From: Gammaproteobacteria bacterium
GTDB lineage: Bacteria; Pseudomonadota; Gammaproteobacteria; SZUA-229
Direction of reading: 5' to 3'
NCBI GenBank assembly: GCA_041589455.1
Contig: JBFHVQ010000002.1
Coordinates: forward strand, 9,120-73,119
Length of the DNA: 64,000 nucleotides
Numbering within the stretch: the first letter of the stretch is position 1; each line of letters begins with the position of its first letter. Positions 1-64,000 of this stretch are shown piece after piece. The notes below the pieces were generated by a model, which was not told where the DNA came from, made no database searches, and worked only from the letters and a program-made list of their open reading frames with translations. The translations under genes were made by a program, and so were the position numbers.

Positions 1-491
1 TCACAGCAGAGCTGGCCATTGGTAAACGTATGACTGATCGAATTTCCATAAGAGGTGGCCTGCTATTTGAAAGCTTTGATGCAGATGTCCGTGAGTTTGA
101 TAATGACAATATGCGAGTTTACCTCAATTCAGACTATAAACTCTCAGAACACAATATCATCTATCTGACACTGGCATATACTGATGGCAATACCACAACC
201 TCAACAACCGATACAACACCCGCTAGCAAAACAAGCAATCCCCCCCGCTTTGGCCATCATTTACCCAATGAAGTGAAAACCATTTCATTACGTGCCGATG
301 ATGCATTTAGAAACGGTTTTGTATATCAGCTCGACACCGAATCCAGCAGTTTACAGCTAGGCATTAACTATGGATTAAGTGACCATCAATCGATTGATGC
401 ATCTGCTTTCTACTTCCGCTCAGATAGCTTCGGAAGTGACACATACGATGGTACAATTTTACAATTAAGTTACCTACATAGATTTCAATGA
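1..491 (+). CDS. outer-membrane beta-barrel protein, C-terminal fragment (5' end lies outside the window)
   Basis: Frame is open from base 3 with no stop before the listed ATG at 30. Alternating beta-strand-like pattern and an aromatic C-terminus (...LSYLHRFQ) are typical of OMP barrels. Family not identified. Confidence 0.4.
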   Translation, partial: TAELAIGKRMTDRISIRGGLLFESFDADVREFDNDNMRVYLNSDYKLSEHNIIYLTLAYTDGNTTTSTTDTTPASKTSNPPRFGHHLPNEVKTISLRADDAFRNGFVYQLDTESSSLQLGINYGLSDHQSIDASAFYFRSDSFGSDTYDGTILQLSYLHRFQ

Positions 492-841
492 AGCCATTAG
501 ACAATATCATTAATATTCATTTTGAGGACTTCCATAGCCTGGTTATAGATGCCTCTCACACAAAACCCGTTTTAGTCGACCTGTGGGCTGAGTGGTGCTC
601 ACCCTGCCGCATCATCGCACCGATGCTTGAAAAAATCGCTGCTGAATTCCCGGACACGTTGACGATCACTAAAATTGAAGTCGATGAAGGTGAAAACATG
701 AAAATCGCAGGCAAATATCAGGTCAGAGGCTTTCCTACATTAATATTATTCCAGAATGGCAAGGAAGCGGGGCGATTTAGCGGCGCCAAACCATTACACT
801 TTATTCGTGAATTCATTGAAGACCACTGCGATATTGACTAA
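488..841 (+). CDS. thioredoxin-family protein with atypical CSPC active site
   Basis: LVDLWAEWCSPCR...FPTLILF thioredoxin signature. The ATG overlaps the upstream stop (ATGA). Confidence 0.8.
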   Translation: MKPLDNIINIHFEDFHSLVIDASHTKPVLVDLWAEWCSPCRIIAPMLEKIAAEFPDTLTITKIEVDEGENMKIAGKYQVRGFPTLILFQNGKEAGRFSGAKPLHFIREFIEDHCDID

Positions 842-934
842 AGCATAATCTTTTAAGAATGATTAAAATACAGTTTTTGCTAGACTCATATAACCCTGGA
901 TTTACAATATAAAACAAGGATTAATGCATTCCTA

Positions 935-2104
935 ATGAATAGCAATTTGAAACATCTCTTTCTAACAGGCATAACACTACTATGCTTCTCATCCAGTGTT
1001 TTTTCAGACGACAAACCGTCTTCAAAACCACTCGATAATTATCAAAAAGGTCTACAGGCCTTTGAAAAAAATGACCATGCTACCGCACTCATTTTATGGT
1101 TCCCCCTGGCCGACAAGGGACATGCCGACGCCCAGTTTCATCTTGGCAAAATGTACCTGGATAACAACAACCCGGGATATGATCCTGAAACAGCAGCCAA
1201 ATGGCTATCTCAATCTGCCGACCAGAACCACACAGAATCACAGTCTTTATTAGGCCAGATGTACCTCAAAGGCACGGGAGTCAAACGAAATTTTAAAAAA
1301 GCAGCACACTGGTTACTCAAAGCCGCGAAACACAACAATATCGAAGCAGAATATCTACTGGGTAAACTTTATTATTATGGTGATGGTGTTAAAAAATCAC
1401 GTAAAGACTCAATCTACTGGTACAAAAAAGCCAGTGAACAGGGCCACGATAGAGCATCGGTAGAATTAGCACTGCTTTACCTTAATGGCAAGAACGTCAA
1501 ACAAAACACTGCGAACGCTAAACAATTACTTGAAAAAGCTGCCAGCCATAATAATAGTTATGCACTTTTAACGCTTGCCCGCTTTTATGAAGAAGGAAAA
1601 TACTACGAAAAAGATCTACAGCAATCGCTGGTATTTTATACAAAATCTGCTGAAGCTGGCTCTATGGATGCACAGTTTAAGTTAGCAGATGCATATGACC
1701 AGGGCACACTCACCAAACAAGACCGCAATCGATCATTTGTCTGGTATCGCAAGGCAGCTGAGCAGGGGCATCTGGAGTCCCTCTATCGACTTGGACGAGC
1801 TTATGTAAATGGTTATGGCACAAATAAAGACTTTAAAAGGGGGGTAAATGCTTTCCATAAAGCAGCAGAACGTGGACACGGCCAGGCACAAATGGACCTT
1901 GGTGTTGCCTACTATACTGGAAAAGGTGTTGCCCCTGACTCAACGATCGCTTATGCCTGGTTTTATGTTGCTGCAGCAAACAAGGTTAAAGATGCACGTA
2001 AAACCCAGAAAACGCTTTACCAGAAACTGACTAAGGAAGATAAACGCATTGCTGCAAAGCTGGGAATCGAGTACAAACGTAAATATTATGTGCGAAAAAA
2101 GTAA
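935..2104 (+). CDS. secreted Sel1-like (SLR/TPR) repeat protein
   Basis: N-terminal signal peptide. About 8 repeats of the ~36-aa A(x)WYxKAAxQGxxxAQxxLGxxY pattern. Confidence 0.85.
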   Translation: MNSNLKHLFLTGITLLCFSSSVFSDDKPSSKPLDNYQKGLQAFEKNDHATALILWFPLADKGHADAQFHLGKMYLDNNNPGYDPETAAKWLSQSADQNHTESQSLLGQMYLKGTGVKRNFKKAAHWLLKAAKHNNIEAEYLLGKLYYYGDGVKKSRKDSIYWYKKASEQGHDRASVELALLYLNGKNVKQNTANAKQLLEKAASHNNSYALLTLARFYEEGKYYEKDLQQSLVFYTKSAEAGSMDAQFKLADAYDQGTLTKQDRNRSFVWYRKAAEQGHLESLYRLGRAYVNGYGTNKDFKRGVNAFHKAAERGHGQAQMDLGVAYYTGKGVAPDSTIAYAWFYVAAANKVKDARKTQKTLYQKLTKEDKRIAAKLGIEYKRKYYVRKK

Positions 2105-2223
2105 CTCCTGTGCCACTTATCGAATAGAAACCTGTTTGTGAGCTATTACACACACTTTTTAACCACATTAACTAAACTATTGATATTCAATAATTTAGCA
2201 ACTTCATTTTTTAAAATGGACTA

Positions 2224-4329
2224 ATGCAAAGATACCATTTACTGCAGCGCTGCCTCCCCATTTCAGGCGGCAAAACTATCCGGCTATTTAGCCTGTGTTT
2301 TGCTGTGTCTATTAGTGCACCTAGCTTATGTCTTGCCAATATTCCAGGCAATTCTTACCCTGATTATCTTCAGTCAGAAGAGTTCACTGCTTATGCTGCT
2401 CAACGTGAAACCTATATTGCTGCTAGCAAAGCATTTGATAGCGGCAATATAAACAAGTTCAAACAGCTTTCTCGACAACTCAAAGACTACCCTCTTTACC
2501 CATATCTGGAATATAAGGCCTATAACAGCAAGCTATCTACATTATCACAACAACAGGTACAGTATTTTCTGAAAACCTATGATGAAACGGTGGTTGGTGA
2601 CTGGCTACGTTCCAAGCTCATTACAACCTATAGCCGAAAAAAGCGATGGCAATCTCTCATTGATATTTACCGCCCAGGTTATGGCGTCACCGCCGAATGC
2701 AACTACTTGTATGCACTTATCAAGAATAAACAGGCCAGCCTTGCCTACCCCCGAATTGAAGCACTCTGGTTATCACCATCATCACAGCCCAAACAGTGTG
2801 ACAAGGTGTTTAGCCACTGGAAGAAACAGGGATTACTCACCCCTGAACTTATCTGGGAACGCTTTAGACTTGCCATTAATGACGGAAATCGATCCCTGGC
2901 AAAATACCTGTTCACGTTGATGTCGGGCGGTGACCGAACGGCAGCACAACTTTGGCTCAAATCCCATAATAGACCGCAGAAAGTTCGCTTTTCCGAAATC
3001 CGTCAACTACCCCAGCCAGAACAGTCCAGCTTATTAGTCCATTGGCTTAAACGACTGGTTCGTCATGACATTGATCTCGGTATCGAAACTTTTCTTCAAC
3101 ATCAGAACTACCCCTTTACTCGCCAGCAACACGCCCAGGTTACACGCTACATTGGCTTGAAACTAGCTCGTTCACACCTGCCAGGCGCTCACCTCTGGCT
3201 CGCTCGTGTACCTGCTGAAGAAACAGATAAACACGTAAAGGAATGGAAAATTCGTACCGCCATACGCCAGGGAGACTGGGTTCAGGTTGTTGAAAATATT
3301 AACCAGCTAAGTACGTCTCAACAAAACACGAATCGCTGGCAATACTGGTGGGCTTATGCCAATGAAGAACTGGGTAATAATAATGATGCCATCGGTATTT
3401 ACCAGCGCCTCGCTGAAAAGCGCAGCTATTATGGCTTCCTTGCAGCCGATCACCTCAATCTTAATTACAACTTCCGAGACCGCCCGATAGAACCTTCTGA
3501 AGATGCCATTAGCTATATCAGACAACAACCAGAAACCACCAGGGCGAGAGAGTTTTACCTGATGGAACGTCAACTCCCAGCTCGACGCGAATGGCAGCGT
3601 CTGTTGAAACGGCTCACATCAGAACAAAAGCTTGCCGCCTCAAAACTTGCACAACTCTGGGGGTGGCATGATCGCGCTATAATAACCATGGGGCAAACAC
3701 GATACCGTGATGACATCGAGCTCCGCTTCCCTCTACTCATGCAAGAAAAAATTCACAAATGGTCATCTCGTCATAATATAGAAGCCGCCTGGACCTACGC
3801 TATTATTCGCCGTGAAAGCGCCTTTATATCGGATGCTCGCTCATCTGTAGGCGCTATGGGGCTCATGCAATTAATGCCAAATACAGCACGTAGTATGGCT
3901 CGCCACCTGAACATACATTATTCGGGCTACTCCAGCCTGCTAACCACTAACACCAATATCCGTCTTGGAACTGGCTATCTGGATCGGATGCTGGAAAAAC
4001 TCAACCTGCAGGTTCTCGCAACTGCTGCCTATAATGCAGGGCCTCACCGAGTTGAGGCATGGCTGCCAGAACATAGAGCAATGGATGCAATGCGCTGGAT
4101 TGAAACCATTCCCTTTCAAGAAACCCGTGAATATGTCAGTAACGTTTTGGCCTATATGGCTATCTACGAGCACCGCATGCAACGCACGGTAACTCGCCTA
4201 CGTGACAGAATGCCACCGATTCCTCCTAAAGAAGCATCAAGTGATGAGTCTGCCATCTCTCAGGCCGTCAGCCTGCCCAATACCCCATTTTCTCCGCCTG
4301 AAACAAGCCCACTTAAAGAAAAATCCTGA
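2224..4329 (+). CDS. slt: soluble lytic murein transglycosylase (Slt70-like)
   Basis: Long superhelical N-domain plus a C-terminal SLT domain with RRESAF...GLMQLMP...AYNAGP motifs. Signal sequence present. Confidence 0.9.
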   Translation: MQRYHLLQRCLPISGGKTIRLFSLCFAVSISAPSLCLANIPGNSYPDYLQSEEFTAYAAQRETYIAASKAFDSGNINKFKQLSRQLKDYPLYPYLEYKAYNSKLSTLSQQQVQYFLKTYDETVVGDWLRSKLITTYSRKKRWQSLIDIYRPGYGVTAECNYLYALIKNKQASLAYPRIEALWLSPSSQPKQCDKVFSHWKKQGLLTPELIWERFRLAINDGNRSLAKYLFTLMSGGDRTAAQLWLKSHNRPQKVRFSEIRQLPQPEQSSLLVHWLKRLVRHDIDLGIETFLQHQNYPFTRQQHAQVTRYIGLKLARSHLPGAHLWLARVPAEETDKHVKEWKIRTAIRQGDWVQVVENINQLSTSQQNTNRWQYWWAYANEELGNNNDAIGIYQRLAEKRSYYGFLAADHLNLNYNFRDRPIEPSEDAISYIRQQPETTRAREFYLMERQLPARREWQRLLKRLTSEQKLAASKLAQLWGWHDRAIITMGQTRYRDDIELRFPLLMQEKIHKWSSRHNIEAAWTYAIIRRESAFISDARSSVGAMGLMQLMPNTARSMARHLNIHYSGYSSLLTTNTNIRLGTGYLDRMLEKLNLQVLATAAYNAGPHRVEAWLPEHRAMDAMRWIETIPFQETREYVSNVLAYMAIYEHRMQRTVTRLRDRMPPIPPKEASSDESAISQAVSLPNTPFSPPETSPLKEKS

Positions 4330-4437
4330 TTTTCATATAAAAAACATGAAGATAGTTGCACTTGCTAATAATCTAGTCTAAGTTTATTATGTAATTAACG
4401 TTAATTGCTTTGATAAATCCGCACCAGGAGCATATAA

Positions 4438-4623
4438 ATGAAAAATGACAACAAATTAAGAATTGGCGACAAAGTTAGAATCAAGCGTACTGGACAGGAG
4501 GTTACTGTAGATCAGGTGAGCGCCCATGGTTTTAGCGTTATCAAGTTTAATTCAGGTGGTACTTACCGATTCCTGAATCATCACCTTGAAAAGCAAGACA
4601 ATCAGAACATAGTTTATAACTAA
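4438..4623 (+). CDS. small hypothetical protein (61 aa)
   Basis: AGGAG Shine-Dalgarno 8 nt upstream of the ATG. No recognisable family. Confidence 0.45.
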   Translation: MKNDNKLRIGDKVRIKRTGQEVTVDQVSAHGFSVIKFNSGGTYRFLNHHLEKQDNQNIVYN

Positions 4624-4739
4624 ATATGGCCGTGTTGTGCACCAGGGAGGGGGCACGTTATCGGACAATGGATACTCAAGAAATATTTGATATCGTCGAT
4701 GAATAGAGTATCTATTTATACTTATACACGAACACTGAT

Positions 4740-5024
4740 ATGGCAAATATTCCTACCATCCATCGCCGAGTTAGCCAGCTATCCAGGCCTATTCGTCGAA
4801 GCCAGAAGGTTACTCAAAGCGAACACCCCGCAGATGAAGAGCAGCGACACAGTAGCTTTAAAGAGAGACGACGAGGGGATCGCCGCAAACACAGCACCAG
4901 GGTGCGCCTTGAGAGGCGAGACAGGCATAAAAACAGGCGCCAGTTAAAGCGGCACCAGAAAAATGAAAGCGTCTCACAAGAGACTTCAGAAAGAATGGGA
5001 CGTCATATAAACACTGAAGCCTGA
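4740..5024 (+). CDS. hypothetical Arg-rich basic protein (94 aa)
   Basis: ORF only, with no obvious SD. About one residue in five is Arg (ERRRGDRRKHSTRVRLERRDRHKNRR). Confidence 0.3.
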   Translation: MANIPTIHRRVSQLSRPIRRSQKVTQSEHPADEEQRHSSFKERRRGDRRKHSTRVRLERRDRHKNRRQLKRHQKNESVSQETSERMGRHINTEA

Positions 5025-5123
5025 CCCGCACTCCATCAATTTGCTTTGATATGATACCCAATATTCATTAAGCTTAAATTATGGCCTCCGCAGACAACCC
5101 TTTTATTAATTTACGTGAAGTTT

Positions 5124-5396
5124 ATGAAAAAAAAAGCACTCATTACCTTACAGTTTGTCATCTTTGCGATTCTAGCAACCGCCGGCATTTTATATGTTCT
5201 TAACAAGTCGCCAGTAGAAGACCTTGGCACCTATGAAAAACAGGAAGTAAGAGTACCTAACAAGGACTCATCGATAGTAGATCAGTTTTTCAGCCCTAAG
5301 TCTAAAGCTCCGCAGCAAAGTGATGATGTATCTCTGATGGGTGGCTCAAGCCGCTATGACGAGGTTCGCATAGGCAAAAGCCTAGAAGAGGAGTAG
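5124..5396 (+). CDS. hypothetical membrane-anchored protein
   Basis: MKKKALITLQFVIFAILATAGILYV N-terminal TM or signal anchor. The ORF track starts at GTG 5115, but ATG 5124 is more likely. Confidence 0.4.
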   Translation: MKKKALITLQFVIFAILATAGILYVLNKSPVEDLGTYEKQEVRVPNKDSSIVDQFFSPKSKAPQQSDDVSLMGGSSRYDEVRIGKSLEEE

Positions 5397-5406
5397 TTAT
5401 CTACTG

Positions 5407-6342
5407 TTAATAGTGACTCTGGTCGATCAGCTGTTCTATCAACGGTGAGCAGATCACATCGAGCGCATGCCCCATGCCACAGCCGGGTATTACCAGACTG
5501 TTTCGCCGGGTCATTACCGCCCCTTCTATAGAGTCAGCGTAATAAGCAACATCATGCTTATGTGCTTCCCGAAAACTCACCACCAGGACACTCTCGTCAT
5601 CATTGGGTACCGCAGACATATCGAATGGATTCGATGTATCAACCACCGGCATACGCTGAAAGTTTATATCTGTTAACGAAAACTGTGGCACGATAAAATG
5701 AATATAATCCTGTAGCTGATGCAGAATTTGTTCGGTCACCTTTTCTGCTGTCAACTGCCACTTGATACGATCGCCCTGAATACGCTGAATCCACTCCAGG
5801 TTTATCGCAGGCACTACACCTATTAGCAAATCAACATACTGGGCAACATCAACACCCTGACCAGAATGACCATTTCGACGTTCATTATCCACAATTTGGC
5901 CATTACCTGATTTACGACGCGTCCATGATTCAGCTACTACCCCTCCATGCATCCCCTCATAGAACAGGCAATCTGTATCCTGCGGCAGATTCTGCCATTC
6001 GGTAAACTCTCCTGGTACTTCGTCAAATAAATGCTGATTTTGCTGATTTACTTTGTATCGAAAACAGCCACTTCCTGATTCGGCGTAGCTTTTAAAACAG
6101 GATTCAAGTTTTGAAAAATCATTCAGGTCAGGACCATAGCAACTTAATGATTTGCCTTCAGATTTAGCCTGAATTATCATTTTTTCAGTCGCTTTATCGT
6201 CATAACGAAGAAAACCATCACCTTCGATAAAACCTGCCTGGATATTATGACGAAAAAATATTTCCTTGAATGTTTTCTGGACAGAAGAAGTACCTGCTCC
6301 ACAAGCGCCTGTTACTGCAATAATGGGATGTGTTTTTGACAT
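5407..6342 (-). CDS. prk: phosphoribulokinase
   Basis: MSKTHPIIAVTGACGAGTSS P-loop, plus EGDGF, FYEGMHGG, VPAINLEWIQRI and VDTSNPF, collinear with E. coli PrkB / CbbP. Confidence 0.92.
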   Translation of the reverse strand: MSKTHPIIAVTGACGAGTSSVQKTFKEIFFRHNIQAGFIEGDGFLRYDDKATEKMIIQAKSEGKSLSCYGPDLNDFSKLESCFKSYAESGSGCFRYKVNQQNQHLFDEVPGEFTEWQNLPQDTDCLFYEGMHGGVVAESWTRRKSGNGQIVDNERRNGHSGQGVDVAQYVDLLIGVVPAINLEWIQRIQGDRIKWQLTAEKVTEQILHQLQDYIHFIVPQFSLTDINFQRMPVVDTSNPFDMSAVPNDDESVLVVSFREAHKHDVAYYADSIEGAVMTRRNSLVIPGCGMGHALDVICSPLIEQLIDQSHY

Positions 6343-6513
6343 AACGCTAAAGCGCCTTTAATTTTTTAAGACACACAAGCTTATATTGATATGGAACCCG
6401 GTCAACCATTTATCGACACCTTGTTGACGCTTGTTAATTATCAACTATTAATATATTGATACTCCCCCAGATTTTCAAGTGTCATCCAGGCCTTAACAAG
6501 ATGGGAGGTTCTT

Positions 6514-6738
6514 ATGAATAACCAGGGTTTCTATTACACTGGCCCCGAAAGGCGTCACGCAAAAGCACCAAGACGATTAATTTTTTGCCGAAGACACAGA
6601 ATCCGCAGAGAGTCACTTGTAACTGACTGTCGGCAGACACCCTGCAGAAGGCAGGAAGATGTAGATGGTTACATCGAACTGAGCACCTTATACGACGGAG
6701 AGAATCAATCCCAGAGACCGCCCCATACGGAAAAATAA
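6514..6738 (+). CDS. hypothetical Arg/Cys-rich small protein (74 aa)
   Basis: GGGAGG SD 6 nt upstream. 13 Arg and 3 Cys, with an acidic C-terminal half. Confidence 0.45.
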   Translation: MNNQGFYYTGPERRHAKAPRRLIFCRRHRIRRESLVTDCRQTPCRRQEDVDGYIELSTLYDGENQSQRPPHTEK

Positions 6739-6749
6739 ATTAGCACTAT

Positions 6750-6779
6750 CGCAAAAGCTACCACCAGGAAGCGGTAGCT
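6750..6779 (-). terminator. candidate intrinsic terminator downstream of the PilZ gene
   Basis: AGCTACC / GGTAGCT 7-bp stem (6756-6762 / 6773-6779) with a 10-nt loop, followed on the minus strand by TTTTGC. Confidence 0.4.
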
Positions 6780-6832
6780 AGATACTGCATTACAAAACTG
6801 GCATCGACGTGGCATCTGAAGCCCGGGCTAAT

Positions 6833-7192
6833 TCACTTCAGAGCTGCCTGCCAGCTATCCAGGTCAGTCACTGTATCTGTTCGCTCTCTCAAAACCACTC
6901 CGATTTGAAAATATCCACCCACTTCCATTTCAGTACACCAGCGAACGTTACCTGTAAGAAAATAACGCTTATTATCATCTTTCAGTGTTACCCATACGTC
7001 CAGCACACTATCCAGCTTTATAGGTTGATTTATTTCGATACGTAAACCAGTTGCTGAAACATCAATTGTTGATCCACAAAGTGTTTTACCTAGTAAGTTA
7101 GGGTTTTCCGATGAGAAGACTATTTTTAGTTCAAGAGCTTCTTGTAAATGGTATCGTTGGGCACCACGGCGCTCTTCAAGTGTATTTTCCAT
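6833..7192 (-). CDS. PilZ domain protein (c-di-GMP receptor)
   Basis: RRGAQR (RxxxR) and DVSATG (DxSxxG) motifs at the canonical spacing. Confidence 0.75.
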   Translation of the reverse strand: MENTLEERRGAQRYHLQEALELKIVFSSENPNLLGKTLCGSTIDVSATGLRIEINQPIKLDSVLDVWVTLKDDNKRYFLTGNVRWCTEMEVGGYFQIGVVLRERTDTVTDLDSWQAALK

Positions 7193-7305
7193 GCAAATGT
7201 CCCAAAATGACAGTCGTATTATTATAAGTGCTTTGACACAGCCCTTAACAACCCTGTGAATTAAGTATTTTCAACAGGCATGAATAATTTAGTATAGGCT
7301 GGCAT

Positions 7306-10300
7306 TCAGTTTTTTCCAGCTCTATAACCTAATCCGATGCCAAGCCTGGATTTCATATCCTCCAGAATATAGTAACTGGCTGGCACCAATAGCAGGCTGA
7401 CTATGGTTGCAAACATAACACCAAACGCTAATGATACAGCCATAGGGATTAAAAATTGCGCCTGCACACTTCGTTCCAGCATCAATGGCGTCAGTCCTGC
7501 AAAGGTAGTCAGCGAGGTCAATATTATTGGCCTGAAACGAGCTGCTCCAGCTTCACGTATCGCACTGGTCAGATTAATACCTGATGCACGCTGCCGATTA
7601 ATATAATCGACCAGCACCAGGTTATCATTAACCACTACTCCCGCGACAGCAATCATGCCACTCAGGGAAAGCAGGCTAATATCAAGCCCAAGTAGTATGT
7701 GCCCCAGAATTGCACCAATTAAACCAAAAGGGATAGCACTCATCACCATCAGCGGCTGGGTGTATGATTTAAATGGAATCGCCATTAATGCATAAATACC
7801 GATCAACGCCATGATAAAGCCCTGATACATAGCAGTAATTAATTCATCCTGATTTTTCTGACTTCCTGACTTACTCCATTTCACGCCAGGGTAGGTTCCA
7901 GAAAAATCATCCAGGAAGTCTTTTCTAAGACTCTCATTAACCTGTGAAGGCACAGCTTTCGATTCGTCTATTCTGGCACTCACCGTAACCACTCGCTTTC
8001 TATCGATGCGAAGAATCTCAGTTGAACTCGATGCAAAATGTATATCTGCCACTTCAGCAATTGGCACATCGGAACCATCATCTAGCCTGATAAACATTGT
8101 CTCAAGAAAATACAAGGATTCTCGTTGCGACGCCGGATAACGCACAACGACCTTGACTTCATCTCGACCACGCTGAATACGCTGAATCTCTTCACCGTAA
8201 AATGCCTGCCTGACCTGACGCGCTAATAACTGAGGCGTTACACCAAGCGTTTCAGCATAAGGTTTTAATTTGAGTTGGACTTCTTTTTTTCCTGCCTCAT
8301 AAGTATCCTGAATATCAAATACACCAGTATAAGATTTTAACTGCGCCTTTAATGCCGCAGATGCTTTAATCAGCTTTTCAATATCTTCCCCAGTTAAGTC
8401 AACACTGACTTCAGGACCAGAATCACGCAAGCTCGATTGAAATGTTAATTGAGTAGCTCCTACAACCTCCCCAACCGACTCACGCCATAAACGTAAAATC
8501 TCCTCGCTTTCTACTTTTCGATCTTCAGATGCGGCCAACGAAAGCGATACCTCTCCTACATGAGATCCTTCCTTGCCACTGCGACTAACAACCTGCAAGC
8601 CTATTGTCGACACGATACTTTCTATTTGCTCCTCACCACTGCGAATTCTTAATTGCTTCCTTAGCTCCTGAGCCACCTGTTCAATTTTCTCTACCGCATT
8701 TTCAGTTTTATCTACAGGCGTTCCCTGCGCAAAAGCAACACTCGCAATTGCGATGTCACCTTCCACTTTCGGGAAGAATAAAAGATGTATCCAGCCCCCG
8801 TATAACACAGTTATAAAAATCAAAAAAGCACCTACAAAACTCGACACAGTTAAATAACGCCACTGCAACACTCGATCAAGAAATGGCTTATATTTATATT
8901 CGATGAATTTTTCCAGCCAGCTAGAAAATGTTTTCTGAAATTTTGTATAGCGATGCTTTCCGGAAGATTGTTCTTTTATATTCGATAGATGTGCAGGCAA
9001 TACAAAGAGACATTCCACCAGTGAAAACAACAGTGTAATTATCACCACCTGCGGTATCACCATCCATAGTCGCCCATCAGCTCCAGGCAAGAACAATATT
9101 GGCATAAAAGCAACAACACTGGTAAGAACTGCAAAGGTAACGGGCACCGATACACTTTGCGCACCGGCAATTGCTCCCTGCAAACCTAGCTGTCCACTCC
9201 TATGATACTTATGAATATTTTCACCAACAACAATTGCATCATCGACGACAATTCCCAGCACGAGAATAAAGCCAAACATTGAAATCATATTAATGGAGCC
9301 ATCAAAATAGGGCAACAACCAGAACGCCCCCATAAATGATATTGGTATACCAAGACTAACCCAGAAAGCAACTTTAAAACGCAGGAATAGTACCAGCACC
9401 ATGAACACCAGAAATAAACCTGTCAACGCATTGCGCGTCAACAAATTCATTCTACTTTTAAAATAATCTGATTTATCCTGCCAGACATTCAGCGTCACAC
9501 CCTGAGGCAATTGAGGATTCTTATTCTCTATATATTGCTTAATGCTATCTGATATCTGCAGAATATTCTGTTCACCCAATCGATAAACCGTTATTAGAAT
9601 ACCTGGCTCACCATTAAAACGCCCTTCAAATTCAACATCCTCAAAGCCATCAACAACTCGTGCAACATCTTCCAGCTTCAATAACTTACCATCTGCTGAA
9701 GCCCTTAACGTTATATCTTTAAAGTCATCGGCCCAGTATGATTGTGATTGCGTACGAAGCAACACATCACCACTACTGGTTTTAAGCTTTCCTCCTGGCA
9801 GATCAAGTGATGCACTACGAACTGCCTGTGCAACCTCATCGAAACTGAGGTCAAATTCATGTAATCGCCCTTCAGATAATTCAATGTTAAGCTCATAATT
9901 CCGTGCATTGACAATTTCAACCTGTGTAATACCGTCTAGCTCTGTTATTTCATCCCTAACCAGTTCTGCAATGCTTTTTAACGTCTGCTCATCCGTGCTT
10001 CCTGCGACCACTACATTTGCAACACTCGTCTTAATACTGATTTCTCGAATGATCGGTCGCTCGACATTTTCTGGAAAATTACTAATTGTATCGACGCGGG
10101 ATTTAATCTCATCCATGATTTCACGCGTTTCATAGCCTGGCTCGACATCTGCACGAACATTACACACACCTTCTGACGCACGGCTGACCAGTGTTCGTAT
10201 ACCTTCAATATCAAATATTGATTCTTCAACGCGGACACAGACTGAACGTTCAATTTCCTCTGGAGACGCACCCGGATACAAGACATTTACTGACACCATA

Positions 10301-10431
10301 TCCAGGGATATATTGGGAATAAGTTCCTTGCGTGTATCTTGAAGTGAAAGAAACCCTGCAACAACAATTAGCACCATCATTAAATTTGCCGCAACTCTGT
10401 TTTCAGCAAACCAGGCGATTAAATTATTCAT
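7306..10431 (-). CDS. RND efflux permease (AcrB/AcrD/AcrF family)
   Basis: 1041 aa, 12-TM architecture with two large periplasmic loops. Typical N-terminus MNNLIAWFAENRVAANLMMVLIVVAG. Confidence 0.93.
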   Translation of the reverse strand: MNNLIAWFAENRVAANLMMVLIVVAGFLSLQDTRKELIPNISLDMVSVNVLYPGASPEEIERSVCVRVEESIFDIEGIRTLVSRASEGVCNVRADVEPGYETREIMDEIKSRVDTISNFPENVERPIIREISIKTSVANVVVAGSTDEQTLKSIAELVRDEITELDGITQVEIVNARNYELNIELSEGRLHEFDLSFDEVAQAVRSASLDLPGGKLKTSSGDVLLRTQSQSYWADDFKDITLRASADGKLLKLEDVARVVDGFEDVEFEGRFNGEPGILITVYRLGEQNILQISDSIKQYIENKNPQLPQGVTLNVWQDKSDYFKSRMNLLTRNALTGLFLVFMVLVLFLRFKVAFWVSLGIPISFMGAFWLLPYFDGSINMISMFGFILVLGIVVDDAIVVGENIHKYHRSGQLGLQGAIAGAQSVSVPVTFAVLTSVVAFMPILFLPGADGRLWMVIPQVVIITLLFSLVECLFVLPAHLSNIKEQSSGKHRYTKFQKTFSSWLEKFIEYKYKPFLDRVLQWRYLTVSSFVGAFLIFITVLYGGWIHLLFFPKVEGDIAIASVAFAQGTPVDKTENAVEKIEQVAQELRKQLRIRSGEEQIESIVSTIGLQVVSRSGKEGSHVGEVSLSLAASEDRKVESEEILRLWRESVGEVVGATQLTFQSSLRDSGPEVSVDLTGEDIEKLIKASAALKAQLKSYTGVFDIQDTYEAGKKEVQLKLKPYAETLGVTPQLLARQVRQAFYGEEIQRIQRGRDEVKVVVRYPASQRESLYFLETMFIRLDDGSDVPIAEVADIHFASSSTEILRIDRKRVVTVSARIDESKAVPSQVNESLRKDFLDDFSGTYPGVKWSKSGSQKNQDELITAMYQGFIMALIGIYALMAIPFKSYTQPLMVMSAIPFGLIGAILGHILLGLDISLLSLSGMIAVAGVVVNDNLVLVDYINRQRASGINLTSAIREAGAARFRPIILTSLTTFAGLTPLMLERSVQAQFLIPMAVSLAFGVMFATIVSLLLVPASYYILEDMKSRLGIGLGYRAGKN

Positions 10432-11650
10432 TTGGGTTTAACGTTCTACTTGAATTATCTTGTATGAATGGCTTCGACCTTAGGGGCATTTTATCAACAG
10501 GAAAATCTATTGAAGTAACAACAACACGCTCTCCTGTTTTAATACCTGACTCGATATAAACAACTTCAGCATCCTTTCCATATAATCTGACATGACGCCT
10601 TTCCAGCTGATCATTATGATTAACCAACCATAACTCATCAGCACCTCGTAAAGCTACGCGTGGAATCTTGAAAACATTTTCCTTAGGCTCTCCTGTCAAA
10701 ACAGCCCTGACAAACATGCCTGGCGTCAGCGGCGGCACATTCAACTGTATCGCCTGTTCATATGGCTTGTCGATTTTTGCTACCAGTTTAATTAAACGAC
10801 TTTTTGCATCAAGTTGATGCTCCAGATATGAAAACTCAGCTCCCCACTGATAACTAGCATTCTGATATTCGGCGCTCAAACTAATTTTAATATCATTAAA
10901 CTGACTATTATCACCTAAATTAACACCCAGCAGATGAATCTGTTGCAGGCTCAATGGTAGACCAACTTCTACAGACTCTATCGAGTAAACATCTGCCAGA
11001 ACGGTCCCACTCGCAACAAACTGTCCCTGATCAATAAACTTTTTACTGACTCTGCCATCAAACGGCGCTTCGATTTTAGTTCGCTGTAATTGCAGTTTAG
11101 CTAATTCATAATCAGCTTTTGCCGACTTAAGACTAGCCTGAGCTTCAATCAGGTGTGGTTTTTTTAATGCATAATCAGTACTCGATGAAACATTGCGACC
11201 AATCTGTTTTAAATCAAACCTTGCCTGTTCAGCTTCAATTTTTACACGCGCCAGTTTTTGCTCTGCCGAAGCAACATTTGACTCGGATCTGGCGAGAGCC
11301 AACTGATATTCTAAATCTTCTATTTGAAGTAATAGATCGCCTTTTTTAAATTTTCCAGCCCTGAACTTTGCAGGCGATACATAGTCAATTTTACCACTGA
11401 CTTCCGCCACCAGACTAATTGCCTGACTGGCAGCGACATTGCCCTGTGAAACAATCGGAACTGATATTGATTCAGACTTCGCGACAATGTACTCAACCAA
11501 CGGCGGCTCATCTCGAACTATCTTTTTTTCAGCTTCTGGCTTAAATATAACCAGTAGAACAACAATAATTATAGATACGCTAAACACGATACCGACATAC
11601 AATCCCTGCCTGTTATTAGCGAGCTGATCTTTGCTCTTGTGTTCATTCAT
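10424..11650 (-). CDS. RND efflux periplasmic adaptor (MFP/HlyD family)
   Basis: N-terminal TM, coiled-coil hairpin and beta-barrel regions. Its stop overlaps the permease start by 8 nt. Confidence 0.9.
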   Translation of the reverse strand: MNEHKSKDQLANNRQGLYVGIVFSVSIIIVVLLVIFKPEAEKKIVRDEPPLVEYIVAKSESISVPIVSQGNVAASQAISLVAEVSGKIDYVSPAKFRAGKFKKGDLLLQIEDLEYQLALARSESNVASAEQKLARVKIEAEQARFDLKQIGRNVSSSTDYALKKPHLIEAQASLKSAKADYELAKLQLQRTKIEAPFDGRVSKKFIDQGQFVASGTVLADVYSIESVEVGLPLSLQQIHLLGVNLGDNSQFNDIKISLSAEYQNASYQWGAEFSYLEHQLDAKSRLIKLVAKIDKPYEQAIQLNVPPLTPGMFVRAVLTGEPKENVFKIPRVALRGADELWLVNHNDQLERRHVRLYGKDAEVVYIESGIKTGERVVVTSIDFPVDKMPLRSKPFIQDNSSRTLNPNE

Positions 11651-11663
11651 AATTGTTTATTGG

Positions 11664-13013
11664 CTATTCGCTTTTATGGGTTAATATAGTGTCAACATCT
11701 TCCTCTATCATTTCAACCTTCTCAATTTTCTCAAATCTTGACGTTATCTTCCTGGCAGATGTATGTACCTCACTGACATCTTTATTTGCCTGTGATATAT
11801 GCTTAGCCAGATTATCCATGCGCATCTGAAATCGAGAAAAGTCTTTTGATAATGCAACCAGGTGCTCTTGTATCAAGTGCACCTGTTTTCGTGTTGCTGA
11901 ATCTTTCAAAACTGCGCGCGCTGTGGTTAGCACAGCCATTAATGTTGTAGGCGAAACCATCCAGACACGCGCTCGCTGAGACTCTTCTACAAGATCATAG
12001 TAGTGTGCATGTATTTCAGCAAATATTGCTTCTGCCGGTATAAACATCACCGCGCCGTCAGATGTCTCTCCGGGTATAATGTATTTTCCTGCAATATCAT
12101 TTACATGCTTTTTAATATCTTTTTTAAATTGTTTTTCAGCCGCCATACGCTCAATTTCAGACGCCTCAATATCCATCATCTTCTGATAGGACTCTAATGG
12201 AAATTTTGAATCGATTGCAATATCACCGCTTGGCTCTGGCAGAAACAGCATACAGTCTACCCGCGTGCTATTCGACAAGGTATATTGAAATGAAAAACTG
12301 TTTTCCGGCATTACATTACGCACCAGCGATGCCAGCTGCACCTCACCAAAGGCACCACGTGATCGCTTGTCGGCTAGTACCTCCTGGAGACTAACGACAT
12401 TACCTGATAGTTCAGTGATTTTCTTCTGCGCCTCATCGATCAGTGCCAATCGTTTTACTACATCAGCAAAGGTTGCCGTGGTTTTTTCAAAACCCTCATT
12501 AAGACGTTTATCTACCTGACCTGATATTTCTTTAAGGCGCAAATCAGTTGACTGAGTCAAGGCTTCAACTTTCTTACCGAGTGCCTCACCATTTCGAGAC
12601 AGTGCTTCCGTTACCTGATTTCGTACTTCAGACATGCCTAGTGTTAGACTATCCTGTTGTGTTTTCAATGCATCTAACTGACGCGCCTCAAATGACTCAC
12701 GATGGCGATTTAAACCAAGTTGTATAGATTCACTATTACTAGCCATTTTTTCCATAAGCTGACTAGTCAGTTCAGCGACTCTTCGTTCCTGGGAAGTCTG
12801 TAGATCATGCATCTTTTCAGACAACATGTTCTGAATTTCATTCAACTGTTGCGTTTGTTGCTGCCTGTCCTGTACCAACTGCTCCTGCAACACTTGTAAC
12901 AATTGACTCTTATAGAGTCTGAACTGACTACTCAGCCACCAGAACAGGGCGACAATCACCAGTGCTATCGCAATTGCAAATATCAGTAGTTGATTGTCCA
13001 AGTCTACATTCAT
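11664..13013 (-). CDS. rmuC: DNA recombination protein RmuC
   Basis: N-terminal TM, long coiled coil and a conserved C-terminal nuclease-like region (GAFGE...VDCMLFLP...IAIDSKFPL...VMFIPAE). Confidence 0.9.
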   Translation of the reverse strand: MNVDLDNQLLIFAIAIALVIVALFWWLSSQFRLYKSQLLQVLQEQLVQDRQQQTQQLNEIQNMLSEKMHDLQTSQERRVAELTSQLMEKMASNSESIQLGLNRHRESFEARQLDALKTQQDSLTLGMSEVRNQVTEALSRNGEALGKKVEALTQSTDLRLKEISGQVDKRLNEGFEKTTATFADVVKRLALIDEAQKKITELSGNVVSLQEVLADKRSRGAFGEVQLASLVRNVMPENSFSFQYTLSNSTRVDCMLFLPEPSGDIAIDSKFPLESYQKMMDIEASEIERMAAEKQFKKDIKKHVNDIAGKYIIPGETSDGAVMFIPAEAIFAEIHAHYYDLVEESQRARVWMVSPTTLMAVLTTARAVLKDSATRKQVHLIQEHLVALSKDFSRFQMRMDNLAKHISQANKDVSEVHTSARKITSRFEKIEKVEMIEEDVDTILTHKSE

Positions 13014-13148
13014 ACTAAACTCTCATTAAAATTACTATTCATGGCAACAATTACCATTATTTACCTATATCCCACACGATAATCCCTTTTTTAGCTCACC
13101 TTTTCCGAGGTATCATTGCCACTTTTCATATTTCACAACAATACCACA

Positions 13149-14015
13149 ATGCCAAATATTCTTCTCACCGGTGTCGCTACTCTGGACACCATTAATCAGG
13201 TAGCACACTACCCACCAGAGGATAGCGAAGTCAGGGCGTCAGTACAGCAACTACGCCTGGGGGGAAATGCGGCTAATTCGGCTGTTGTGCTTCAGCAACT
13301 CGGTGCGCATACTTTCCTTCTGGCAAATCGTGCCGATGACAATCAGGCCGACTTTATTTTCACACAACTGGAACAGCGCGGCATTAACACCGGCTTCTGT
13401 CCTGTTCAAATGGATAGCTGTACCCCGACATCTTATATCACCCTTAGCCAGAGTACTGGCTCACGTAGCATTGTACATTACCGTAAGCTCGATGAACTCA
13501 ACAGCAAAGACTTCAAAACACTCCCACTGGAGACTTTCGACTGGTTACATTTCGAAACGCGTGACTGTCATAATCTGTTATTGATGCTGCAACACGCCAG
13601 TCAATATGCAGCAACAATTTCTCTGGAACTTGAAAAACCACGAGAACACATAGATTCCGTGATTCCATTTGCTGATTTACTGTTAATCTCACGCCCATTT
13701 GCAGAAGCCCGTTACTTTCAGTCAGCGAAAGAGTGCTTACAGCATTTTTCACAACTCTTCCCAGATAAAACCATTAGCTGTACCTGGGGTGATGCAGGTG
13801 CCTGGATATATCATCAGAACAATATAATTCACCAGGCTGCATTTCCGGCAAGCCCACTAATTGAAAGCCTGGGCGCTGGTGACACCTATAATGCTGCAAT
13901 TATTTATGCACTGGCAAACATGCAACCGGTCAATGCCGCTATCAAATCCGCTTGCCAGCTTGCTGCGAAAAAATGCACACAAACTGGATTCGATAACTTA
14001 ACCTTAAAGACATAG
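13149..14015 (+). CDS. PfkB-family sugar kinase (ketohexokinase-like)
   Basis: GGNAANSA and GAGDTYNAA motifs. ATG 13149 is preferred over the TTG at 13116. Confidence 0.8.
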   Translation: MPNILLTGVATLDTINQVAHYPPEDSEVRASVQQLRLGGNAANSAVVLQQLGAHTFLLANRADDNQADFIFTQLEQRGINTGFCPVQMDSCTPTSYITLSQSTGSRSIVHYRKLDELNSKDFKTLPLETFDWLHFETRDCHNLLLMLQHASQYAATISLELEKPREHIDSVIPFADLLLISRPFAEARYFQSAKECLQHFSQLFPDKTISCTWGDAGAWIYHQNNIIHQAAFPASPLIESLGAGDTYNAAIIYALANMQPVNAAIKSACQLAAKKCTQTGFDNLTLKT

Positions 14016-14034
14016 TATTTAGTGGAGATTTAAT

Positions 14035-14370
14035 ATGTCAGACATTTTATGCAATATCAACGACATTACTGACCCTGGCGCAAAGGGCTTTAAACTGAAA
14101 CAGGGACGCAATGAGCTACTGGTTTTCGTTGTAAAAAAAGAAGGGCAGATTTATGGCTATGAAAATGCCTGCCCTCACGCAGGAATCAATCTTGAATGGC
14201 AGGAGGATGACTTCCTGGATATCAATAAAGAACATATCCAGTGTTCGGTTCATGGTGCGTTATTTAAAATTGAGAACGGCGACTGTATGGGTGGACCCTG
14301 CAATGGAGAGGGCCTGACACCCGTCAACCTCACACAGGATGAGCAGGGTAATATCAGCCTGTCTGAATAA
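14035..14370 (+). CDS. small stand-alone Rieske [2Fe-2S] protein
   Basis: CPHAG...CSVHGALF (CxH...CxxH) ligand boxes. At 111 aa there is no catalytic oxygenase domain. Confidence 0.8.
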   Translation: MSDILCNINDITDPGAKGFKLKQGRNELLVFVVKKEGQIYGYENACPHAGINLEWQEDDFLDINKEHIQCSVHGALFKIENGDCMGGPCNGEGLTPVNLTQDEQGNISLSE

Positions 14371-14378
14371 CGATTCAC

Positions 14379-15284
14379 ATGCTATCACTGGCGACTCGCC
14401 TGTTTCCTGTCTGGGCCATTATTGGCTGTTATCTTGCCTGGCTTTCACCGGCGCTTTTCGCCTCTCTGAAACCAGGCATATTCCCTTTGCTGGCATTAAT
14501 TATGTTCAGCATGGGGTTGACGCTGCATTTTGATGACTTTTCTCGCGTCTTCAAAACCCCACGCCTGATTGCACTGGGCCTGTTACTGCAATACAGCATT
14601 ATGCCAGCACTTGCTTTGCTGGTCTCCGCTACCCTCGGCCTGTCGCCTCTATTAACTGCTGGCATGATACTGGTTGGCGCAAGCCCTGGCGGCACCGCTT
14701 CTAATGTTATCTGTTATCTAGCGGGCGCCAACGTTGCTCTTTCGATCACCCTGACCAGCCTGTCGACCCTACTGGCAATATTTCTAACGCCCTGGCTAAG
14801 CTGGTTTTATATCGACACCTCTATTCATGTACCGGCACTGGAGATGCTGAAAAGCATCTTCATGCTGGTGATAATACCTGTTAGCCTGGGCATTTTAATC
14901 AACCACTACCTGCATCGAAAGCTCACGCCTGTTCGCGAACTGTTTCCACTCATATCGGTTTTAGCCATCGTGACAATTATTTCTATTGTCGTCGCACTTA
15001 ATCATGAACGACTAGGCACCCTTAGCCTGATGCTGGTACTTGCGGTGGTTATACATAATCTGAGTGGGTTGGGGATCGGTTATGTAACGGCAAAATTTTT
15101 CGGATACAAAGAACAGGACTGCCGCACACTAGCGATCGAAACCGGCATGCAAAACTCCGGACTCGCAGTGGCTCTGGCAGTGAAATACTTTAGCCCGCTG
15201 GCAGCACTACCCGGTGCTATTTTCAGTATCTGGCACAATCTTAGCGGCTCTTTACTGGCCGCACTTTGGCGCAGCAGACGCTAA
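14379..15284 (+). CDS. bile acid:Na+ symporter (BASS) family transporter
   Basis: About 9-10 TM segments, with GASPGGTASNV and ETGMQNSGLA signature segments. Confidence 0.85.
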   Translation: MLSLATRLFPVWAIIGCYLAWLSPALFASLKPGIFPLLALIMFSMGLTLHFDDFSRVFKTPRLIALGLLLQYSIMPALALLVSATLGLSPLLTAGMILVGASPGGTASNVICYLAGANVALSITLTSLSTLLAIFLTPWLSWFYIDTSIHVPALEMLKSIFMLVIIPVSLGILINHYLHRKLTPVRELFPLISVLAIVTIISIVVALNHERLGTLSLMLVLAVVIHNLSGLGIGYVTAKFFGYKEQDCRTLAIETGMQNSGLAVALAVKYFSPLAALPGAIFSIWHNLSGSLLAALWRSRR

Positions 15285-15296
15285 CCTACCGCTTTA

Positions 15297-15776
15297 TCAA
15301 CTGGCCTTACCACAACATTTTTTATATTTCTTACCACTGCCACAATAGCAGGAATCATTCCTGCCAGGAAGCGGCGCACTTAGAACAACAGCACTTTCTA
15401 TCTGCTCACCATCAAGATAGAGCCACACCCCATCCTGCCTGACAAATCGACTCAACTCATGCATCTGCCCGGCAATTCCGCTCTCAACATAACTGGCTAT
15501 AAATTCAACACTGGCTTCATCGCCCTGACTTTGATGCCGTATCACGTTTAACCCAGTCCAGTGTACTCCAGGTGACAAGGTCAGCTGTAATGGACATGTT
15601 GATGGATGCCAGCTCGCCCTGATAAAAGCTTCATTGCCGCTCTGATAAGCAACATAACGTGAGCGCATCAGCTGCTCAGCGGTCTCTGCTCGACGCTTTC
15701 CATGAATAATAGAAAAGCAACACTCATCTGAATTTTCACCACTCCCACAGAGACATTTTTCGCTCATATTGGCCAT
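15297..15776 (-). CDS. ychJ: YchJ-family protein with SEC-C motifs
   Basis: N-terminal CLCGSG..CC and C-terminal CYCGSGKKYKKCCG SEC-C metal-binding motifs, plus MRSRYVAY. Confidence 0.85.
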   Translation of the reverse strand: MANMSEKCLCGSGENSDECCFSIIHGKRRAETAEQLMRSRYVAYQSGNEAFIRASWHPSTCPLQLTLSPGVHWTGLNVIRHQSQGDEASVEFIASYVESGIAGQMHELSRFVRQDGVWLYLDGEQIESAVVLSAPLPGRNDSCYCGSGKKYKKCCGKAS

Positions 15777-15863
15777 CCAATTTAAACTATCTAACTGATT
15801 TTAATATAAATATGATACAAATACTGCACAAAGGAAAGATCTGTCTTTTACCTCTGGGGGATA

Positions 15864-15892
15864 TTGACAATTGCAGCAACTGATACTATTGT
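15864..15892 (+). promoter_or_regulatory. candidate sigma70 promoter for the TusA-like gene
   Basis: TTGACA (15864-15869), 17-nt spacer, TATTGT (15887-15892). It lies 62 nt upstream of ATG 15954. Confidence 0.5.
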
Positions 15893-15953
15893 AAGTAAAC
15901 GATCACTAACTTGATCTATACAAAAATGTTTCTGAATAATGAGGAGAAACCCA

Positions 15954-16181
15954 ATGAGTTTCGACGCTGAATTAGACGCTAAAGGTCTAAACTGCCCCCT
16001 GCCTATCCTGCGCGCCAAGAAAGCTATTGCTGAACTGTCTGCAGGTCAGGTTTTAAAAATTGTTGCTACTGACCCAGGTTCAGTAAAAGACTTTGAAGCT
16101 TTCTGCAAACAGACTGGTAACGAATTACTGTCTAGCGCAGAAGCTGGTGGAGCTTTCGAGTTCATGATCAAGAAGTCTTAA
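15954..16181 (+). CDS. tusA: TusA/SirA-family sulfur carrier protein
   Basis: LDAKGLNCPLPILRAKKA active-site Cys motif. GAGGAG SD 7 nt upstream of ATG 15954; the track start at 15939 lies inside the SD. Confidence 0.85.
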   Translation: MSFDAELDAKGLNCPLPILRAKKAIAELSAGQVLKIVATDPGSVKDFEAFCKQTGNELLSSAEAGGAFEFMIKKS

Positions 16182-16202
16182 TCGACATATTGATTATAAA
16201 AA

Positions 16203-16227
16203 GGCACCAGCTTCTGGTGCCTTTTTT
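16203..16227 (+). terminator. rho-independent terminator after the TusA-like gene
   Basis: GGCACCAG / CTGGTGCC perfect stem, short loop, followed by TTTTTT. Confidence 0.8.
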
Positions 16228-16260
16228 AATTGTACCATTACATTTAGTCAAACAAGGCCA

Positions 16261-16875
16261 TTGACCTTGACCAAACGACTCTCAGCAGAAGAAAGACGCG
16301 CCTCGATCATTACTGTTGCCAAGCGACTATTTGCAACTAACGGTTTCCATGGCGTTTCAATCGACGAAATTGTTAAAGAAGTCGGCGTCAGCCCAGCCAT
16401 CCTGTACCGACACTTCGAATCTAAAGAAGAGCTCTACAAAGCCGTACTTCAGGAATTTTCAGCCACTCGTGAATCCTATGTTGAAACCATTGTCGCAGAC
16501 GACATTGGCTTTGAGCAGGTTCTACGCGGCATGACAACCGTATTTGTTGCCAGCATTATGAATCACCCTGATATGCTGAAAATGGAAATGCACTCCCAGT
16601 TAGAAGGCTCTGCTGCCAGCCAGGAATTTTTCCTTAATCGCTGGAAAAGCTTTACTGATTATATAGAATTTAATCTGACGGAACTTCAGGCCCAGGGTAA
16701 AATCAAAACCATCAATGCACAGGCTGCGGCACTGATGTACCAGGGCATTATAAGAGAGGTCCTGCTACTCAAATGCATGCAACCAACCGATCGACTGCAG
16801 GACACACCCGTTGCCTTACTGGTCGATGAAGTGATTACACTATTTATGAAAATTATTGAAGCCAAGCGAAAATAA
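16261..16875 (+). CDS. TetR-family transcriptional regulator
   Basis: N-terminal HTH (FATNGFHGVSIDEIVKEVGVSPAILYRHFESKEELY). TTG start. Confidence 0.85.
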   Translation: MTLTKRLSAEERRASIITVAKRLFATNGFHGVSIDEIVKEVGVSPAILYRHFESKEELYKAVLQEFSATRESYVETIVADDIGFEQVLRGMTTVFVASIMNHPDMLKMEMHSQLEGSAASQEFFLNRWKSFTDYIEFNLTELQAQGKIKTINAQAAALMYQGIIREVLLLKCMQPTDRLQDTPVALLVDEVITLFMKIIEAKRK

Positions 16876-16887
16876 CCGGGGTTAACC

Positions 16888-17463
16888 ATGATAAAAAAAA
16901 TCTTCCTTTCCACACTTCTGCTAGTTCTATCATCAACTGCATTTGCTACAGACAAGTCGCAGGTACGTATCATCACTAACAAAGGAATTATTGAGCTTGA
17001 ACTCAACCCAGAAAAAGCCCCTAATACAGTGAAGAATTTTTTACAGTATGTCGATAACGGACTCTACAACGGCACCATCTTTCACCGTGTTATTAAAAAT
17101 TTCATGATTCAGGGCGGTGGCTTTGATAAAGATCTGAACCGTAAACAAACTTTAGCACCTGTGAACAATGAAGCGTTTAACGGTCTGAAAAACGAGCGCG
17201 GAACCATTGCAATGGCACGCACTAATATGCCCCACTCGGCCACTTCTCAATTCTTTATTAACACCGTAGATAATGAGTTTTTAAACTTCAGAGAAAAAAC
17301 CATGCGTGGCTGGGGCTACACTGTGTTCGGAAAAGTAACCAAAGGCATGAAGGTCGTCGATGCTATCGAAAACATCCCTACAGGTGCCCGAGGGGTTTTT
17401 AGACAAGATGTTCCAGCCGAAGATATTATTATTGAAAAAATAGAAGTGATAACTTCAAAATAG
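16888..17463 (+). CDS. ppiA: periplasmic cyclophilin-type peptidyl-prolyl isomerase
   Basis: Signal peptide plus FHRVIKNFMIQGGGF and SQFFIN cyclophilin motifs. Confidence 0.9.
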   Translation: MIKKIFLSTLLLVLSSTAFATDKSQVRIITNKGIIELELNPEKAPNTVKNFLQYVDNGLYNGTIFHRVIKNFMIQGGGFDKDLNRKQTLAPVNNEAFNGLKNERGTIAMARTNMPHSATSQFFINTVDNEFLNFREKTMRGWGYTVFGKVTKGMKVVDAIENIPTGARGVFRQDVPAEDIIIEKIEVITSK

Positions 17464-17464
17464 T

Positions 17465-20005
17465 TTAAATATTATTCTTATTAAGTTCAGCTATTGGCGT
17501 TGATACATAGTTACCCTGAATATGATCAACGCCACATATTTTTAACAACCTTAAAATCTCAGGACTTTCCACATATTCCGCCACTGTACTACATCCCAAT
17601 GAATGCGCAACATCATTCATTGCGGTTACAATCGCCCGATCAATAGCGCCTCGCGCCATACCTTTAACAAATTGCCCATCAATTTTAACAAAGTCTGCTG
17701 GCAGACTTTTAAGCTGAGAAAACGAGCAAAACCCGGAACCAAAATCATCTAGAGAAAAACGACATCCCATTGCTTTCATTTCTTCAATAAAATGACTAGC
17801 CGCATTAAAATTAGCAATAGCACAGGTTTCCGTTACTTCGAAAATTAATGACGATGTATCTGCCGGGCACTGTTCAACCATCTCCTTTATTTTCAAAAGA
17901 CTGTCTTCTGAAGATATGGTTTGCCCTGAAAGATTAATCGAAAATGAAATATTTGATCGGTGCAAGTGAACCTCGCCGAGCACCTCTAATGCTTTATGTA
18001 TAACCCATAGATCCACTTCAGACATCAAATTAAAACGTTCAGCTGTCGGTATAAAAGCATCTGGATAATAGATCCCCGCCACCTCATCTTTCATACGCAA
18101 CAGGATTTCATAATGAAGAGGATTCTTTTCATCATCAACATATTTAGACCACAAGATTCCATCTTCAGCCGGTAGATGACTCAAATCAACAGACGACAAC
18201 TTTAAAATTGGCTGATAATGCAATTCGAAACGATCTTCAAGCATCGCTTCTCGCAAACGCTGCGACCAGCCAAGCTCGCTTCCCATAAGATTTTTTTCAT
18301 CGCTCGTCTTCTCATATAGATGTGTCTGATTACGACCACTTCGTTTAGCTATATGGCATGCTATGTCTGCATTTGCCAGCACATCTCCAGCTGTCATGCC
18401 ACTGTTCTCAATTAATGCCACGCCAAAGCTGCCATGCACATTATAATTTTCACCAGCATAGCTAAACTGAAATTTCTCAAGAACCTGACGAAATGTTTCT
18501 GTCACGATCATTGCGGACTCTTCGTCGACATCTTTTAGTATGATCGCAAACTCATCTCCGCCCAACCTAGCCAAAGTATCTTTTGCACGCAACTTAATAG
18601 ATAATAATTTAGCTATTTCAATTAATAATCGATCACCAGCATCATGACCCGCAGTATCATTAATATATTTAAATCGATCAAGATCTAGATATACTAGCGC
18701 ACTTTTAATTTCTGTTGCGCACACTCGACTAACTTCTGAATCAAGTTGATCTTCAAAATATCGTCTATTACAGAGCTTAGTTAAGTGGTCATGGGTTGCT
18801 TGCCAGTGCAGCTTCTCTTCAAGCATTTTACGTTCAGAAATATCCCTAAACGCAATAACTGAACCTTCCTGCTTATCGTGAATTCTTAACGGATAAACCG
18901 TACACTCAACAGGCACCGGCTTACCACAGGCATGTTTAAATACAGTCTCCCAGCTTCTAAGCTCCACCCCCTGACCATAAGAACGATACAATCTATCATG
19001 ACTTAATATTTTTTCATCGAGGTCATAATGAAAAGCTTCTGCTGCAGACACACCAATGATTTTTTCATCACTGGTTTTACCAACAATATTCAGTGCTGTG
19101 GGATTTACAAACGTAACAACACCTGCTTTATCGACGCCGTAAACCCCTTCACCAACAGATTCTAGTATACCGGCAAGTCGCTCCCGCTCTGACTCACTAT
19201 GCTTCTGCACTTCTATAAATCGACTCATTGAAGCGATACGCGCGAGAAACAATTCCTCTGCCTCGTTCTTGAACATACACTCAACAGCACCGGATTCAAG
19301 GCAGTCTTTAATCACTTCATCCAGATAGGTTCCGGTAATAACCGCCGTGCGAATTTTAGAGGTGCGTTTATCATCTCTTAATTTCTGACACAAAATATAG
19401 CCATTCTGTTCCGGCATAAAATAATCTACAATTGCCAGATCATATTTATTAGTTATCGCCAATTCATATGCTTGCTGTACAGAGTCTGCTGTTTCAGTAA
19501 TATATCCATGACGAGTTAACAGCCGCTGATAATAGTGTCGAATACTAGCCGAATCATCCACAAACAAAATACGAATCCCTGTGGACGATGCACTTATAAC
19601 TTGCTGCTTCTCCTTCTCGACTCGTGGCCCAAGAAGCTTTTGTAATGTGCCCACATATTCCTGATAATTTTCCCAGGGCACCAAAGCTGCATAATGTCGT
19701 CTCCCCATCCAGTTGAGCACATCTACATTCGCATCGTGAGAGATAATCAGGACAGGTATATTGTAAAACTGGCGCGTTTCAAGCAACCGAATCAGGCGAT
19801 CAGCAGTAGCATGCTGTTTATAGTTTGGCCAGCCGATGACAACCGCCTGGTATTCCCCATATTTCAATAATTCGTCATACGCTACTTCAAAAGTTTTAGC
19901 ATCGACCAGCTCATAACCCTGTTTGACGAGCCCTTTCACAAGGATATACCTTAACGTCGCTGATTCCTCAACCAGGAGTATGCGCTGCTTAACACTCTCT
20001 GTCAT
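17465..20005 (-). CDS. REC(pseudo)-REC-PAS-GGDEF-EAL c-di-GMP turnover protein
   Basis: Two receiver domains; the first lacks the acidic pocket and the phospho-Asp. PAS domain, intact RLGGDEFAI, and an EAL domain (YEILLR, DDFGSGFCSF, QGNY). Confidence 0.9.
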   Translation of the reverse strand: MTESVKQRILLVEESATLRYILVKGLVKQGYELVDAKTFEVAYDELLKYGEYQAVVIGWPNYKQHATADRLIRLLETRQFYNIPVLIISHDANVDVLNWMGRRHYAALVPWENYQEYVGTLQKLLGPRVEKEKQQVISASSTGIRILFVDDSASIRHYYQRLLTRHGYITETADSVQQAYELAITNKYDLAIVDYFMPEQNGYILCQKLRDDKRTSKIRTAVITGTYLDEVIKDCLESGAVECMFKNEAEELFLARIASMSRFIEVQKHSESERERLAGILESVGEGVYGVDKAGVVTFVNPTALNIVGKTSDEKIIGVSAAEAFHYDLDEKILSHDRLYRSYGQGVELRSWETVFKHACGKPVPVECTVYPLRIHDKQEGSVIAFRDISERKMLEEKLHWQATHDHLTKLCNRRYFEDQLDSEVSRVCATEIKSALVYLDLDRFKYINDTAGHDAGDRLLIEIAKLLSIKLRAKDTLARLGGDEFAIILKDVDEESAMIVTETFRQVLEKFQFSYAGENYNVHGSFGVALIENSGMTAGDVLANADIACHIAKRSGRNQTHLYEKTSDEKNLMGSELGWSQRLREAMLEDRFELHYQPILKLSSVDLSHLPAEDGILWSKYVDDEKNPLHYEILLRMKDEVAGIYYPDAFIPTAERFNLMSEVDLWVIHKALEVLGEVHLHRSNISFSINLSGQTISSEDSLLKIKEMVEQCPADTSSLIFEVTETCAIANFNAASHFIEEMKAMGCRFSLDDFGSGFCSFSQLKSLPADFVKIDGQFVKGMARGAIDRAIVTAMNDVAHSLGCSTVAEYVESPEILRLLKICGVDHIQGNYVSTPIAELNKNNI

Positions 20006-20120
20006 GACGTATAACCTTGCTTAACTTTAAGATGCTGATGAATAATAATGACGACCCATTAATTCTTTTTTTAGTCGGATGAAATATTTAAGAACCCCAG
20101 TCTGATGAATATAGCCTGTG

Positions 20121-21065
20121 TCAGGCCGTTTCACCAGCCATTTTATTAAATGCTATTCTACGCCTTAGCCAGCTACTTGCTATGGCTGCTGTTAAAATAC
20201 ACCACACTGCAAACAGAGCTCCCGGTAGCGCAGATTCTGCAGGAAAATGCTTTAACGCTAAAGCCACACCCATACCCGCATTTTGCATACCCAGTTCTAT
20301 CATTAATGTAATTCTATACAGCTTTTCGAATCCATATAAACCCGAAAGATACCAGCCAAGTAAATACCCCAGAATATTCACCAGCACCACACCCAGCATA
20401 ACTGACCAGACCATATCAGAAATACGCTGCTGATTTGCCGCAACGGCGTAACTACAGATTATGACAATGGATAAGGCCGCAATACCTGGTGCCAGATTTC
20501 TCGCACTCTCTAAGTAACGCCCCAACCATCTCTGAACCAGGAGTCCAAGCATTAATGGCAATAAGACTGTTTGTAGAATCGTCATCATTAGTGGCCAGAA
20601 TTCTACGGGTAAAATCGCCCCCCCTAGCACCTTCACCAGAAACGGCGTCAACAAAGGCGATAATAGTGTTGCTACTGTAGTCAGAGTAACCGAAAAGGCC
20701 ACTGCACCGCCCGCCAGAAAAACAATCACATTACTGGCCATAGCACCAGGCGCACAACCAACGATAATAAAACCAATCGCAATAGCTGGTGTAAAGCCCG
20801 GATATTGTGCCACCAGGTAAACCAATAATGGCATTACACTAAACTGACTCAGTACACCTAATGCTACTCGCCGCGGCTGAACGATTTCATTTTGTAGATC
20901 TCTGGCATTCAGCACCAGACCTAAAGCAAACATAGTGGCTGCAAAGAACCAGAGAAAATATCCCTTAAACACCAGAAAAACTGGGGGATAGAGATAAGCG
21001 ATTATGGCTCCCAGCAAAGTTAAAGCCGCAAGCTGACTGGCAATAAAGCTAAAAATTTTCTGCAT
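20121..21065 (-). CDS. bile acid:Na+ symporter (BASS) family transporter, second paralogue
   Basis: Same architecture and motifs as 14379-15284 (GCAPGAMASNV, ELGMQNAGMG). Confidence 0.85.
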   Translation of the reverse strand: MQKIFSFIASQLAALTLLGAIIAYLYPPVFLVFKGYFLWFFAATMFALGLVLNARDLQNEIVQPRRVALGVLSQFSVMPLLVYLVAQYPGFTPAIAIGFIIVGCAPGAMASNVIVFLAGGAVAFSVTLTTVATLLSPLLTPFLVKVLGGAILPVEFWPLMMTILQTVLLPLMLGLLVQRWLGRYLESARNLAPGIAALSIVIICSYAVAANQQRISDMVWSVMLGVVLVNILGYLLGWYLSGLYGFEKLYRITLMIELGMQNAGMGVALALKHFPAESALPGALFAVWCILTAAIASSWLRRRIAFNKMAGETA

Positions 21066-21079
21066 ACTAATGATCTAAC

Positions 21080-21562
21080 CTAAAATGCTTTCAAACCTGT
21101 ATTAATAGCTTTAATAACATCTTGCTCTACTTCAAGAAGAATACGTTTCGCAGGACTGGTCGCTGCAATAACACTTGGTCTGGCAAAAACCACATAACTC
21201 TTACCCTGCTTTTCGTAAAGCCCGATTCGTAACGGACACAATGAGAGCATATCCGGGTCTGCATTACTTACTTCATTGGCATACCAGGCATTGCAAAATA
21301 CCATGCTACGAATACTGCTCAGTTGATTACGGTTATAATTTGCACCCCATCGCTCAGAAAAACGCTTCAGGTTGTTACTAATTTCTGGCTCAAAAACAAC
21401 AAAAAAACGCGCATCTTCCAGTGCTTTATAAATAGCCGGATAGACTTTTTCCATTGGCACACTTACCTCACGTTTGAAAACGTTAGATGACTCAGCTTTC
21501 AAAATAGATAACGGCGCCATTAACATCAGCATTAACAGGCCTGATAAGATTGCTTTAAACAT
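21080..21562 (-). CDS. secreted DUF302-like protein
   Basis: Signal peptide from MFKAILSGLLMLMLMAPLSILKA with a CAGGGG SD. Length and pattern resemble DUF302; the assignment is from memory only. Confidence 0.5.
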   Translation of the reverse strand: MFKAILSGLLMLMLMAPLSILKAESSNVFKREVSVPMEKVYPAIYKALEDARFFVVFEPEISNNLKRFSERWGANYNRNQLSSIRSMVFCNAWYANEVSNADPDMLSLCPLRIGLYEKQGKSYVVFARPSVIAATSPAKRILLEVEQDVIKAINTGLKAF

Positions 21563-21585
21563 GGAATTGCCCCTGTATAGATTGA

Positions 21586-22668
<1,083 letters not shown>

Positions 22669-22674
22669 CCCACT

Positions 22675-23502
22675 ATGCCAACAGATCATTATGCGGTTAT
22701 TGGTAACCCCATTGGCCATAGCAAATCACCTCAGATACACACTGCCTTCGCTGAACAAACCGATGAATCACTGGTTTACACTGCGGAGCTGGTTGAAATC
22801 GGCAAGGTAGCCGAGTTTGTAAATCACTTTATCCAAAACCAGGGAAAAGGACTCAATGTCACTGTGCCATTCAAACAGGATGCTTTTGAGTTGGCCACTC
22901 AGTTAAGTGATCGCGCGCAACGCGCTGGCGCGGTCAATACACTGGTTCTAGAGGGTTCAACTATATATGGTGACACCACCGATGGCATCGGCCTGCTTAA
23001 TGATCTTACAAAAAACCACCAGCAAGCCATACAGGGCAAGCGTATATTAATTATTGGCGCAGGCGGCGCGGTCAGAGGGGTACTGGAGCCACTATTAGAA
23101 CAAAATCCAGACTGCCTCGTCATTGCCAACCGAACCGTCGCAAAGGCACAGCAACTCGCTCATGACTTTGCCAGCTTTGGCAATATTTCAGCCTGTGGTT
23201 ACGACGAGCTGCAGGGGCAGCAATTTGAAATCATTATCAACGGAACGTCAGCTAGCCTGACTGGTGAATTACCACCATTAGCCGATGGCTTGCTAGCGCC
23301 TGGTGCTTGCGCTTATGACATGATGTATGGGGCGGACGATACACCCTTTATGAGCTGGGCTCGATCACAAGGTGCTACTCACATTTTTGATGGTCTGGGA
23401 ATGCTGGTCGAGCAGGCAGCGGAATCCTTTTATATCTGGAGAAAAAAACGCCCCGAGACTCGAGACGTTATTCAGATGTTGCGCCAGGCGATTAACGCCT
23501 GA
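22675..23502 (+). CDS. aroE: shikimate dehydrogenase
   Basis: YAVIGNPIGHSKSPQIH, NVTVPFK and GAGGAVRG motifs. Confidence 0.92.
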   Translation: MPTDHYAVIGNPIGHSKSPQIHTAFAEQTDESLVYTAELVEIGKVAEFVNHFIQNQGKGLNVTVPFKQDAFELATQLSDRAQRAGAVNTLVLEGSTIYGDTTDGIGLLNDLTKNHQQAIQGKRILIIGAGGAVRGVLEPLLEQNPDCLVIANRTVAKAQQLAHDFASFGNISACGYDELQGQQFEIIINGTSASLTGELPPLADGLLAPGACAYDMMYGADDTPFMSWARSQGATHIFDGLGMLVEQAAESFYIWRKKRPETRDVIQMLRQAINA

Positions 23503-23531
23503 GCACAACTTGGCGGATTCGGCAGGCTCGC

Positions 23532-23933
23532 TTACACCTGATGCTCAGGCGGAATCACCACCTGCATTTCTGCTGATTTCCAGGCAGCAAGACCACCATT
23601 AATGTTTTTCACATTTTTAAAACCCATCTGCTTCAGCACCGATGCGGCCATTGCTGCACGTCCAGAGGTTGCACAAAAGGTTAGCCATTTTTTATCACGA
23701 TCCATCATGTGTGTATTTTTACCCGGGTACTGACGATCACAGGCCGCCTCAAGAATCCCTCTGGGTAAATTCAGCGCACCATCAATTGTCCCAGCATGAT
23801 ATTCAGCCGGCTCCCTGACATCCAGCACCTGATAACCTTCATCCAGCAGGCTAACCACTTCATTCACTTCGACTTCTTCAATTTGTGACTTTGCTGCTTT
23901 AACAAAGTCCATCAGTGTTTTTTCTTCACTCAT
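23532..23933 (-). CDS. single-domain rhodanese sulfurtransferase
   Basis: DVREPAEY...GAL and catalytic loop FCATSGRAA. The start is uncertain: ATG 23933 or the TTG at 23960, which overlaps the upstream stop. Confidence 0.85.
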   Translation of the reverse strand: MSEEKTLMDFVKAAKSQIEEVEVNEVVSLLDEGYQVLDVREPAEYHAGTIDGALNLPRGILEAACDRQYPGKNTHMMDRDKKWLTFCATSGRAAMAASVLKQMGFKNVKNINGGLAAWKSAEMQVVIPPEHQV

Positions 23934-23956
23934 ACCGCTTTTCTCTCGTTTCTCAT

Positions 23957-24379
23957 TCAATGCTTCAGCACAGACGACACCTTAACGGGCTCCTCAATCT
24001 GTGTAAATTCAAATTGTTGCTGTTCCATTATGTTGCCACCCTCATCGAGTACGGACACCTGCCATGCTCCCATCCAGTTCGATTGCATGTTTTTAGTAGA
24101 CCAGGTACGCCAACGTTGAGCGCCAATTTCAAATGACACCTCTGCCATTAATTTCCCATTATATTCCCATCTATGGGTAATAGTATGCCCTTTCAAGCCT
24201 CGTAACTCAGTAAAGTAGTACACTCGACTTAGCTCATTACTCACTTGCTGAAGGTTTGATACCGGTTCCTTATTAATAACACCCGTTGTAATTATGCTTC
24301 GTCTTACACCGGTTTCTGCCATCACCCAGGCAGGCAACAACCCTGCCAGTAACAGAATCCATACCATCTTTTGCTTCAT
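23957..24379 (-). CDS. secreted hypothetical protein (DUF2914-like)
   Basis: Signal peptide MKQKMVWILLLAGLLPAWVMA. The VYYFTEL...HRWEYNG pattern resembles DUF2914 from memory. Confidence 0.4.
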   Translation of the reverse strand: MKQKMVWILLLAGLLPAWVMAETGVRRSIITTGVINKEPVSNLQQVSNELSRVYYFTELRGLKGHTITHRWEYNGKLMAEVSFEIGAQRWRTWSTKNMQSNWMGAWQVSVLDEGGNIMEQQQFEFTQIEEPVKVSSVLKH

Positions 24380-24448
24380 TCTCCCCCCTTACCAAACTGC
24401 ATTTATTTACTATCTTTGATTTTTATATTTTTCAACATCAACAAGCTT

Positions 24449-24985
24449 TCAGTTATCCGTCAGATATTCGTCTTTCAGACCGACATAGTGTTGTGCAGAA
24501 TAACTTAAAAAATCTCTTTCTTTCTGGTTCAGCTCCCTAACCTGCCGTGCTGGTGAACCCAAATATAGATACCCTCCCTGAAGTACCTTACCCGGTGAAA
24601 CAACACTGCCTGCTCCCACCATAGTCCCTTCCTCAATCACTGCGCCATCCAGTATCACAGAGCCCATACCAATCAGGCATCGATCTTCTATTATGCACGC
24701 ATGTATCACCGCACTATGGCCAATAGTGACATCTGAACCAATGTGCAGGGCGTTACCCTCAGGACTCAACGGCCCTTTATGCGTCACATGCAAGACACTG
24801 CCATCCTGTATATTGGTGCGGTCACCAATGCGTATAATATTCACATCACCGCGGATAGCCACCATTGGCCAGACTGAACAATCCTCACCGATGACAACAT
24901 CACCAATAACCGCGGCAGCAATATCAACATATGTACGCTCACCGATAACAGGCATGATATTTTTGAAAGGGCGAATATGATTCAT
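24449..24985 (-). CDS. gamma-carbonic-anhydrase-family (YrdA-like) hexapeptide protein
   Basis: Collinear with E. coli YrdA (IRGDVN.I.IGDRTNIQDGSVLHVTH...GYLYLGSPA). Confidence 0.9.
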   Translation of the reverse strand: MNHIRPFKNIMPVIGERTYVDIAAAVIGDVVIGEDCSVWPMVAIRGDVNIIRIGDRTNIQDGSVLHVTHKGPLSPEGNALHIGSDVTIGHSAVIHACIIEDRCLIGMGSVILDGAVIEEGTMVGAGSVVSPGKVLQGGYLYLGSPARQVRELNQKERDFLSYSAQHYVGLKDEYLTDN

Positions 24986-25088
24986 GGATAACTGATTAAC
25001 CTTGAGTTTTTAAAATGCCCATATTTCAAAACACACATAGGCAATTTGTTAATAAACGCAGGCTACACCGAAAAAACGGTTGCTGCAA

Positions 25089-25451
25089 TCACTCGGGCGA
25101 GTGATAGGACAAGCGATTCAGGATCTTTTCCCTAAGTGCCTGAGTGCTTTCAATCTGGTCTATTTCAGTCTTACTCATCCAGAGTTTAAAGTCATTTCCC
25201 TGTTGTTCATATATCGCAGGAAAGGGGCCTCTCAAGCCAGTTTCCTCGGCAAACTGATCACGATGCAAAAAACGGATTTCGCTATTCATTTGCTGAAGAA
25301 AGCTGGACCACTCATCACGCATAGTAAAGTAACCATGAGTGAGTTCGCACAAATGGCACTGATAAGTATCGGGTGAAACTATTTTATGGCCAATATCTGC
25401 CAATGTATTAAATACGCCACTATCTGCGTTATAGACAAACACCAGCTGCAT
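25089..25451 (-). CDS. hypothetical CxxC protein (possible thioredoxin-fold)
   Basis: AGGAG SD 6 nt before ATG 25451 and 11 nt after the ArsR stop. MQLVFVYNADSG...YQCHLCELTHG contains a CHLC motif. Confidence 0.5.
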   Translation of the reverse strand: MQLVFVYNADSGVFNTLADIGHKIVSPDTYQCHLCELTHGYFTMRDEWSSFLQQMNSEIRFLHRDQFAEETGLRGPFPAIYEQQGNDFKLWMSKTEIDQIESTQALREKILNRLSYHSPE

Positions 25452-25462
25452 TTTAGCTCCTG

Positions 25463-26122
25463 CTATTCTGTTGACGATTCGACAGGGTATCCTGCACTTT
25501 TCCATTCCGGAAAGCCTTCTTCAAGACGACTCGCAGTGAAACCCATTTTCCGCAATTGCTCCACTGCATCAAAGGAATACACACAGTAAGGCCCTCTGCA
25601 ATAAGCCACTACCTGACGCCCCGGGTCTATTTGCCTTAAACGCTCCTGCAGCTGATCCGGTGGAACATTAATCGCACCAGGCAGGTGCCCCGACGCAAAC
25701 TCATCTGCAGGACGAACATCTATCACCGTTACCTGGCCTTGCTCCACCTGCTTACAGAGCTCTTCGCGAGGTAGTGGTGGGCTCTGGTCTTTCTCACCCA
25801 GATAGGAGCCTGCTAACAGATTTACATCCGCCAGATGCCGCTCCGATACTACTCTAAGCATTCTTAGCAGCTCCACCACGTCATCACTGTTAATACGGTA
25901 AAAAACCTTTAGCCCTCGTTTATGGCTTTGTACCAGGCCCGCCTGACGGAGCTGCTGCAGGTGCTGAGAGGTATTGGCGACACTCAGGCCCGATAGCCCG
26001 GAAAGCTCTTCAACACTACGCTCTGCCTGAGCCAGGTAATCCAGTATCTGCAGACGGTTTGCATTACTAAGCGCCTTGCCTATGCGGGAGAACTGGCCAA
26101 ACAGCTCCTCTTTAAAACTCAT
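25463..26122 (-). CDS. ArsR/SmtB-family regulator fused to a C-terminal rhodanese domain
   Basis: Winged HTH (ALSNANRLQILDYL...SVANTSQHLQQLRQAGLV) with no Cys. The C-terminal rhodanese has a YCRGPYC loop. Confidence 0.88.
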   Translation of the reverse strand: MSFKEELFGQFSRIGKALSNANRLQILDYLAQAERSVEELSGLSGLSVANTSQHLQQLRQAGLVQSHKRGLKVFYRINSDDVVELLRMLRVVSERHLADVNLLAGSYLGEKDQSPPLPREELCKQVEQGQVTVIDVRPADEFASGHLPGAINVPPDQLQERLRQIDPGRQVVAYCRGPYCVYSFDAVEQLRKMGFTASRLEEGFPEWKSAGYPVESSTE

Positions 26123-26160
26123 TCATATCACCTCTAATAGATAGATTAGATTTTATGCTG

Positions 26161-26189
26161 TTGACTGATGTTTGACTATTTATTATTCT
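26161..26189 (+). promoter_or_regulatory. candidate sigma70 promoter of the hydroxylase-to-arsM operon
   Basis: TTGACT (26161-26166), 17-nt spacer, TATTCT (26184-26189). Confidence 0.4.
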
Positions 26190-26216
26190 ACTATTCAATT
26201 ATTCAATTGAATAGTA
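26189..26216. promoter_or_regulatory. 12-4-12 perfect inverted repeat, candidate ArsR-type operator
   Basis: TACTATTCAATT-attc-AATTGAATAGTA. It contains the 14-bp palindrome TATTCAATTGAATA and abuts the candidate -10 in the divergent intergenic region. Confidence 0.5.
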
Positions 26217-26257
26217 TATATTAAGCATATGTCCACCAGTTAACTCCCAGAGGCTCT

Positions 26258-27124
26258 ATGAACAGTATTGAAACCTTGATAATTGAAAATGAAGGCACCA
26301 TCAGACTTGCCGTCTTTATCGGTATGCTGGTTCTTATGGGGCTCTGGGAATGGCTAGCCCCCAGGCGTGCACCCAAATTATCCAAACTACTGCGATGGAG
26401 CCATAATCTGGGACTGGTTTTTCTCAACAGCCTGCTACTAAGGCTAATTTTCCCTGCTGCTGCTGTTGGCATGGCCAGCTTTACCAGTGAATACCAATGG
26501 GGGCTATTCAATACTGTAGATCTACCCTTTATCATCGAGATCATCGCTGCAGTGATTCTGCTTGACCTGATAATCTATCTACAACATGTGCTGGTACATG
26601 CCGTTCCTGTCCTGTGGCGGCTGCATCGAGTACATCATGCAGACCTTGATTATGATGTCACCACTGGCATCCGCTTTCACCCCATTGAAATCATTCTCTC
26701 CATGGTCATCAAATTTGCTGCCATTGCCGCTCTGGGCCCTGCGGTAGTTGCGGTGATTATTTTTGAAGTACTGCTGAACGGTATGGCGATGTTTAATCAC
26801 GGCAATATACAACTCCCGGAATCACTGGATAAACTACTTCGATTAATTATCGTGACTCCGGATATGCACCGCGTACATCACTCTGTTGAGAACGATGAAA
26901 CCAATAGCAATTTTGGATTCAACCTAAGCGTGTGGGATCGCATCTTTGGAACCTATCGCCAGCAGCCTCGTCTTAGCCATGAGACCATGCAAATAGGCAT
27001 TCATCACTTTACCGAAAGCTCACAGACCAATCAGCTACCCGGAATGTTAATGATCCCTTTTCAGGGGGACTCAACTGGCTATGCCATTAATCGCCGCAGC
27101 TGGAGCAAAGACGATGAAAAATAA
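26258..27124 (+). CDS. membrane fatty acid hydroxylase / sterol desaturase family di-iron enzyme
   Basis: His boxes HVLVH, HRVHH and HRVHH within a polytopic membrane protein. Confidence 0.85.
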   Translation: MNSIETLIIENEGTIRLAVFIGMLVLMGLWEWLAPRRAPKLSKLLRWSHNLGLVFLNSLLLRLIFPAAAVGMASFTSEYQWGLFNTVDLPFIIEIIAAVILLDLIIYLQHVLVHAVPVLWRLHRVHHADLDYDVTTGIRFHPIEIILSMVIKFAAIAALGPAVVAVIIFEVLLNGMAMFNHGNIQLPESLDKLLRLIIVTPDMHRVHHSVENDETNSNFGFNLSVWDRIFGTYRQQPRLSHETMQIGIHHFTESSQTNQLPGMLMIPFQGDSTGYAINRRSWSKDDEK

Positions 27125-28082
27125 AACCCTACGCTTACTCGCTTTCATTCTGTTAGCCTGCTTGGTCTCTCTGGCGCTGCTTAATCGTGACGCCCTGAAT
27201 ATCGACATGATAGAGCAAAATTTGCAACAGGCTGGCGCCTCTGCGCCGCTGATATTTATGTTGATTTACATTGCCAGCACCGTCCTGTTTTTACCCGGCT
27301 CTCTACTAACCCTGCTGGGCGGGGCATTATTTGGCCCTGTGCTGGGCACACTCTATAGCCTGAGTGCTGCAACACTGGGTGCAATAGCGGCCTTTATGAT
27401 TGCCCGCTATCTGGCATCAGACTGGGTCACTCGAAAATCTGCCGGTCGCCTTCAGCAGCTAATCCAGGGAGTAGAACAGGAAGGCTGGCGCTTTGTAGCC
27501 TTTACACGACTGGTCCCCCTGTTTCCATTTAACCTGCTCAACTATGCCCTCGGTCTCACCCGAATAAGCGTAACTCAATACAGTATTGCCACCTTTATTT
27601 TTATGCTGCCAGGAGCTGTGGCTTACACTTATCTGGGATATATGGGCAAAGAACTGGCTACAGGTGGTAGCGACCTTGTGCAAAAAATTATGCTTGCACT
27701 AGCACTTCTGGCAACAGTTGCCTTTATCCCTCGCCTGGTAAATCGCATGCGAAGCCGACCAGAGATGCTGGACATAACGGAACTAAAACAGCAAATGGAT
27801 GAACAACAAAAAATATTACTACTGGATGTGCGCACCACTGACGACTACCATGGCGAACAGGGACATATTGCCGGCTCCATGCTGATCCCGCTGGAACAGC
27901 TGCCACAACAAATTGAGCTCCTGGAAGCCTATCGTGATAAGCCGATTGTAACAATCTGTCGAACTGACAGACGCTCCTCTACAGCCGCCAAAATATTATC
28001 TAAAATGGGTTTTAATCATGTTAAGGTAGCACGCATGGGCATGACTGACTGGATCAAACAGCAATATCCCATCGAAAAATAA
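27114..28082 (+). CDS. TVP38/TMEM64 (DedA-superfamily) membrane protein fused to a C-terminal rhodanese domain
   Basis: LPGSLLTLLGGALFG and RLVPLFPFNLLNYALG TVP38 motifs. C-terminal LLLDVRT...ICRTDRRS rhodanese. GGAG SD, and ATG 27114 overlaps the upstream gene by 11 nt. Confidence 0.85.
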   Translation: MKNKTLRLLAFILLACLVSLALLNRDALNIDMIEQNLQQAGASAPLIFMLIYIASTVLFLPGSLLTLLGGALFGPVLGTLYSLSAATLGAIAAFMIARYLASDWVTRKSAGRLQQLIQGVEQEGWRFVAFTRLVPLFPFNLLNYALGLTRISVTQYSIATFIFMLPGAVAYTYLGYMGKELATGGSDLVQKIMLALALLATVAFIPRLVNRMRSRPEMLDITELKQQMDEQQKILLLDVRTTDDYHGEQGHIAGSMLIPLEQLPQQIELLEAYRDKPIVTICRTDRRSSTAAKILSKMGFNHVKVARMGMTDWIKQQYPIEK

Positions 28083-28098
28083 TTACAGATAAAGAACT

Positions 28099-29061
28099 AT
28101 GCACGATACCAAACCACTTTTATTGAAAACGGATTTTCCTGCTTTGCGTCGTAGCAATCTGGATACCCTGCAACTTAACCTTGGCTACACCTGCAACCAG
28201 AGTTGTCAGCATTGCCATGTCAACGCAGGCCCCAATAGAAAAGAACAGATGTCACTTGAAACACTCGAACAAATTCTGACATTTGCAAAGCTTCACTCAA
28301 TTAAGAAACTCGACCTAACCGGTGGTGCACCAGAACTCAACCCGCATTTCCGCTGGCTAATAGAACAGGCATCCAGGCACGGCATTCATGTAATTGATCG
28401 CTGCAATTTAACTATATTAACGGAACAGAACCAGCATGACCTGGCGGAATTTCTGGCACAATATCAGGTAGAAATTGTTGCTTCACTGCCCTGCTATAGT
28501 CAGGAGAATGTTGACAAACAAAGAGGCAAAGGTGTATTTGACCGTAGCATACAGGGACTTAAAATTTTAAATGCTCTGGGTTACGGAAAAAGCAATAATG
28601 ATTTGCAGTTAAATTTAATGTACAACCCCGGCGGTGCATTTTTACCCCCCTCGCAACAAACCCTTGAAGCAGATTATAAACAGAAACTGAAAAATGATTT
28701 TGAAATTGAATTCAATCAACTGCTCACACTAACAAATATGCCAATAATGCGTTTCGGAAGCAGCCTGCTTAGCAAAAATAAATTTGATGACTACATGCAA
28801 CTGCTTAAACAAGCTCACAATGATGACAACCTTGAAACCGTTATGTGTCGGAGCCTGATTAGCATTGACTGGCAAGGATATATCTATGACTGTGATTTCA
28901 ACCAGATGCTTGACATCCCAAGCCAGCTAAAAACCGAGTATAAAACACATATTTCAAAACTTAATTTTGAAACTTTACAAAATAATACTATCGCCATTGC
29001 AGACCATTGCTATGGCTGCACTGCTGGCAACGGATCAAGCTGTGGGGGTGCACTAAGTTAG
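28099..29061 (+). CDS. arsS: radical SAM / Cys-rich domain protein (ArsS-like; rSAM-selenodomain family)
   Basis: CNQSCQHC (CxxxCxxC, residues 32-39) and the C-terminal CYGCTAGNGSSCGG signature. Confidence 0.85.
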   Translation: MHDTKPLLLKTDFPALRRSNLDTLQLNLGYTCNQSCQHCHVNAGPNRKEQMSLETLEQILTFAKLHSIKKLDLTGGAPELNPHFRWLIEQASRHGIHVIDRCNLTILTEQNQHDLAEFLAQYQVEIVASLPCYSQENVDKQRGKGVFDRSIQGLKILNALGYGKSNNDLQLNLMYNPGGAFLPPSQQTLEADYKQKLKNDFEIEFNQLLTLTNMPIMRFGSSLLSKNKFDDYMQLLKQAHNDDNLETVMCRSLISIDWQGYIYDCDFNQMLDIPSQLKTEYKTHISKLNFETLQNNTIAIADHCYGCTAGNGSSCGGALS

Positions 29062-29063
29062 CT

Positions 29064-29768
29064 ATGAAACCCTCACGCATATCAATCATCATACCTTGTC
29101 TTAACGAAGCCAGTTACATTCTTGACACCCTTAAACCTTTACAGGCGCTACGCAGAAGAGGTCATGAGATAATTCTGGTAGATGCGCAAAGCGCAGACAA
29201 CACAGTCGAACTATCTCGCCAACTAGTTGATCTAGTAATAACCTCAGCACCAGGCAGAGCCAGACAAATGAATCATGGCGCACAATATGCCACAGGTGAT
29301 GTCTTATGCTTTATACATGCAGACACAGTTTGCCCAGATCACATTGATCAGTTAATTAGCAACACCCTTTGTCAGTCAAAAAAAACATGGGGGCGCTTTG
29401 ATGTGCAGCTCAGCGGCTCCTTCTGGATATTTAGAATCATTGAATGGATGATGAATAAACGCTCCTGCCTTACAGCTATAGCAACCGGTGACCAGGGTAT
29501 ATTTATCTGCAGGAATATATTCCATAAAATTTCAGGATTCGCTGACATTTCACTGATGGAAGATATCGAAATCTGTAAGCGATTGCGAAAAATTTCACGC
29601 CCTATCTGCGTCAACAAAGGACATTTAATCACCTCAAGTCGACGCTGGGAACAACAGGGCATTCTACGCACTATGTTTTTAATGTGGAGTTTACGCCTAG
29701 GTTATTTTATGGGCTTACCCACAAACACGCTCGCCAGCAAATACCGGACACATGTCTCAGAAAAATAA
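29064..29768 (+). CDS. family-2 glycosyltransferase (rSAM/selenodomain-associated transferase 2-like)
   Basis: ISIIIPCLNE...VDAQSADNT...FIHADT GT-A motifs. Starts 2 nt after the arsS stop. Confidence 0.82.
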   Translation: MKPSRISIIIPCLNEASYILDTLKPLQALRRRGHEIILVDAQSADNTVELSRQLVDLVITSAPGRARQMNHGAQYATGDVLCFIHADTVCPDHIDQLISNTLCQSKKTWGRFDVQLSGSFWIFRIIEWMMNKRSCLTAIATGDQGIFICRNIFHKISGFADISLMEDIEICKRLRKISRPICVNKGHLITSSRRWEQQGILRTMFLMWSLRLGYFMGLPTNTLASKYRTHVSEK

Positions 29769-30384
29769 ACAACTAATCGTTTTTGCAAAATCACCGATTT
29801 CAGGCAGTTGCAAAACAAGACTGATACCCCTACTTGGTGAAAAAGCGACAACCGATCTTTACAAAAAACTTTCTACGCATTGCCTTAACCAGATCAAAGA
29901 AATTAGAAACATTGATATATCATTACAGGTATTTCCTGACACATCACATGATTTTATTCAAAAGCTCAACACACAGTTCAATACAACTCTAAAACCACAA
30001 ACTGGCAATAATCTTGGTGAAAGAATGCATCATGGGATACACTACTCATTAATAAAATATAGCCAGTGCGTACTTATTGGCACAGACTGCCCGGAAATTA
30101 ATTCAGCATATATTGAACGCGCTTTTCATGCACTAGAATCTACAGACATTGTTCTTGGACCCGCCAATGATGGTGGCTATGTCCTGATAGGCGCAAATAA
30201 AATACAACCTGAATTATTTCACAACATTGAGTGGAGCACTGAAAGCGTGCTAAAACAACAAATCAAGAACTGTGAAAACTTAAATTACAGCTATCAACTA
30301 TTACCCGCATTATGGGACCTGGATTTACCTCAGGATTACATCCGGCACCAGAACCGACTTAAGCAACTCTCTATCTTAGAATAA
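29752..30384 (+). CDS. DUF2064 nucleotidyl-transferase-like protein (rSAM/selenodomain-associated transferase 1-like)
   Basis: LIVFAKSPISGSCKTRL N-terminus and GPANDGGYVLIG. Overlaps the upstream gene by 17 nt. Confidence 0.8.
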   Translation: MSQKNKQLIVFAKSPISGSCKTRLIPLLGEKATTDLYKKLSTHCLNQIKEIRNIDISLQVFPDTSHDFIQKLNTQFNTTLKPQTGNNLGERMHHGIHYSLIKYSQCVLIGTDCPEINSAYIERAFHALESTDIVLGPANDGGYVLIGANKIQPELFHNIEWSTESVLKQQIKNCENLNYSYQLLPALWDLDLPQDYIRHQNRLKQLSILE

Positions 30385-30399
30385 ATATTGAGGCCAATT

Positions 30400-31203
30400 A
30401 TGGATCAACTTGAAGCAGATAAAATACGAAATCAGGTAAGAGACTCTTACAGCAAGGTTGCTGAAGCTGACAACAACGGCGACTGCTGCGGTGTCGCCTC
30501 CAGTTGCTGCGGCGTATCTGATGAACAACAAATCAATCAACTCATCTCAACACGACTCGGTTATAGTGAAGAAGATATACGCAATACACCTGATGGTGCA
30601 GACATGGGCCTTGGCTGCGGCAACCCAAAGGCTATCGCGGAACTAAAAACTGGGGAAACAGTCATCGATCTGGGAAGCGGTGGTGGCTTCGACGCCTTTC
30701 TTGCCGCCAATGAAGTGGGTGATACAGGCAAGGTTATTGGTATTGATATGACACCAGAAATGCTCAGTAAAGCTCGCGCAAATGCAGAAAAAGGTCAATA
30801 TAAACAGGTGGAATTCCGTCTTGGCGAAATAGAACATATGCCTGTTGCTGACAATTATGCAGACGTCATTATTTCTAATTGCGTTATTAATCTGTCACCC
30901 AATAAACAACGTGTATTTAATGAGGCTTATCGCATATTAAAAACTGGTGGCCGTCTGGCGATTTCTGATGTTGTTTGCAGCACAAAATTACCAGATGATA
31001 TTCGAGACAATGTACAGCTTTACTCTGCCTGCGTTAGTGGCGCCTCAAGTATAAAAGAAATCGAGACGATGCTTAACTCCTCTGGATTCACCGACATCTC
31101 CATCACAGCTAAAGATGATAGTCGTGAGTTTATCAAAGATTGGGCGCCCGGCAGCAATATTGAGAATTATGTTTTATCCGCATACATTCAGGCAAGAAAA
31201 TAA
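30400..31203 (+). CDS. arsM: arsenite S-adenosylmethionine methyltransferase
   Basis: VIDLGSGGGFD SAM motif plus the conserved Cys contexts CCGV..CCGV, GLGCGNP, SNCVINL and SACVSGA. GAGG SD before ATG 30400. Confidence 0.88.
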   Translation: MDQLEADKIRNQVRDSYSKVAEADNNGDCCGVASSCCGVSDEQQINQLISTRLGYSEEDIRNTPDGADMGLGCGNPKAIAELKTGETVIDLGSGGGFDAFLAANEVGDTGKVIGIDMTPEMLSKARANAEKGQYKQVEFRLGEIEHMPVADNYADVIISNCVINLSPNKQRVFNEAYRILKTGGRLAISDVVCSTKLPDDIRDNVQLYSACVSGASSIKEIETMLNSSGFTDISITAKDDSREFIKDWAPGSNIENYVLSAYIQARK

Positions 31204-31215
31204 TCATTATACTAA

Positions 31216-33198
31216 TCATTTATTATCTTCTGGCTTAACCGGTAAAATCAGGGAAAACATTGCGCCTTTGCCTTTTCCTTCGCTGTGAACTTTAATATCA
31301 CCATTCAATTCTTTTGCCATTAATGCGCTATGGTGCAAACCATAGCCATGCCCGCCTTTTCTCTTTTTGTAGCCAAACTCAAAAAGACGGGTCATAGTTT
31401 CATCATCTATACCAACACCATTATCTTTAACTGAAAACTCCAAATCTTTTCCATACTGTTTTATACCTAATACAATATTTCTATTATCCACATCATTATT
31501 CATAAGCGCATATTTTGCATTACTAATAAAATTAACCAGAACCTGTATGACTTTATGCTTATCTACTGTCAACTCTTCATTAACTTCATACTCATAAGTC
31601 AGTGTAACTCGATTATTATTGAGACTGGATATGTTTATCTTTACTGCATCATCAAACAACTGACTTGCCAATATGGTTTCAACAATACCCATGCCTCCCG
31701 CATACGCCTGCTGCATTGAAATAATAGTTTTTATATGATCAATATTATCTCCAAGACAATCTAGCTCTTTGATCTGATTCTTCTGATCCACTTCGATCTG
31801 ACTAGCAAGCTTTTCAATATAGGGTATTATGAATTTTCCTTTTTCATCATTTTCTATAAAATTACAAAGATCTGATTTATTCTCATTCAACAGGTCTGAT
31901 ACCTTGCTCAGACTCAGCACCTTGCTATTTCTTATTTTTTCTTTTAGCACTGATGTCGATACATTAATACTATTTAAAACATTTCCAACATTATGCAGCA
32001 CGCCACTAGCAACTTCAGCCATACCCGCGCTTCTTGCAACGGTCGCTATTTTAGAATTCAAATCCTTCAATTCTTCTGTTCTTTCATTAACTTTAATTTC
32101 CAGACCTTCATTTAGTTCTTTTAACGTTTTCTGAAAAACTTCACGTTCTGTCACATCACGAATAACAACCTGAATCAACTCTTTACCTCTCAAGTCGATA
32201 GCGGTTATTTCCACATCCACTGATATCTCTACGTCGTAAATATTAGAAAAGAACCAATGATACCTTTTTTTAACCCCTACTTTCGCCTGCTTGATTGCTT
32301 CACTTATAGGAATCGAGTGTGATTCCTTCTCATCAATCCTGAAACGATTAACAAAATCAGAATCTATATCACCTAAATCTTCGATATTATTCACCGAAAA
32401 CATGGCTAATGCATTTTCATTTGCATCAATAATCTGATTATTTTCGAGCACTAGCACCGAATCCATACTTCCTTCAATTAGCGCTTTAAACTTCATCCCT
32501 TCATTTTCAATATGCCATGCTTGCTGTGATATTCTGCGTAAAATATACAACGAGCTAACAAATATCAGCACAACCACCACCACACTTAACAAAGTGACCG
32601 TTCTTGACGCAGCCTGCTTAGACAACCTTGACTGCTCAACAATTTTATCATTTTTCTTTTTTTGTAGTTCCAACATACGATCTACAATATCAAAAACCTG
32701 AGTCTGGTATTCGAGTGCCAGTTCTATCAACTCTAATGCTTGCTGTCTATTCCCCGCTATAACATTTTCATAAATATCATATTGAACAGCAACGGCATTT
32801 ATCGAAATATCTCGTTGCTCATCCAGCATTTTCATTTCGTCCTGATCGAGTTCGAGTGCAATATATTTTTCACGAGCCTGTAAAAAAGCAGTTCCTTGCT
32901 CTCTGAATTTTATCCACTCTTCGTCAACAAGAAATTCATCTTCGACCAGCAGTGTCATCATTAGCCTGAGATTTCTTTCCCTGGCGGATATTCTCATATC
33001 ATATAATAAACCTGTCTTTACATACGAGGCTTTAACCAACTCATCAAGACTCTGGCTTAATGACCTCAATTCATTGAGCGAGATAATACTCATCAAAATG
33101 ATTAACGCACAGGTTACTAACAGACCTGATATCAGTGCATTTCTGATATTTTTGATGGCTGGATAGGCTGATGAAAAATGTGAATCGTGAACCGACAT
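31216..33198 (-). CDS. orphan sensor histidine kinase (TM - helical sensor - TM - PAS - HK)
   Basis: Two TM segments flank a helical periplasmic domain. PAS domain, H-box GVLHNVGNVLNS, and HATPase (DNGVGI, GGHGYGL). No response regulator is adjacent. Confidence 0.88.
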   Translation of the reverse strand: MSVHDSHFSSAYPAIKNIRNALISGLLVTCALIILMSIISLNELRSLSQSLDELVKASYVKTGLLYDMRISARERNLRLMMTLLVEDEFLVDEEWIKFREQGTAFLQAREKYIALELDQDEMKMLDEQRDISINAVAVQYDIYENVIAGNRQQALELIELALEYQTQVFDIVDRMLELQKKKNDKIVEQSRLSKQAASRTVTLLSVVVVVLIFVSSLYILRRISQQAWHIENEGMKFKALIEGSMDSVLVLENNQIIDANENALAMFSVNNIEDLGDIDSDFVNRFRIDEKESHSIPISEAIKQAKVGVKKRYHWFFSNIYDVEISVDVEITAIDLRGKELIQVVIRDVTEREVFQKTLKELNEGLEIKVNERTEELKDLNSKIATVARSAGMAEVASGVLHNVGNVLNSINVSTSVLKEKIRNSKVLSLSKVSDLLNENKSDLCNFIENDEKGKFIIPYIEKLASQIEVDQKNQIKELDCLGDNIDHIKTIISMQQAYAGGMGIVETILASQLFDDAVKINISSLNNNRVTLTYEYEVNEELTVDKHKVIQVLVNFISNAKYALMNNDVDNRNIVLGIKQYGKDLEFSVKDNGVGIDDETMTRLFEFGYKKRKGGHGYGLHHSALMAKELNGDIKVHSEGKGKGAMFSLILPVKPEDNK

Positions 33199-33388
33199 AT
33201 GAGCTTTCTTAATTATATTAAGAAAAAGTATAGCTCATAGGATAGAACAAAAAGTTTATTCGAAGACCGCCCGCTAAAACGGAGACACCTGCTTTACGCT
33301 ATTTTTAGCAAGTAATAACATAATGATATTTGTTTTTTATAAATAAGGGGCCGCTATTACAGCCACACCCCTTGGTATAAACACGGTG

Positions 33389-34744
33389 CTAACGCATCGT
33401 GACCAGCTCTTCAGCGCTCGTTGGGTGTATCGCAACCGTATCATCAAAGTCTTTTTTGGTCGCCCCCATTCTCATGGCAACAGCGAAGCCCTGCAGCATT
33501 TCATCACAACCCGGGCCAATAATATGACAACCAACCACTTTCTCCTGAGCCCCCAGACACACCAGCTTCATCGCGGTCGGCACTTCATGGCTTGTCATCG
33601 CGTTATACATGGCGGTAAAGCGTGTTTGATACACTTTTACCGCATCCCCATGCTCTTTCCTGGCTTCTTCTTCTGTCAGACCAACCGTGCCAATCGGTGG
33701 ATGACTAAACACAACCGTTGAGATCAGATTGTAATCCAGATGACGATCGCTCTGATTATTGTATAAGCGATCAGCAAGGCGCCTACCAGCAGCGATTGCC
33801 ACCGGTGTTAACGGCTCACGACCGGTTACATCACCAAGCGAAAATATATTAGACACATTGGTATTCTGGAAAGTGTCACAGGGGATAAAACCGGCCTCAT
33901 CTCGCTCCAGCCCTGCCGCATCAAGGTTCATACCTTGGGTATTTGGGTGACGGCCTATCGCCCATATCAGCACATCATAGCCTGTATTTTTATTCCCTTT
34001 ATCATCACAAAGTGTCAGGCTGCCATCTTCTTCCTTGATCACTTCGGTAATCTGCGTCTGGGCAACGATTTCGATACCCTGATCCATCATTTCTTCGAGC
34101 AGGGTTTCTCGTAACATATGATCAAATGTACGCAGTAAATGCTTCTTTCTTAAGTACATATTGACATCACTTCCCAGGGCTTTCAGCACACCAGCAACTT
34201 CAACGGCGATATACCCGGAACCCACTATTGCGACCTTTTTAGGACATTCCGTTAATTCAAAAAAACCATCTGATGTCATACCATGCTCAGCACCCGGAAT
34301 CTCTGGAACCGTCGGCGTTGTACCCGGCGAGACCACAATGTGCTTTGCGGTGTATTTTTTGCCATCCACATCAAGCGTATTCGCATCCACAAACGAGGCA
34401 AAGCCCTGTAGCTCATCGATGTTCGAGTCTGCCAGGTAATTGTGATACCAGTTGTTAATACCTGATATATAATTTTCTCGCTTGGTCACCAGATGATTCC
34501 AGTCGAAACCTTTATTTTCTATATCAAAGCCATAATCTCTGGCATCGTCCAGGGCATGCGCCAGATTAGCGCCAAACCACATCACTTTCTTTGGCACACA
34601 GCCCACATTCACACAGGTACCGCCTATTTTACCCATTTCTACTACTGCACATTTAGCACCATATGTCGCTGCACGCTCAGCCACTGAAAGCCCGCCGCTA
34701 CCTGCACCAATTGCGATTAAGTCATAATCATATTTTTTTGCCAT
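33389..34744 (-). CDS. gor: glutathione-disulfide reductase
   Basis: [12 protein letters not shown], redox-active [13 protein letters not shown] and C-terminal HPTSAEE. ATG 34744 (MAKKYDYD) is preferred over the long ORF start. Confidence 0.92.
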
Positions 34745-34791
34745 GATAAACCCTGTAGTGAAATCTCGAGGTCGGGTAATATACCAGCACA

Positions 34792-35730
34792 ATGATCAAC
34801 GGAACACCCAATCTTAATATGTTGTTATTCAGTACGCTTAAAAAACTCAGCTCATCCAGCCAGTATCAGCACATCATTGACCGGCTTGAGCAATACAGTT
34901 TATTGATACGCCTGGATCGCCCGGTAGGTATCTTCCTGTTATTGTGGCCGACTCTCTGGGCACTCTGGATTGCAGCTAAAGGCTGGCCAGACCCTCTGGT
35001 CCTGTTTGTTTTCGTCAGCGGTGTCTTTCTGATGCGATCAGCCGGCTGCGCCATCAATGATTTTGCCGACCGTAAGATCGACCCTCATGTTGCCAGAACT
35101 AAGGATCGCCCTCTGGCCGCAGGGCGCATTACCAGCAGGGAAGCCCTTGCCGTATTCGCCGGCCTCTCCATTACCGCCTTTTTACTGGTTCTCTTGATGA
35201 ATAGACTGACCATCTATATGAGCTTTATCGGACTGCTACTAGCGGCCAGCTACCCCTTCATGAAGCGTTTCCACTATATGCCACAGGTTCACCTTGGGGC
35301 TGCCTTTGGCTGGGCCGCTCCTATGGCATTTACTGCACAGGCCAATGAAATTACTCAGGTTACCTGGCTTATATTTATGGCAACCGTCCTCTGGGCTACA
35401 GCTTATGACACCATGTATGCAATGGCTGATCGTGAAGACGATTTGAAAATTGGTGTGAAATCTACCGCCATTCTTTTTGGGGATGCAGATAAACTGATCA
35501 TCGGCCTGCTTCAGGCATTACTAATTCTGGATCTAATACTAATTGGTCGTCATTCACAGCTAGGGCTTTACTATTATCTTGGATTAGGACTTGCCAGCGC
35601 CTTTGCTGTTTACCAGCAATACCTGATTAAAGACCGAAACCCTCAACTGTGCTTCAAGGCATTTTTAAATAATAACTGGTTCGGAGTCAGTGTATTTTTT
35701 GGCATTTTCGTTGACTTCTGGGTACACTAG
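34792..35730 (+). CDS. ubiA: 4-hydroxybenzoate polyprenyltransferase
   Basis: [30 protein letters not shown] and [13 protein letters not shown] motifs. The start could be ATG 34819. Confidence 0.92.
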
Positions 35731-35778
35731 TCACTCAAACCGCTTAACGAATTAATATGCATACGATGTGATTTAGCC

Positions 35779-36162
35779 ATGCAAGAACTCAACCTACCCT
35801 TTGCCGATATAAAGATATTACGTGATGATATCGCTGAAGTTATCATTCATGAAGGTATCGAGCTAGACCTTGAAATGGTCAATCAATATCACGAAACCCT
35901 GCTTAAGCACTTAGCAGCACCTTTTTCCTTGCTCATCAATAAGATCCATCCTTATACCTACACTTTCGAAGCACAGAAAATAATCGCAACCCTGCCAGAA
36001 ATCAATGCCATGGCTGTCATTGTTTACAGCGATATCTCAAAAGTAAGCACGCACAGCCTTGCCTCATTCCCTCGTGATACTCAGTGGAACATACAGATTT
36101 TTCAGGACAGGGATGCAGCCATGAGCTGGCTAGAGTTACAACAAAAAAACATTAGCGTTTAA
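35779..36162 (+). CDS. hypothetical protein (possibly STAS/SpoIIAA-like fold)
   Basis: ORF only. The weak resemblance to STAS-like DUFs is from memory. Confidence 0.35.
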   Translation: MQELNLPFADIKILRDDIAEVIIHEGIELDLEMVNQYHETLLKHLAAPFSLLINKIHPYTYTFEAQKIIATLPEINAMAVIVYSDISKVSTHSLASFPRDTQWNIQIFQDRDAAMSWLELQQKNISV

Positions 36163-36177
36163 TAAATTAGCTGAATT

Positions 36178-36681
36178 TTATAAACCCTGACTGCGATTAT
36201 AATTTTCCACGCATATTGAAAAATCCAACTGTTCTGCATCAATTGTCTGCATCCATTGATCTGCCGCCAGGTAACCCCAAGCGATAACTGCAATAAACAC
36301 AAGAGGCAAAAACAACAATAAAAACCAACCTCTGAGTTTTGCTTTCTGGCCTTTGATGATTTTCGTTTTGCGAAATACTTTTTTATTCTTAGGTGGAATT
36401 TGTGCGTCACGTATTATTTTAACTGCATACACTGATGTTACCGGTTGCATCATCAGCATTATCAACAGCGGCACGCCGACAAACAAACCATATATCATTA
36501 CAACAACACCCTGAACACCATAAAACTCTTTACAATGTATCTTACTAATAAACTCAGTAAGCCAGGGGATTATATAAAACTCACCAGCTATGGCAATTAT
36601 TAACACAATAAGCAGGTAGCTCAGCGCAATACGAATACGTTCATGTCGACTATATAGCGGTGCATATTCTTGTTCAGGCAT
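36178..36681 (-). CDS. hypothetical integral membrane protein (4 TM)
   Basis: Four hydrophobic segments. No family recognised. Confidence 0.45.
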   Translation of the reverse strand: MPEQEYAPLYSRHERIRIALSYLLIVLIIAIAGEFYIIPWLTEFISKIHCKEFYGVQGVVVMIYGLFVGVPLLIMLMMQPVTSVYAVKIIRDAQIPPKNKKVFRKTKIIKGQKAKLRGWFLLLFLPLVFIAVIAWGYLAADQWMQTIDAEQLDFSICVENYNRSQGL

Positions 36682-36702
36682 TTTTAGTTACATTTAATAT
36701 TT

Positions 36703-37245
36703 TTACAGTTTTAACTCGACCATTTCACCAGGGAGAATATTTTTTAATGTCCATTCTCCAACTTTATAACGAATCAATCGTAAAGTTGGAAACCCGACAG
36801 CTGCTGTCATTCGTCTAACTTGACGATTTCTACCTTCTCTAATGGTTAACTCTAGCCAGCTTGTCGGTATGTTTTTTCGAAATCGTACTGGTGGATCTCT
36901 GGGCCATAACATTTCTGGCGGATCTATTATTCTTGCTTTTGCAGGCAGACTTAAACCATCCTTGAGCATAACGCCTTTGCGCAACTGCTTAATTGCCTCT
37001 TCGGTGATTTGCCCGTCAACCTGGGCCCAGTAAGTTTTTTCCATCTTATTTTTAGGACTAGCAATCTTATGCTGTAATTTTCCATCATCCGTCAGCAATA
37101 ACAAACCTTCCGAATCATGATCAAGCCGTCCTGCTGCATAAACATTTTTAATCTTAATATACTCAGCTAAAGACGCGTGCTTTTCATGCTCACTGAACTG
37201 ACAAATAACGCCATAAGGCTTATTAAACAATATCAAACGCGACAT
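36703..37245 (-). CDS. rluE: rRNA pseudouridine synthase (RluE-like, RsuA family)
   Basis: ILFNKPYGV and catalytic AAGRLDHDSEGLLLLT motifs. 180 aa, with no S4 domain. Confidence 0.85.
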   Translation of the reverse strand: MSRLILFNKPYGVICQFSEHEKHASLAEYIKIKNVYAAGRLDHDSEGLLLLTDDGKLQHKIASPKNKMEKTYWAQVDGQITEEAIKQLRKGVMLKDGLSLPAKARIIDPPEMLWPRDPPVRFRKNIPTSWLELTIREGRNRQVRRMTAAVGFPTLRLIRYKVGEWTLKNILPGEMVELKL

Positions 37246-37248
37246 AAT

Positions 37249-38136
37249 TTATAATTGCAACCAACGCTGGCGACGTTGATCACTTACATTGAGCGTATCG
37301 AGTAACTCATGGAATACATCTTCATCTGGAATACCCTGCCAGCGAATATGATTGTCATGATTATCAAAAACTGCATTAGTTACAATTTCTGTTAGGCGCT
37401 TATTGGTAGGCAGCAATTCCTTATGCTCTTCAACCAGATTCTGTATGCGCGCAGAGCCTCTAAATTTCATTTTAGAAATATGCTCAATATTCTGCAAAAC
37501 ATCTTCAATGTTTTGATACTTTTTTAATATATTGGACGCCATTTTATAACCAACACCGGGTATACCTGGAATATTGTCGACTTTATCTCCAGAGAGCGCC
37601 AACATATCTGCTATCTGATCCGGTCTTACGCCAAACTGCTTTTCCACACCTCTGGCATTTAAAACATTACCACGTGCAAAATCCCACCAGGCGTCTTTTT
37701 CTCCTAGCACCAGTTGCGTCAGATCTTTATCCGCACTGACAATGGTAATATCAAAACCTTCACTTCTGAGTCGATTAGCAAGCGTGCCAATAATGTCATC
37801 CGCTTCAAATCGATTACTACCAAACTCAGGAATACCAACTGCGCGACAAAATTCCCGGCAATAACGAAATTGTATAATTAACTCTTCTGGCGCAGGTGGT
37901 CTGTTTGCTTTGTACTCTGGAAAAATTTCGCCACGGTACGAATTTGTCTGATGCGCATCAAAAGCACAGGCAATATACTCTGGCTGTTTTTGTTGAAATA
38001 ACTGGTATAGGAACTCGGTAAATCCATAAACTGCATTTGCAGGGTTACCATGTATATCCTCAATGGCATCGTCATAGACATGCCAAGCACGAAATATATA
38101 GATACTTGAATCGATTAAATAGGCGCGTTTATTCAT
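37249..38136 (-). CDS. 5'-3' exonuclease / flap endonuclease (Pol I N-domain-like)
   Basis: YKANRPPAPEEL, EADDIIGTLA, SADKDLTQL and GIPGVG H3TH motifs. Confidence 0.85.
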   Translation of the reverse strand: MNKRAYLIDSSIYIFRAWHVYDDAIEDIHGNPANAVYGFTEFLYQLFQQKQPEYIACAFDAHQTNSYRGEIFPEYKANRPPAPEELIIQFRYCREFCRAVGIPEFGSNRFEADDIIGTLANRLRSEGFDITIVSADKDLTQLVLGEKDAWWDFARGNVLNARGVEKQFGVRPDQIADMLALSGDKVDNIPGIPGVGYKMASNILKKYQNIEDVLQNIEHISKMKFRGSARIQNLVEEHKELLPTNKRLTEIVTNAVFDNHDNHIRWQGIPDEDVFHELLDTLNVSDQRRQRWLQL

Positions 38137-38176
38137 CGCGCTAGTTTAACGCAGCAGCAGGTTTACGTCCTGTTTT

Positions 38177-39106
38177 TTACAGGCTCTCCAGGGTCTGTAG
38201 ATCTTTCTGAACCGCTGCGACGGAACTATTGAAGTTTTCCTGCTCAGCATCGTTTAACGTCAATGAAATAACTTTTTCCATTCCATTCTTACCCAGTACA
38301 CAAGGCACACCTATTGCCATGTCCTGATAACCATACTCCTGATCAAGTATCGCCACCGTAGGTAGAATACGCTTACGATCATTAACTATGGCATCAACCA
38401 TTACCGCCACGGCAGCCGCTGGCGCGTCAAAGGCTGAACTATTCTGTCGTAATGCAAGAATTTCAGCACCGCCATTTCGAGTTCGCTGCACAATATCATC
38501 CAGCGTTTCCTGATCAAGAAAATTACTCACGGGAATGCCTGATATTGTGGTGTATCGCATCATTGGGACCATAGAATCGCCATGACCACCCATCACCATC
38601 GCATCAATATCCAGCGCCGAATAGCCTGTTGCCATGGCGATAAAACTTGCCATACGGGTAGAGTCCAGCACCCCGGCCTGACCAAAGATACGACTACGAT
38701 CCCAACCGGTTTTCTGCCAGGCCCGGTAGGTAAGAATATCTACCGGATTAGAGACAAACAGCATCTTGCTATTGGGTGCATATTTTAGAGTGTTTTCGAC
38801 AATTTCATCGGTAACGCGAATATTAGTTTCCAGCACATCGGAGCGAGACATACCTGGCTTTCTTGGCACACCGGCGGTGACAATTATCAGATCCGAGTCT
38901 GCCATTAACTCGTAGTTACTGCCACCTTGCAGGCGCGTATCAAACCGAAACAACGGTGCATCTTCCTGAATATCTAGCGCTGCACCTTCTGCTGCACCTG
39001 CGCGAATATCTATTAATGAAATTTCACGACACATATCTCGAGAAGCAATAAACTGGGCGGTGGACTCACCTACTCGGCCAGCACCTACGACGGTAATCTT
39101 CTTCAT
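38177..39106 (-). CDS. mdh: malate dehydrogenase (LDH-like type)
   Basis: MKKITVVGAGRVG, TAGVPRKPGMSR and GGHGD motifs. Confidence 0.92.
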   Translation of the reverse strand: MKKITVVGAGRVGESTAQFIASRDMCREISLIDIRAGAAEGAALDIQEDAPLFRFDTRLQGGSNYELMADSDLIIVTAGVPRKPGMSRSDVLETNIRVTDEIVENTLKYAPNSKMLFVSNPVDILTYRAWQKTGWDRSRIFGQAGVLDSTRMASFIAMATGYSALDIDAMVMGGHGDSMVPMMRYTTISGIPVSNFLDQETLDDIVQRTRNGGAEILALRQNSSAFDAPAAAVAVMVDAIVNDRKRILPTVAILDQEYGYQDMAIGVPCVLGKNGMEKVISLTLNDAEQENFNSSVAAVQKDLQTLESL

Positions 39107-39161
39107 GACATCCCTCTGCTAGTAAAAATTATTGTTGTTCTTTACCAACAGAGTCTAGCAG

Positions 39162-40391
39162 TTACTCGTGGATATGTTTGGCCACGCCACTTTCCTGTGC
39201 CGCCTTTGCAACGGCAGCGGGCACACGCTCAATCAGGCGAGGATCGACCGGTTTGGGGATGATATAATCAGGACCAAATGTCATTTTTTCCAGACCATAT
39301 GCATCCAGCACCGACTCAGGCACTGGCTCCTTGGCCAGATTGCGAATTTCATTAACCGCAGCAATATGCATTTCCTGAGTAATCGTTGTAGCACCAGAAT
39401 CCAGCGCGCCTCTAAAAATATACGGGAACCCCAGTACGTTATTTACCTGATTAGGATAGTCACTTCGGCCAGTAGCCATAATCAGATCATCTCGTACCTG
39501 CATCGCAAGCTCAGGGTTGATTTCCGGGTTAGGATTAGATAACGCAAAAATAATTGGCCTTGCTGCCATTGCGGCAACCATTTCCTGAGTCATCAAATCA
39601 GGCCCTGATACACCAATAAATACATCTGCATCGGTTAGTGCATCCAGTGCGGTGCGCTTTTCTGTATTTACCGCAAATTCTGCTTTATAAATATTAAGGT
39701 CATCTCGTGAGGTATGAATCACACCATTTCGATCAAGCAACATCATATGCTCTTTCGGCACACCCAGACCCAGCAATAAACGCATCGATGCGATACCTGC
39801 TGCACCCGCACCCATGCAGACAATGTTAGCGTCTTCAATTTTTTTACCCTGAAGCTCTAATGCATTCAGTAACGCCGCTGCAATAATAATCGCGGTACCG
39901 TGCTGATCATCATGAAACACCGGTATATCCAGCATACTATCGAGTGTACGCTCTATTTCAAAACACTCAGGTGCTTTGATATCTTCCAGATTAATACCAC
40001 CAAATGTCGGTGCAATACGCCCCACAGTTTCAATAAAATCTTTAGGTACATCAGCATTGACTTCAATATCAAACACATCGACATTTGCAAAGCGCTTAAA
40101 CAGTACTGCCTTCCCTTCCATAACCGGCTTACCGGCTAGTGCCCCGACATTACCAAGCCCGAGCACCGCACTACCATTGGTTATTACTGCAACAAGATTC
40201 CCTTTGGACGTGTAGCGATAAGCGGCTTCAGAGTCTTCTGCAATGGCCCTAACTGGCTCAGCAACACCTGGCGTATAAGCCAGAGACAGGTCATCTTGCG
40301 TATTACAGGGTTTAGTGATTTCAGTCGCGATTTTTCCGGGAGAGGGGAATCGGTGATAATCTAGTGCACGCTTTTTATCTTGTTCTTTCAT
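39162..40391 (-). CDS. maeB: NAD(P)-dependent malic enzyme (short form, no PTA domain)
   Basis: ALDYH..PGKI, LSLAYTPGVAEP, FHDDQHGTA and GAGAAG motifs. Confidence 0.92.
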   Translation of the reverse strand: MKEQDKKRALDYHRFPSPGKIATEITKPCNTQDDLSLAYTPGVAEPVRAIAEDSEAAYRYTSKGNLVAVITNGSAVLGLGNVGALAGKPVMEGKAVLFKRFANVDVFDIEVNADVPKDFIETVGRIAPTFGGINLEDIKAPECFEIERTLDSMLDIPVFHDDQHGTAIIIAAALLNALELQGKKIEDANIVCMGAGAAGIASMRLLLGLGVPKEHMMLLDRNGVIHTSRDDLNIYKAEFAVNTEKRTALDALTDADVFIGVSGPDLMTQEMVAAMAARPIIFALSNPNPEINPELAMQVRDDLIMATGRSDYPNQVNNVLGFPYIFRGALDSGATTITQEMHIAAVNEIRNLAKEPVPESVLDAYGLEKMTFGPDYIIPKPVDPRLIERVPAAVAKAAQESGVAKHIHE

Positions 40392-40450
40392 TTTGCCAGC
40401 TTCGTTCTAAGCACCTGGGGAATTCCAGGCAGGGATATAATACTAGTGTA

Positions 40451-41266
40451 TCACTTTTGGAGACTAATCGAGTCAGAATGGCGTAACGTCATCATATACA
40501 GCCACGCCGCCTGCTGCTTACTTTTCGACTTTTGCACTCTTAGCCAACCTCGAACCTGCACTTTCTTTCCCTTAAGGTTTTGCAGCATATAATGATTAAA
40601 ATTTTTCAGATCTGATTGGTGAACTGTTAGTTTGAGCTGATTATCCAGTAACAGAGTTACACTTTTCCTGCCCTGCCAAATATCAGTCACACGAGCTCTG
40701 ACGATATGAAAGCCTCGACTTCTGGAATCCAGTTCTGCAACTGATTTAGCCTGAAACCTCCGCGATGACCAGATACCCCGCTTTGATTTCCTGGCGTCAT
40801 TCTCTTGCTGCCGATAACAGCTGCTCATACGATCATTAGGAGGCGTGGTAAATGCAATGCCATAACCCTGATCAATTAACCAGGCCTGTACGCTTGTTCC
40901 ATCACTAAGATACACATGTGCCAGAGTACGATTGTAACGATCATAGCGCTCAACACCATAGGCAATTGAGATGCGGTTATCTACCGCTTTCAGTAAATCC
41001 ACCAGAGCAGCACGTGCTGCCTCACCCTGACGTTTTTCCCTTTCATCAATGCTCCGTTTGCGGCTATGAAGCTCTGGCGTATCAATACCAATCAAACGCA
41101 GCTTTCGACCATCCTGTAGTTTCAGGGTATCGCCATCATAAACATAATCTACAGTCGCGGTTTCGTCGATGCGAGGAGGTGGGCAGTTGAAGTCTTGCGC
41201 CAGCAATATATTTGAGGCACAAAAAAAGGCACTGAAAATCAGCGCCTTTTTTATGACGTAAGCCAT
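40451..41266 (-). CDS. secreted thermonuclease (SNase) family protein
   Basis: Signal peptide from MAYVIKKALIFSAFF. DGDTL...RLIGIDTPE and the YDRYNRTLAHV SNase core. The longer ORF start would overlap rpmE. Confidence 0.8.
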   Translation of the reverse strand: MAYVIKKALIFSAFFCASNILLAQDFNCPPPRIDETATVDYVYDGDTLKLQDGRKLRLIGIDTPELHSRKRSIDEREKRQGEAARAALVDLLKAVDNRISIAYGVERYDRYNRTLAHVYLSDGTSVQAWLIDQGYGIAFTTPPNDRMSSCYRQQENDARKSKRGIWSSRRFQAKSVAELDSRSRGFHIVRARVTDIWQGRKSVTLLLDNQLKLTVHQSDLKNFNHYMLQNLKGKKVQVRGWLRVQKSKSKQQAAWLYMMTLRHSDSISLQK

Positions 41267-41279
41267 GGTTTGCAAAGAA

Positions 41280-41492
41280 TTACTTCTTAGTACCACCAAA
41301 ACGCTTACGGAATTTCTCAACCTGACCCGCAGAGTCTACAATCTTCTGCTTACCAGTAAAGAAAGGATGACATTGTGAGCAAACTTCAACTTGAAGCGCG
41401 TCTTTACTATATGTAGAACGCGTCTCAAAAGTGCTACCGCAACTACAGGTTACAGTAATGTCATGATAATTTGGATGTATGTCTGGCCTCAT
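41280..41492 (-). CDS. rpmE: 50S ribosomal protein L31 (Zn-ribbon form)
   Basis: [10 protein letters not shown]...CSCG...[12 protein letters not shown]. Confidence 0.97.
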
Positions 41493-41636
41493 TTTCGAGT
41501 CCTCAAAGCCTTGCTGCCGTAAAGAGCCGCGTATAATACAAGCTTACTGGTCGATGAGCAAGGGGAAAATCACTGGCTTTTCCATGTTATTATCAAATTT
41601 ACAGGAATCAATTAAATATACTGCAGGAGAGTCGCA

Positions 41637-42101
41637 ATGAAAATGCTGATCAGCATGGTTATAACCATGGGTGTACTATTATTTGGCGCCCGATTTATGC
41701 TATCAGGTTCTGATGGTGTGATGGACATATTTAATAACAACGAAGGCGCACCAAAGGGTATAGGCGAACTGGGAAATGCGGTTGTTAAGCAGGATGTTAC
41801 CATTTATCAGTGGACTGATGCAGAAGGTGTGACTCACTACGGCAGCGCGCCGCCAACCAACCAGGGCGCCTACGAGAAAAAGGAAATCCGCGCTAACACC
41901 AACGTCATTCAAGCACACAAAACTCAGGAAGAAGCGGCAGAGGACGAACAAAGACCAAGAGTCGCCAAAATTGGTAACCCATACTCACCTGAAGGCATCA
42001 AGGACATGATTGAAACAACCAAAGACCTGCAGCAACAGTTGAATGAGCGTGCCGCAGACCAGGAGAAAATCATGCAGGACTTAATGGGTAAAAATAACTG
42101 A
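41637..42101 (+). CDS. DUF4124-domain protein
   Basis: N-terminal TM plus the IYQWTDAEGVTHYGSAPP motif, followed by a charged tail. Confidence 0.7.
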   Translation: MKMLISMVITMGVLLFGARFMLSGSDGVMDIFNNNEGAPKGIGELGNAVVKQDVTIYQWTDAEGVTHYGSAPPTNQGAYEKKEIRANTNVIQAHKTQEEAAEDEQRPRVAKIGNPYSPEGIKDMIETTKDLQQQLNERAADQEKIMQDLMGKNN

Positions 42102-42103
42102 CT

Positions 42104-43252
42104 TCAGGAAAACAGATTAATCAGGTCATTCAGGAATAGATACCCCTGTTCTGATGCACACAGAACACCATCGTTATGCACCATTAAACCGCTTTCTATT
42201 GCATCTTCACAACGAGACTCAATAAACTCTCGAGGCAAGCCCGTGTGCTGCTCAAATAATGCATAGCTAAACCCCTGCTTCAAACGCAACGCATTGAGCA
42301 TAAATTCAAAAACGATTTGCTGCGGCTCAAGCACTTCACGGCCTGAGGTTTTCTCTGTCGCAGCCGCCTGCATATAATCTGCGGGCTGGCGCCGTTGCCA
42401 GTAACGGCAGACCTCACCATTATCACTGAGACTCAGCTTGCCGTGAGCCCCCGCCCCTAAGGCGAGATAATCACCAAACTGCCAGTAGTTGAGATTATGC
42501 TGACAATATTGCCCATTTCGCGCATAAGCCGACACTTCATACTGCTCAAAGCCATTAGCCGCCAGTAGCGCCTGCCCCTGTGTCTGTAGTTCCCATAGCT
42601 GGTCATCATCCGGGGTTACTGGCGGTTGTGTATAAAACAGGGTGTTCGGCTCAATGGTCAACTGGTACCAGGACAGATGCTGTGGCGATAGCTCGATTGC
42701 CTTTCGCAGGTCATCCAGCCCCTGCTCAACACTCTGTTCTGGCAAGCCAAACATAAGGTCAAGATTAATATTTTCAAAGCCGGCACGTCGCGCCACCTCA
42801 ACCGCTCGCAGCGCCTCATCACCATTATGAATACGCCCCAGTGACTGCAATTTTTCATTGTCAAAGCTCTGGACACCAATTGAAAGACGGTTGATTCCAG
42901 CTTCATAAAAGCCATTGAATTTTTCCTGCTCGACCGTTCCAGGATTTGCCTCCATGGTAATTTCCATAGTCGGCAGACAGTTCAAATGGCTTCTTATAAA
43001 ACGAATAATGCGCTGCAGGCCATCCGCCGAAAACAGGCTGGGGGTCCCTCCTCCTATAAACACCGAAACGATGCGTCGACCCCAGATCAGTGGCAATTGC
43101 TGCTCCAGATCTGCCTGCAGCGCATCGATATACGCCTGCTCAGGCAAGGTCTCAAAGGTGTGTGAATTAAAATCACAGTAGGGACATTTCTTAACGCACC
43201 AGGGAATATGTAGATATAATGCGAGGGGTGGCAATGTTGTGAATTCAGGCAT
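42104..43252 (-). CDS. hemW: radical SAM heme chaperone HemW
   Basis: LYLHIPWCVKKCPYCDFNS, GGGTPS and the HemN-like C-domain. Confidence 0.92.
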   Translation of the reverse strand: MPEFTTLPPLALYLHIPWCVKKCPYCDFNSHTFETLPEQAYIDALQADLEQQLPLIWGRRIVSVFIGGGTPSLFSADGLQRIIRFIRSHLNCLPTMEITMEANPGTVEQEKFNGFYEAGINRLSIGVQSFDNEKLQSLGRIHNGDEALRAVEVARRAGFENINLDLMFGLPEQSVEQGLDDLRKAIELSPQHLSWYQLTIEPNTLFYTQPPVTPDDDQLWELQTQGQALLAANGFEQYEVSAYARNGQYCQHNLNYWQFGDYLALGAGAHGKLSLSDNGEVCRYWQRRQPADYMQAAATEKTSGREVLEPQQIVFEFMLNALRLKQGFSYALFEQHTGLPREFIESRCEDAIESGLMVHNDGVLCASEQGYLFLNDLINLFS

Positions 43253-43298
43253 TGGACAATTTTACAACATTTAACACGAGCATTACCCCCAATAAACC

Positions 43299-43712
43299 AT
43301 GATAGAAAGACGTTATTTACTGCTCTACGCCTACAAAGCGTTTATTTATATATCCATTGCTGCGGTGGTTTATATATTCACAGCCGGCCTGTTTACTTCG
43401 CCGGTATCGGAAGACACTTCAGACGAAACCAGACACCCGCAATTTTCACTCGACACCCTGAAAACCAGCTCACACGCTTATTTCAAAACTGAACACCGTG
43501 AAATTTTGGTGATTAAACACAACGAGACTTATGCAGTTTTCTGGGCGAATGACCCAGTTTATGGCTGTCGCCTGGAGTTTATGACGGATTATATAAAACC
43601 CGTCTGTATCGATATTAAATACAACCTTAAGGGAGAAGGTGCTGATAAACGACAGCAGCTTGACTCACCGGAATACAAAATAACCCAGCAAAACACACTG
43701 CTGGTTTATTAA
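43299..43712 (+). CDS. hypothetical membrane-anchored protein
   Basis: N-terminal TM (AFIYISIAAVVYIFTAGLF) plus a ~100-aa soluble domain. No family recognised. Confidence 0.4.
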   Translation: MIERRYLLLYAYKAFIYISIAAVVYIFTAGLFTSPVSEDTSDETRHPQFSLDTLKTSSHAYFKTEHREILVIKHNETYAVFWANDPVYGCRLEFMTDYIKPVCIDIKYNLKGEGADKRQQLDSPEYKITQQNTLLVY

Positions 43713-43732
43713 CCCAGCTTTCAGCTACTTTA

Positions 43733-43757
43733 CGGCGGGGACAGACCTCCGCTGTTT
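43733..43757 (+). terminator. candidate intrinsic terminator
   Basis: CGGCGGGG / CCTCCGCTG GC-rich stem (8 pairs including 2 G-U), 6-nt loop, then TTT. Confidence 0.35.
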
Positions 43758-43913
43758 GAGCTCTATCCTCTGTTGTGACACCACTCAATTTATTAGAATT
43801 TTCGGCTGAAGTACTTAGTGAGCCAGAGGGAATCTAAACAAAAGGCAGAGCGTATAGAGCAAGAGCCTGCACCGGTGCCAAAAGAACCAAACAGACCTAT
43901 TACGATTGATCAT

Positions 43914-45281
43914 TTACGGGCTGACGGGTTCAGCACTGGCTTTCTGATGCTTTGCCAACACACGAATCAGCAAAATAGCAGGTAGCCCAAGTGCGGCGGT
44001 ATAAATAAAGAACGGCACATAACCATAGGCATCGACAAAGGTACCCGAGAAACCACCGATAAACTTGGCCGGCAATAGCATCAGCGAGCTAAACAGCGCG
44101 TACTGGGTTGCGGTATAAGCCTTATTGGTCAAACTCGACAGGTAAGCAATAAACGCCGAACCGGCAATCCCTGCACTCAGATTATCGGCACCGATCACCA
44201 TCGACAACAGGGTACTACTGGGCACATTCATCGCAACAACAACAAATAGTAGATTGGTCGCCACCACAATCACCGCACCCAGCATCAGAATCGGAAACAC
44301 ACCATAACGCACCACCATTGCGCCACCCAGTAAGGCACCGATAATGGTCACAATCGGCCCAATGGTTTTGGTCACCAGGCCAATTTGCAGATCGCTATAC
44401 CCTACATCCACATACAGCGGGTTCGCCATAATCCCCATGGAGATATCACTCACCCTGAACAGGCCAATAAACAGCAGCACAACGAGAGCAAAGCGGCCAT
44501 TACGCTTAAAGAAATCGGTAAATGGGCAGATCACAGCACCAATTAGCCAGGCATAAACCATGCGTACACGTTGTGGCAAATGGGAAGCATTTTCCAGAAA
44601 ATGCACCACTCGCTCTTCTTCCTGCCAGGTTTGCTGACTAATATTACGCTGCGGCTCCGGAATAAACAGCGTGGTTAGCACGCCAATCAGCATAAATAAT
44701 GCCATTACCGAATAGGCCAGCGGCCAGGAATGGAAATGTGCCAGACTGAAAGCACCACCCCCAGCCAGTAGCATACCCAGACGGTACCCCATCTGATAAG
44801 TGCCAGACATCGCACCCTGAGACTCAACCGGCATGGCCTCAATACGCCAGGCATCGATCGCAATATCCTGCGTTGCCGAGGCGAAGGCCACCAGTAGTGC
44901 AGCATAGACCAGCAGGCTCAGCTGTGTAGACGGGTTGCTCATAGACATCAGGAACAGACCGCCGATAACACCCAGCTGCGCTAGCAGAATCCAGCTGCGG
45001 CGCTGCCCCATAGCACTACCAATCAGTGGCAGCCTGAGACGGTCGACCAGAGGCGACCATGAAAATTTAAGTCCATACAACAGCGCCACCCAGCTGATAT
45101 AGCCAATGGTGCTTTTGTCCACACCACTGCGCGCCAACCAGGCGGATAACGTACCAAACACGAGTAGCAGCGGCAGCCCCGCCGAAAACCCTAGAAACAG
45201 CATGGCGATGACCCGTGGATGACGATAATTATCCAGGGCATTTTTCCAGCTATGTTTTGGTACTGCCTGTTCAGTGTTAAT
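43914..45281 (-). CDS. ampG: AmpG-family muropeptide MFS permease (probable non-ATG start)
   Basis: LGFSAGLP, KFSWSPLVDR and a 12+ TM MFS architecture. Homology-like sequence (SWKNALDNYRHPRVIA) continues upstream of the first ATG (45203) up to ATT codons at 45279-45284. Confidence 0.85.
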   Translation of the reverse strand: MNTEQAVPKHSWKNALDNYRHPRVIAMLFLGFSAGLPLLLVFGTLSAWLARSGVDKSTIGYISWVALLYGLKFSWSPLVDRLRLPLIGSAMGQRRSWILLAQLGVIGGLFLMSMSNPSTQLSLLVYAALLVAFASATQDIAIDAWRIEAMPVESQGAMSGTYQMGYRLGMLLAGGGAFSLAHFHSWPLAYSVMALFMLIGVLTTLFIPEPQRNISQQTWQEEERVVHFLENASHLPQRVRMVYAWLIGAVICPFTDFFKRNGRFALVVLLFIGLFRVSDISMGIMANPLYVDVGYSDLQIGLVTKTIGPIVTIIGALLGGAMVVRYGVFPILMLGAVIVVATNLLFVVVAMNVPSSTLLSMVIGADNLSAGIAGSAFIAYLSSLTNKAYTATQYALFSSLMLLPAKFIGGFSGTFVDAYGYVPFFIYTAALGLPAILLIRVLAKHQKASAEPVSP

Positions 45282-45283
45282 AA

Positions 45284-46060
45284 TTATTCCAGTGTATAGT
45301 CGTAATCGATAACCAGCGGCGCATGATCAGAAAAACGTTCGTCTTTATAGATATGCGTCGACTGCACTGTGTCTTTTAATTTCGGTGTAATAATCTGGTA
45401 ATCAATGCGCCAACCCGTATTGTTTGCCCACGCCTGCCCGCGATTGCTCCACCAGGTATATTCATGAGGCTTCTGATTGACAACACGAAACGCATCCACA
45501 TAGCCTACTTCATCAAATAACTCGGTCATCCACTCGCGTTCTTCAGGGAGGAAGCCGGAATTCTTCTGGTTACTGCGCCAGTTTTTAATATCAATTTGTT
45601 TATGTGCAATATTCCAGTCACCACAGATCACAAACTCTCGGCGCTTACGTCGGAGTTTCTGCAGATGGGTCTTAAAGCGGCCCATAAAATCAAACTTAAG
45701 CGCCTGCCGCTCTTCCGATGAAGAACCAGAATGCATATACAGTGATATCACACTGAGTTTTTCAAACTGCACTTCCAGATACCGCCCTTCCTGATCGATA
45801 TCATGCATACCTATGCCCATATGTACTTTTTTAGGCTTGAGCTTACTGTAAACCGCGACCCCACTGTAACCTTTTTTTTCAGCATCGTGGTAATAGCAGT
45901 GGTAGCCCTCCGGATGAAACATCGAGTCTTCCAGCTGGTGAACCTGAGCTTTCGTTTCCTGAATGCAAATCACATCCGCCTGCTGTAGTTTTAGCCACTC
46001 AAAAAAACCTTTACGGGCAGCAGCTCGGATTCCATTGGTATTAACTGATATAATGCGCAT
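45284..46060 (-). CDS. xthA: exodeoxyribonuclease III
   Basis: MRIISVNTNGIRAA, CIQETK, GDWNIAH and SDHAP motifs. Confidence 0.93.
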   Translation of the reverse strand: MRIISVNTNGIRAAARKGFFEWLKLQQADVICIQETKAQVHQLEDSMFHPEGYHCYYHDAEKKGYSGVAVYSKLKPKKVHMGIGMHDIDQEGRYLEVQFEKLSVISLYMHSGSSSEERQALKFDFMGRFKTHLQKLRRKRREFVICGDWNIAHKQIDIKNWRSNQKNSGFLPEEREWMTELFDEVGYVDAFRVVNQKPHEYTWWSNRGQAWANNTGWRIDYQIITPKLKDTVQSTHIYKDERFSDHAPLVIDYDYTLE

Positions 46061-46124
46061 ACTTTTTTAAACAAACTTATTTCGGCTGGGCATTTTACAT
46101 GCTGCAGCCTGCACAAGGTAGCGT

Positions 46125-46769
46125 ATGAAAGATTATCAGAAAAACTTTATTGAACTGGCACTGCAATACAAGGTGCTTAAGTTTGGCGAATTTACCCTGA
46201 AATCTGGCCGACAAAGCCCCTACTTCTTTAATGCAGGCCTGTTCAACACCGGTAAAGCCCTGGCTGAAATGGGCCGATGCTATGCCCAGGCCATTGTCGA
46301 CAGTGGCATTGAGTATGACCTGCTATTTGGCCCTGCCTATAAAGGCATCCCACTGGTTGCGGTGACCGCAATGGCATTGCACATCGATCACGGACTGGAT
46401 GTGCCCTATGCTTTTAATCGTAAAGAAGCCAAAGATCACGGCGAAGGCGGTTCAATTGTCGGCTCTGCAATTGAGGGTCGCGTACTGATTCTCGATGATG
46501 TAATTACTGCAGGCACCGCCATTCGAGAAGCCATTGAGATCATTGATAATAACGGCGGCACACCCACTGGTGTAATGATTGCGCTGGATCGTCAGGAAAA
46601 AGGCACCGGAGAACGCTCTGCAGTTCAGGAGATTAATCAGGACTATGGCATGGAGGCACTTAGTATTGTGAGCATGGAGCATCTGATCCAGTACCTCAAG
46701 GAACAGGGGGAAAGCGAGATGCTGGACGCTATGAACTTTTATCGAACAGAGTTCGGTGTTAAAGCCTGA
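46125..46769 (+). CDS. pyrE: orotate phosphoribosyltransferase
   Basis: [17 protein letters not shown], the GPAYKGIPL loop and the PRPP loop [12 protein letters not shown]. Confidence 0.95.
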
Positions 46770-46777
46770 TTACCAAC

Positions 46778-47539
46778 TTAACCAGCGATCAACTTTATCC
46801 CCACCAGCAAGGTCACTATTTCATAGGTGACCTTGATCAGGCGGTTACCCTTTATTATGGCCATATGCGCACCCAGGTAACCGCCCAGCAAAGAACCTAA
46901 CAATAAAGCCGGCAGCCAGGCCCAGTGAATTTCTCCCAGCATTCCTAGCGTCAGCGCACCAGAACCGTTCCAGAAAATCCCCACCAGTATCAGGGTATAG
47001 GCAACCGCCATTTTATAATCCATACCAAACCAGCGTACCAGCCATAGGGTAACAAACAGACCCGTGCCTGAAGTGAGTGAGCCATTCAGAATACCAATCA
47101 GAAAAATAACCAGTCCACCAATGAGCAGGCCCTTTTTATCGCGGTTTCTCAGGCTTAGCTGTTGCCCAAGCCCCTTTGATAACCATGAATAGACGCCTAA
47201 CCCCATGGTCAGCACTCCCAGCGCGATTTCAGCCCAACGTCCCGGCACCTGCAGAATAAGACTGGCACCTATAATGACACCAGGAATTCCCATAGTCAGA
47301 ATATAGAGGGCAAAAAAACGTTCCAGACGGCTGGAACTTAAGTGGCGAATCGTAGCTCCAATACCTAAGGCAACACTGGCCACTTTATGGGTAGCTAGGG
47401 CGATTGAAAAAGGCAGTCCGAGAAATATCAAAGCGGGCAACTGTATTAAACCAGCACCACCACCTGCAAGCGCTGAAAAAAAGTTGGCAACCAGGGAAAT
47501 AAGAAACAGAATAATCTGGTCTGATATTTCTAACGGCAT
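46778..47539 (-). CDS. TauE/SafE-family anion (sulfite-type) exporter
   Basis: 8-TM DUF81 architecture with repeated G-rich helices. Confidence 0.85.
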   Translation of the reverse strand: MPLEISDQIILFLISLVANFFSALAGGGAGLIQLPALIFLGLPFSIALATHKVASVALGIGATIRHLSSSRLERFFALYILTMGIPGVIIGASLILQVPGRWAEIALGVLTMGLGVYSWLSKGLGQQLSLRNRDKKGLLIGGLVIFLIGILNGSLTSGTGLFVTLWLVRWFGMDYKMAVAYTLILVGIFWNGSGALTLGMLGEIHWAWLPALLLGSLLGGYLGAHMAIIKGNRLIKVTYEIVTLLVGIKLIAG

Positions 47540-47687
47540 TAAATATTCACTCGCAAGCAGATGATTAATTAAACTTTATATACCCTGTTCCAGCGAACTT
47601 GTTCGTCAAAAACTCAGGTATGTGGTATATAATTACGGCATAACAAGAAAAAAAACGTCAACCACAAAACATGAGCATGTTACCACT

Positions 47688-48338
47688 ATGAAAAGCGTAA
47701 ATCGTCTGAAGCCTTATATATCAAGCTTATTTTTTTCATGTCTTGTTCTAGCCGCTCCCGCATTTGCTGGCTTAAAAAAGTGGGTTGATGAAGAAGGCAA
47801 TGTACACTACGGCGACAGAGTCCCTGCAAAATACCTTTCGAAACAGCACGACACGCTCAATGAACAGGGACTAATAGTCAATACCAAGAAGGCCATGAAA
47901 ACAGACGCCGAAATTTCCCTGGAAGAAGAGAATCGCAAGAAAAAAGCTGAAGAAGATAAACAACGCCTGGTTGAGCAACGTAAACAGGCACTCAGAGATC
48001 GCGTGTTACTTGATACCTTTACCACTGAAAGAGATATTGAAATTGCACGTGATGCCCGACTCGACGCCATTGATTCACAAATCTCCCTCGCCAACACGCT
48101 AATAGAAAGCGATGAAAAAAAACTGGAAAATGTTCAGCAACGAATCAAAGATATTGAAGGCACCGGGCGCGTAGTCCCTGAGAACCTGCACAAAAAAGTA
48201 ACTGCCGTTAGTCGTCAACTTGAAAACAGCTATGGCTTTATCGAGGACAAAAACACTGAACGACAAAACACACTAATTAAATTTGATGAAGACGTAAAAC
48301 GCTTCAGAGAATTAAAAAGCAAAAAAAGACAACAATAA
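47688..48338 (+). CDS. DUF4124-domain protein, second copy
   Basis: Signal/TM region plus KKWVDEEGNVHYGDRVP, followed by a long charged coiled coil. ATG 47688 is preferred over GTG 47622. Confidence 0.7.
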   Translation: MKSVNRLKPYISSLFFSCLVLAAPAFAGLKKWVDEEGNVHYGDRVPAKYLSKQHDTLNEQGLIVNTKKAMKTDAEISLEEENRKKKAEEDKQRLVEQRKQALRDRVLLDTFTTERDIEIARDARLDAIDSQISLANTLIESDEKKLENVQQRIKDIEGTGRVVPENLHKKVTAVSRQLENSYGFIEDKNTERQNTLIKFDEDVKRFRELKSKKRQQ

Positions 48339-48356
48339 GCCTTCGCAGTTAGAAGC

Positions 48357-49070
48357 GTGAACAACGAACGTCTAGATAAAATAATACAAAGCCTAAACCA
48401 GCGCCAACCTGACCTGACCATCATGATGGAAAACGTTACCAAGCCTCACAACCTGGCTGCAGTAGCGCGCACATCAGATGCGATCGGACTTCTGGACATA
48501 CACGCTATCACCGAGCGTAAATCGATTAAATTAACCAGTATGTCTGCATCTGGCGTTAAAAAATGGATCACCGTTCACACTCACCCTGACACAACAAACG
48601 CAATAAAACAGCTGAGACAACAGGGCCTACAAATTGTTTCCAGCTGTCTCAATGAAAGCGCTATCGACTATCGGGAATTTGACTACACTAAACCCACAGC
48701 CATTATCCTGGGCACGGAGCTAGAAGGCACCAGCCAATCCGCAATTGAGCAGTCTGATGCACATATTTATATCCCCATGACGGGGCTGGTACAGTCATTA
48801 AATGTATCAGTAGCTAGCGCCCTGATACTGTATGAGGCTTATCGCCAGCGCCAACAAGCCGGAATGTATGAAAAACGCCAGCTAGCTGATGAGCGTTATT
48901 TGAAATTACTCTTCGAATGGTACCACCCAAAGATAGCTCGTTATTGTAACCAAAAAAAAATCCCCTACCCTAAAATCAATGAACAGGCAGAAATCCTGGA
49001 ACCAGTTGCAGACAGTACCACGCATACCGAACAGACTTATGCTGAATGGCTAACCAATAAGCAACTCTAG
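48357..49070 (+). CDS. trmH: tRNA (guanosine18-2'-O)-methyltransferase
   Basis: RQPDLTIMMENVTKPHNLAAVARTSDA and SLNVSVA SpoU motifs. GTG start. Confidence 0.88.
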   Translation: MNNERLDKIIQSLNQRQPDLTIMMENVTKPHNLAAVARTSDAIGLLDIHAITERKSIKLTSMSASGVKKWITVHTHPDTTNAIKQLRQQGLQIVSSCLNESAIDYREFDYTKPTAIILGTELEGTSQSAIEQSDAHIYIPMTGLVQSLNVSVASALILYEAYRQRQQAGMYEKRQLADERYLKLLFEWYHPKIARYCNQKKIPYPKINEQAEILEPVADSTTHTEQTYAEWLTNKQL

Positions 49071-49072
49071 CA

Positions 49073-50326
49073 CTATACAATATTGGCGAGATTATCTTGC
49101 TGTGATTTCAGCACTTCCATTTCACCTACGACGACTTTATTTCTACCCTGGGATTTAGCCTTATACAACGCCTTGTCTGCCACTTTAAACAGCATTAGAG
49201 GCGTCGCCTGCTTGTCTGGAATCACCGAGGCTATACCAATACTCATTGTTACATAATCACTCAACGGAGATGTTGCATGAACTAGTTTTGCCTGTTCAAG
49301 ACGCACCTGTATTTGATCTGCAACTTTCTGAACATTTTCACTATCAACACCTGGTAATAAAACAACAAACTCCTCACCACCTATACGTGCAACCATATCG
49401 GTCACCCGATTCAGAGATGAGCGTAAGACTCTTGCCACTTCTTTCAAACATGCATCTCCTTCTGCGTGACCATAGGTATCGTTATATAATTTAAAATAAT
49501 CGATATCTATAATCATTAAAGAAAGCACTGTGCGTTGACGAACGTCACGCTTCCATTCTGACTCAAGTTTCATTTCAAAATAACGCCGATTATGCAATCC
49601 CGTTAAGGCATCTTCCATGCTCATAGTTTCGAGCTGCTCATTAGCATGAATTAATTCCATATTTGAGATACTCAGAGAATTTACTAACTGTGATTTCTCA
49701 TATTGCATACTCAGACTTTCAGACAAATTGCTATCCATCCTGCGAATCGCAACAATCACACCAATCATATACAGACCAAACATATAAACCAGGACTGTGC
49801 CTTTATCTTCAAGCGTTATCGCTATATACAATAAATATGGAATAGTGGTGATAACCTGAAACAGCAACATAACACTCTGCATTACCCCAAGTAATGGAAT
49901 GGCTGCTGCACTAACACCAAGCAAAACAATAAAGATATAAACCTGCGACAGCTGATCCAGCTTTGAACCAATCAGAATAGCGCCCATACACCAGGCGAAA
50001 GCACTTAAAAATGTATAGACACTGAATTTTTTTAACCAAAGTTCGAAATCTGTTACTTTATTCTTTTGATGGAAACGACAGAAACGAAACGTATTCCAGG
50101 TTCTTAGCAAAGTGATCAACATAAACGCAAACCACCACACAGCACCTTCCCAGTAATAGCTCGCATCAATTGCAAGATAAGCAACCAACATCGATGCCAT
50201 TATTGATAACAACCAGCTTTGTCGCTGATTACTATAAAGCAGCTCGACCTTTTTCTGAAAAACCCAGGCTCCTGTTTCTGAGTTTTTATCCTTATAATCC
50301 ATATTTTTATACTTCTGATCACTCAT
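49073..50326 (-). CDS. membrane-anchored diguanylate cyclase
   Basis: About 6 TM segments in the N-domain, then GGDEF (DALTGLHNRR, RIGGEEFVV). Confidence 0.88.
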   Translation of the reverse strand: MSDQKYKNMDYKDKNSETGAWVFQKKVELLYSNQRQSWLLSIMASMLVAYLAIDASYYWEGAVWWFAFMLITLLRTWNTFRFCRFHQKNKVTDFELWLKKFSVYTFLSAFAWCMGAILIGSKLDQLSQVYIFIVLLGVSAAAIPLLGVMQSVMLLFQVITTIPYLLYIAITLEDKGTVLVYMFGLYMIGVIVAIRRMDSNLSESLSMQYEKSQLVNSLSISNMELIHANEQLETMSMEDALTGLHNRRYFEMKLESEWKRDVRQRTVLSLMIIDIDYFKLYNDTYGHAEGDACLKEVARVLRSSLNRVTDMVARIGGEEFVVLLPGVDSENVQKVADQIQVRLEQAKLVHATSPLSDYVTMSIGIASVIPDKQATPLMLFKVADKALYKAKSQGRNKVVVGEMEVLKSQQDNLANIV

Positions 50327-50332
50327 ACCATG

Positions 50333-51040
50333 TCAATATTTTTCTGCGCGCGCCAGACACCACACATCAACTCGCTCAACTTGTCCTGATAACAATGTTT
50401 TTGTCAGTTCAGAAACACTGGAAGTCGTGGTAACAACATCATCAAATATTACGACATGACGATACGCCTGTTTATTCTGGAATCGAAAGGCGCCCTTTAT
50501 ATTTTGTTTCCTTTGTCTGGCATTTTTTCCCGTCTGGTGCTGGGTATTTCGTACCCGCTGACAACAGGTGCTGTCTATTTTTATATTTAATGCCTCTGCC
50601 ACAGGCCTGATCAATAGTTCCGACTGATTAAATCCTCGCTGACGCAGCCGAGCGGAATGCAAAGGCATCGGAATAATGACTTCAGGCCAGCCAGTGTCAT
50701 CATGCCAACAGAACAACTTCTGCATCATCAACATTGATAACACCGGACCGAAAGCCAGCTTATCATTAAATTTTAGCTGTTGAATCATCCATTCGAGCGG
50801 TTGTGAATAAATAAACGGGCTCCACAGGCGTTGATAGGACGGCGGCTTTGACAGGCACTGGCCACAGATCGATTGCTCTGTTACACCTTTCAATGGAACC
50901 CCGCAATGCATGCAAGGCAAGTGATTTTCTACTATATCGACAGCGCAGTGCTGACAAATCGCAATCCCATCAAGCAGGCCGCCACTCGCGTCACATAATA
51001 AACATCGGTATGGATATAAAATATCAAGAAGTGATCGCAT
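50333..51040 (-). CDS. comF: ComF-family phosphoribosyltransferase-like protein
   Basis: N-terminal Cys4 zinc-finger pattern (CLLC...CQHC, CMHC...CGQC) and a C-terminal PRT motif VVIFDDVVTT. Confidence 0.85.
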   Translation of the reverse strand: MRSLLDILYPYRCLLCDASGGLLDGIAICQHCAVDIVENHLPCMHCGVPLKGVTEQSICGQCLSKPPSYQRLWSPFIYSQPLEWMIQQLKFNDKLAFGPVLSMLMMQKLFCWHDDTGWPEVIIPMPLHSARLRQRGFNQSELLIRPVAEALNIKIDSTCCQRVRNTQHQTGKNARQRKQNIKGAFRFQNKQAYRHVVIFDDVVTTTSSVSELTKTLLSGQVERVDVWCLARAEKY

Positions 51041-51128
51041 AAATTCCTTTGCATCATCGGTTTAATCCCTTTTTGGAGCAAATACAGGTATCATAGGCTC
51101 CTCACTGCAATATATAGATTTACACCAC

Positions 51129-52166
51129 ATGACTCAAGCCAATACACAGCAAAACAATACCCCATTACGTCACGACTGGAGCCTGCAGGAGATAAAGGCA
51201 CTGCTTGATACACCTTTCAATGACTTGCTATTTCAGGCACACAGTCTGCATCGCCAATACCATGATCCTAATCAGGTGCAGATCAGTACCCTGCTCAGCA
51301 TTAAAACCGGTGCCTGCCCTGAAGACTGCGGTTATTGCTCACAAAGCGCCAAGCATAATACCGAACTGGAAAAAGAGCGCCTACTACCATTGGCTGAGGT
51401 AATCGACAAAGCAAAAATTGCCCGCGACAATGGCTCTTCACGTTTTTGCATGGGAGCGGCATGGCGCAACTCCACCGATAAGAACCTTGATAAAGTCATT
51501 GAAATGATTCGTGCTGTGAAAGACCTGGGCATGGAGTCCTGCGTCACCCTGGGCATGCTGACCCAGCAGCAAAGCCAGCGACTAAAAGAAGCAGGACTTG
51601 ATTACTACAACCACAACCTCGATACCTCGCCAGAGTTTTATGGCAATGTCATCAGCACGCGCACTTTTCAGGACCGCCTGGACACACTAAAACATGTTCG
51701 AGACAACGGCATTAATGTTTGCAGTGGCGGCATTCTCGGCATGGGTGAAAGCGCCACCGATCGCGCATCGATGCTGCAACAACTGGCCAATATGCCCCAA
51801 CACCCTGAAAGTGTACCGATTAATATGCTGGTACAGGTCGAGGGCACCCCGCTCTATGGCAGCGATGGCATCGACAGCATTGAGTTTGTCCGCAGCATTG
51901 CCGCTGCTCGTATTCTCATGCCAGCGTCACAGGTTCGCCTGTCGGCAGGCCGCCATGAAATGACTGATGAGATGCAAGCCATGTGTTTCTTCGCTGGCGC
52001 AAACTCCATCTTCTATGGTGACAAACTCCTCACCACTGATAACTGTGAAACCAACGATGACCTGGCACTATTTGCACGGCTCGGCATTACGCCAACTCAA
52101 GCTGAAGAGCACGGCCAGTCTCATGACCATGCTGAATTTACTGCCGAAGCCTGCCATTCGTCATAA
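51129..52166 (+). CDS. bioB: biotin synthase
   Basis: [15 protein letters not shown] radical SAM motif, YNHNLDTS and GGILGMGE. Confidence 0.96.
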
Positions 52167-52172
52167 ATTGCT

Positions 52173-53324
52173 ATGAAAGACCTGAAAAAGGCACTGGAGC
52201 AACAGCAGCAACAAGGCTTGTACCGCCGTCGCCGCTGTCTGCAGAGCCCCCAGGGGCGAAGCATCACCCTGGATGGTCAGCAACTGCTGAACTTTTGCAG
52301 CAATGACTATCTGGGTCTCGCCAATCACCCGGAAGTCGTGCGCAGCTTTAAACTGGCAGCTGATCAATATGGCGTAGGTAGTGGCTCAGCCCATCTGGTG
52401 AATGGGCACAGTCGGCCACATCATCAACTGGAAGAAGCGCTGGCTGAGTTTACCGGTTACCCACGTACACTACTCTTTTCCACAGGCTATATGGCAAATC
52501 TGGCAGTCGCGCAAAGCCTGTGTGGTCATAACGACAACATTATCGAAGATCGCCTCAATCACGCCTCACTTCTGGATGCTGCTAAACTGAGCGGCGGCAA
52601 GCTGATGCGTTACCTGCACCTTGACTACCAGAGCCTGCAAACAAAACTGCAGCGCTGTGATAAGGGCGAAATCCTGGTCGCTTCAGATGCTGTATTCAGC
52701 ATGGACGGCGATGAGGTCAATATCCGCCAGTGGCTGGACAGCGCCCGCACAAAAGACAGCTGGACCATGCTGGATGATGCCCATGGCTTTGGCGTACTGG
52801 GTGAACTGGGTAAAGGCTCATTAAGTGAACAGAAGGTTAAAAACCATGATTTACATGTTTATATGGCAACCCTGGGGAAAGCCATAGGCACTTCAGGCGC
52901 ATTCATTGCCGCCTCAGACGATCTCATCGAGTACCTGCTCCAGACCGCCAGAAGCTATATCTACACCACGGCCATGCCCCCTGCCATAGCCCAGGCGAGC
53001 CTTTGCAGCCTTCAGCTATTAATTGATGAACCCTATAGACAGCACAGCCTGAAAAACAATATCTGCTTATTCAAACAGCTTGCTGCACAGGCACAAATCC
53101 CTGTAATGCCGTCAAATAGCGCTATCCAGCCTGTCATGATTGGCTGCCCCGAAAGCGCACTGTTAATCAGCGAAAAACTTTTTCAAAACGGCCTGCATAT
53201 TGCTGCCATTCGACCTCCTACGGTCCCTCAAAATACCGCCCGGCTGCGAATCACCTTACGTGCGGACCACACAAGTGACGATATTCTGCGCCTGGTGGAA
53301 CAGCTTCAGGCAACTTTGAACTAG
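52173..53324 (+). CDS. bioF: 8-amino-7-oxononanoate synthase
   Basis: NDYLGL, SGSAHLVNGH, DDAHGFGVLG and TLGKA (PLP Lys). Confidence 0.93.
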   Translation: MKDLKKALEQQQQQGLYRRRRCLQSPQGRSITLDGQQLLNFCSNDYLGLANHPEVVRSFKLAADQYGVGSGSAHLVNGHSRPHHQLEEALAEFTGYPRTLLFSTGYMANLAVAQSLCGHNDNIIEDRLNHASLLDAAKLSGGKLMRYLHLDYQSLQTKLQRCDKGEILVASDAVFSMDGDEVNIRQWLDSARTKDSWTMLDDAHGFGVLGELGKGSLSEQKVKNHDLHVYMATLGKAIGTSGAFIAASDDLIEYLLQTARSYIYTTAMPPAIAQASLCSLQLLIDEPYRQHSLKNNICLFKQLAAQAQIPVMPSNSAIQPVMIGCPESALLISEKLFQNGLHIAAIRPPTVPQNTARLRITLRADHTSDDILRLVEQLQATLN

Positions 53325-53369
53325 ATATAGCCTCGCAACCCTGGCTAGCAGAAAAATTCTCACCGTTAG

Positions 53370-53383
53370 CTGCTTTATATCAA
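53370..53383. promoter_or_regulatory. candidate FNR/Anr box upstream of hemN
   Basis: CTGCT-ttat-ATCAA matches TTGAT-N4-ATCAA at 8 of 10 positions. TATTAT at 53406-53411 is placed as expected for a class II (-41.5) promoter. Confidence 0.3.
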
Positions 53384-53441
53384 GAAATTAACACCTCTTT
53401 CAGTCTATTATTCCTTCTCTTACTAACTCTGAGCCCCTCCC

Positions 53442-54824
53442 ATGACAGGCATCACTTTTGATACAGATTTAATAAAAAAATACGATATCGCTGGACCAAG
53501 ATATACCTCTTACCCCACAGCGGTACAGTTCAGCCCAGATTTCACTGAAGCGGATTACCGCCAGCAGGCTGAAAAATCCAATCTAAGTGGCCGCGACCTG
53601 TCCTTGTATTTTCATCTGCCTTTCTGTGACACCATTTGTTATTACTGTGCATGCAACAAAGTTATTACTAAAGACCGCAGCAAGGCAGCACCATATTTAG
53701 AAGCCCTGCACCGGGAAATCGCCATGCAGAGCGAATTATTCGACGCTTCACGTCGCGTCAATCAACTCCACTGGGGTGGTGGCACACCTACATTCATTAG
53801 CCATCAGGAAATGCGCGAACTAATGGATGTCACACGCCAGCACTTCAACCTGCACGATGATGACAGTGGTGAATATTCCATCGAGATCGATCCACGGGAA
53901 GTCAGCCGTGACAGCATTAAACTACTACGGGAAATTGGTTTTAACCGCATGAGTCTCGGTGTACAGGATTTTGACCCTGCAGTACAGAAAGCGGTAAACC
54001 GTATTCAGTCTGAGCAGCAAACTTTAGATGCTTTAAGCAGTGCGCGTGAATTTGGTTTTAAGTCGATTAGTACCGACCTGATTTATGGTCTACCCTTGCA
54101 AACAGTTGACAGCTTTAGTCACACTCTACAAAAAATTATCGACATCAGCCCGGATCGCATTTCGCTGTTTAACTATGCTCACATGCCAGAGCTATTCAAA
54201 CCTCAGCGCCGCATCAACGAAGCAGATATGCCACCTGCCGAGCTCAAACTGGTTATTCTTAAACAAAGCATTGAACAGCTCATTGAGGCAGGCTATGTCT
54301 ATATCGGTATGGACCACTTTGCCAAACCCGATGATGAACTTAGCATTGCACAGCAAGAGGGTAAGCTTTATCGTAATTTTCAGGGCTATGCGACTCATGC
54401 TGATTGCGACCTGATTGGAATGGGCATCACATCGATTGGCACTATCGACAATAGCTTTTCACAAAACGTTAAAACACTAGATGAATATACACAATTAATA
54501 AACTCAGGAATGCTTGCCGTTTTTCGTGGCATCAAGATCGATCAAGACGACCTGATTCGCAGAGATGTCATCATGCAACTTATCTGTCATTTTAATTTGA
54601 ATTTTGACACAATGGCGGCTAAACATAGTATAAGTTTTAATGATTATTTTTCATCGGAACTAAAACAGCTTAGGCTGATGTGTAACGATGGATTAATCGA
54701 CATGAATGAACAATCCATACAGGTAACAGATAAGGGTCGTTTGTTGATTCGAAATATTTGCATGGTATTCGATCGATACCTGAACAAATCACAGAATCAA
54801 CAGCGATTTTCAAGGGCTATCTAA
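53442..54824 (+). CDS. hemN: oxygen-independent coproporphyrinogen III oxidase
   Basis: GPRYTSYPTA, YFHLPFCDTICYYCACN and GGGTPT motifs. 460 aa. Confidence 0.95.
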   Translation: MTGITFDTDLIKKYDIAGPRYTSYPTAVQFSPDFTEADYRQQAEKSNLSGRDLSLYFHLPFCDTICYYCACNKVITKDRSKAAPYLEALHREIAMQSELFDASRRVNQLHWGGGTPTFISHQEMRELMDVTRQHFNLHDDDSGEYSIEIDPREVSRDSIKLLREIGFNRMSLGVQDFDPAVQKAVNRIQSEQQTLDALSSAREFGFKSISTDLIYGLPLQTVDSFSHTLQKIIDISPDRISLFNYAHMPELFKPQRRINEADMPPAELKLVILKQSIEQLIEAGYVYIGMDHFAKPDDELSIAQQEGKLYRNFQGYATHADCDLIGMGITSIGTIDNSFSQNVKTLDEYTQLINSGMLAVFRGIKIDQDDLIRRDVIMQLICHFNLNFDTMAAKHSISFNDYFSSELKQLRLMCNDGLIDMNEQSIQVTDKGRLLIRNICMVFDRYLNKSQNQQRFSRAI

Positions 54825-54859
54825 TATCTGCTTTTAGCGAGTATATAAGGGAGTCAATC

Positions 54860-55321
54860 ATGCCATCTACATTGTTAAAAGAGTATCTTGACGAAAACGA
54901 TATTAAATATGTTTCCATTATGCACTCCATGGCTTTCACTGCAGTGGACATCGCCAAGAGTGCACATATACCGAGTCGCGAGCTAGCGAAAACAGTGATT
55001 CTGGAAGTTAACAGTGAAATGGCGATGGCTGTCGTTCCTGCCAACTATAAAGTAAATCTCGACATCATCAAAGACGCACTGGACACTCATGATGTTCGAC
55101 TGGCTGATGAGTCAAAGTTCACACCTCGTTTTAATGATTGCGAAGTTGGTGCTATGCCACCTTTTGGCTGCCTCTACGATATGGATGTTTATGTTGCGGA
55201 AAGTCTTTCTGAAGATGACAAAATTGCCTTTAATGCAGGTTCTCACCTCGAAGTGATTCAAATGGACTATAAGGATTATGAAAATCTGGTAAAACCCAGA
55301 TTTATTTTCCTTGATAACTAA
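54860..55321 (+). CDS. YbaK / aminoacyl-tRNA-synthetase-associated (deacylase-like) domain protein
   Basis: AAGGGAG SD before ATG 54860. LAKTVIL...GAMPPFG...AFNAGSH pattern. Confidence 0.75.
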   Translation: MPSTLLKEYLDENDIKYVSIMHSMAFTAVDIAKSAHIPSRELAKTVILEVNSEMAMAVVPANYKVNLDIIKDALDTHDVRLADESKFTPRFNDCEVGAMPPFGCLYDMDVYVAESLSEDDKIAFNAGSHLEVIQMDYKDYENLVKPRFIFLDN

Positions 55322-55349
55322 TTAATGCATAATTGAGGAGCATCTGCAG

Positions 55350-55559
55350 ATGAGCCATCAACGCGTTAACGAATTACTTTCAACCGCAAGCATACCACCC
55401 GGTATCAGCCGTACTTCTCGTAGTTTTGAAATCGATGGACGCTGGTATTTTGAACTGCGCGGCGGCGGACAGAAAGGCCCTTTTGATAGCAAAGAAGAGA
55501 TGCTTTCAGCACTCAACGAATTTATCCAGTTCCATCAAGAAATGAATAAGCAACTTTAA
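55350..55559 (+). CDS. small conserved hypothetical protein (WYFE-RGG-QKGP motif), paralogue 1
   Basis: GAGGAG SD. Core motif is shared with 55768-55968. Confidence 0.55.
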   Translation: MSHQRVNELLSTASIPPGISRTSRSFEIDGRWYFELRGGGQKGPFDSKEEMLSALNEFIQFHQEMNKQL

Positions 55560-55767
55560 TCAAAGCCCTTGTCTTATAAAAAAAATCAATCAGTTATTTT
55601 TCATACTGACTTCAAGCACTTAGCTTGCAACACCACATAAACGTGTCATACCGCTTGTCGCCTGGACATCCTGAGCAAATTGCGCTTAAATAGTTTTCCA
55701 TTATGCTTTACTTCATACGCTGATGAAATTTGTTAATTTTAAGCACAAATGAAAAGAGGCTTTATAT

Positions 55768-55968
55768 ATGCAGAAACATAGAGCAGGTGAAGTTTGTAAT
55801 ATCCCATTTAGAAATGAGCGACACTTTTGCGCCAATGGTCTTTGGTATTTTGAAGCAAGAGGCGGCGTCCAAAAGGGACCCTACAAGAGCAAAGAAGAAA
55901 TGGAAGGCGAGTTGCTCATGTTTATTCGTGAACAAAACATGTCAAATCAGGCAATCCAAGCATCCTGA
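55768..55968 (+). CDS. small conserved hypothetical protein (WYFE-RGG-QKGP motif), paralogue 2
   Basis: AAGAGG SD. Core motif is shared with 55350-55559. Preferred over the overlapping frame 55730-55972. Confidence 0.55.
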   Translation: MQKHRAGEVCNIPFRNERHFCANGLWYFEARGGVQKGPYKSKEEMEGELLMFIREQNMSNQAIQAS

Positions 55969-55991
55969 ATAAGAAGAGAATAATAATATTG

Positions 55992-56321
55992 TTATTCTCT
56001 GAACTCTGAAACACGGATACGTCCATTAATCATTTTAGATTCCCGTTTCATAATCTTCGACATTTTACCCCAGAATGCCTGCTTAAGATCAAAATCCTGA
56101 GCAATAGCCGTACCCATCAATAAAATTAGCAGGTCAGCACATTCCTCTGCAAGCTCATCTACCGACTTACCCTTACTGGCACACGCAGATATTTCACCCA
56201 GTTCTTCTGTCATCAGAGCTATTCGATACATCAGCTCTTCACCACCGGTATTTTTAAAGTCATGTTTATCGTGAAATGCCTGCACCTCTGCTAGCATTTG
56301 TTCATAGGAATCCTGATTCAT
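55992..56321 (-). CDS. MazG-like nucleotide pyrophosphohydrolase domain protein
   Basis: EELGEIS...ELAEECADLLILLMG EEXX(E/D) helices. Start at MNQDSYEQ. Confidence 0.75.
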   Translation of the reverse strand: MNQDSYEQMLAEVQAFHDKHDFKNTGGEELMYRIALMTEELGEISACASKGKSVDELAEECADLLILLMGTAIAQDFDLKQAFWGKMSKIMKRESKMINGRIRVSEFRE

Positions 56322-56460
56322 AATATTTATCACCAATAATCGAAGCACTAGTTTCGGATAAACTGCACATCCAGGCAAGTATTTATCATCCATACTTAAA
56401 GCAATACAGCAAATTTCCAGTTATCTATCTGAGATGTCGTTTATCGATAAGGAGCAGAAA

Positions 56461-56790
56461 ATGAATACCGCAGAGCACCTGAAAAATATTGAACTCGATG
56501 AGTATGGCTTACTTAAGCATCCAGAACTATGGAATAAGGAAGTAGCTCAAATGATGGCCACCGAGTTAGATGTCGGCCCTTTAACCGCTGACCACTGGAA
56601 TGTAATTGAAGCATTACGCAAACACTACGAACGCTTCGGTGTCGCACCTGCTATGCACAACATTTGTCGATCCAGTCATCACAGTGAAGACTGGGTACAT
56701 AATTTATTTCACAGCTGCTTAAATGCCTGGCGCGTTTCCGGACTGCCCGACCCTGGCGAAGAAGCCAAAGCTTATCTAAATGATATGTGA
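56461..56790 (+). CDS. TusE/DsrC-family protein lacking the C-terminal redox cysteines
   Basis: AAGGAG SD. DEYGLL...LTADHWNVIEALRKHYERFGVAPAM...SGLPDP follows the DsrC/TusE pattern but ends GEEAKAYLNDM instead of (T/K)GC(V/I). Confidence 0.85.
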   Translation: MNTAEHLKNIELDEYGLLKHPELWNKEVAQMMATELDVGPLTADHWNVIEALRKHYERFGVAPAMHNICRSSHHSEDWVHNLFHSCLNAWRVSGLPDPGEEAKAYLNDM

Positions 56791-56800
56791 GACTCTTCAA

Positions 56801-57598
56801 TTAGACGTCTTTTAGCAGCCGTTTAAAGCTTAAACGCTCTCGACTATCAAAGAGTCTACGCGATATTAACCAGAGCACAGATATCACACCGAGTCCTGTA
56901 CCTGCGGTAATCATAAACATAATCAATATCTGGTATTTAACTGCTTCAACTGGTGCTGCCCCTGCCAGAATCTGCCCCGTCATCATACCGGGTAAGCTAA
57001 CCAGTCCTGCTGCAGCCATCGAATTAATAATAGGAATCATGCCTGAGCGCATTGCGTCTTTACGAATGTCAGCAATTGAATCACAGGCTTCTTCACCCAG
57101 CATTAAGCGCTGTTCAATCACTGGGCGCTGCTGCCATGCTGTTTGCACCAGTCTGTCCATTCCTAAAGCAATGCCCGTCATGGTATTACCTAATAACATT
57201 CCTAATAAGGGAATAGCGTATTGTGGGCTATACCAGGGATCTGCCTGAATGATTACCAGCAAACACAATACTGTAACCAGAAAAGAGGAAACAAAAAGAG
57301 AGCCCGCACTAATACCAAAACCAAGTCCCGCCCTTAACTTTCGCTTCTGCCTCGATAGTATTTCCCAGCCTGCTACGGAAATCATGACACTTGCAATTAA
57401 CACAATAAAGAGAATGTTTGTGGTTTCAAATAAGGCTTTTAAAACCAGCCCTATCAACAATAACTGAATAGTGGTTCTGGCAGCAGCAATATATAGCTGA
57501 CCAGTAACTGCCAATTGCATTTTCCAGCTCAACAACCCTAGCAACAATATCAAAATAGCGGCTAACGAAAGATCAAGTGCTGTGAGCTGAATTAACAT
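56801..57598 (-). CDS. fetB: FetB/YbbM-type ABC exporter permease (UPF0014)
   Basis: About 7 TM segments. Overlaps the upstream ATPase gene by 7 nt. Pattern is typical of the YbbM family. Confidence 0.8.
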   Translation of the reverse strand: MLIQLTALDLSLAAILILLLGLLSWKMQLAVTGQLYIAAARTTIQLLLIGLVLKALFETTNILFIVLIASVMISVAGWEILSRQKRKLRAGLGFGISAGSLFVSSFLVTVLCLLVIIQADPWYSPQYAIPLLGMLLGNTMTGIALGMDRLVQTAWQQRPVIEQRLMLGEEACDSIADIRKDAMRSGMIPIINSMAAAGLVSLPGMMTGQILAGAAPVEAVKYQILIMFMITAGTGLGVISVLWLISRRLFDSRERLSFKRLLKDV

Positions 57599-58185
57599 AA
57601 CAACAAAATACCATCTGCAATTTGATACCGTTGTGTACTAATTCTCTGCAATTGCTCTATATCATGACTCACCCAGATTGACGCTGCATTTGATTGCTGA
57701 AGGTAGGATTTCACAAAAGTTTCTACAAGTGATGTGTTATTCGCATCCAGATTTGCTGTAGGCTCATCAAGCAACAACACCTCCGGATTAAACTGTATAG
57801 CACGCAGCAACCCCAGCCGTTGCTTTTCCCCACTAGACAATCTTGAGATACTCCATCCTGATACATCTGACTCAAAACCCAGCCTCTCTAATTGCTCTAA
57901 TGGAAACGTGGTGAAATGCTCACCTACCGTGTCATACCACCAGACCGATTCCGCCGGAATCATTGCAACTTTTTTACGCCATTGATGCGCTGGTACATCC
58001 TGCTGATTAACTCCATCCAGAGCAATATCACCGCTATGTGGCTCCATATCTGACAAGGCTCGAAGCAACTGCGACTTGCCAGATCCCGAAGCACCACTTA
58101 AACCTGTCAACTGCCTTGATTCCAGTTGCAGAGATATAGGCCCACAATCAAAATAACATAGATTTTCTATGGATAGCATTTTCAA
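57592..58185 (-). CDS. fetA: FetA/YbbL-type ABC ATPase
   Basis: Walker A GASGSGKS, signature LSSGEKQR, Walker B LLLDEP. Short (197 aa), as in YbbL. Confidence 0.82.
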   Translation of the reverse strand: MKMLSIENLCYFDCGPISLQLESRQLTGLSGASGSGKSQLLRALSDMEPHSGDIALDGVNQQDVPAHQWRKKVAMIPAESVWWYDTVGEHFTTFPLEQLERLGFESDVSGWSISRLSSGEKQRLGLLRAIQFNPEVLLLDEPTANLDANNTSLVETFVKSYLQQSNAASIWVSHDIEQLQRISTQRYQIADGILLLC

Positions 58186-58279
58186 AATAATTGCTTCTAA
58201 TCGCTTTTGTGTTAAACATTTTCAGTGCACGTCAATCTAACTGACTTGAGCAACACCTCAAGAACAGCAACTGTTATAT

Positions 58280-58753
58280 TCATACAGGACGCACAAAAAA
58301 CTTGCCTACTTCTACAGAATTGACTTTAACCTTTTGTCCTGCGGAAATTTTTTCCAATGCAACGTCGGGGTCAATCTCTACACGCCATTCAATACCCGAA
58401 TAACGTGTACTACCGGGAGAAACAAAACTGATATCCTGCTTGAGCACAAACTCGTAACCAACCAGATCACTGCTATTATCCTTTTTAGGTTTTCCCTGTG
58501 CCTGCATATTCTTTAATGGACGCCATAACACTCCCATAGCTATAGCAGAACAAATAGCCGCACTTGATATACCGACACTCCAGACTTCTTCAAGCACTCC
58601 CGTCAACATGAGCAATCCTGTCAACAAAGACCCCAGACTGGCAAATAGCAGAATACCCGTCACCATACCCGTGGCAACTTCGATAGATAGCAGCACAAAG
58701 CCAAGCGCAAACCAGAATTGCGCCTGATGATCATTAATATATTCAATTAACAT
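58280..58753 (-). CDS. NfeD-family membrane protein
   Basis: N-terminal TM helices plus a C-terminal OB-fold. Immediately downstream of the SPFH gene. Confidence 0.8.
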   Translation of the reverse strand: MLIEYINDHQAQFWFALGFVLLSIEVATGMVTGILLFASLGSLLTGLLMLTGVLEEVWSVGISSAAICSAIAMGVLWRPLKNMQAQGKPKKDNSSDLVGYEFVLKQDISFVSPGSTRYSGIEWRVEIDPDVALEKISAGQKVKVNSVEVGKFFVRPV

Positions 58754-58755
58754 TA

Positions 58756-59706
58756 TCAGGACTCTTTACTGTTTTTATTGAGGCTATTGATAATAGTCAT
58801 TGCCTCTGCCACAACGCTAGAAGCATTACTCTGATTTTCTGGCAACAACACGACCGATGATTCTTTCGCAATCGCCTTTTTAGCGGCTATCGCTCTATCT
58901 GCCAGTTCCATCTGAATCGCTTTCTGACCTTCATCCGTATTCGCAACATCACCAATTAACTGTAGTGCTTTTGCCTTTGCTTCTGCCACTGCAATAATTG
59001 CTTCAGCCTCACCCTGTGCCAGCAGAATTTGCTCTTCTCTATCGGCCTCCGCATTCAGTACGGTCGAACGCTTTTCACCTTCAGCTACATTAATTGCAGA
59101 TTGACGCACGCCTTCAGATTCAAGCACTGATGCGCGCTTATCACGTTCTGCCTTCATTTGCCTTTCCATTGCCTCAAGCACTGACCTTGGCGGCTCAATA
59201 TCCTTGATCTCATAACGTAACACCTGGACACCCCAGGGTTCCGCGGCTTCATTGATTATATTCACAATATTCGTATTTAAACTTTCACGCTCTTCAAATG
59301 TTTTATCCAGATCGATTTTTCCGATCTCTGAACGCATTGTTGTTTGTGCCAGTTGCGTCACTGCGTAAACATAATCATCCACACCATATGAAGCCTTATA
59401 TGGATCAATCACTTTTAAATAAAGCACACCATCCACAATCAATGAAATATTATCCTTAGTAATAGCCCCCTGACTTGGCACATCAACAGCCTGCTCTTTC
59501 AATGAGCGGTCATAAGCCACTTTATCAATAAAAGGAAACATAAAATTTAAGCCCGCCTCCATCGTGTTGTTATACTTACCAAACCTTTCAATTATCAGCG
59601 CTCTATTTTGCGAAACAAATTTTACTGACGTTTTGATAAATACAAATATCAATAGCGCAAGACCAACCCAGAAATTAAATATCAAACCAAGCAGTTCTTC
59701 TATCAT
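58756..59706 (-). CDS. SPFH/band-7 (stomatin/paraslipin-like) protein
   Basis: N-terminal TM, IIERFGKY, and an SPFH core with AEAD...A-rich coiled coil. Confidence 0.92.
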   Translation of the reverse strand: MIEELLGLIFNFWVGLALLIFVFIKTSVKFVSQNRALIIERFGKYNNTMEAGLNFMFPFIDKVAYDRSLKEQAVDVPSQGAITKDNISLIVDGVLYLKVIDPYKASYGVDDYVYAVTQLAQTTMRSEIGKIDLDKTFEERESLNTNIVNIINEAAEPWGVQVLRYEIKDIEPPRSVLEAMERQMKAERDKRASVLESEGVRQSAINVAEGEKRSTVLNAEADREEQILLAQGEAEAIIAVAEAKAKALQLIGDVANTDEGQKAIQMELADRAIAAKKAIAKESSVVLLPENQSNASSVVAEAMTIINSLNKNSKES

Positions 59707-59732
59707 TTTTACATCCCTTGTTTCTGTTATAT

Positions 59733-60497
59733 TTAATTTAAACCGAACATTAATTCACGGTTAGATCTAATCATCGCCTGAAGCTCATTCACATAAGCCT
59801 GACCACGACTCGAATAACTATTTAAACCTGTAGCAAGAACAAACGCATCTAACGGCTTGTTATTACGCCGCATTTCATACCTTAGTTGACGCAGACTCTT
59901 ATACGCACGACCCGTATTTACATTGTGCAGATAACTCTCAACAGAATCATTAATACTTTCAAACGCCTTAACTTCATGCCTCTGCCCTTTACTACGTTTT
60001 TCCGGAACTAATCCGCAGTTTTTAGAAAAGCACCATTGACCAAAAAGATTATTTGCCTGCTGAGCAAATCTAGATTTACCCCATGCAGATTCATTAGCCG
60101 CCTGAGTTAATACCAGATCAACAGGCAGCGTATCGACTCTTGATAATAGTTCTTGCCAGTCTGGCGCATTATCATCCCATTCAAGGCGATATTTTTCAGT
60201 AATATTTTTTAGCCATTCCTGTTCACTATTATTTTTTATCGCCTGTATTATGCGATGCCTTCTATCACGTATGATTTGATTTTGATTGATAACGATAGGC
60301 CTTAAAATATCAAAAAACCGTTCTTTTTTCTCACTCACAGTATTTGTATCTGTGTAATCAAAAACATCTGCTTCTAGCTGAGGTAGCGTCTTCGCATGAG
60401 CCAGTTTAAATATACTCTTTTCTACCGGTAATAAATTTTCAACTTGAAGATAAAATGCTACGGACACAATCACCAACAGCAACAACACAACTCTCAT
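59733..60497 (-). CDS. Bax-like glucosaminidase-domain protein
   Basis: QAANESAWGKSRFAQQANNLFGQWCF motif and a signal anchor. Confidence 0.8.
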   Translation of the reverse strand: MRVVLLLLVIVSVAFYLQVENLLPVEKSIFKLAHAKTLPQLEADVFDYTDTNTVSEKKERFFDILRPIVINQNQIIRDRRHRIIQAIKNNSEQEWLKNITEKYRLEWDDNAPDWQELLSRVDTLPVDLVLTQAANESAWGKSRFAQQANNLFGQWCFSKNCGLVPEKRSKGQRHEVKAFESINDSVESYLHNVNTGRAYKSLRQLRYEMRRNNKPLDAFVLATGLNSYSSRGQAYVNELQAMIRSNRELMFGLN

Positions 60498-61774
60498 TAT
60501 TTCAAAACCTCAAATATCGCATCACATAATTTTACTGTTGATATTTCATCAATAATATATGGTGGCATCAAATACACCAGTTTGCCAAATGGCCTGATCC
60601 AGACACCTTGCTCAACCAGTGCTGGTTGAATAATTTTCATATCCACTGGCTGCTTACATTCAACCACCCCAATTGCACCGAGCACACGTACCTCAGCTAC
60701 ACTGTTTAGCACTTTACACTTGCTTAATCCATTAAGCAGCCAGCTTTCTATCTGTTTTATTTTTGTTACCCAGTCAGATGACAAAAGCAATTCAATACTG
60801 GCACTGGCCACAGCACAGGCTAACGGGTTCGCCATAAAAGTTGGGCCATGCATGAAAACACCTGGTTCGCCACTGGAAATGGTTTGTGCAATTCCATCTG
60901 TTGTCAGTGTCGCTGCAAGACTCAGATAGCCACCGGTTAATGCCTTACCCACACACATAATATCGGGTTCGATATCTGTATGCTCACACGCAAACAGCTT
61001 TCCGGTTCGTCCAAAACCTGTAGCTATCTCATCAAAAATCAATAAAACGCCATATTCATCACATAACTTACGCGCCTTATTCAGAAAATCTGCAGAATAA
61101 AACCGCATACCACCAGCGCCCTGTACAACAGGCTCGACAATAAATGCCGCTATCTCATGTTGATGTTTTTCCAGTACCTGCTGCAGGTTTTTTACGTCCT
61201 TATCATCGCAGAGCTGATTGTATGGACTACCTGGTGTATCAATGAATAGTTGTTGCATTAAGGCTTTGCTAAACAAGCTATGCATACCGGTTACAGGATC
61301 ACATACGGACATGGCGCCAAATGTATCACCATGATAACCACGACGCAGACTAACAAAGCGCTGCTTCGACGGTTTCTGCTTATCATGCCAGTACTGTATT
61401 GCCATCTTCATGGCTACCTCTACTGATACTGAACCAGAATCGCTAAAAAAAACACTGCTCAATGAAGGCGGGGTGATTTCAACCAGCTGATTAGCCAGCT
61501 TTACTGCGGCAGGATGAGTCAGGCCACCAAACATGACATGGCTCATCTGGGCCAGTTGCTCTGTGACTGCCTGATTTAATACTGGATGATTATAACCATG
61601 AATTGCGCACCACCAGGATGACATTCCATCAATCAATTCACGACCATCTGCCAGCTTAAGGCGGACACGATCTGCGGAAACCACAGGGAAAATAACATGA
61701 TCACTATGCAGTGCAGAATATGGATGCCAGATCGACTCCTTATCCTGCTGTAATAGCTGCTGGTAATAATCCAT
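60497..61774 (-). CDS. bioA: adenosylmethionine-8-amino-7-oxononanoate aminotransferase
   Basis: IWHPY, FFSDSGSVSVE, DEIATGFGRTG and GKALTGG (PLP Lys). Start at MDYYQQ (61774). Confidence 0.93.
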   Translation of the reverse strand: MDYYQQLLQQDKESIWHPYSALHSDHVIFPVVSADRVRLKLADGRELIDGMSSWWCAIHGYNHPVLNQAVTEQLAQMSHVMFGGLTHPAAVKLANQLVEITPPSLSSVFFSDSGSVSVEVAMKMAIQYWHDKQKPSKQRFVSLRRGYHGDTFGAMSVCDPVTGMHSLFSKALMQQLFIDTPGSPYNQLCDDKDVKNLQQVLEKHQHEIAAFIVEPVVQGAGGMRFYSADFLNKARKLCDEYGVLLIFDEIATGFGRTGKLFACEHTDIEPDIMCVGKALTGGYLSLAATLTTDGIAQTISSGEPGVFMHGPTFMANPLACAVASASIELLLSSDWVTKIKQIESWLLNGLSKCKVLNSVAEVRVLGAIGVVECKQPVDMKIIQPALVEQGVWIRPFGKLVYLMPPYIIDEISTVKLCDAIFEVLK

Positions 61775-61992
61775 ACAAAGCTTGATTAAGTAGAAAAACT
61801 GCACCTTACCCTATGCACAGGCCAAGGTCGAGTAGACACGCTTTTCGGGGTAACCCGTTTGGGCTACATCATTGAATTATAAGTATAATTTTGTATTTGC
61901 GTACTTAATATCACATACCATTTAGTCACTAATTGTTATAACAGACACATAAATATAACGATAAGTAGTTTCAATTTCAGGGGATATCAGCA

Positions 61993-62409
61993 ATGAACAC
62001 ACAGGGCGAGCGCCAGCTCAACACAGCAAACCTAAACACCAATGAGGCGATTCGCTCTATTTTCGAAAACAGCCCACTGGCCGTATTTGGTGTTGACGCA
62101 TCTGGCCGTGTTGGTTACCTGAATAGCGCCTGCAATGAACTGTTTCGACTGCCACATCAAGCCCATATTTGCGGTCTCCACAGTTCAGACTTACTTTGTG
62201 GTGGCGATACAAAATGCCTCCACAAAAAATGCTCTCACTGCGCCATACAGCAAAACATCATATCTGAAAGGCAATTACAGGAATACAGCCTGAATATCCA
62301 GCAGGCTGACGGTGAGATAGTGCCTATTAGCATCACCACAAGTTACTTCTTTCAGCAGGAGGATCGTGAAATCAGCACCTATTTTAGTATTCGCAGGCAA
62401 GTTGATTAA
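61993..62409 (+). CDS. stand-alone PAS-like protein with a Cys cluster
   Basis: [33 protein letters not shown]-cap and core, followed by [24 protein letters not shown]. Confidence 0.5.
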
Positions 62410-63077
62410 AGCAGGCCTCTCTCTGCAAATGAAACGATATCATCACCAACGACAAAATGATCAAGCACGCGAATATCAACCAGCGATAGGACATCTTTTA
62501 GGCGTTGTGTAATACGCTCATCAGACTGGCTGGGCTCTGCTACTCCGGAGGGGTGGTTATGGGCAAAGATCAGCGCTGCAGCATTATGATGCAAGGCTCT
62601 TTTTAGCACCTCCCTCGGATAGACATTCGTTCCATCTATCGTTCCCCGGAACATCTCTTCGAAACAGATCACGCGATTGCGCTGATCCAGAAACAACACA
62701 GCAAACACTTCGTAGGGATAATCTCGCAATTGCGTGGTTAAATACTGCCGTGTCTGCTGTGGGCTAGACAAACTGTCTCCACGTTTCAAACCCTCATACA
62801 GATAGCGCCTGGCCATCTCAAGCACTGCCTGTAACTGGGCAAATTTAGCCTGACCTAGCCCCTGATGCTGACAAAAAGCTTGCTGATCCGCATGCAATAG
62901 CTGCCGCAAACCATCAAAGCCCGTTAGCAAATCATGTGATAGGTCAACCGCTGTCTTGCCGCGCACGCCGGTGCGTAAAAAGATTGCCAGTAACTCTGCA
63001 TCGGTCAGCGCCTGACTTCCCAGCGCCAGCAGTTTTTCTCGTGGCCGCTGCTCCATTGGCCAGTCGGTAATTGGCAT
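62406..63077 (-). CDS. radC: RadC-family JAB/MPN domain protein
   Basis: RPREKLL..G...L.DAELLAI.LRTG and the HNHPSG JAMM motif. AAAGGA SD before ATG 63077. Confidence 0.9.
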
Positions 63078-63181
63078 AACGTTATCCTTTCGTCCTTGAT
63101 AAGTCGCACCCAGCATACACTGGTAACAGGTTATTTGACAAACGCGATACCCGCGCCTTAGTTCTGGTAGAATCTGCAACC

Positions 63182-64000
63182 ATGGAATACTCACTGCACA
63201 ACAAGAATATCCTGCTAGGCGTCTGTGGCGGCATCGCTGCCTACAAAAGCGCCGACCTGGTACGCCGTCTACAGGATGCAGGTGCCACAGTGCGTGTAGT
63301 AATGACCCAGGCTGCCTGCGAGTTTGTTACGCCATTAACATTTCAGGCCTTATCTGGACACCCTGTTCACACCGACCTGCTCGATACTGAAGCAGAAGCG
63401 GCCATGGGGCATATCCAGCTGGCTCGCTGGGCTGACCTGATCCTGATTGCACCTGCCACAGCTAACAGCATTGAACGTCTAGCCACTGGCAGAGGTGACG
63501 ACCTGCTGAGCACTATCTGCCTGGCGAGCAATAGCAAACTGGCCATTGCCCCGGCAATGAACCATATTATGTGGTCAGCAAAAGCCACGCAGAAGAACAT
63601 TCAGCTTCTGATTGAACGAGGCATACATGTATTTGGCCCTGATAGTGGTAGCCAGGCTTGTGGGGAAACCGGTGAAGGCCGACTACTCGACGTCAGCGAG
63701 ATCGTCAGCGCTGCTAGCCAGTTATTTCACAATGGCCTGCTACAGGGTATTCGAATAATGCTCACAGCTGGTCCTACTTTTGAGTCCATTGACCCGGTAC
63801 GTTATATCGGCAACCGAAGCTCTGGTCGCATGGGCTTCGCTCTCGCCGAGGCAGCTACTGAACAGGGCGCAATCGTAACTCTGGTTGCAGGCCCGGTACA
63901 ACTGGAGACACCGGAACATATCAATCGCATCGACGTTGAGAGCGCCTTGCAGATGCATGATGCAGTTATGCAGAATATAGACTCGCAGGATATTTTTATT
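63182..64000 (+). CDS. coaBC: bifunctional phosphopantothenoylcysteine decarboxylase / synthetase (3' end outside the window)
   Basis: Hand translation from ATG 63182 gives [30 protein letters not shown]...APATANSI...[25 protein letters not shown]. It is open to the window end and divergent from radC as in E. coli. Confidence 0.93.

Follow-up and report, generated by a model that had tools for sequence, protein, structure and literature searches.

A predicted arsenosugar gene cluster with a separable membrane-gene pair and a putative ArsR-rhodanese switch in a gammaproteobacterium

Our analysis of a 64,000-nucleotide stretch of gammaproteobacterial DNA (the window) describes, from sequence comparison, a tightly packed arsenosugar cluster combined with a detachable pair of membrane genes and a regulatory switch with a conserved putative docking site. 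The reading that we prefer, with a probability of about 0.55, is a composite regulon made up of an arsenosugar cassette and an accessory membrane and sulfur module rather than a single linear pathway.

The ORF check of the window placed seven open reading frames at the coordinates originally given, and the gene junctions, Cys and His motifs and the 12-4-12 palindrome were likewise as described. The six genes on the forward strand are separated by very short distances. The first two overlap by 11 nt (27114 versus 27124), the radical SAM gene follows after a 16-nt gap 5' of 28099, the glycosyltransferase gene after a 2-nt gap 5' of 29064, the DUF2064 gene overlaps its predecessor by 17 nt at 29752, and a 15-nt gap lies 5' of the methyltransferase gene at 30400. 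Compared with the longest ORFs, the internal ATG starts at 27114, 29064 and 30400 agreed better with the alignments to HMMs and homologues. The original prediction let the unit begin at 25463, the boundary of the regulator gene on the reverse strand. Since a 120-aa gene (25089-25451) that follows the regulator gene on the same strand after 11 nt counts as part of the unit, the start had to be moved to 25089.

The four genes in region 28099-31203 scored above the curated cut-offs for TIGR04167, TIGR04283, TIGR04282 and PRK11873, which bore out the core family identities initially proposed. The radical SAM enzyme ArsS (28099-29061) reached 470.7 bits against the equivalog model TIGR04167 (cut-off 300). 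It comprises the Pfam domains Radical_SAM and DUF3641, a CxxxCxxC motif at residues 32-39 (C32, C36 and C39) and a C-terminal CxxC...C motif (C304, C307 and C315; HCYGCTAGNGSSCGG). The GT2 glycosyltransferase (29064-29768) scored 260.6 bits with TIGR04283 (cut-off 182). Its AF2 model (pLDDT 94) gave generic GT-A matches in Foldseek searches (WrtF, heparosan synthase, PcManGT and ArnC; E 1e-9 to 1e-12), among them both soluble-acceptor and lipid-acceptor enzymes, and no transmembrane segment was predicted in this protein. The DUF2064 protein (29752-30384), of a CofC/MobA-like nucleotide-diphospho-sugar-transferase fold, matched TIGR04282 with 207.6 bits (cut-off 134) and CofC weakly; its only PDB relative was 3cgx, a 'putative nucleotide-diphospho-sugar transferase' (E 7e-17). 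ArsM (30400-31203), an As(III) S-adenosylmethionine methyltransferase of the short general type, obtained 356.5 bits with NF008823/PRK11873 (cut-off 263) and contains the conserved Cys contexts with Cys 29/30/36/37, 73 (GLGCGNP), 161 (SNCVINL) and 211 (YSACVSGA). With the cyanobacterial 'AsSugarArsM' model it stayed under the cut-off (NF038099, 108 bits, cut-off 400).

The names used by JGI agree with the original assignment of the two transferases to the TIGRFAM 'rSAM/selenodomain-associated transferase' families. As NCBI already names TIGR04167, TIGR04283 and TIGR04282 'arsenosugar biosynthesis', the core represents a pathway known to the databases and biochemically unfinished. The reactions of ArsS and ArsM have reportedly been established in vivo. 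They were also established in vitro (Cheng et al. 2021, cited in PMC12159101). In a census of 45 well-flanked proteobacterial loci anchored on ArsS, DUF2064 was present in 34, GT2 in 32, and a COG0398 DedA/VTT protein, an association new here, in 23. The hydroxylase was found in only 2 of these loci and ArsM adjoined ArsS in only 5. Thus, proteobacterial TIGR04167 proteins are assigned to arsenic on the strength of orthology to the cyanobacterial enzyme and of the NCBI equivalog label. ArsM was encoded beside the regulator in two loci without arsS (L086 and L100), and an MTAP equivalog adjoined arsS in 5 loci.

The original prediction stated that arsC, arsB, acr3, arsH, arsA and arsD are missing from all 64 kb. 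An NCBIfam scan of 30 further ORFs detected none of these genes, and to that extent the statement stood. The 314-aa SBF-type transporter at 20121-21065 resembles BASS/PanS proteins and is not Acr3.

The regulator (25463-26122) is an ArsR/SmtB-family winged-helix protein (NF033788, 79.5 bits, cut-off 55) with HTH_5 at residues 22-66 and a C-terminal Rhodanese domain at 120-209. Its family comprises about 400 clusters (50% identity) at E<=1e-30, with lengths mostly of 210-240 aa among the matches listed. Classical ArsR proteins possess As(III)-binding Cys residues. In contrast, the DNA-binding HTH domain of this regulator has no conserved Cys, whereas Cys175 and Cys180 of the rhodanese domain (AYCRGPxC) were invariant in 35 out of 35 orthologues. 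ArsR-type persulfide sensors with two Cys residues are established (BigR, SqrR and YgaV).

Between the divergent genes lies a perfect inverted repeat, TACTATTCAATT-ATTC-AATTGAATAGTA (26189-26216; arms 26189-26200 and 26205-26216), with the conserved 22-bp core TATTCAA-N8-TTGAATA at 26192-26213. The core, with up to 2 mismatches allowed, was detected in the 250 nt preceding the regulator gene in 42 out of 52 related loci, usually 28-33 nt from its start, compared to 16 other matches in 2.1 Mb. This recurrence at the same place argues for more than chance and supports the palindrome as a conserved regulatory site. Several of the 16 other matches were located directly upstream of the hydroxylase gene on contigs in which the regulator is cut off. 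The core was also present in loci whose regulator gene directly faces arsS (L001, L002 and L006), and in locus L118 it occurs a second time, immediately 5' of a TauE-cytochrome-methyltransferase-arsS-GT2-DUF2064-hyp120 operon. We infer from this site conservation that the palindrome is the operator bound by the regulator. A sigma-70-like match for the promoter of the putative six-gene operon (TTGACT-17-TATTCT, 26161-26189, forward strand) agrees with the consensus in 9 out of 12 positions; such sites are as frequent in the region as expected by chance, and it is listed because the operator begins at its -10 hexamer. An ArsR-rhodanese switch of this sulfur/arsenic type with a conserved DNA site is previously undescribed, the Cys pair and the operator being new here.

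The 120-aa protein, absent from the original prediction, travels with arsS according to our locus comparisons, which is new here. Its start at M19 of the ORF is indicated by homologues and the NCBI-derived entry P0121. None of its 707 homologues had a Pfam match and it belongs to no NCBIfam family; CxxC and NADSG/HK motifs are invariant. In related loci the gene adjoins the regulator, immediately follows DUF2064 or lies ahead of ArsM or ArsS. The AF2 model (pLDDT 76, with low confidence in the CxxC loop) yielded only weak Foldseek matches to thioredoxin/PDI domains (E ~0.01, TM ~0.45), and the protein is tentatively regarded as thioredoxin-like.

Pfam confirmed the assignments of the regulator and of both proteins of the membrane pair. 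The membrane di-iron enzyme of the fatty-acid hydroxylase/sterol desaturase superfamily (26258-27124; PF04116, 100 bits) has four predicted hydrophobic segments and His boxes HVLVH (110), HRVHH (123) and HRVHH (204) that are kept in 77 orthologues. OlsE, its best NCBIfam match, was rejected at 89 bits, far under the cut-off of 475. The second protein (27114-28082, 322 aa) combines a DedA/VTT domain (VTT_dom, 90 bits) with a C-terminal rhodanese (64 bits). It shares 34% identity with E. coli YdjX (E 2e-35; YqjA, E 1.5e-4), and its active-site Cys282 (CRTDRRS) is invariant in 30 out of 30 orthologues. Many K and R residues occur in the linker beyond the last transmembrane segment, and the rhodanese domain is probably cytoplasmic. 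The COG0398 (YdjX) subfamily has been described as putative phospholipid flippases, most commonly fused to pyridine-nucleotide disulfide oxidoreductase (PMC10127716), and this fusion is the form that occurs in about 30 ArsS loci.

In the hydroxylase-anchored census, the regulator was upstream in 37 out of 62 loci, VTT downstream in 44 out of 63, and ArsS present in 11 out of 36. Overall, about 60-70% of the pair orthologues adjoin the regulator and about 30% adjoin arsS. The proposed linkage of the additional genes to arsS recurs in other genomes, and L085 and L092 have the same six-gene order. About two thirds of the hydroxylase/VTT-rhodanese loci are without arsS within reach. In these, DsrE-like, TauE/SafE, cysteine desulfurase and disulfide reductase genes are frequent neighbors, and hence a sulfur-centred function fits the pair as well as an arsenic-centred one. 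The pair occurs together with ArsS proteins of at least 6 clades and in at least 5 gene orders, and within the clade of the window's ArsS, loci with and without the pair are interleaved. Two relatives at the same chromosomal site (L001 and L002) lack the pair and retain an intact arsS-GT2-DUF2064-arsM cassette. L002, a close relative with a split regulator, has a deletion scar of the hydroxylase gene (residues 7-44, 58% identity, E 8e-9). These comparisons indicate that hydroxylase and VTT-rhodanese are a separable module, which is new here.

The original prediction of six genes in one obligatory membrane-arsenolipid pathway was not supported in that form. If they acted in series, GT2 would place arseno-ribose on a membrane lipid, the di-iron enzyme would tailor or hydroxylate this lipid, and the DedA/VTT protein would flip the arsenosugar-lipid across the inner membrane. 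The compact gene arrangement, its recurrence in two other loci, the VTT proteins in about half of the ArsS loci, the flippase link of COG0398 and the repeated hydroxylase-arsS linkage in several clades and gene orders are consistent with such a series, as is the fact that cyanobacteria are known to produce arsenosugar phospholipids (Xue et al. 2014, cited as reference 58 in PMC12159101). Against this, the hydroxylase is rare in ArsS loci, the pair often occurs without arsS, relatives retain the cassette without the pair, in one case after deletion, and GT2 has no predicted membrane segment and resembles enzymes with either kind of acceptor. For the first three of these reasons a lipid product stays an inference, and we consider the serial pathway unlikely.

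Still less probable is a regulon that primarily answers reactive sulfur or selenium species. Rhodaneses, CxxC protein and VTT module would then serve the traffic of sulfane sulfur or selenium, and in this clade the substrate of ArsS, ArsM and both transferases would be a chalcogen, or their products would be thio-arsenicals instead of classical oxo-arsenosugars. Three rhodanese domains in or beside the unit (including a stand-alone one at 23532-23960), rhodanese loops of sulfurtransferase length in the VTT fusion and the regulator, the sulfur-type neighbors of the pair, the BigR-like sensors and the NCBIfam entries (TIGR04167 as '(seleno)protein', selenoprotein ArsM variants) point in this direction. 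However, ArsM fits the arsenite methyltransferase model in full and has each of the four Cys contexts, ArsS matches a characterised arsenic enzyme at equivalog level, the regulator's neighbor in L086 and L100 is ArsM and not a sulfur gene, and neither selenophosphate synthetase nor Sec-decoding genes were found among the window ORFs scanned. We give little credence to plain detoxification, by which arsenic would be methylated and conjugated for disposal and the products, lacking a structural or membrane role, exported by the VTT protein. A detoxifying role of ArsM is recognised (PMC12159101), ars operons are usually under an ArsR-family repressor, and DedA proteins have reportedly been linked to transport phenotypes for selenite (Ledgham et al. 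2005, cited in PMC10127716) and indium (PMC8679861). This would leave the di-iron hydroxylase without a role, though, and neither the absence of canonical arsC, acr3/arsB and arsH from the scanned ORFs nor the regulator without classical As(III)-binding Cys residues suits it.

In the composite regulon that we favor, the ArsR-rhodanese repressor, with the fused rhodanese domain as its putative sensor, would bind the palindrome around -10/+1 of the divergent promoter and dissociate upon modification of the Cys pair in its active-site loop, the modifier presumably being sulfane sulfur (persulfide or polysulfide) or a thiol-binding metalloid such as As(III) or MAs(III). ArsM would convert As(III) to dimethylarsenite and ArsS would transfer the 5'-deoxyadenosyl group of SAM onto arsenic to give 5'-deoxy-5'-dimethylarsinoyl-adenosine, both steps being established for the cyanobacterial orthologues. 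A nucleosidase or phosphorylase of the housekeeping kind may then cleave off adenine; MTAP is encoded beside arsS in some relatives. Judging from folds and strict co-occurrence, the TIGR04282 and TIGR04283 proteins may convert the arseno-ribose into an activated form and attach it to an acceptor. The CxxC protein probably provides thiol-disulfide redox capacity, e.g. to restore the sensor or to hold arsenicals in the trivalent state. The hydroxylase and the VTT protein with its sulfurtransferase-type rhodanese would be a mobile pair under the same regulator and dispensable for the arsS cassette. With low certainty, the pair may modify lipids at the membrane and couple sulfur transfer to the translocation of lipids or solutes, and may in this way adapt the membrane or deal with the product under combined sulfide and arsenic stress. 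The cluster offers a way to test how complex arsenic compounds are made by bacteria.

The locus is real, its core was correctly identified, and this core is already named in the databases. All open reading frames of the original prediction were found, namely the regulator gene at 25463-26122 (-) and six co-directional genes at 26258-31203 (+), of which the first two overlap by 11 nt. The next two junctions are gaps of 16 and 2 nt, the fourth is a 17-nt overlap, and 15 nt separate the last two genes. Both HMM envelopes and tblastn alignments with homologues fit the internal ATG starts 27114, 29064, and 30400. A perfect 12-4-12 inverted repeat was located at 26189-26200 / 26205-26216, and ArsS and ArsM contain the cysteine motifs quoted for them. 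The reading with the best support is a composite co-regulated locus. Here arsS, the genes of the TIGR04283 and TIGR04282 transferases, and arsM would form an arsenosugar-type cassette, the genes of a hydroxylase and a COG0398 VTT-rhodanese protein would make up an accessory, separable membrane module, and the regulator would be paired with the CxxC protein hyp120.

Each of the four core families claimed for 28099-31203 scored above its curated NCBIfam cut-off. ArsS (28099-29061, +) matched the equivalog TIGR04167 with 470.7 bits (cut-off 300) over residues 16-319 of 320 aa. The radical SAM motif CxxxCxxC is formed by C32/C36/C39, the C-terminal Cys-rich DUF3641 domain was recognized by Pfam with 192 bits, and C304, C307, and C315 lie within HCYGCTAGNGSSCGG. 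ArsM (30400-31203, +) matched PRK11873 arsenite methyltransferase with 356.5 bits (cut-off 263). Its cysteines at 29/30/36/37, 73, 161, and 211 were each found in the expected sequence context, and we take these four conserved contexts to correspond to C44/C72/C174/C224 of CmArsM.

An arsenosugar pathway of ArsM and ArsS in Synechocystis sp. PCC 6803 is said to have been described by Xue et al. in 2019, and we know of no enzyme other than that of Synechocystis which transfers 5'-deoxyadenosyl from SAM to DMAs(III). Like this pathway, the window combines an equivalog-level ArsS, with CxxxCxxC and a Cys-rich C-terminus, and an ArsM with four Cys contexts. Unlike it, the window belongs to a non-photosynthetic gammaproteobacterial lineage, as judged from relatives, and arsS and arsM are located in a predicted operon with TIGR04283, TIGR04282, the membrane module, and their own regulator. 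The window ArsM is also of the general short type and not a cyanobacterial 'AsSugarArsM' (NF038099, 108.4 bits against a cut-off of 400). PMC12159101, citing Cheng et al. 2021, presents ArsM and ArsS as the enzymes of the first arsenosugar steps, with ArsS adenosylating the arsenic, and gives the transfer of 5'-deoxyadenosyl from SAM to DMAs(III) as the activity of Synechocystis ArsS. This chemistry is established for orthologues and would by homology apply to the window proteins.

Directly downstream of arsS, the GT2 gene (29064-29768, +) belongs to TIGR04283 (260.6 bits, cut-off 182) and the DUF2064 gene (29752-30384, +) to TIGR04282 (207.6 bits, cut-off 134). As in the TIGR04167/TIGR04282/TIGR04283 trio, the three window genes are adjacent and all above cut-offs. 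The original prediction had named the families of the two transferases correctly, since JGI still uses 'rSAM/selenodomain-associated transferase 2' for GT2. NCBI now calls the three families 'arsenosugar biosynthesis' families, and the name 'arsenosugar biosynthesis glycosyltransferase' of TIGR04283/TIGR04282 is a curator's deduction. The predicted GT2 model (pLDDT 94) has a generic GT-A fold according to Foldseek, and its PDB neighbours are generic GT-A enzymes with lipid as well as soluble acceptors; a PDB sequence search with GT2 gave no match. The single PDB relative of DUF2064 is 3cgx, a structural-genomics 'putative nucleotide-diphospho-sugar transferase'. Fold and co-occurrence suggest that the two transferases would activate and transfer the arseno-ribose. 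Since the NCBI names exist and our literature search found no paper on TIGR04282/TIGR04283 biochemistry, the four-gene core is known at the database level and biochemically unfinished. The search also found no paper linking arsenosugar genes to rhodanese, DedA, or hydroxylase. Beyond the trio, no NCBIfam model reached its curated cut-off for the hydroxylase, the VTT part, or hyp120, and the regulator was matched only by the generic ArsR/SmtB model.

Homologues of ArsS number in the thousands, and those with 66-75% identity mostly derive from marine/hydrothermal metagenomes and gammaproteobacterial MAGs. Gene neighbourhoods were compared in 80 GTDB loci among the matches listed (57-64% identity), and counts refer to the 45 listed loci whose flanks extended 4 kb or more upstream and 7 kb or more downstream. 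A GC3 filter was applied to the gene calls, as longest-ORF calling resulted in antisense ORFs in high-GC loci. The trio was the commonest neighbourhood in these 45 loci, with DUF2064 in 34 and a TIGR04283-like GT2 in 32. A VTT protein was encoded in 23 out of 45, an ArsM-like gene of any type was found in 5, the hydroxylase in 2, and the ArsR-rhodanese regulator in 1. The ArsM beside arsS in the compared loci (L005-L084) usually is a longer subtype of 357-396 aa that falls below every curated ArsM cut-off; in locus L010, the best score of the ArsM-like protein was 361 against 500 (NF040538). Arsenic is thus far a putative substrate for these proteobacterial ArsS homologues as a whole.

In most VTT-carrying ArsS loci among the matches listed, one protein of about 718 aa combines the VTT domain with a pyridine-nucleotide disulfide oxidoreductase. 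Such fusions to a MerA/GR-like oxidoreductase are encoded in L060 (7821-9977) and about 30 other ArsS loci (L009, L013, L026, L030, and L036 among them). In many Burkholderiales and other Proteobacteria the fusion gene lies between arsS and GT2, with DUF547 and DUF3047 in the same clusters. These two were recurrent neighbours of arsS, as were an ECF sigma/anti-sigma pair, an SSF-like permease, a Rieske oxygenase, and an S-methyl-5'-thioadenosine phosphorylase (MTAP) equivalog. The MTAP gene (TIGR01694, 320 bits) adjoins arsS at 8954-9847 (-) of locus L005 and likewise in 4 other loci. This neighbour fits the pathway because the ArsS product must next lose its adenine, a reaction for which MTAP is a plausible catalyst.

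The hydroxylase (26258-27124, +) is a member of the membrane di-iron superfamily FA_hydroxylase (PF04116, 100.4 bits, cut-off 31). Like OlsE and the bacterial 'sterol desaturase family', it has four hydrophobic segments and three His boxes (HVLVH, HRVHH, HRVHH), which are conserved in 77 orthologues. With 89.3 bits against an equivalog cut-off of 475 it is no orthologue of the ornithine-lipid hydroxylase OlsE, and a PDB sequence search detected no solved structure. The VTT-rhodanese protein (27114-28082, +) contains VTT_dom (PF09335, 90.3 bits) and Rhodanese (PF00581). Pfam thereby bore out the domain assignments of the original prediction for both proteins, and for the regulator also. In BLASTP searches against E. 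coli the VTT domain matched YdjX (E 2e-35, 34% identity), YdjZ (2e-17), and YqjA (1.5e-4), and the match to YqaA was not significant. We assign it on this basis to the DedA COG0398 (TVP38/YdjX) subfamily and not to COG1238 (YqaA) or COG0586, whose UndP-flippase type YqjA is far from it. The COG0398 DedA/TVP38 comparison protein PetA is a phosphatidylethanolamine flippase (PMC10193950). The commonest fusion partner of COG0398 DedA proteins is pyridine-nucleotide disulfide oxidoreductase, and rhodanese fusions have been reported for COG0586 but not for COG0398 (PMC10127716). The window protein differs in this respect. With a thiol-redox domain as fusion partner, it resembles the common VTT-Pyr_redox fusions. 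In E. coli K-12 (L165, 1833401-1836063) ydjX and ydjZ lie in one gene string with ydjY (ferredoxin-type) and ynjA (AhpD-like). The rhodanese YnjE is presumably encoded further downstream, and the ydjXYZ-ynjA string is possibly a distant parallel to the VTT-rhodanese association.

A second comparison, anchored on the hydroxylase, covered 80 metagenome loci (54-70% identity), with the loci having enough flank as denominators. The regulator was located divergently upstream in 37 of 62 loci and the VTT gene immediately downstream in 44 of 63; the VTT protein carried rhodanese in 34 of 56, and ArsS was present in 11 of 36. In L086 and L100, which are without arsS, a 66-67% identical ArsM adjoins the regulator. 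Frequent companions of the pair in loci without arsS were genes of DsrE-like and TauE/SafE proteins, a class-V aminotransferase (cysteine-desulfurase type), disulfide reductases, multihaem cytochromes, and a small methyltransferase. The hydroxylase-linked ArsS proteins were distributed over at least 6 clades and at least 5 gene orders. From these data, the conserved linkage of the extra genes to arsS/arsM expected in the original prediction holds as far as recurrence is concerned, which is far above plausible background, yet the linkage is facultative.

Loci L001 and L002 (ArsS 73% and 70% identical) share the surroundings of the window, i.e. aroE, rhodanese, DUF2914, hexapeptide/gamma-CA, a 133-137-aa protein, and the regulator. 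Neither locus has the hydroxylase or the VTT-rhodanese, and arsS directly faces the regulator gene in each. The metagenome contigs L085 and L092 have the exact window architecture. In a neighbour-joining tree of ArsS, L001 groups with the window and L002 with L092, and hence loci with and without the pair are interleaved inside one ArsS clade. The intergenic region of L002 carries a scar that corresponds to the N-terminal hydroxylase residues 7-44 (38 residues, 58% identity, E 8e-9) and perhaps also to the last 14 residues of VTT-rhodanese. At 7201-7800 of L002, and also in locus L003, the regulator gene is split into two frames while arsS-GT2-DUF2064-arsM is intact, a natural decay series. 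The hydroxylase remnant beside the intact cassette argues that the pair was lost by deletion in L002 and is dispensable for the cassette, which is maintained without it. Base composition was considered as a sign of an inserted pair, but the difference (GC3 of 0.48-0.49 in the pair and 0.34-0.41 in arsS-arsM, window mean GC 0.44) was too small and ambiguous in direction, so that this argument was dropped in favour of synteny and the deletion scar.

The regulator (25463-26122, -) combines HTH_5 with Rhodanese and scored 79.5 bits with the ArsR/SmtB model NF033788 (cut-off 55). A comparison of 35 orthologues showed two invariant cysteines and no others, Cys175 and Cys180, both in the rhodanese active-site loop AYCRGPxC; no cysteine is conserved in the DNA-binding half. 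Thus, a classical As(III)-sensing ArsR of the R773 type with a CVC-type Cys triad is ruled out. Membership in the BigR/SqrR type was rejected as well, because the Cys pair is located in the fused rhodanese and not in the ArsR fold and the BigR model NF040642 was matched with 36.7 bits against a cut-off of 155. BigR, SqrR, and YgaV are two-cysteine ArsR-type persulfide sensors, and E. coli ygaVP pairs YgaV with the membrane rhodanese YgaP. Like these sensors, the window regulator is an ArsR/SmtB winged-helix protein with a weak BigR match, a conserved Cys pair, rhodanese, TauE-like, and sulfur-relay neighbours, and a palindrome in the divergent promoter, and it may work in a similar way. Unlike them, it would target arsS/arsM and the hydroxylase/VTT pair instead of persulfide dioxygenase or SQR. 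The rhodanese domains of regulator and VTT fusion (PF00581, 67.3 and 63.7 bits) have an invariant catalytic Cys (CRGPYC / CRTDRRS); as reference for typing by the six-residue loop length we take RhdA and Cdc25. The fused-regulator family comprises 407 clusters (50% identity) at E<=1e-30, with lengths of mostly 210-240 aa among the clusters listed; a literature search on ArsR combined with a rhodanese domain returned nothing relevant.

In 42 out of 52 loci the palindrome core TATTCAA-N8-TTGAATA (up to 2 mismatches) precedes the regulator start by no more than 250 nt, mostly by 28-33 nt. The 2.1 Mb contained 16 other matches, several of them just upstream of a hydroxylase gene on a contig that ends before the regulator. 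The core is kept where the regulator directly faces arsS (L001, L002, and locus L006). In locus L118 a second, perfect copy (13404-13425) is located 15 nt upstream of a TauE-like gene that heads the operon TauE-multihaem cytochrome-methyltransferase-arsS-GT2-DUF2064-hyp120. This conservation supports the candidate operator at 26189-26216 and is good evidence that it would control both kinds of cargo, the membrane pair and the arsS genes. A sigma-70-like match (TTGACT-17-TATTCT, 26161-26189, +) ends exactly at the palindrome start, and counts of promoter-like and terminator-like matches in the region were not above those in shuffled sequence. Scanning all 64 kb with Rfam for riboswitches and sRNAs gave no family match.

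The gene of hyp120 (25089-25451, -), overlooked in the original prediction, lies 11 nt past the regulator stop and encodes a protein with a true length of 120 aa (start M19). None of its 707 homologues has a Pfam match, and the CxxC motif is invariant. The predicted model (pLDDT 76) gave weak matches to thioredoxin/PDI domains only, and the fold is tentatively considered thioredoxin-like; a PDB sequence search with hyp120 found no match. In other loci its gene follows DUF2064, precedes ArsS, or is placed between DUF2064 and ArsM, and hence it tracks arsS and not the hydroxylase.

The flanks consist of housekeeping genes, these being aroE (by synteny), gamma carbonic anhydrase, glutathione reductase, and ubiA. 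Genes of a stand-alone rhodanese (142 aa), DUF2914, and a gamma-carbonic-anhydrase-like hexapeptide protein (23532-24985, -) precede the unit and are syntenic in L001, L002, L085, and L092. A PAS/histidine-kinase-like gene (660 aa, 31216-33198, -) converges on arsM with 12 nt between the stop codons; its GC of 0.36 is the neighbourhood minimum, and it is missing at that position in L001, L002, and L092. The glutathione-reductase-like gene at 33389-34792 clustered first with VTT-fused disulfide reductases, and was rejected as a part of the cluster, being a bona fide Gor (658 bits) that is not conserved beside it. A hidden Acr3 was also rejected, the SBF-type transporter at 20121-21065 being BASS/PanS-like and below cut-offs. 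The claim that the 64 kb contain no ars resistance gene held for the 30 further ORFs scanned. An operon at 7306-13013 (-) with ORFs of 1041, 408, and 449 aa suggests, by these sizes, an RND-type efflux pump, and housekeeping genes elsewhere include bioB, bioF, bioA, hemW, and hemN (51129-53324, +; 60497-61804, -; 42104-43252, -; 53442-54824, +). These efflux-type, bio, and hem genes are unrelated to the arsS locus.

The original prediction led a single arsenolipid pathway through all six genes. Tight operon packing is no proof of a single pathway, and the separability of the pair from the arsS cassette weakens this proposal, which we regard as unlikely. A sulfur- or selenium-centred function of the regulator and the membrane module is a live rival in view of their other neighbours. 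We infer, rather than observe, what the membrane module does and which ligand the two-Cys rhodanese candidate sensor has. Improbable to a higher degree, as one joint claim, is that Gammaproteobacteria from marine and sediment habitats produce an arsenosugar lipid associated with the membrane, for which this cluster or fuller relatives would be the missing genetic basis of the post-ArsS steps. TIGR04282/TIGR04283 would then mediate glycosyl transfer, the di-iron hydroxylase lipid tailoring, and the COG0398 DedA protein translocation, and ArsR with a two-Cys rhodanese loop would be a new sensor class integrating sulfane sulfur and arsenic signals.

For the composite co-regulated locus, the new comparative findings are the putative regulator-operator pair, the behaviour of the accessory module, and the CxxC protein. 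Previously unreported are a candidate sensor family of ArsR-rhodanese proteins (some 400 clusters at 50% identity) for which a putative operator of 22 bp is defined, the DedA/VTT protein as the commonest non-enzymatic arsS partner in Proteobacteria among the loci listed, and a small CxxC protein family tied to arsS. L001 and L002 likewise represent natural 'knock-outs' which mark the hydroxylase/VTT pair as accessory. Among the complex arsenic species of marine food webs, arsenosugars and arsenolipids are the main ones, and to our knowledge only the first two steps of their biosynthesis, ArsM and ArsS, have been demonstrated. The locus joins arsM/arsS with two database-predicted uncharacterised transferases under one identifiable putative operator, and genes packed in this way allow the later steps to be tested directly through heterologous expression.
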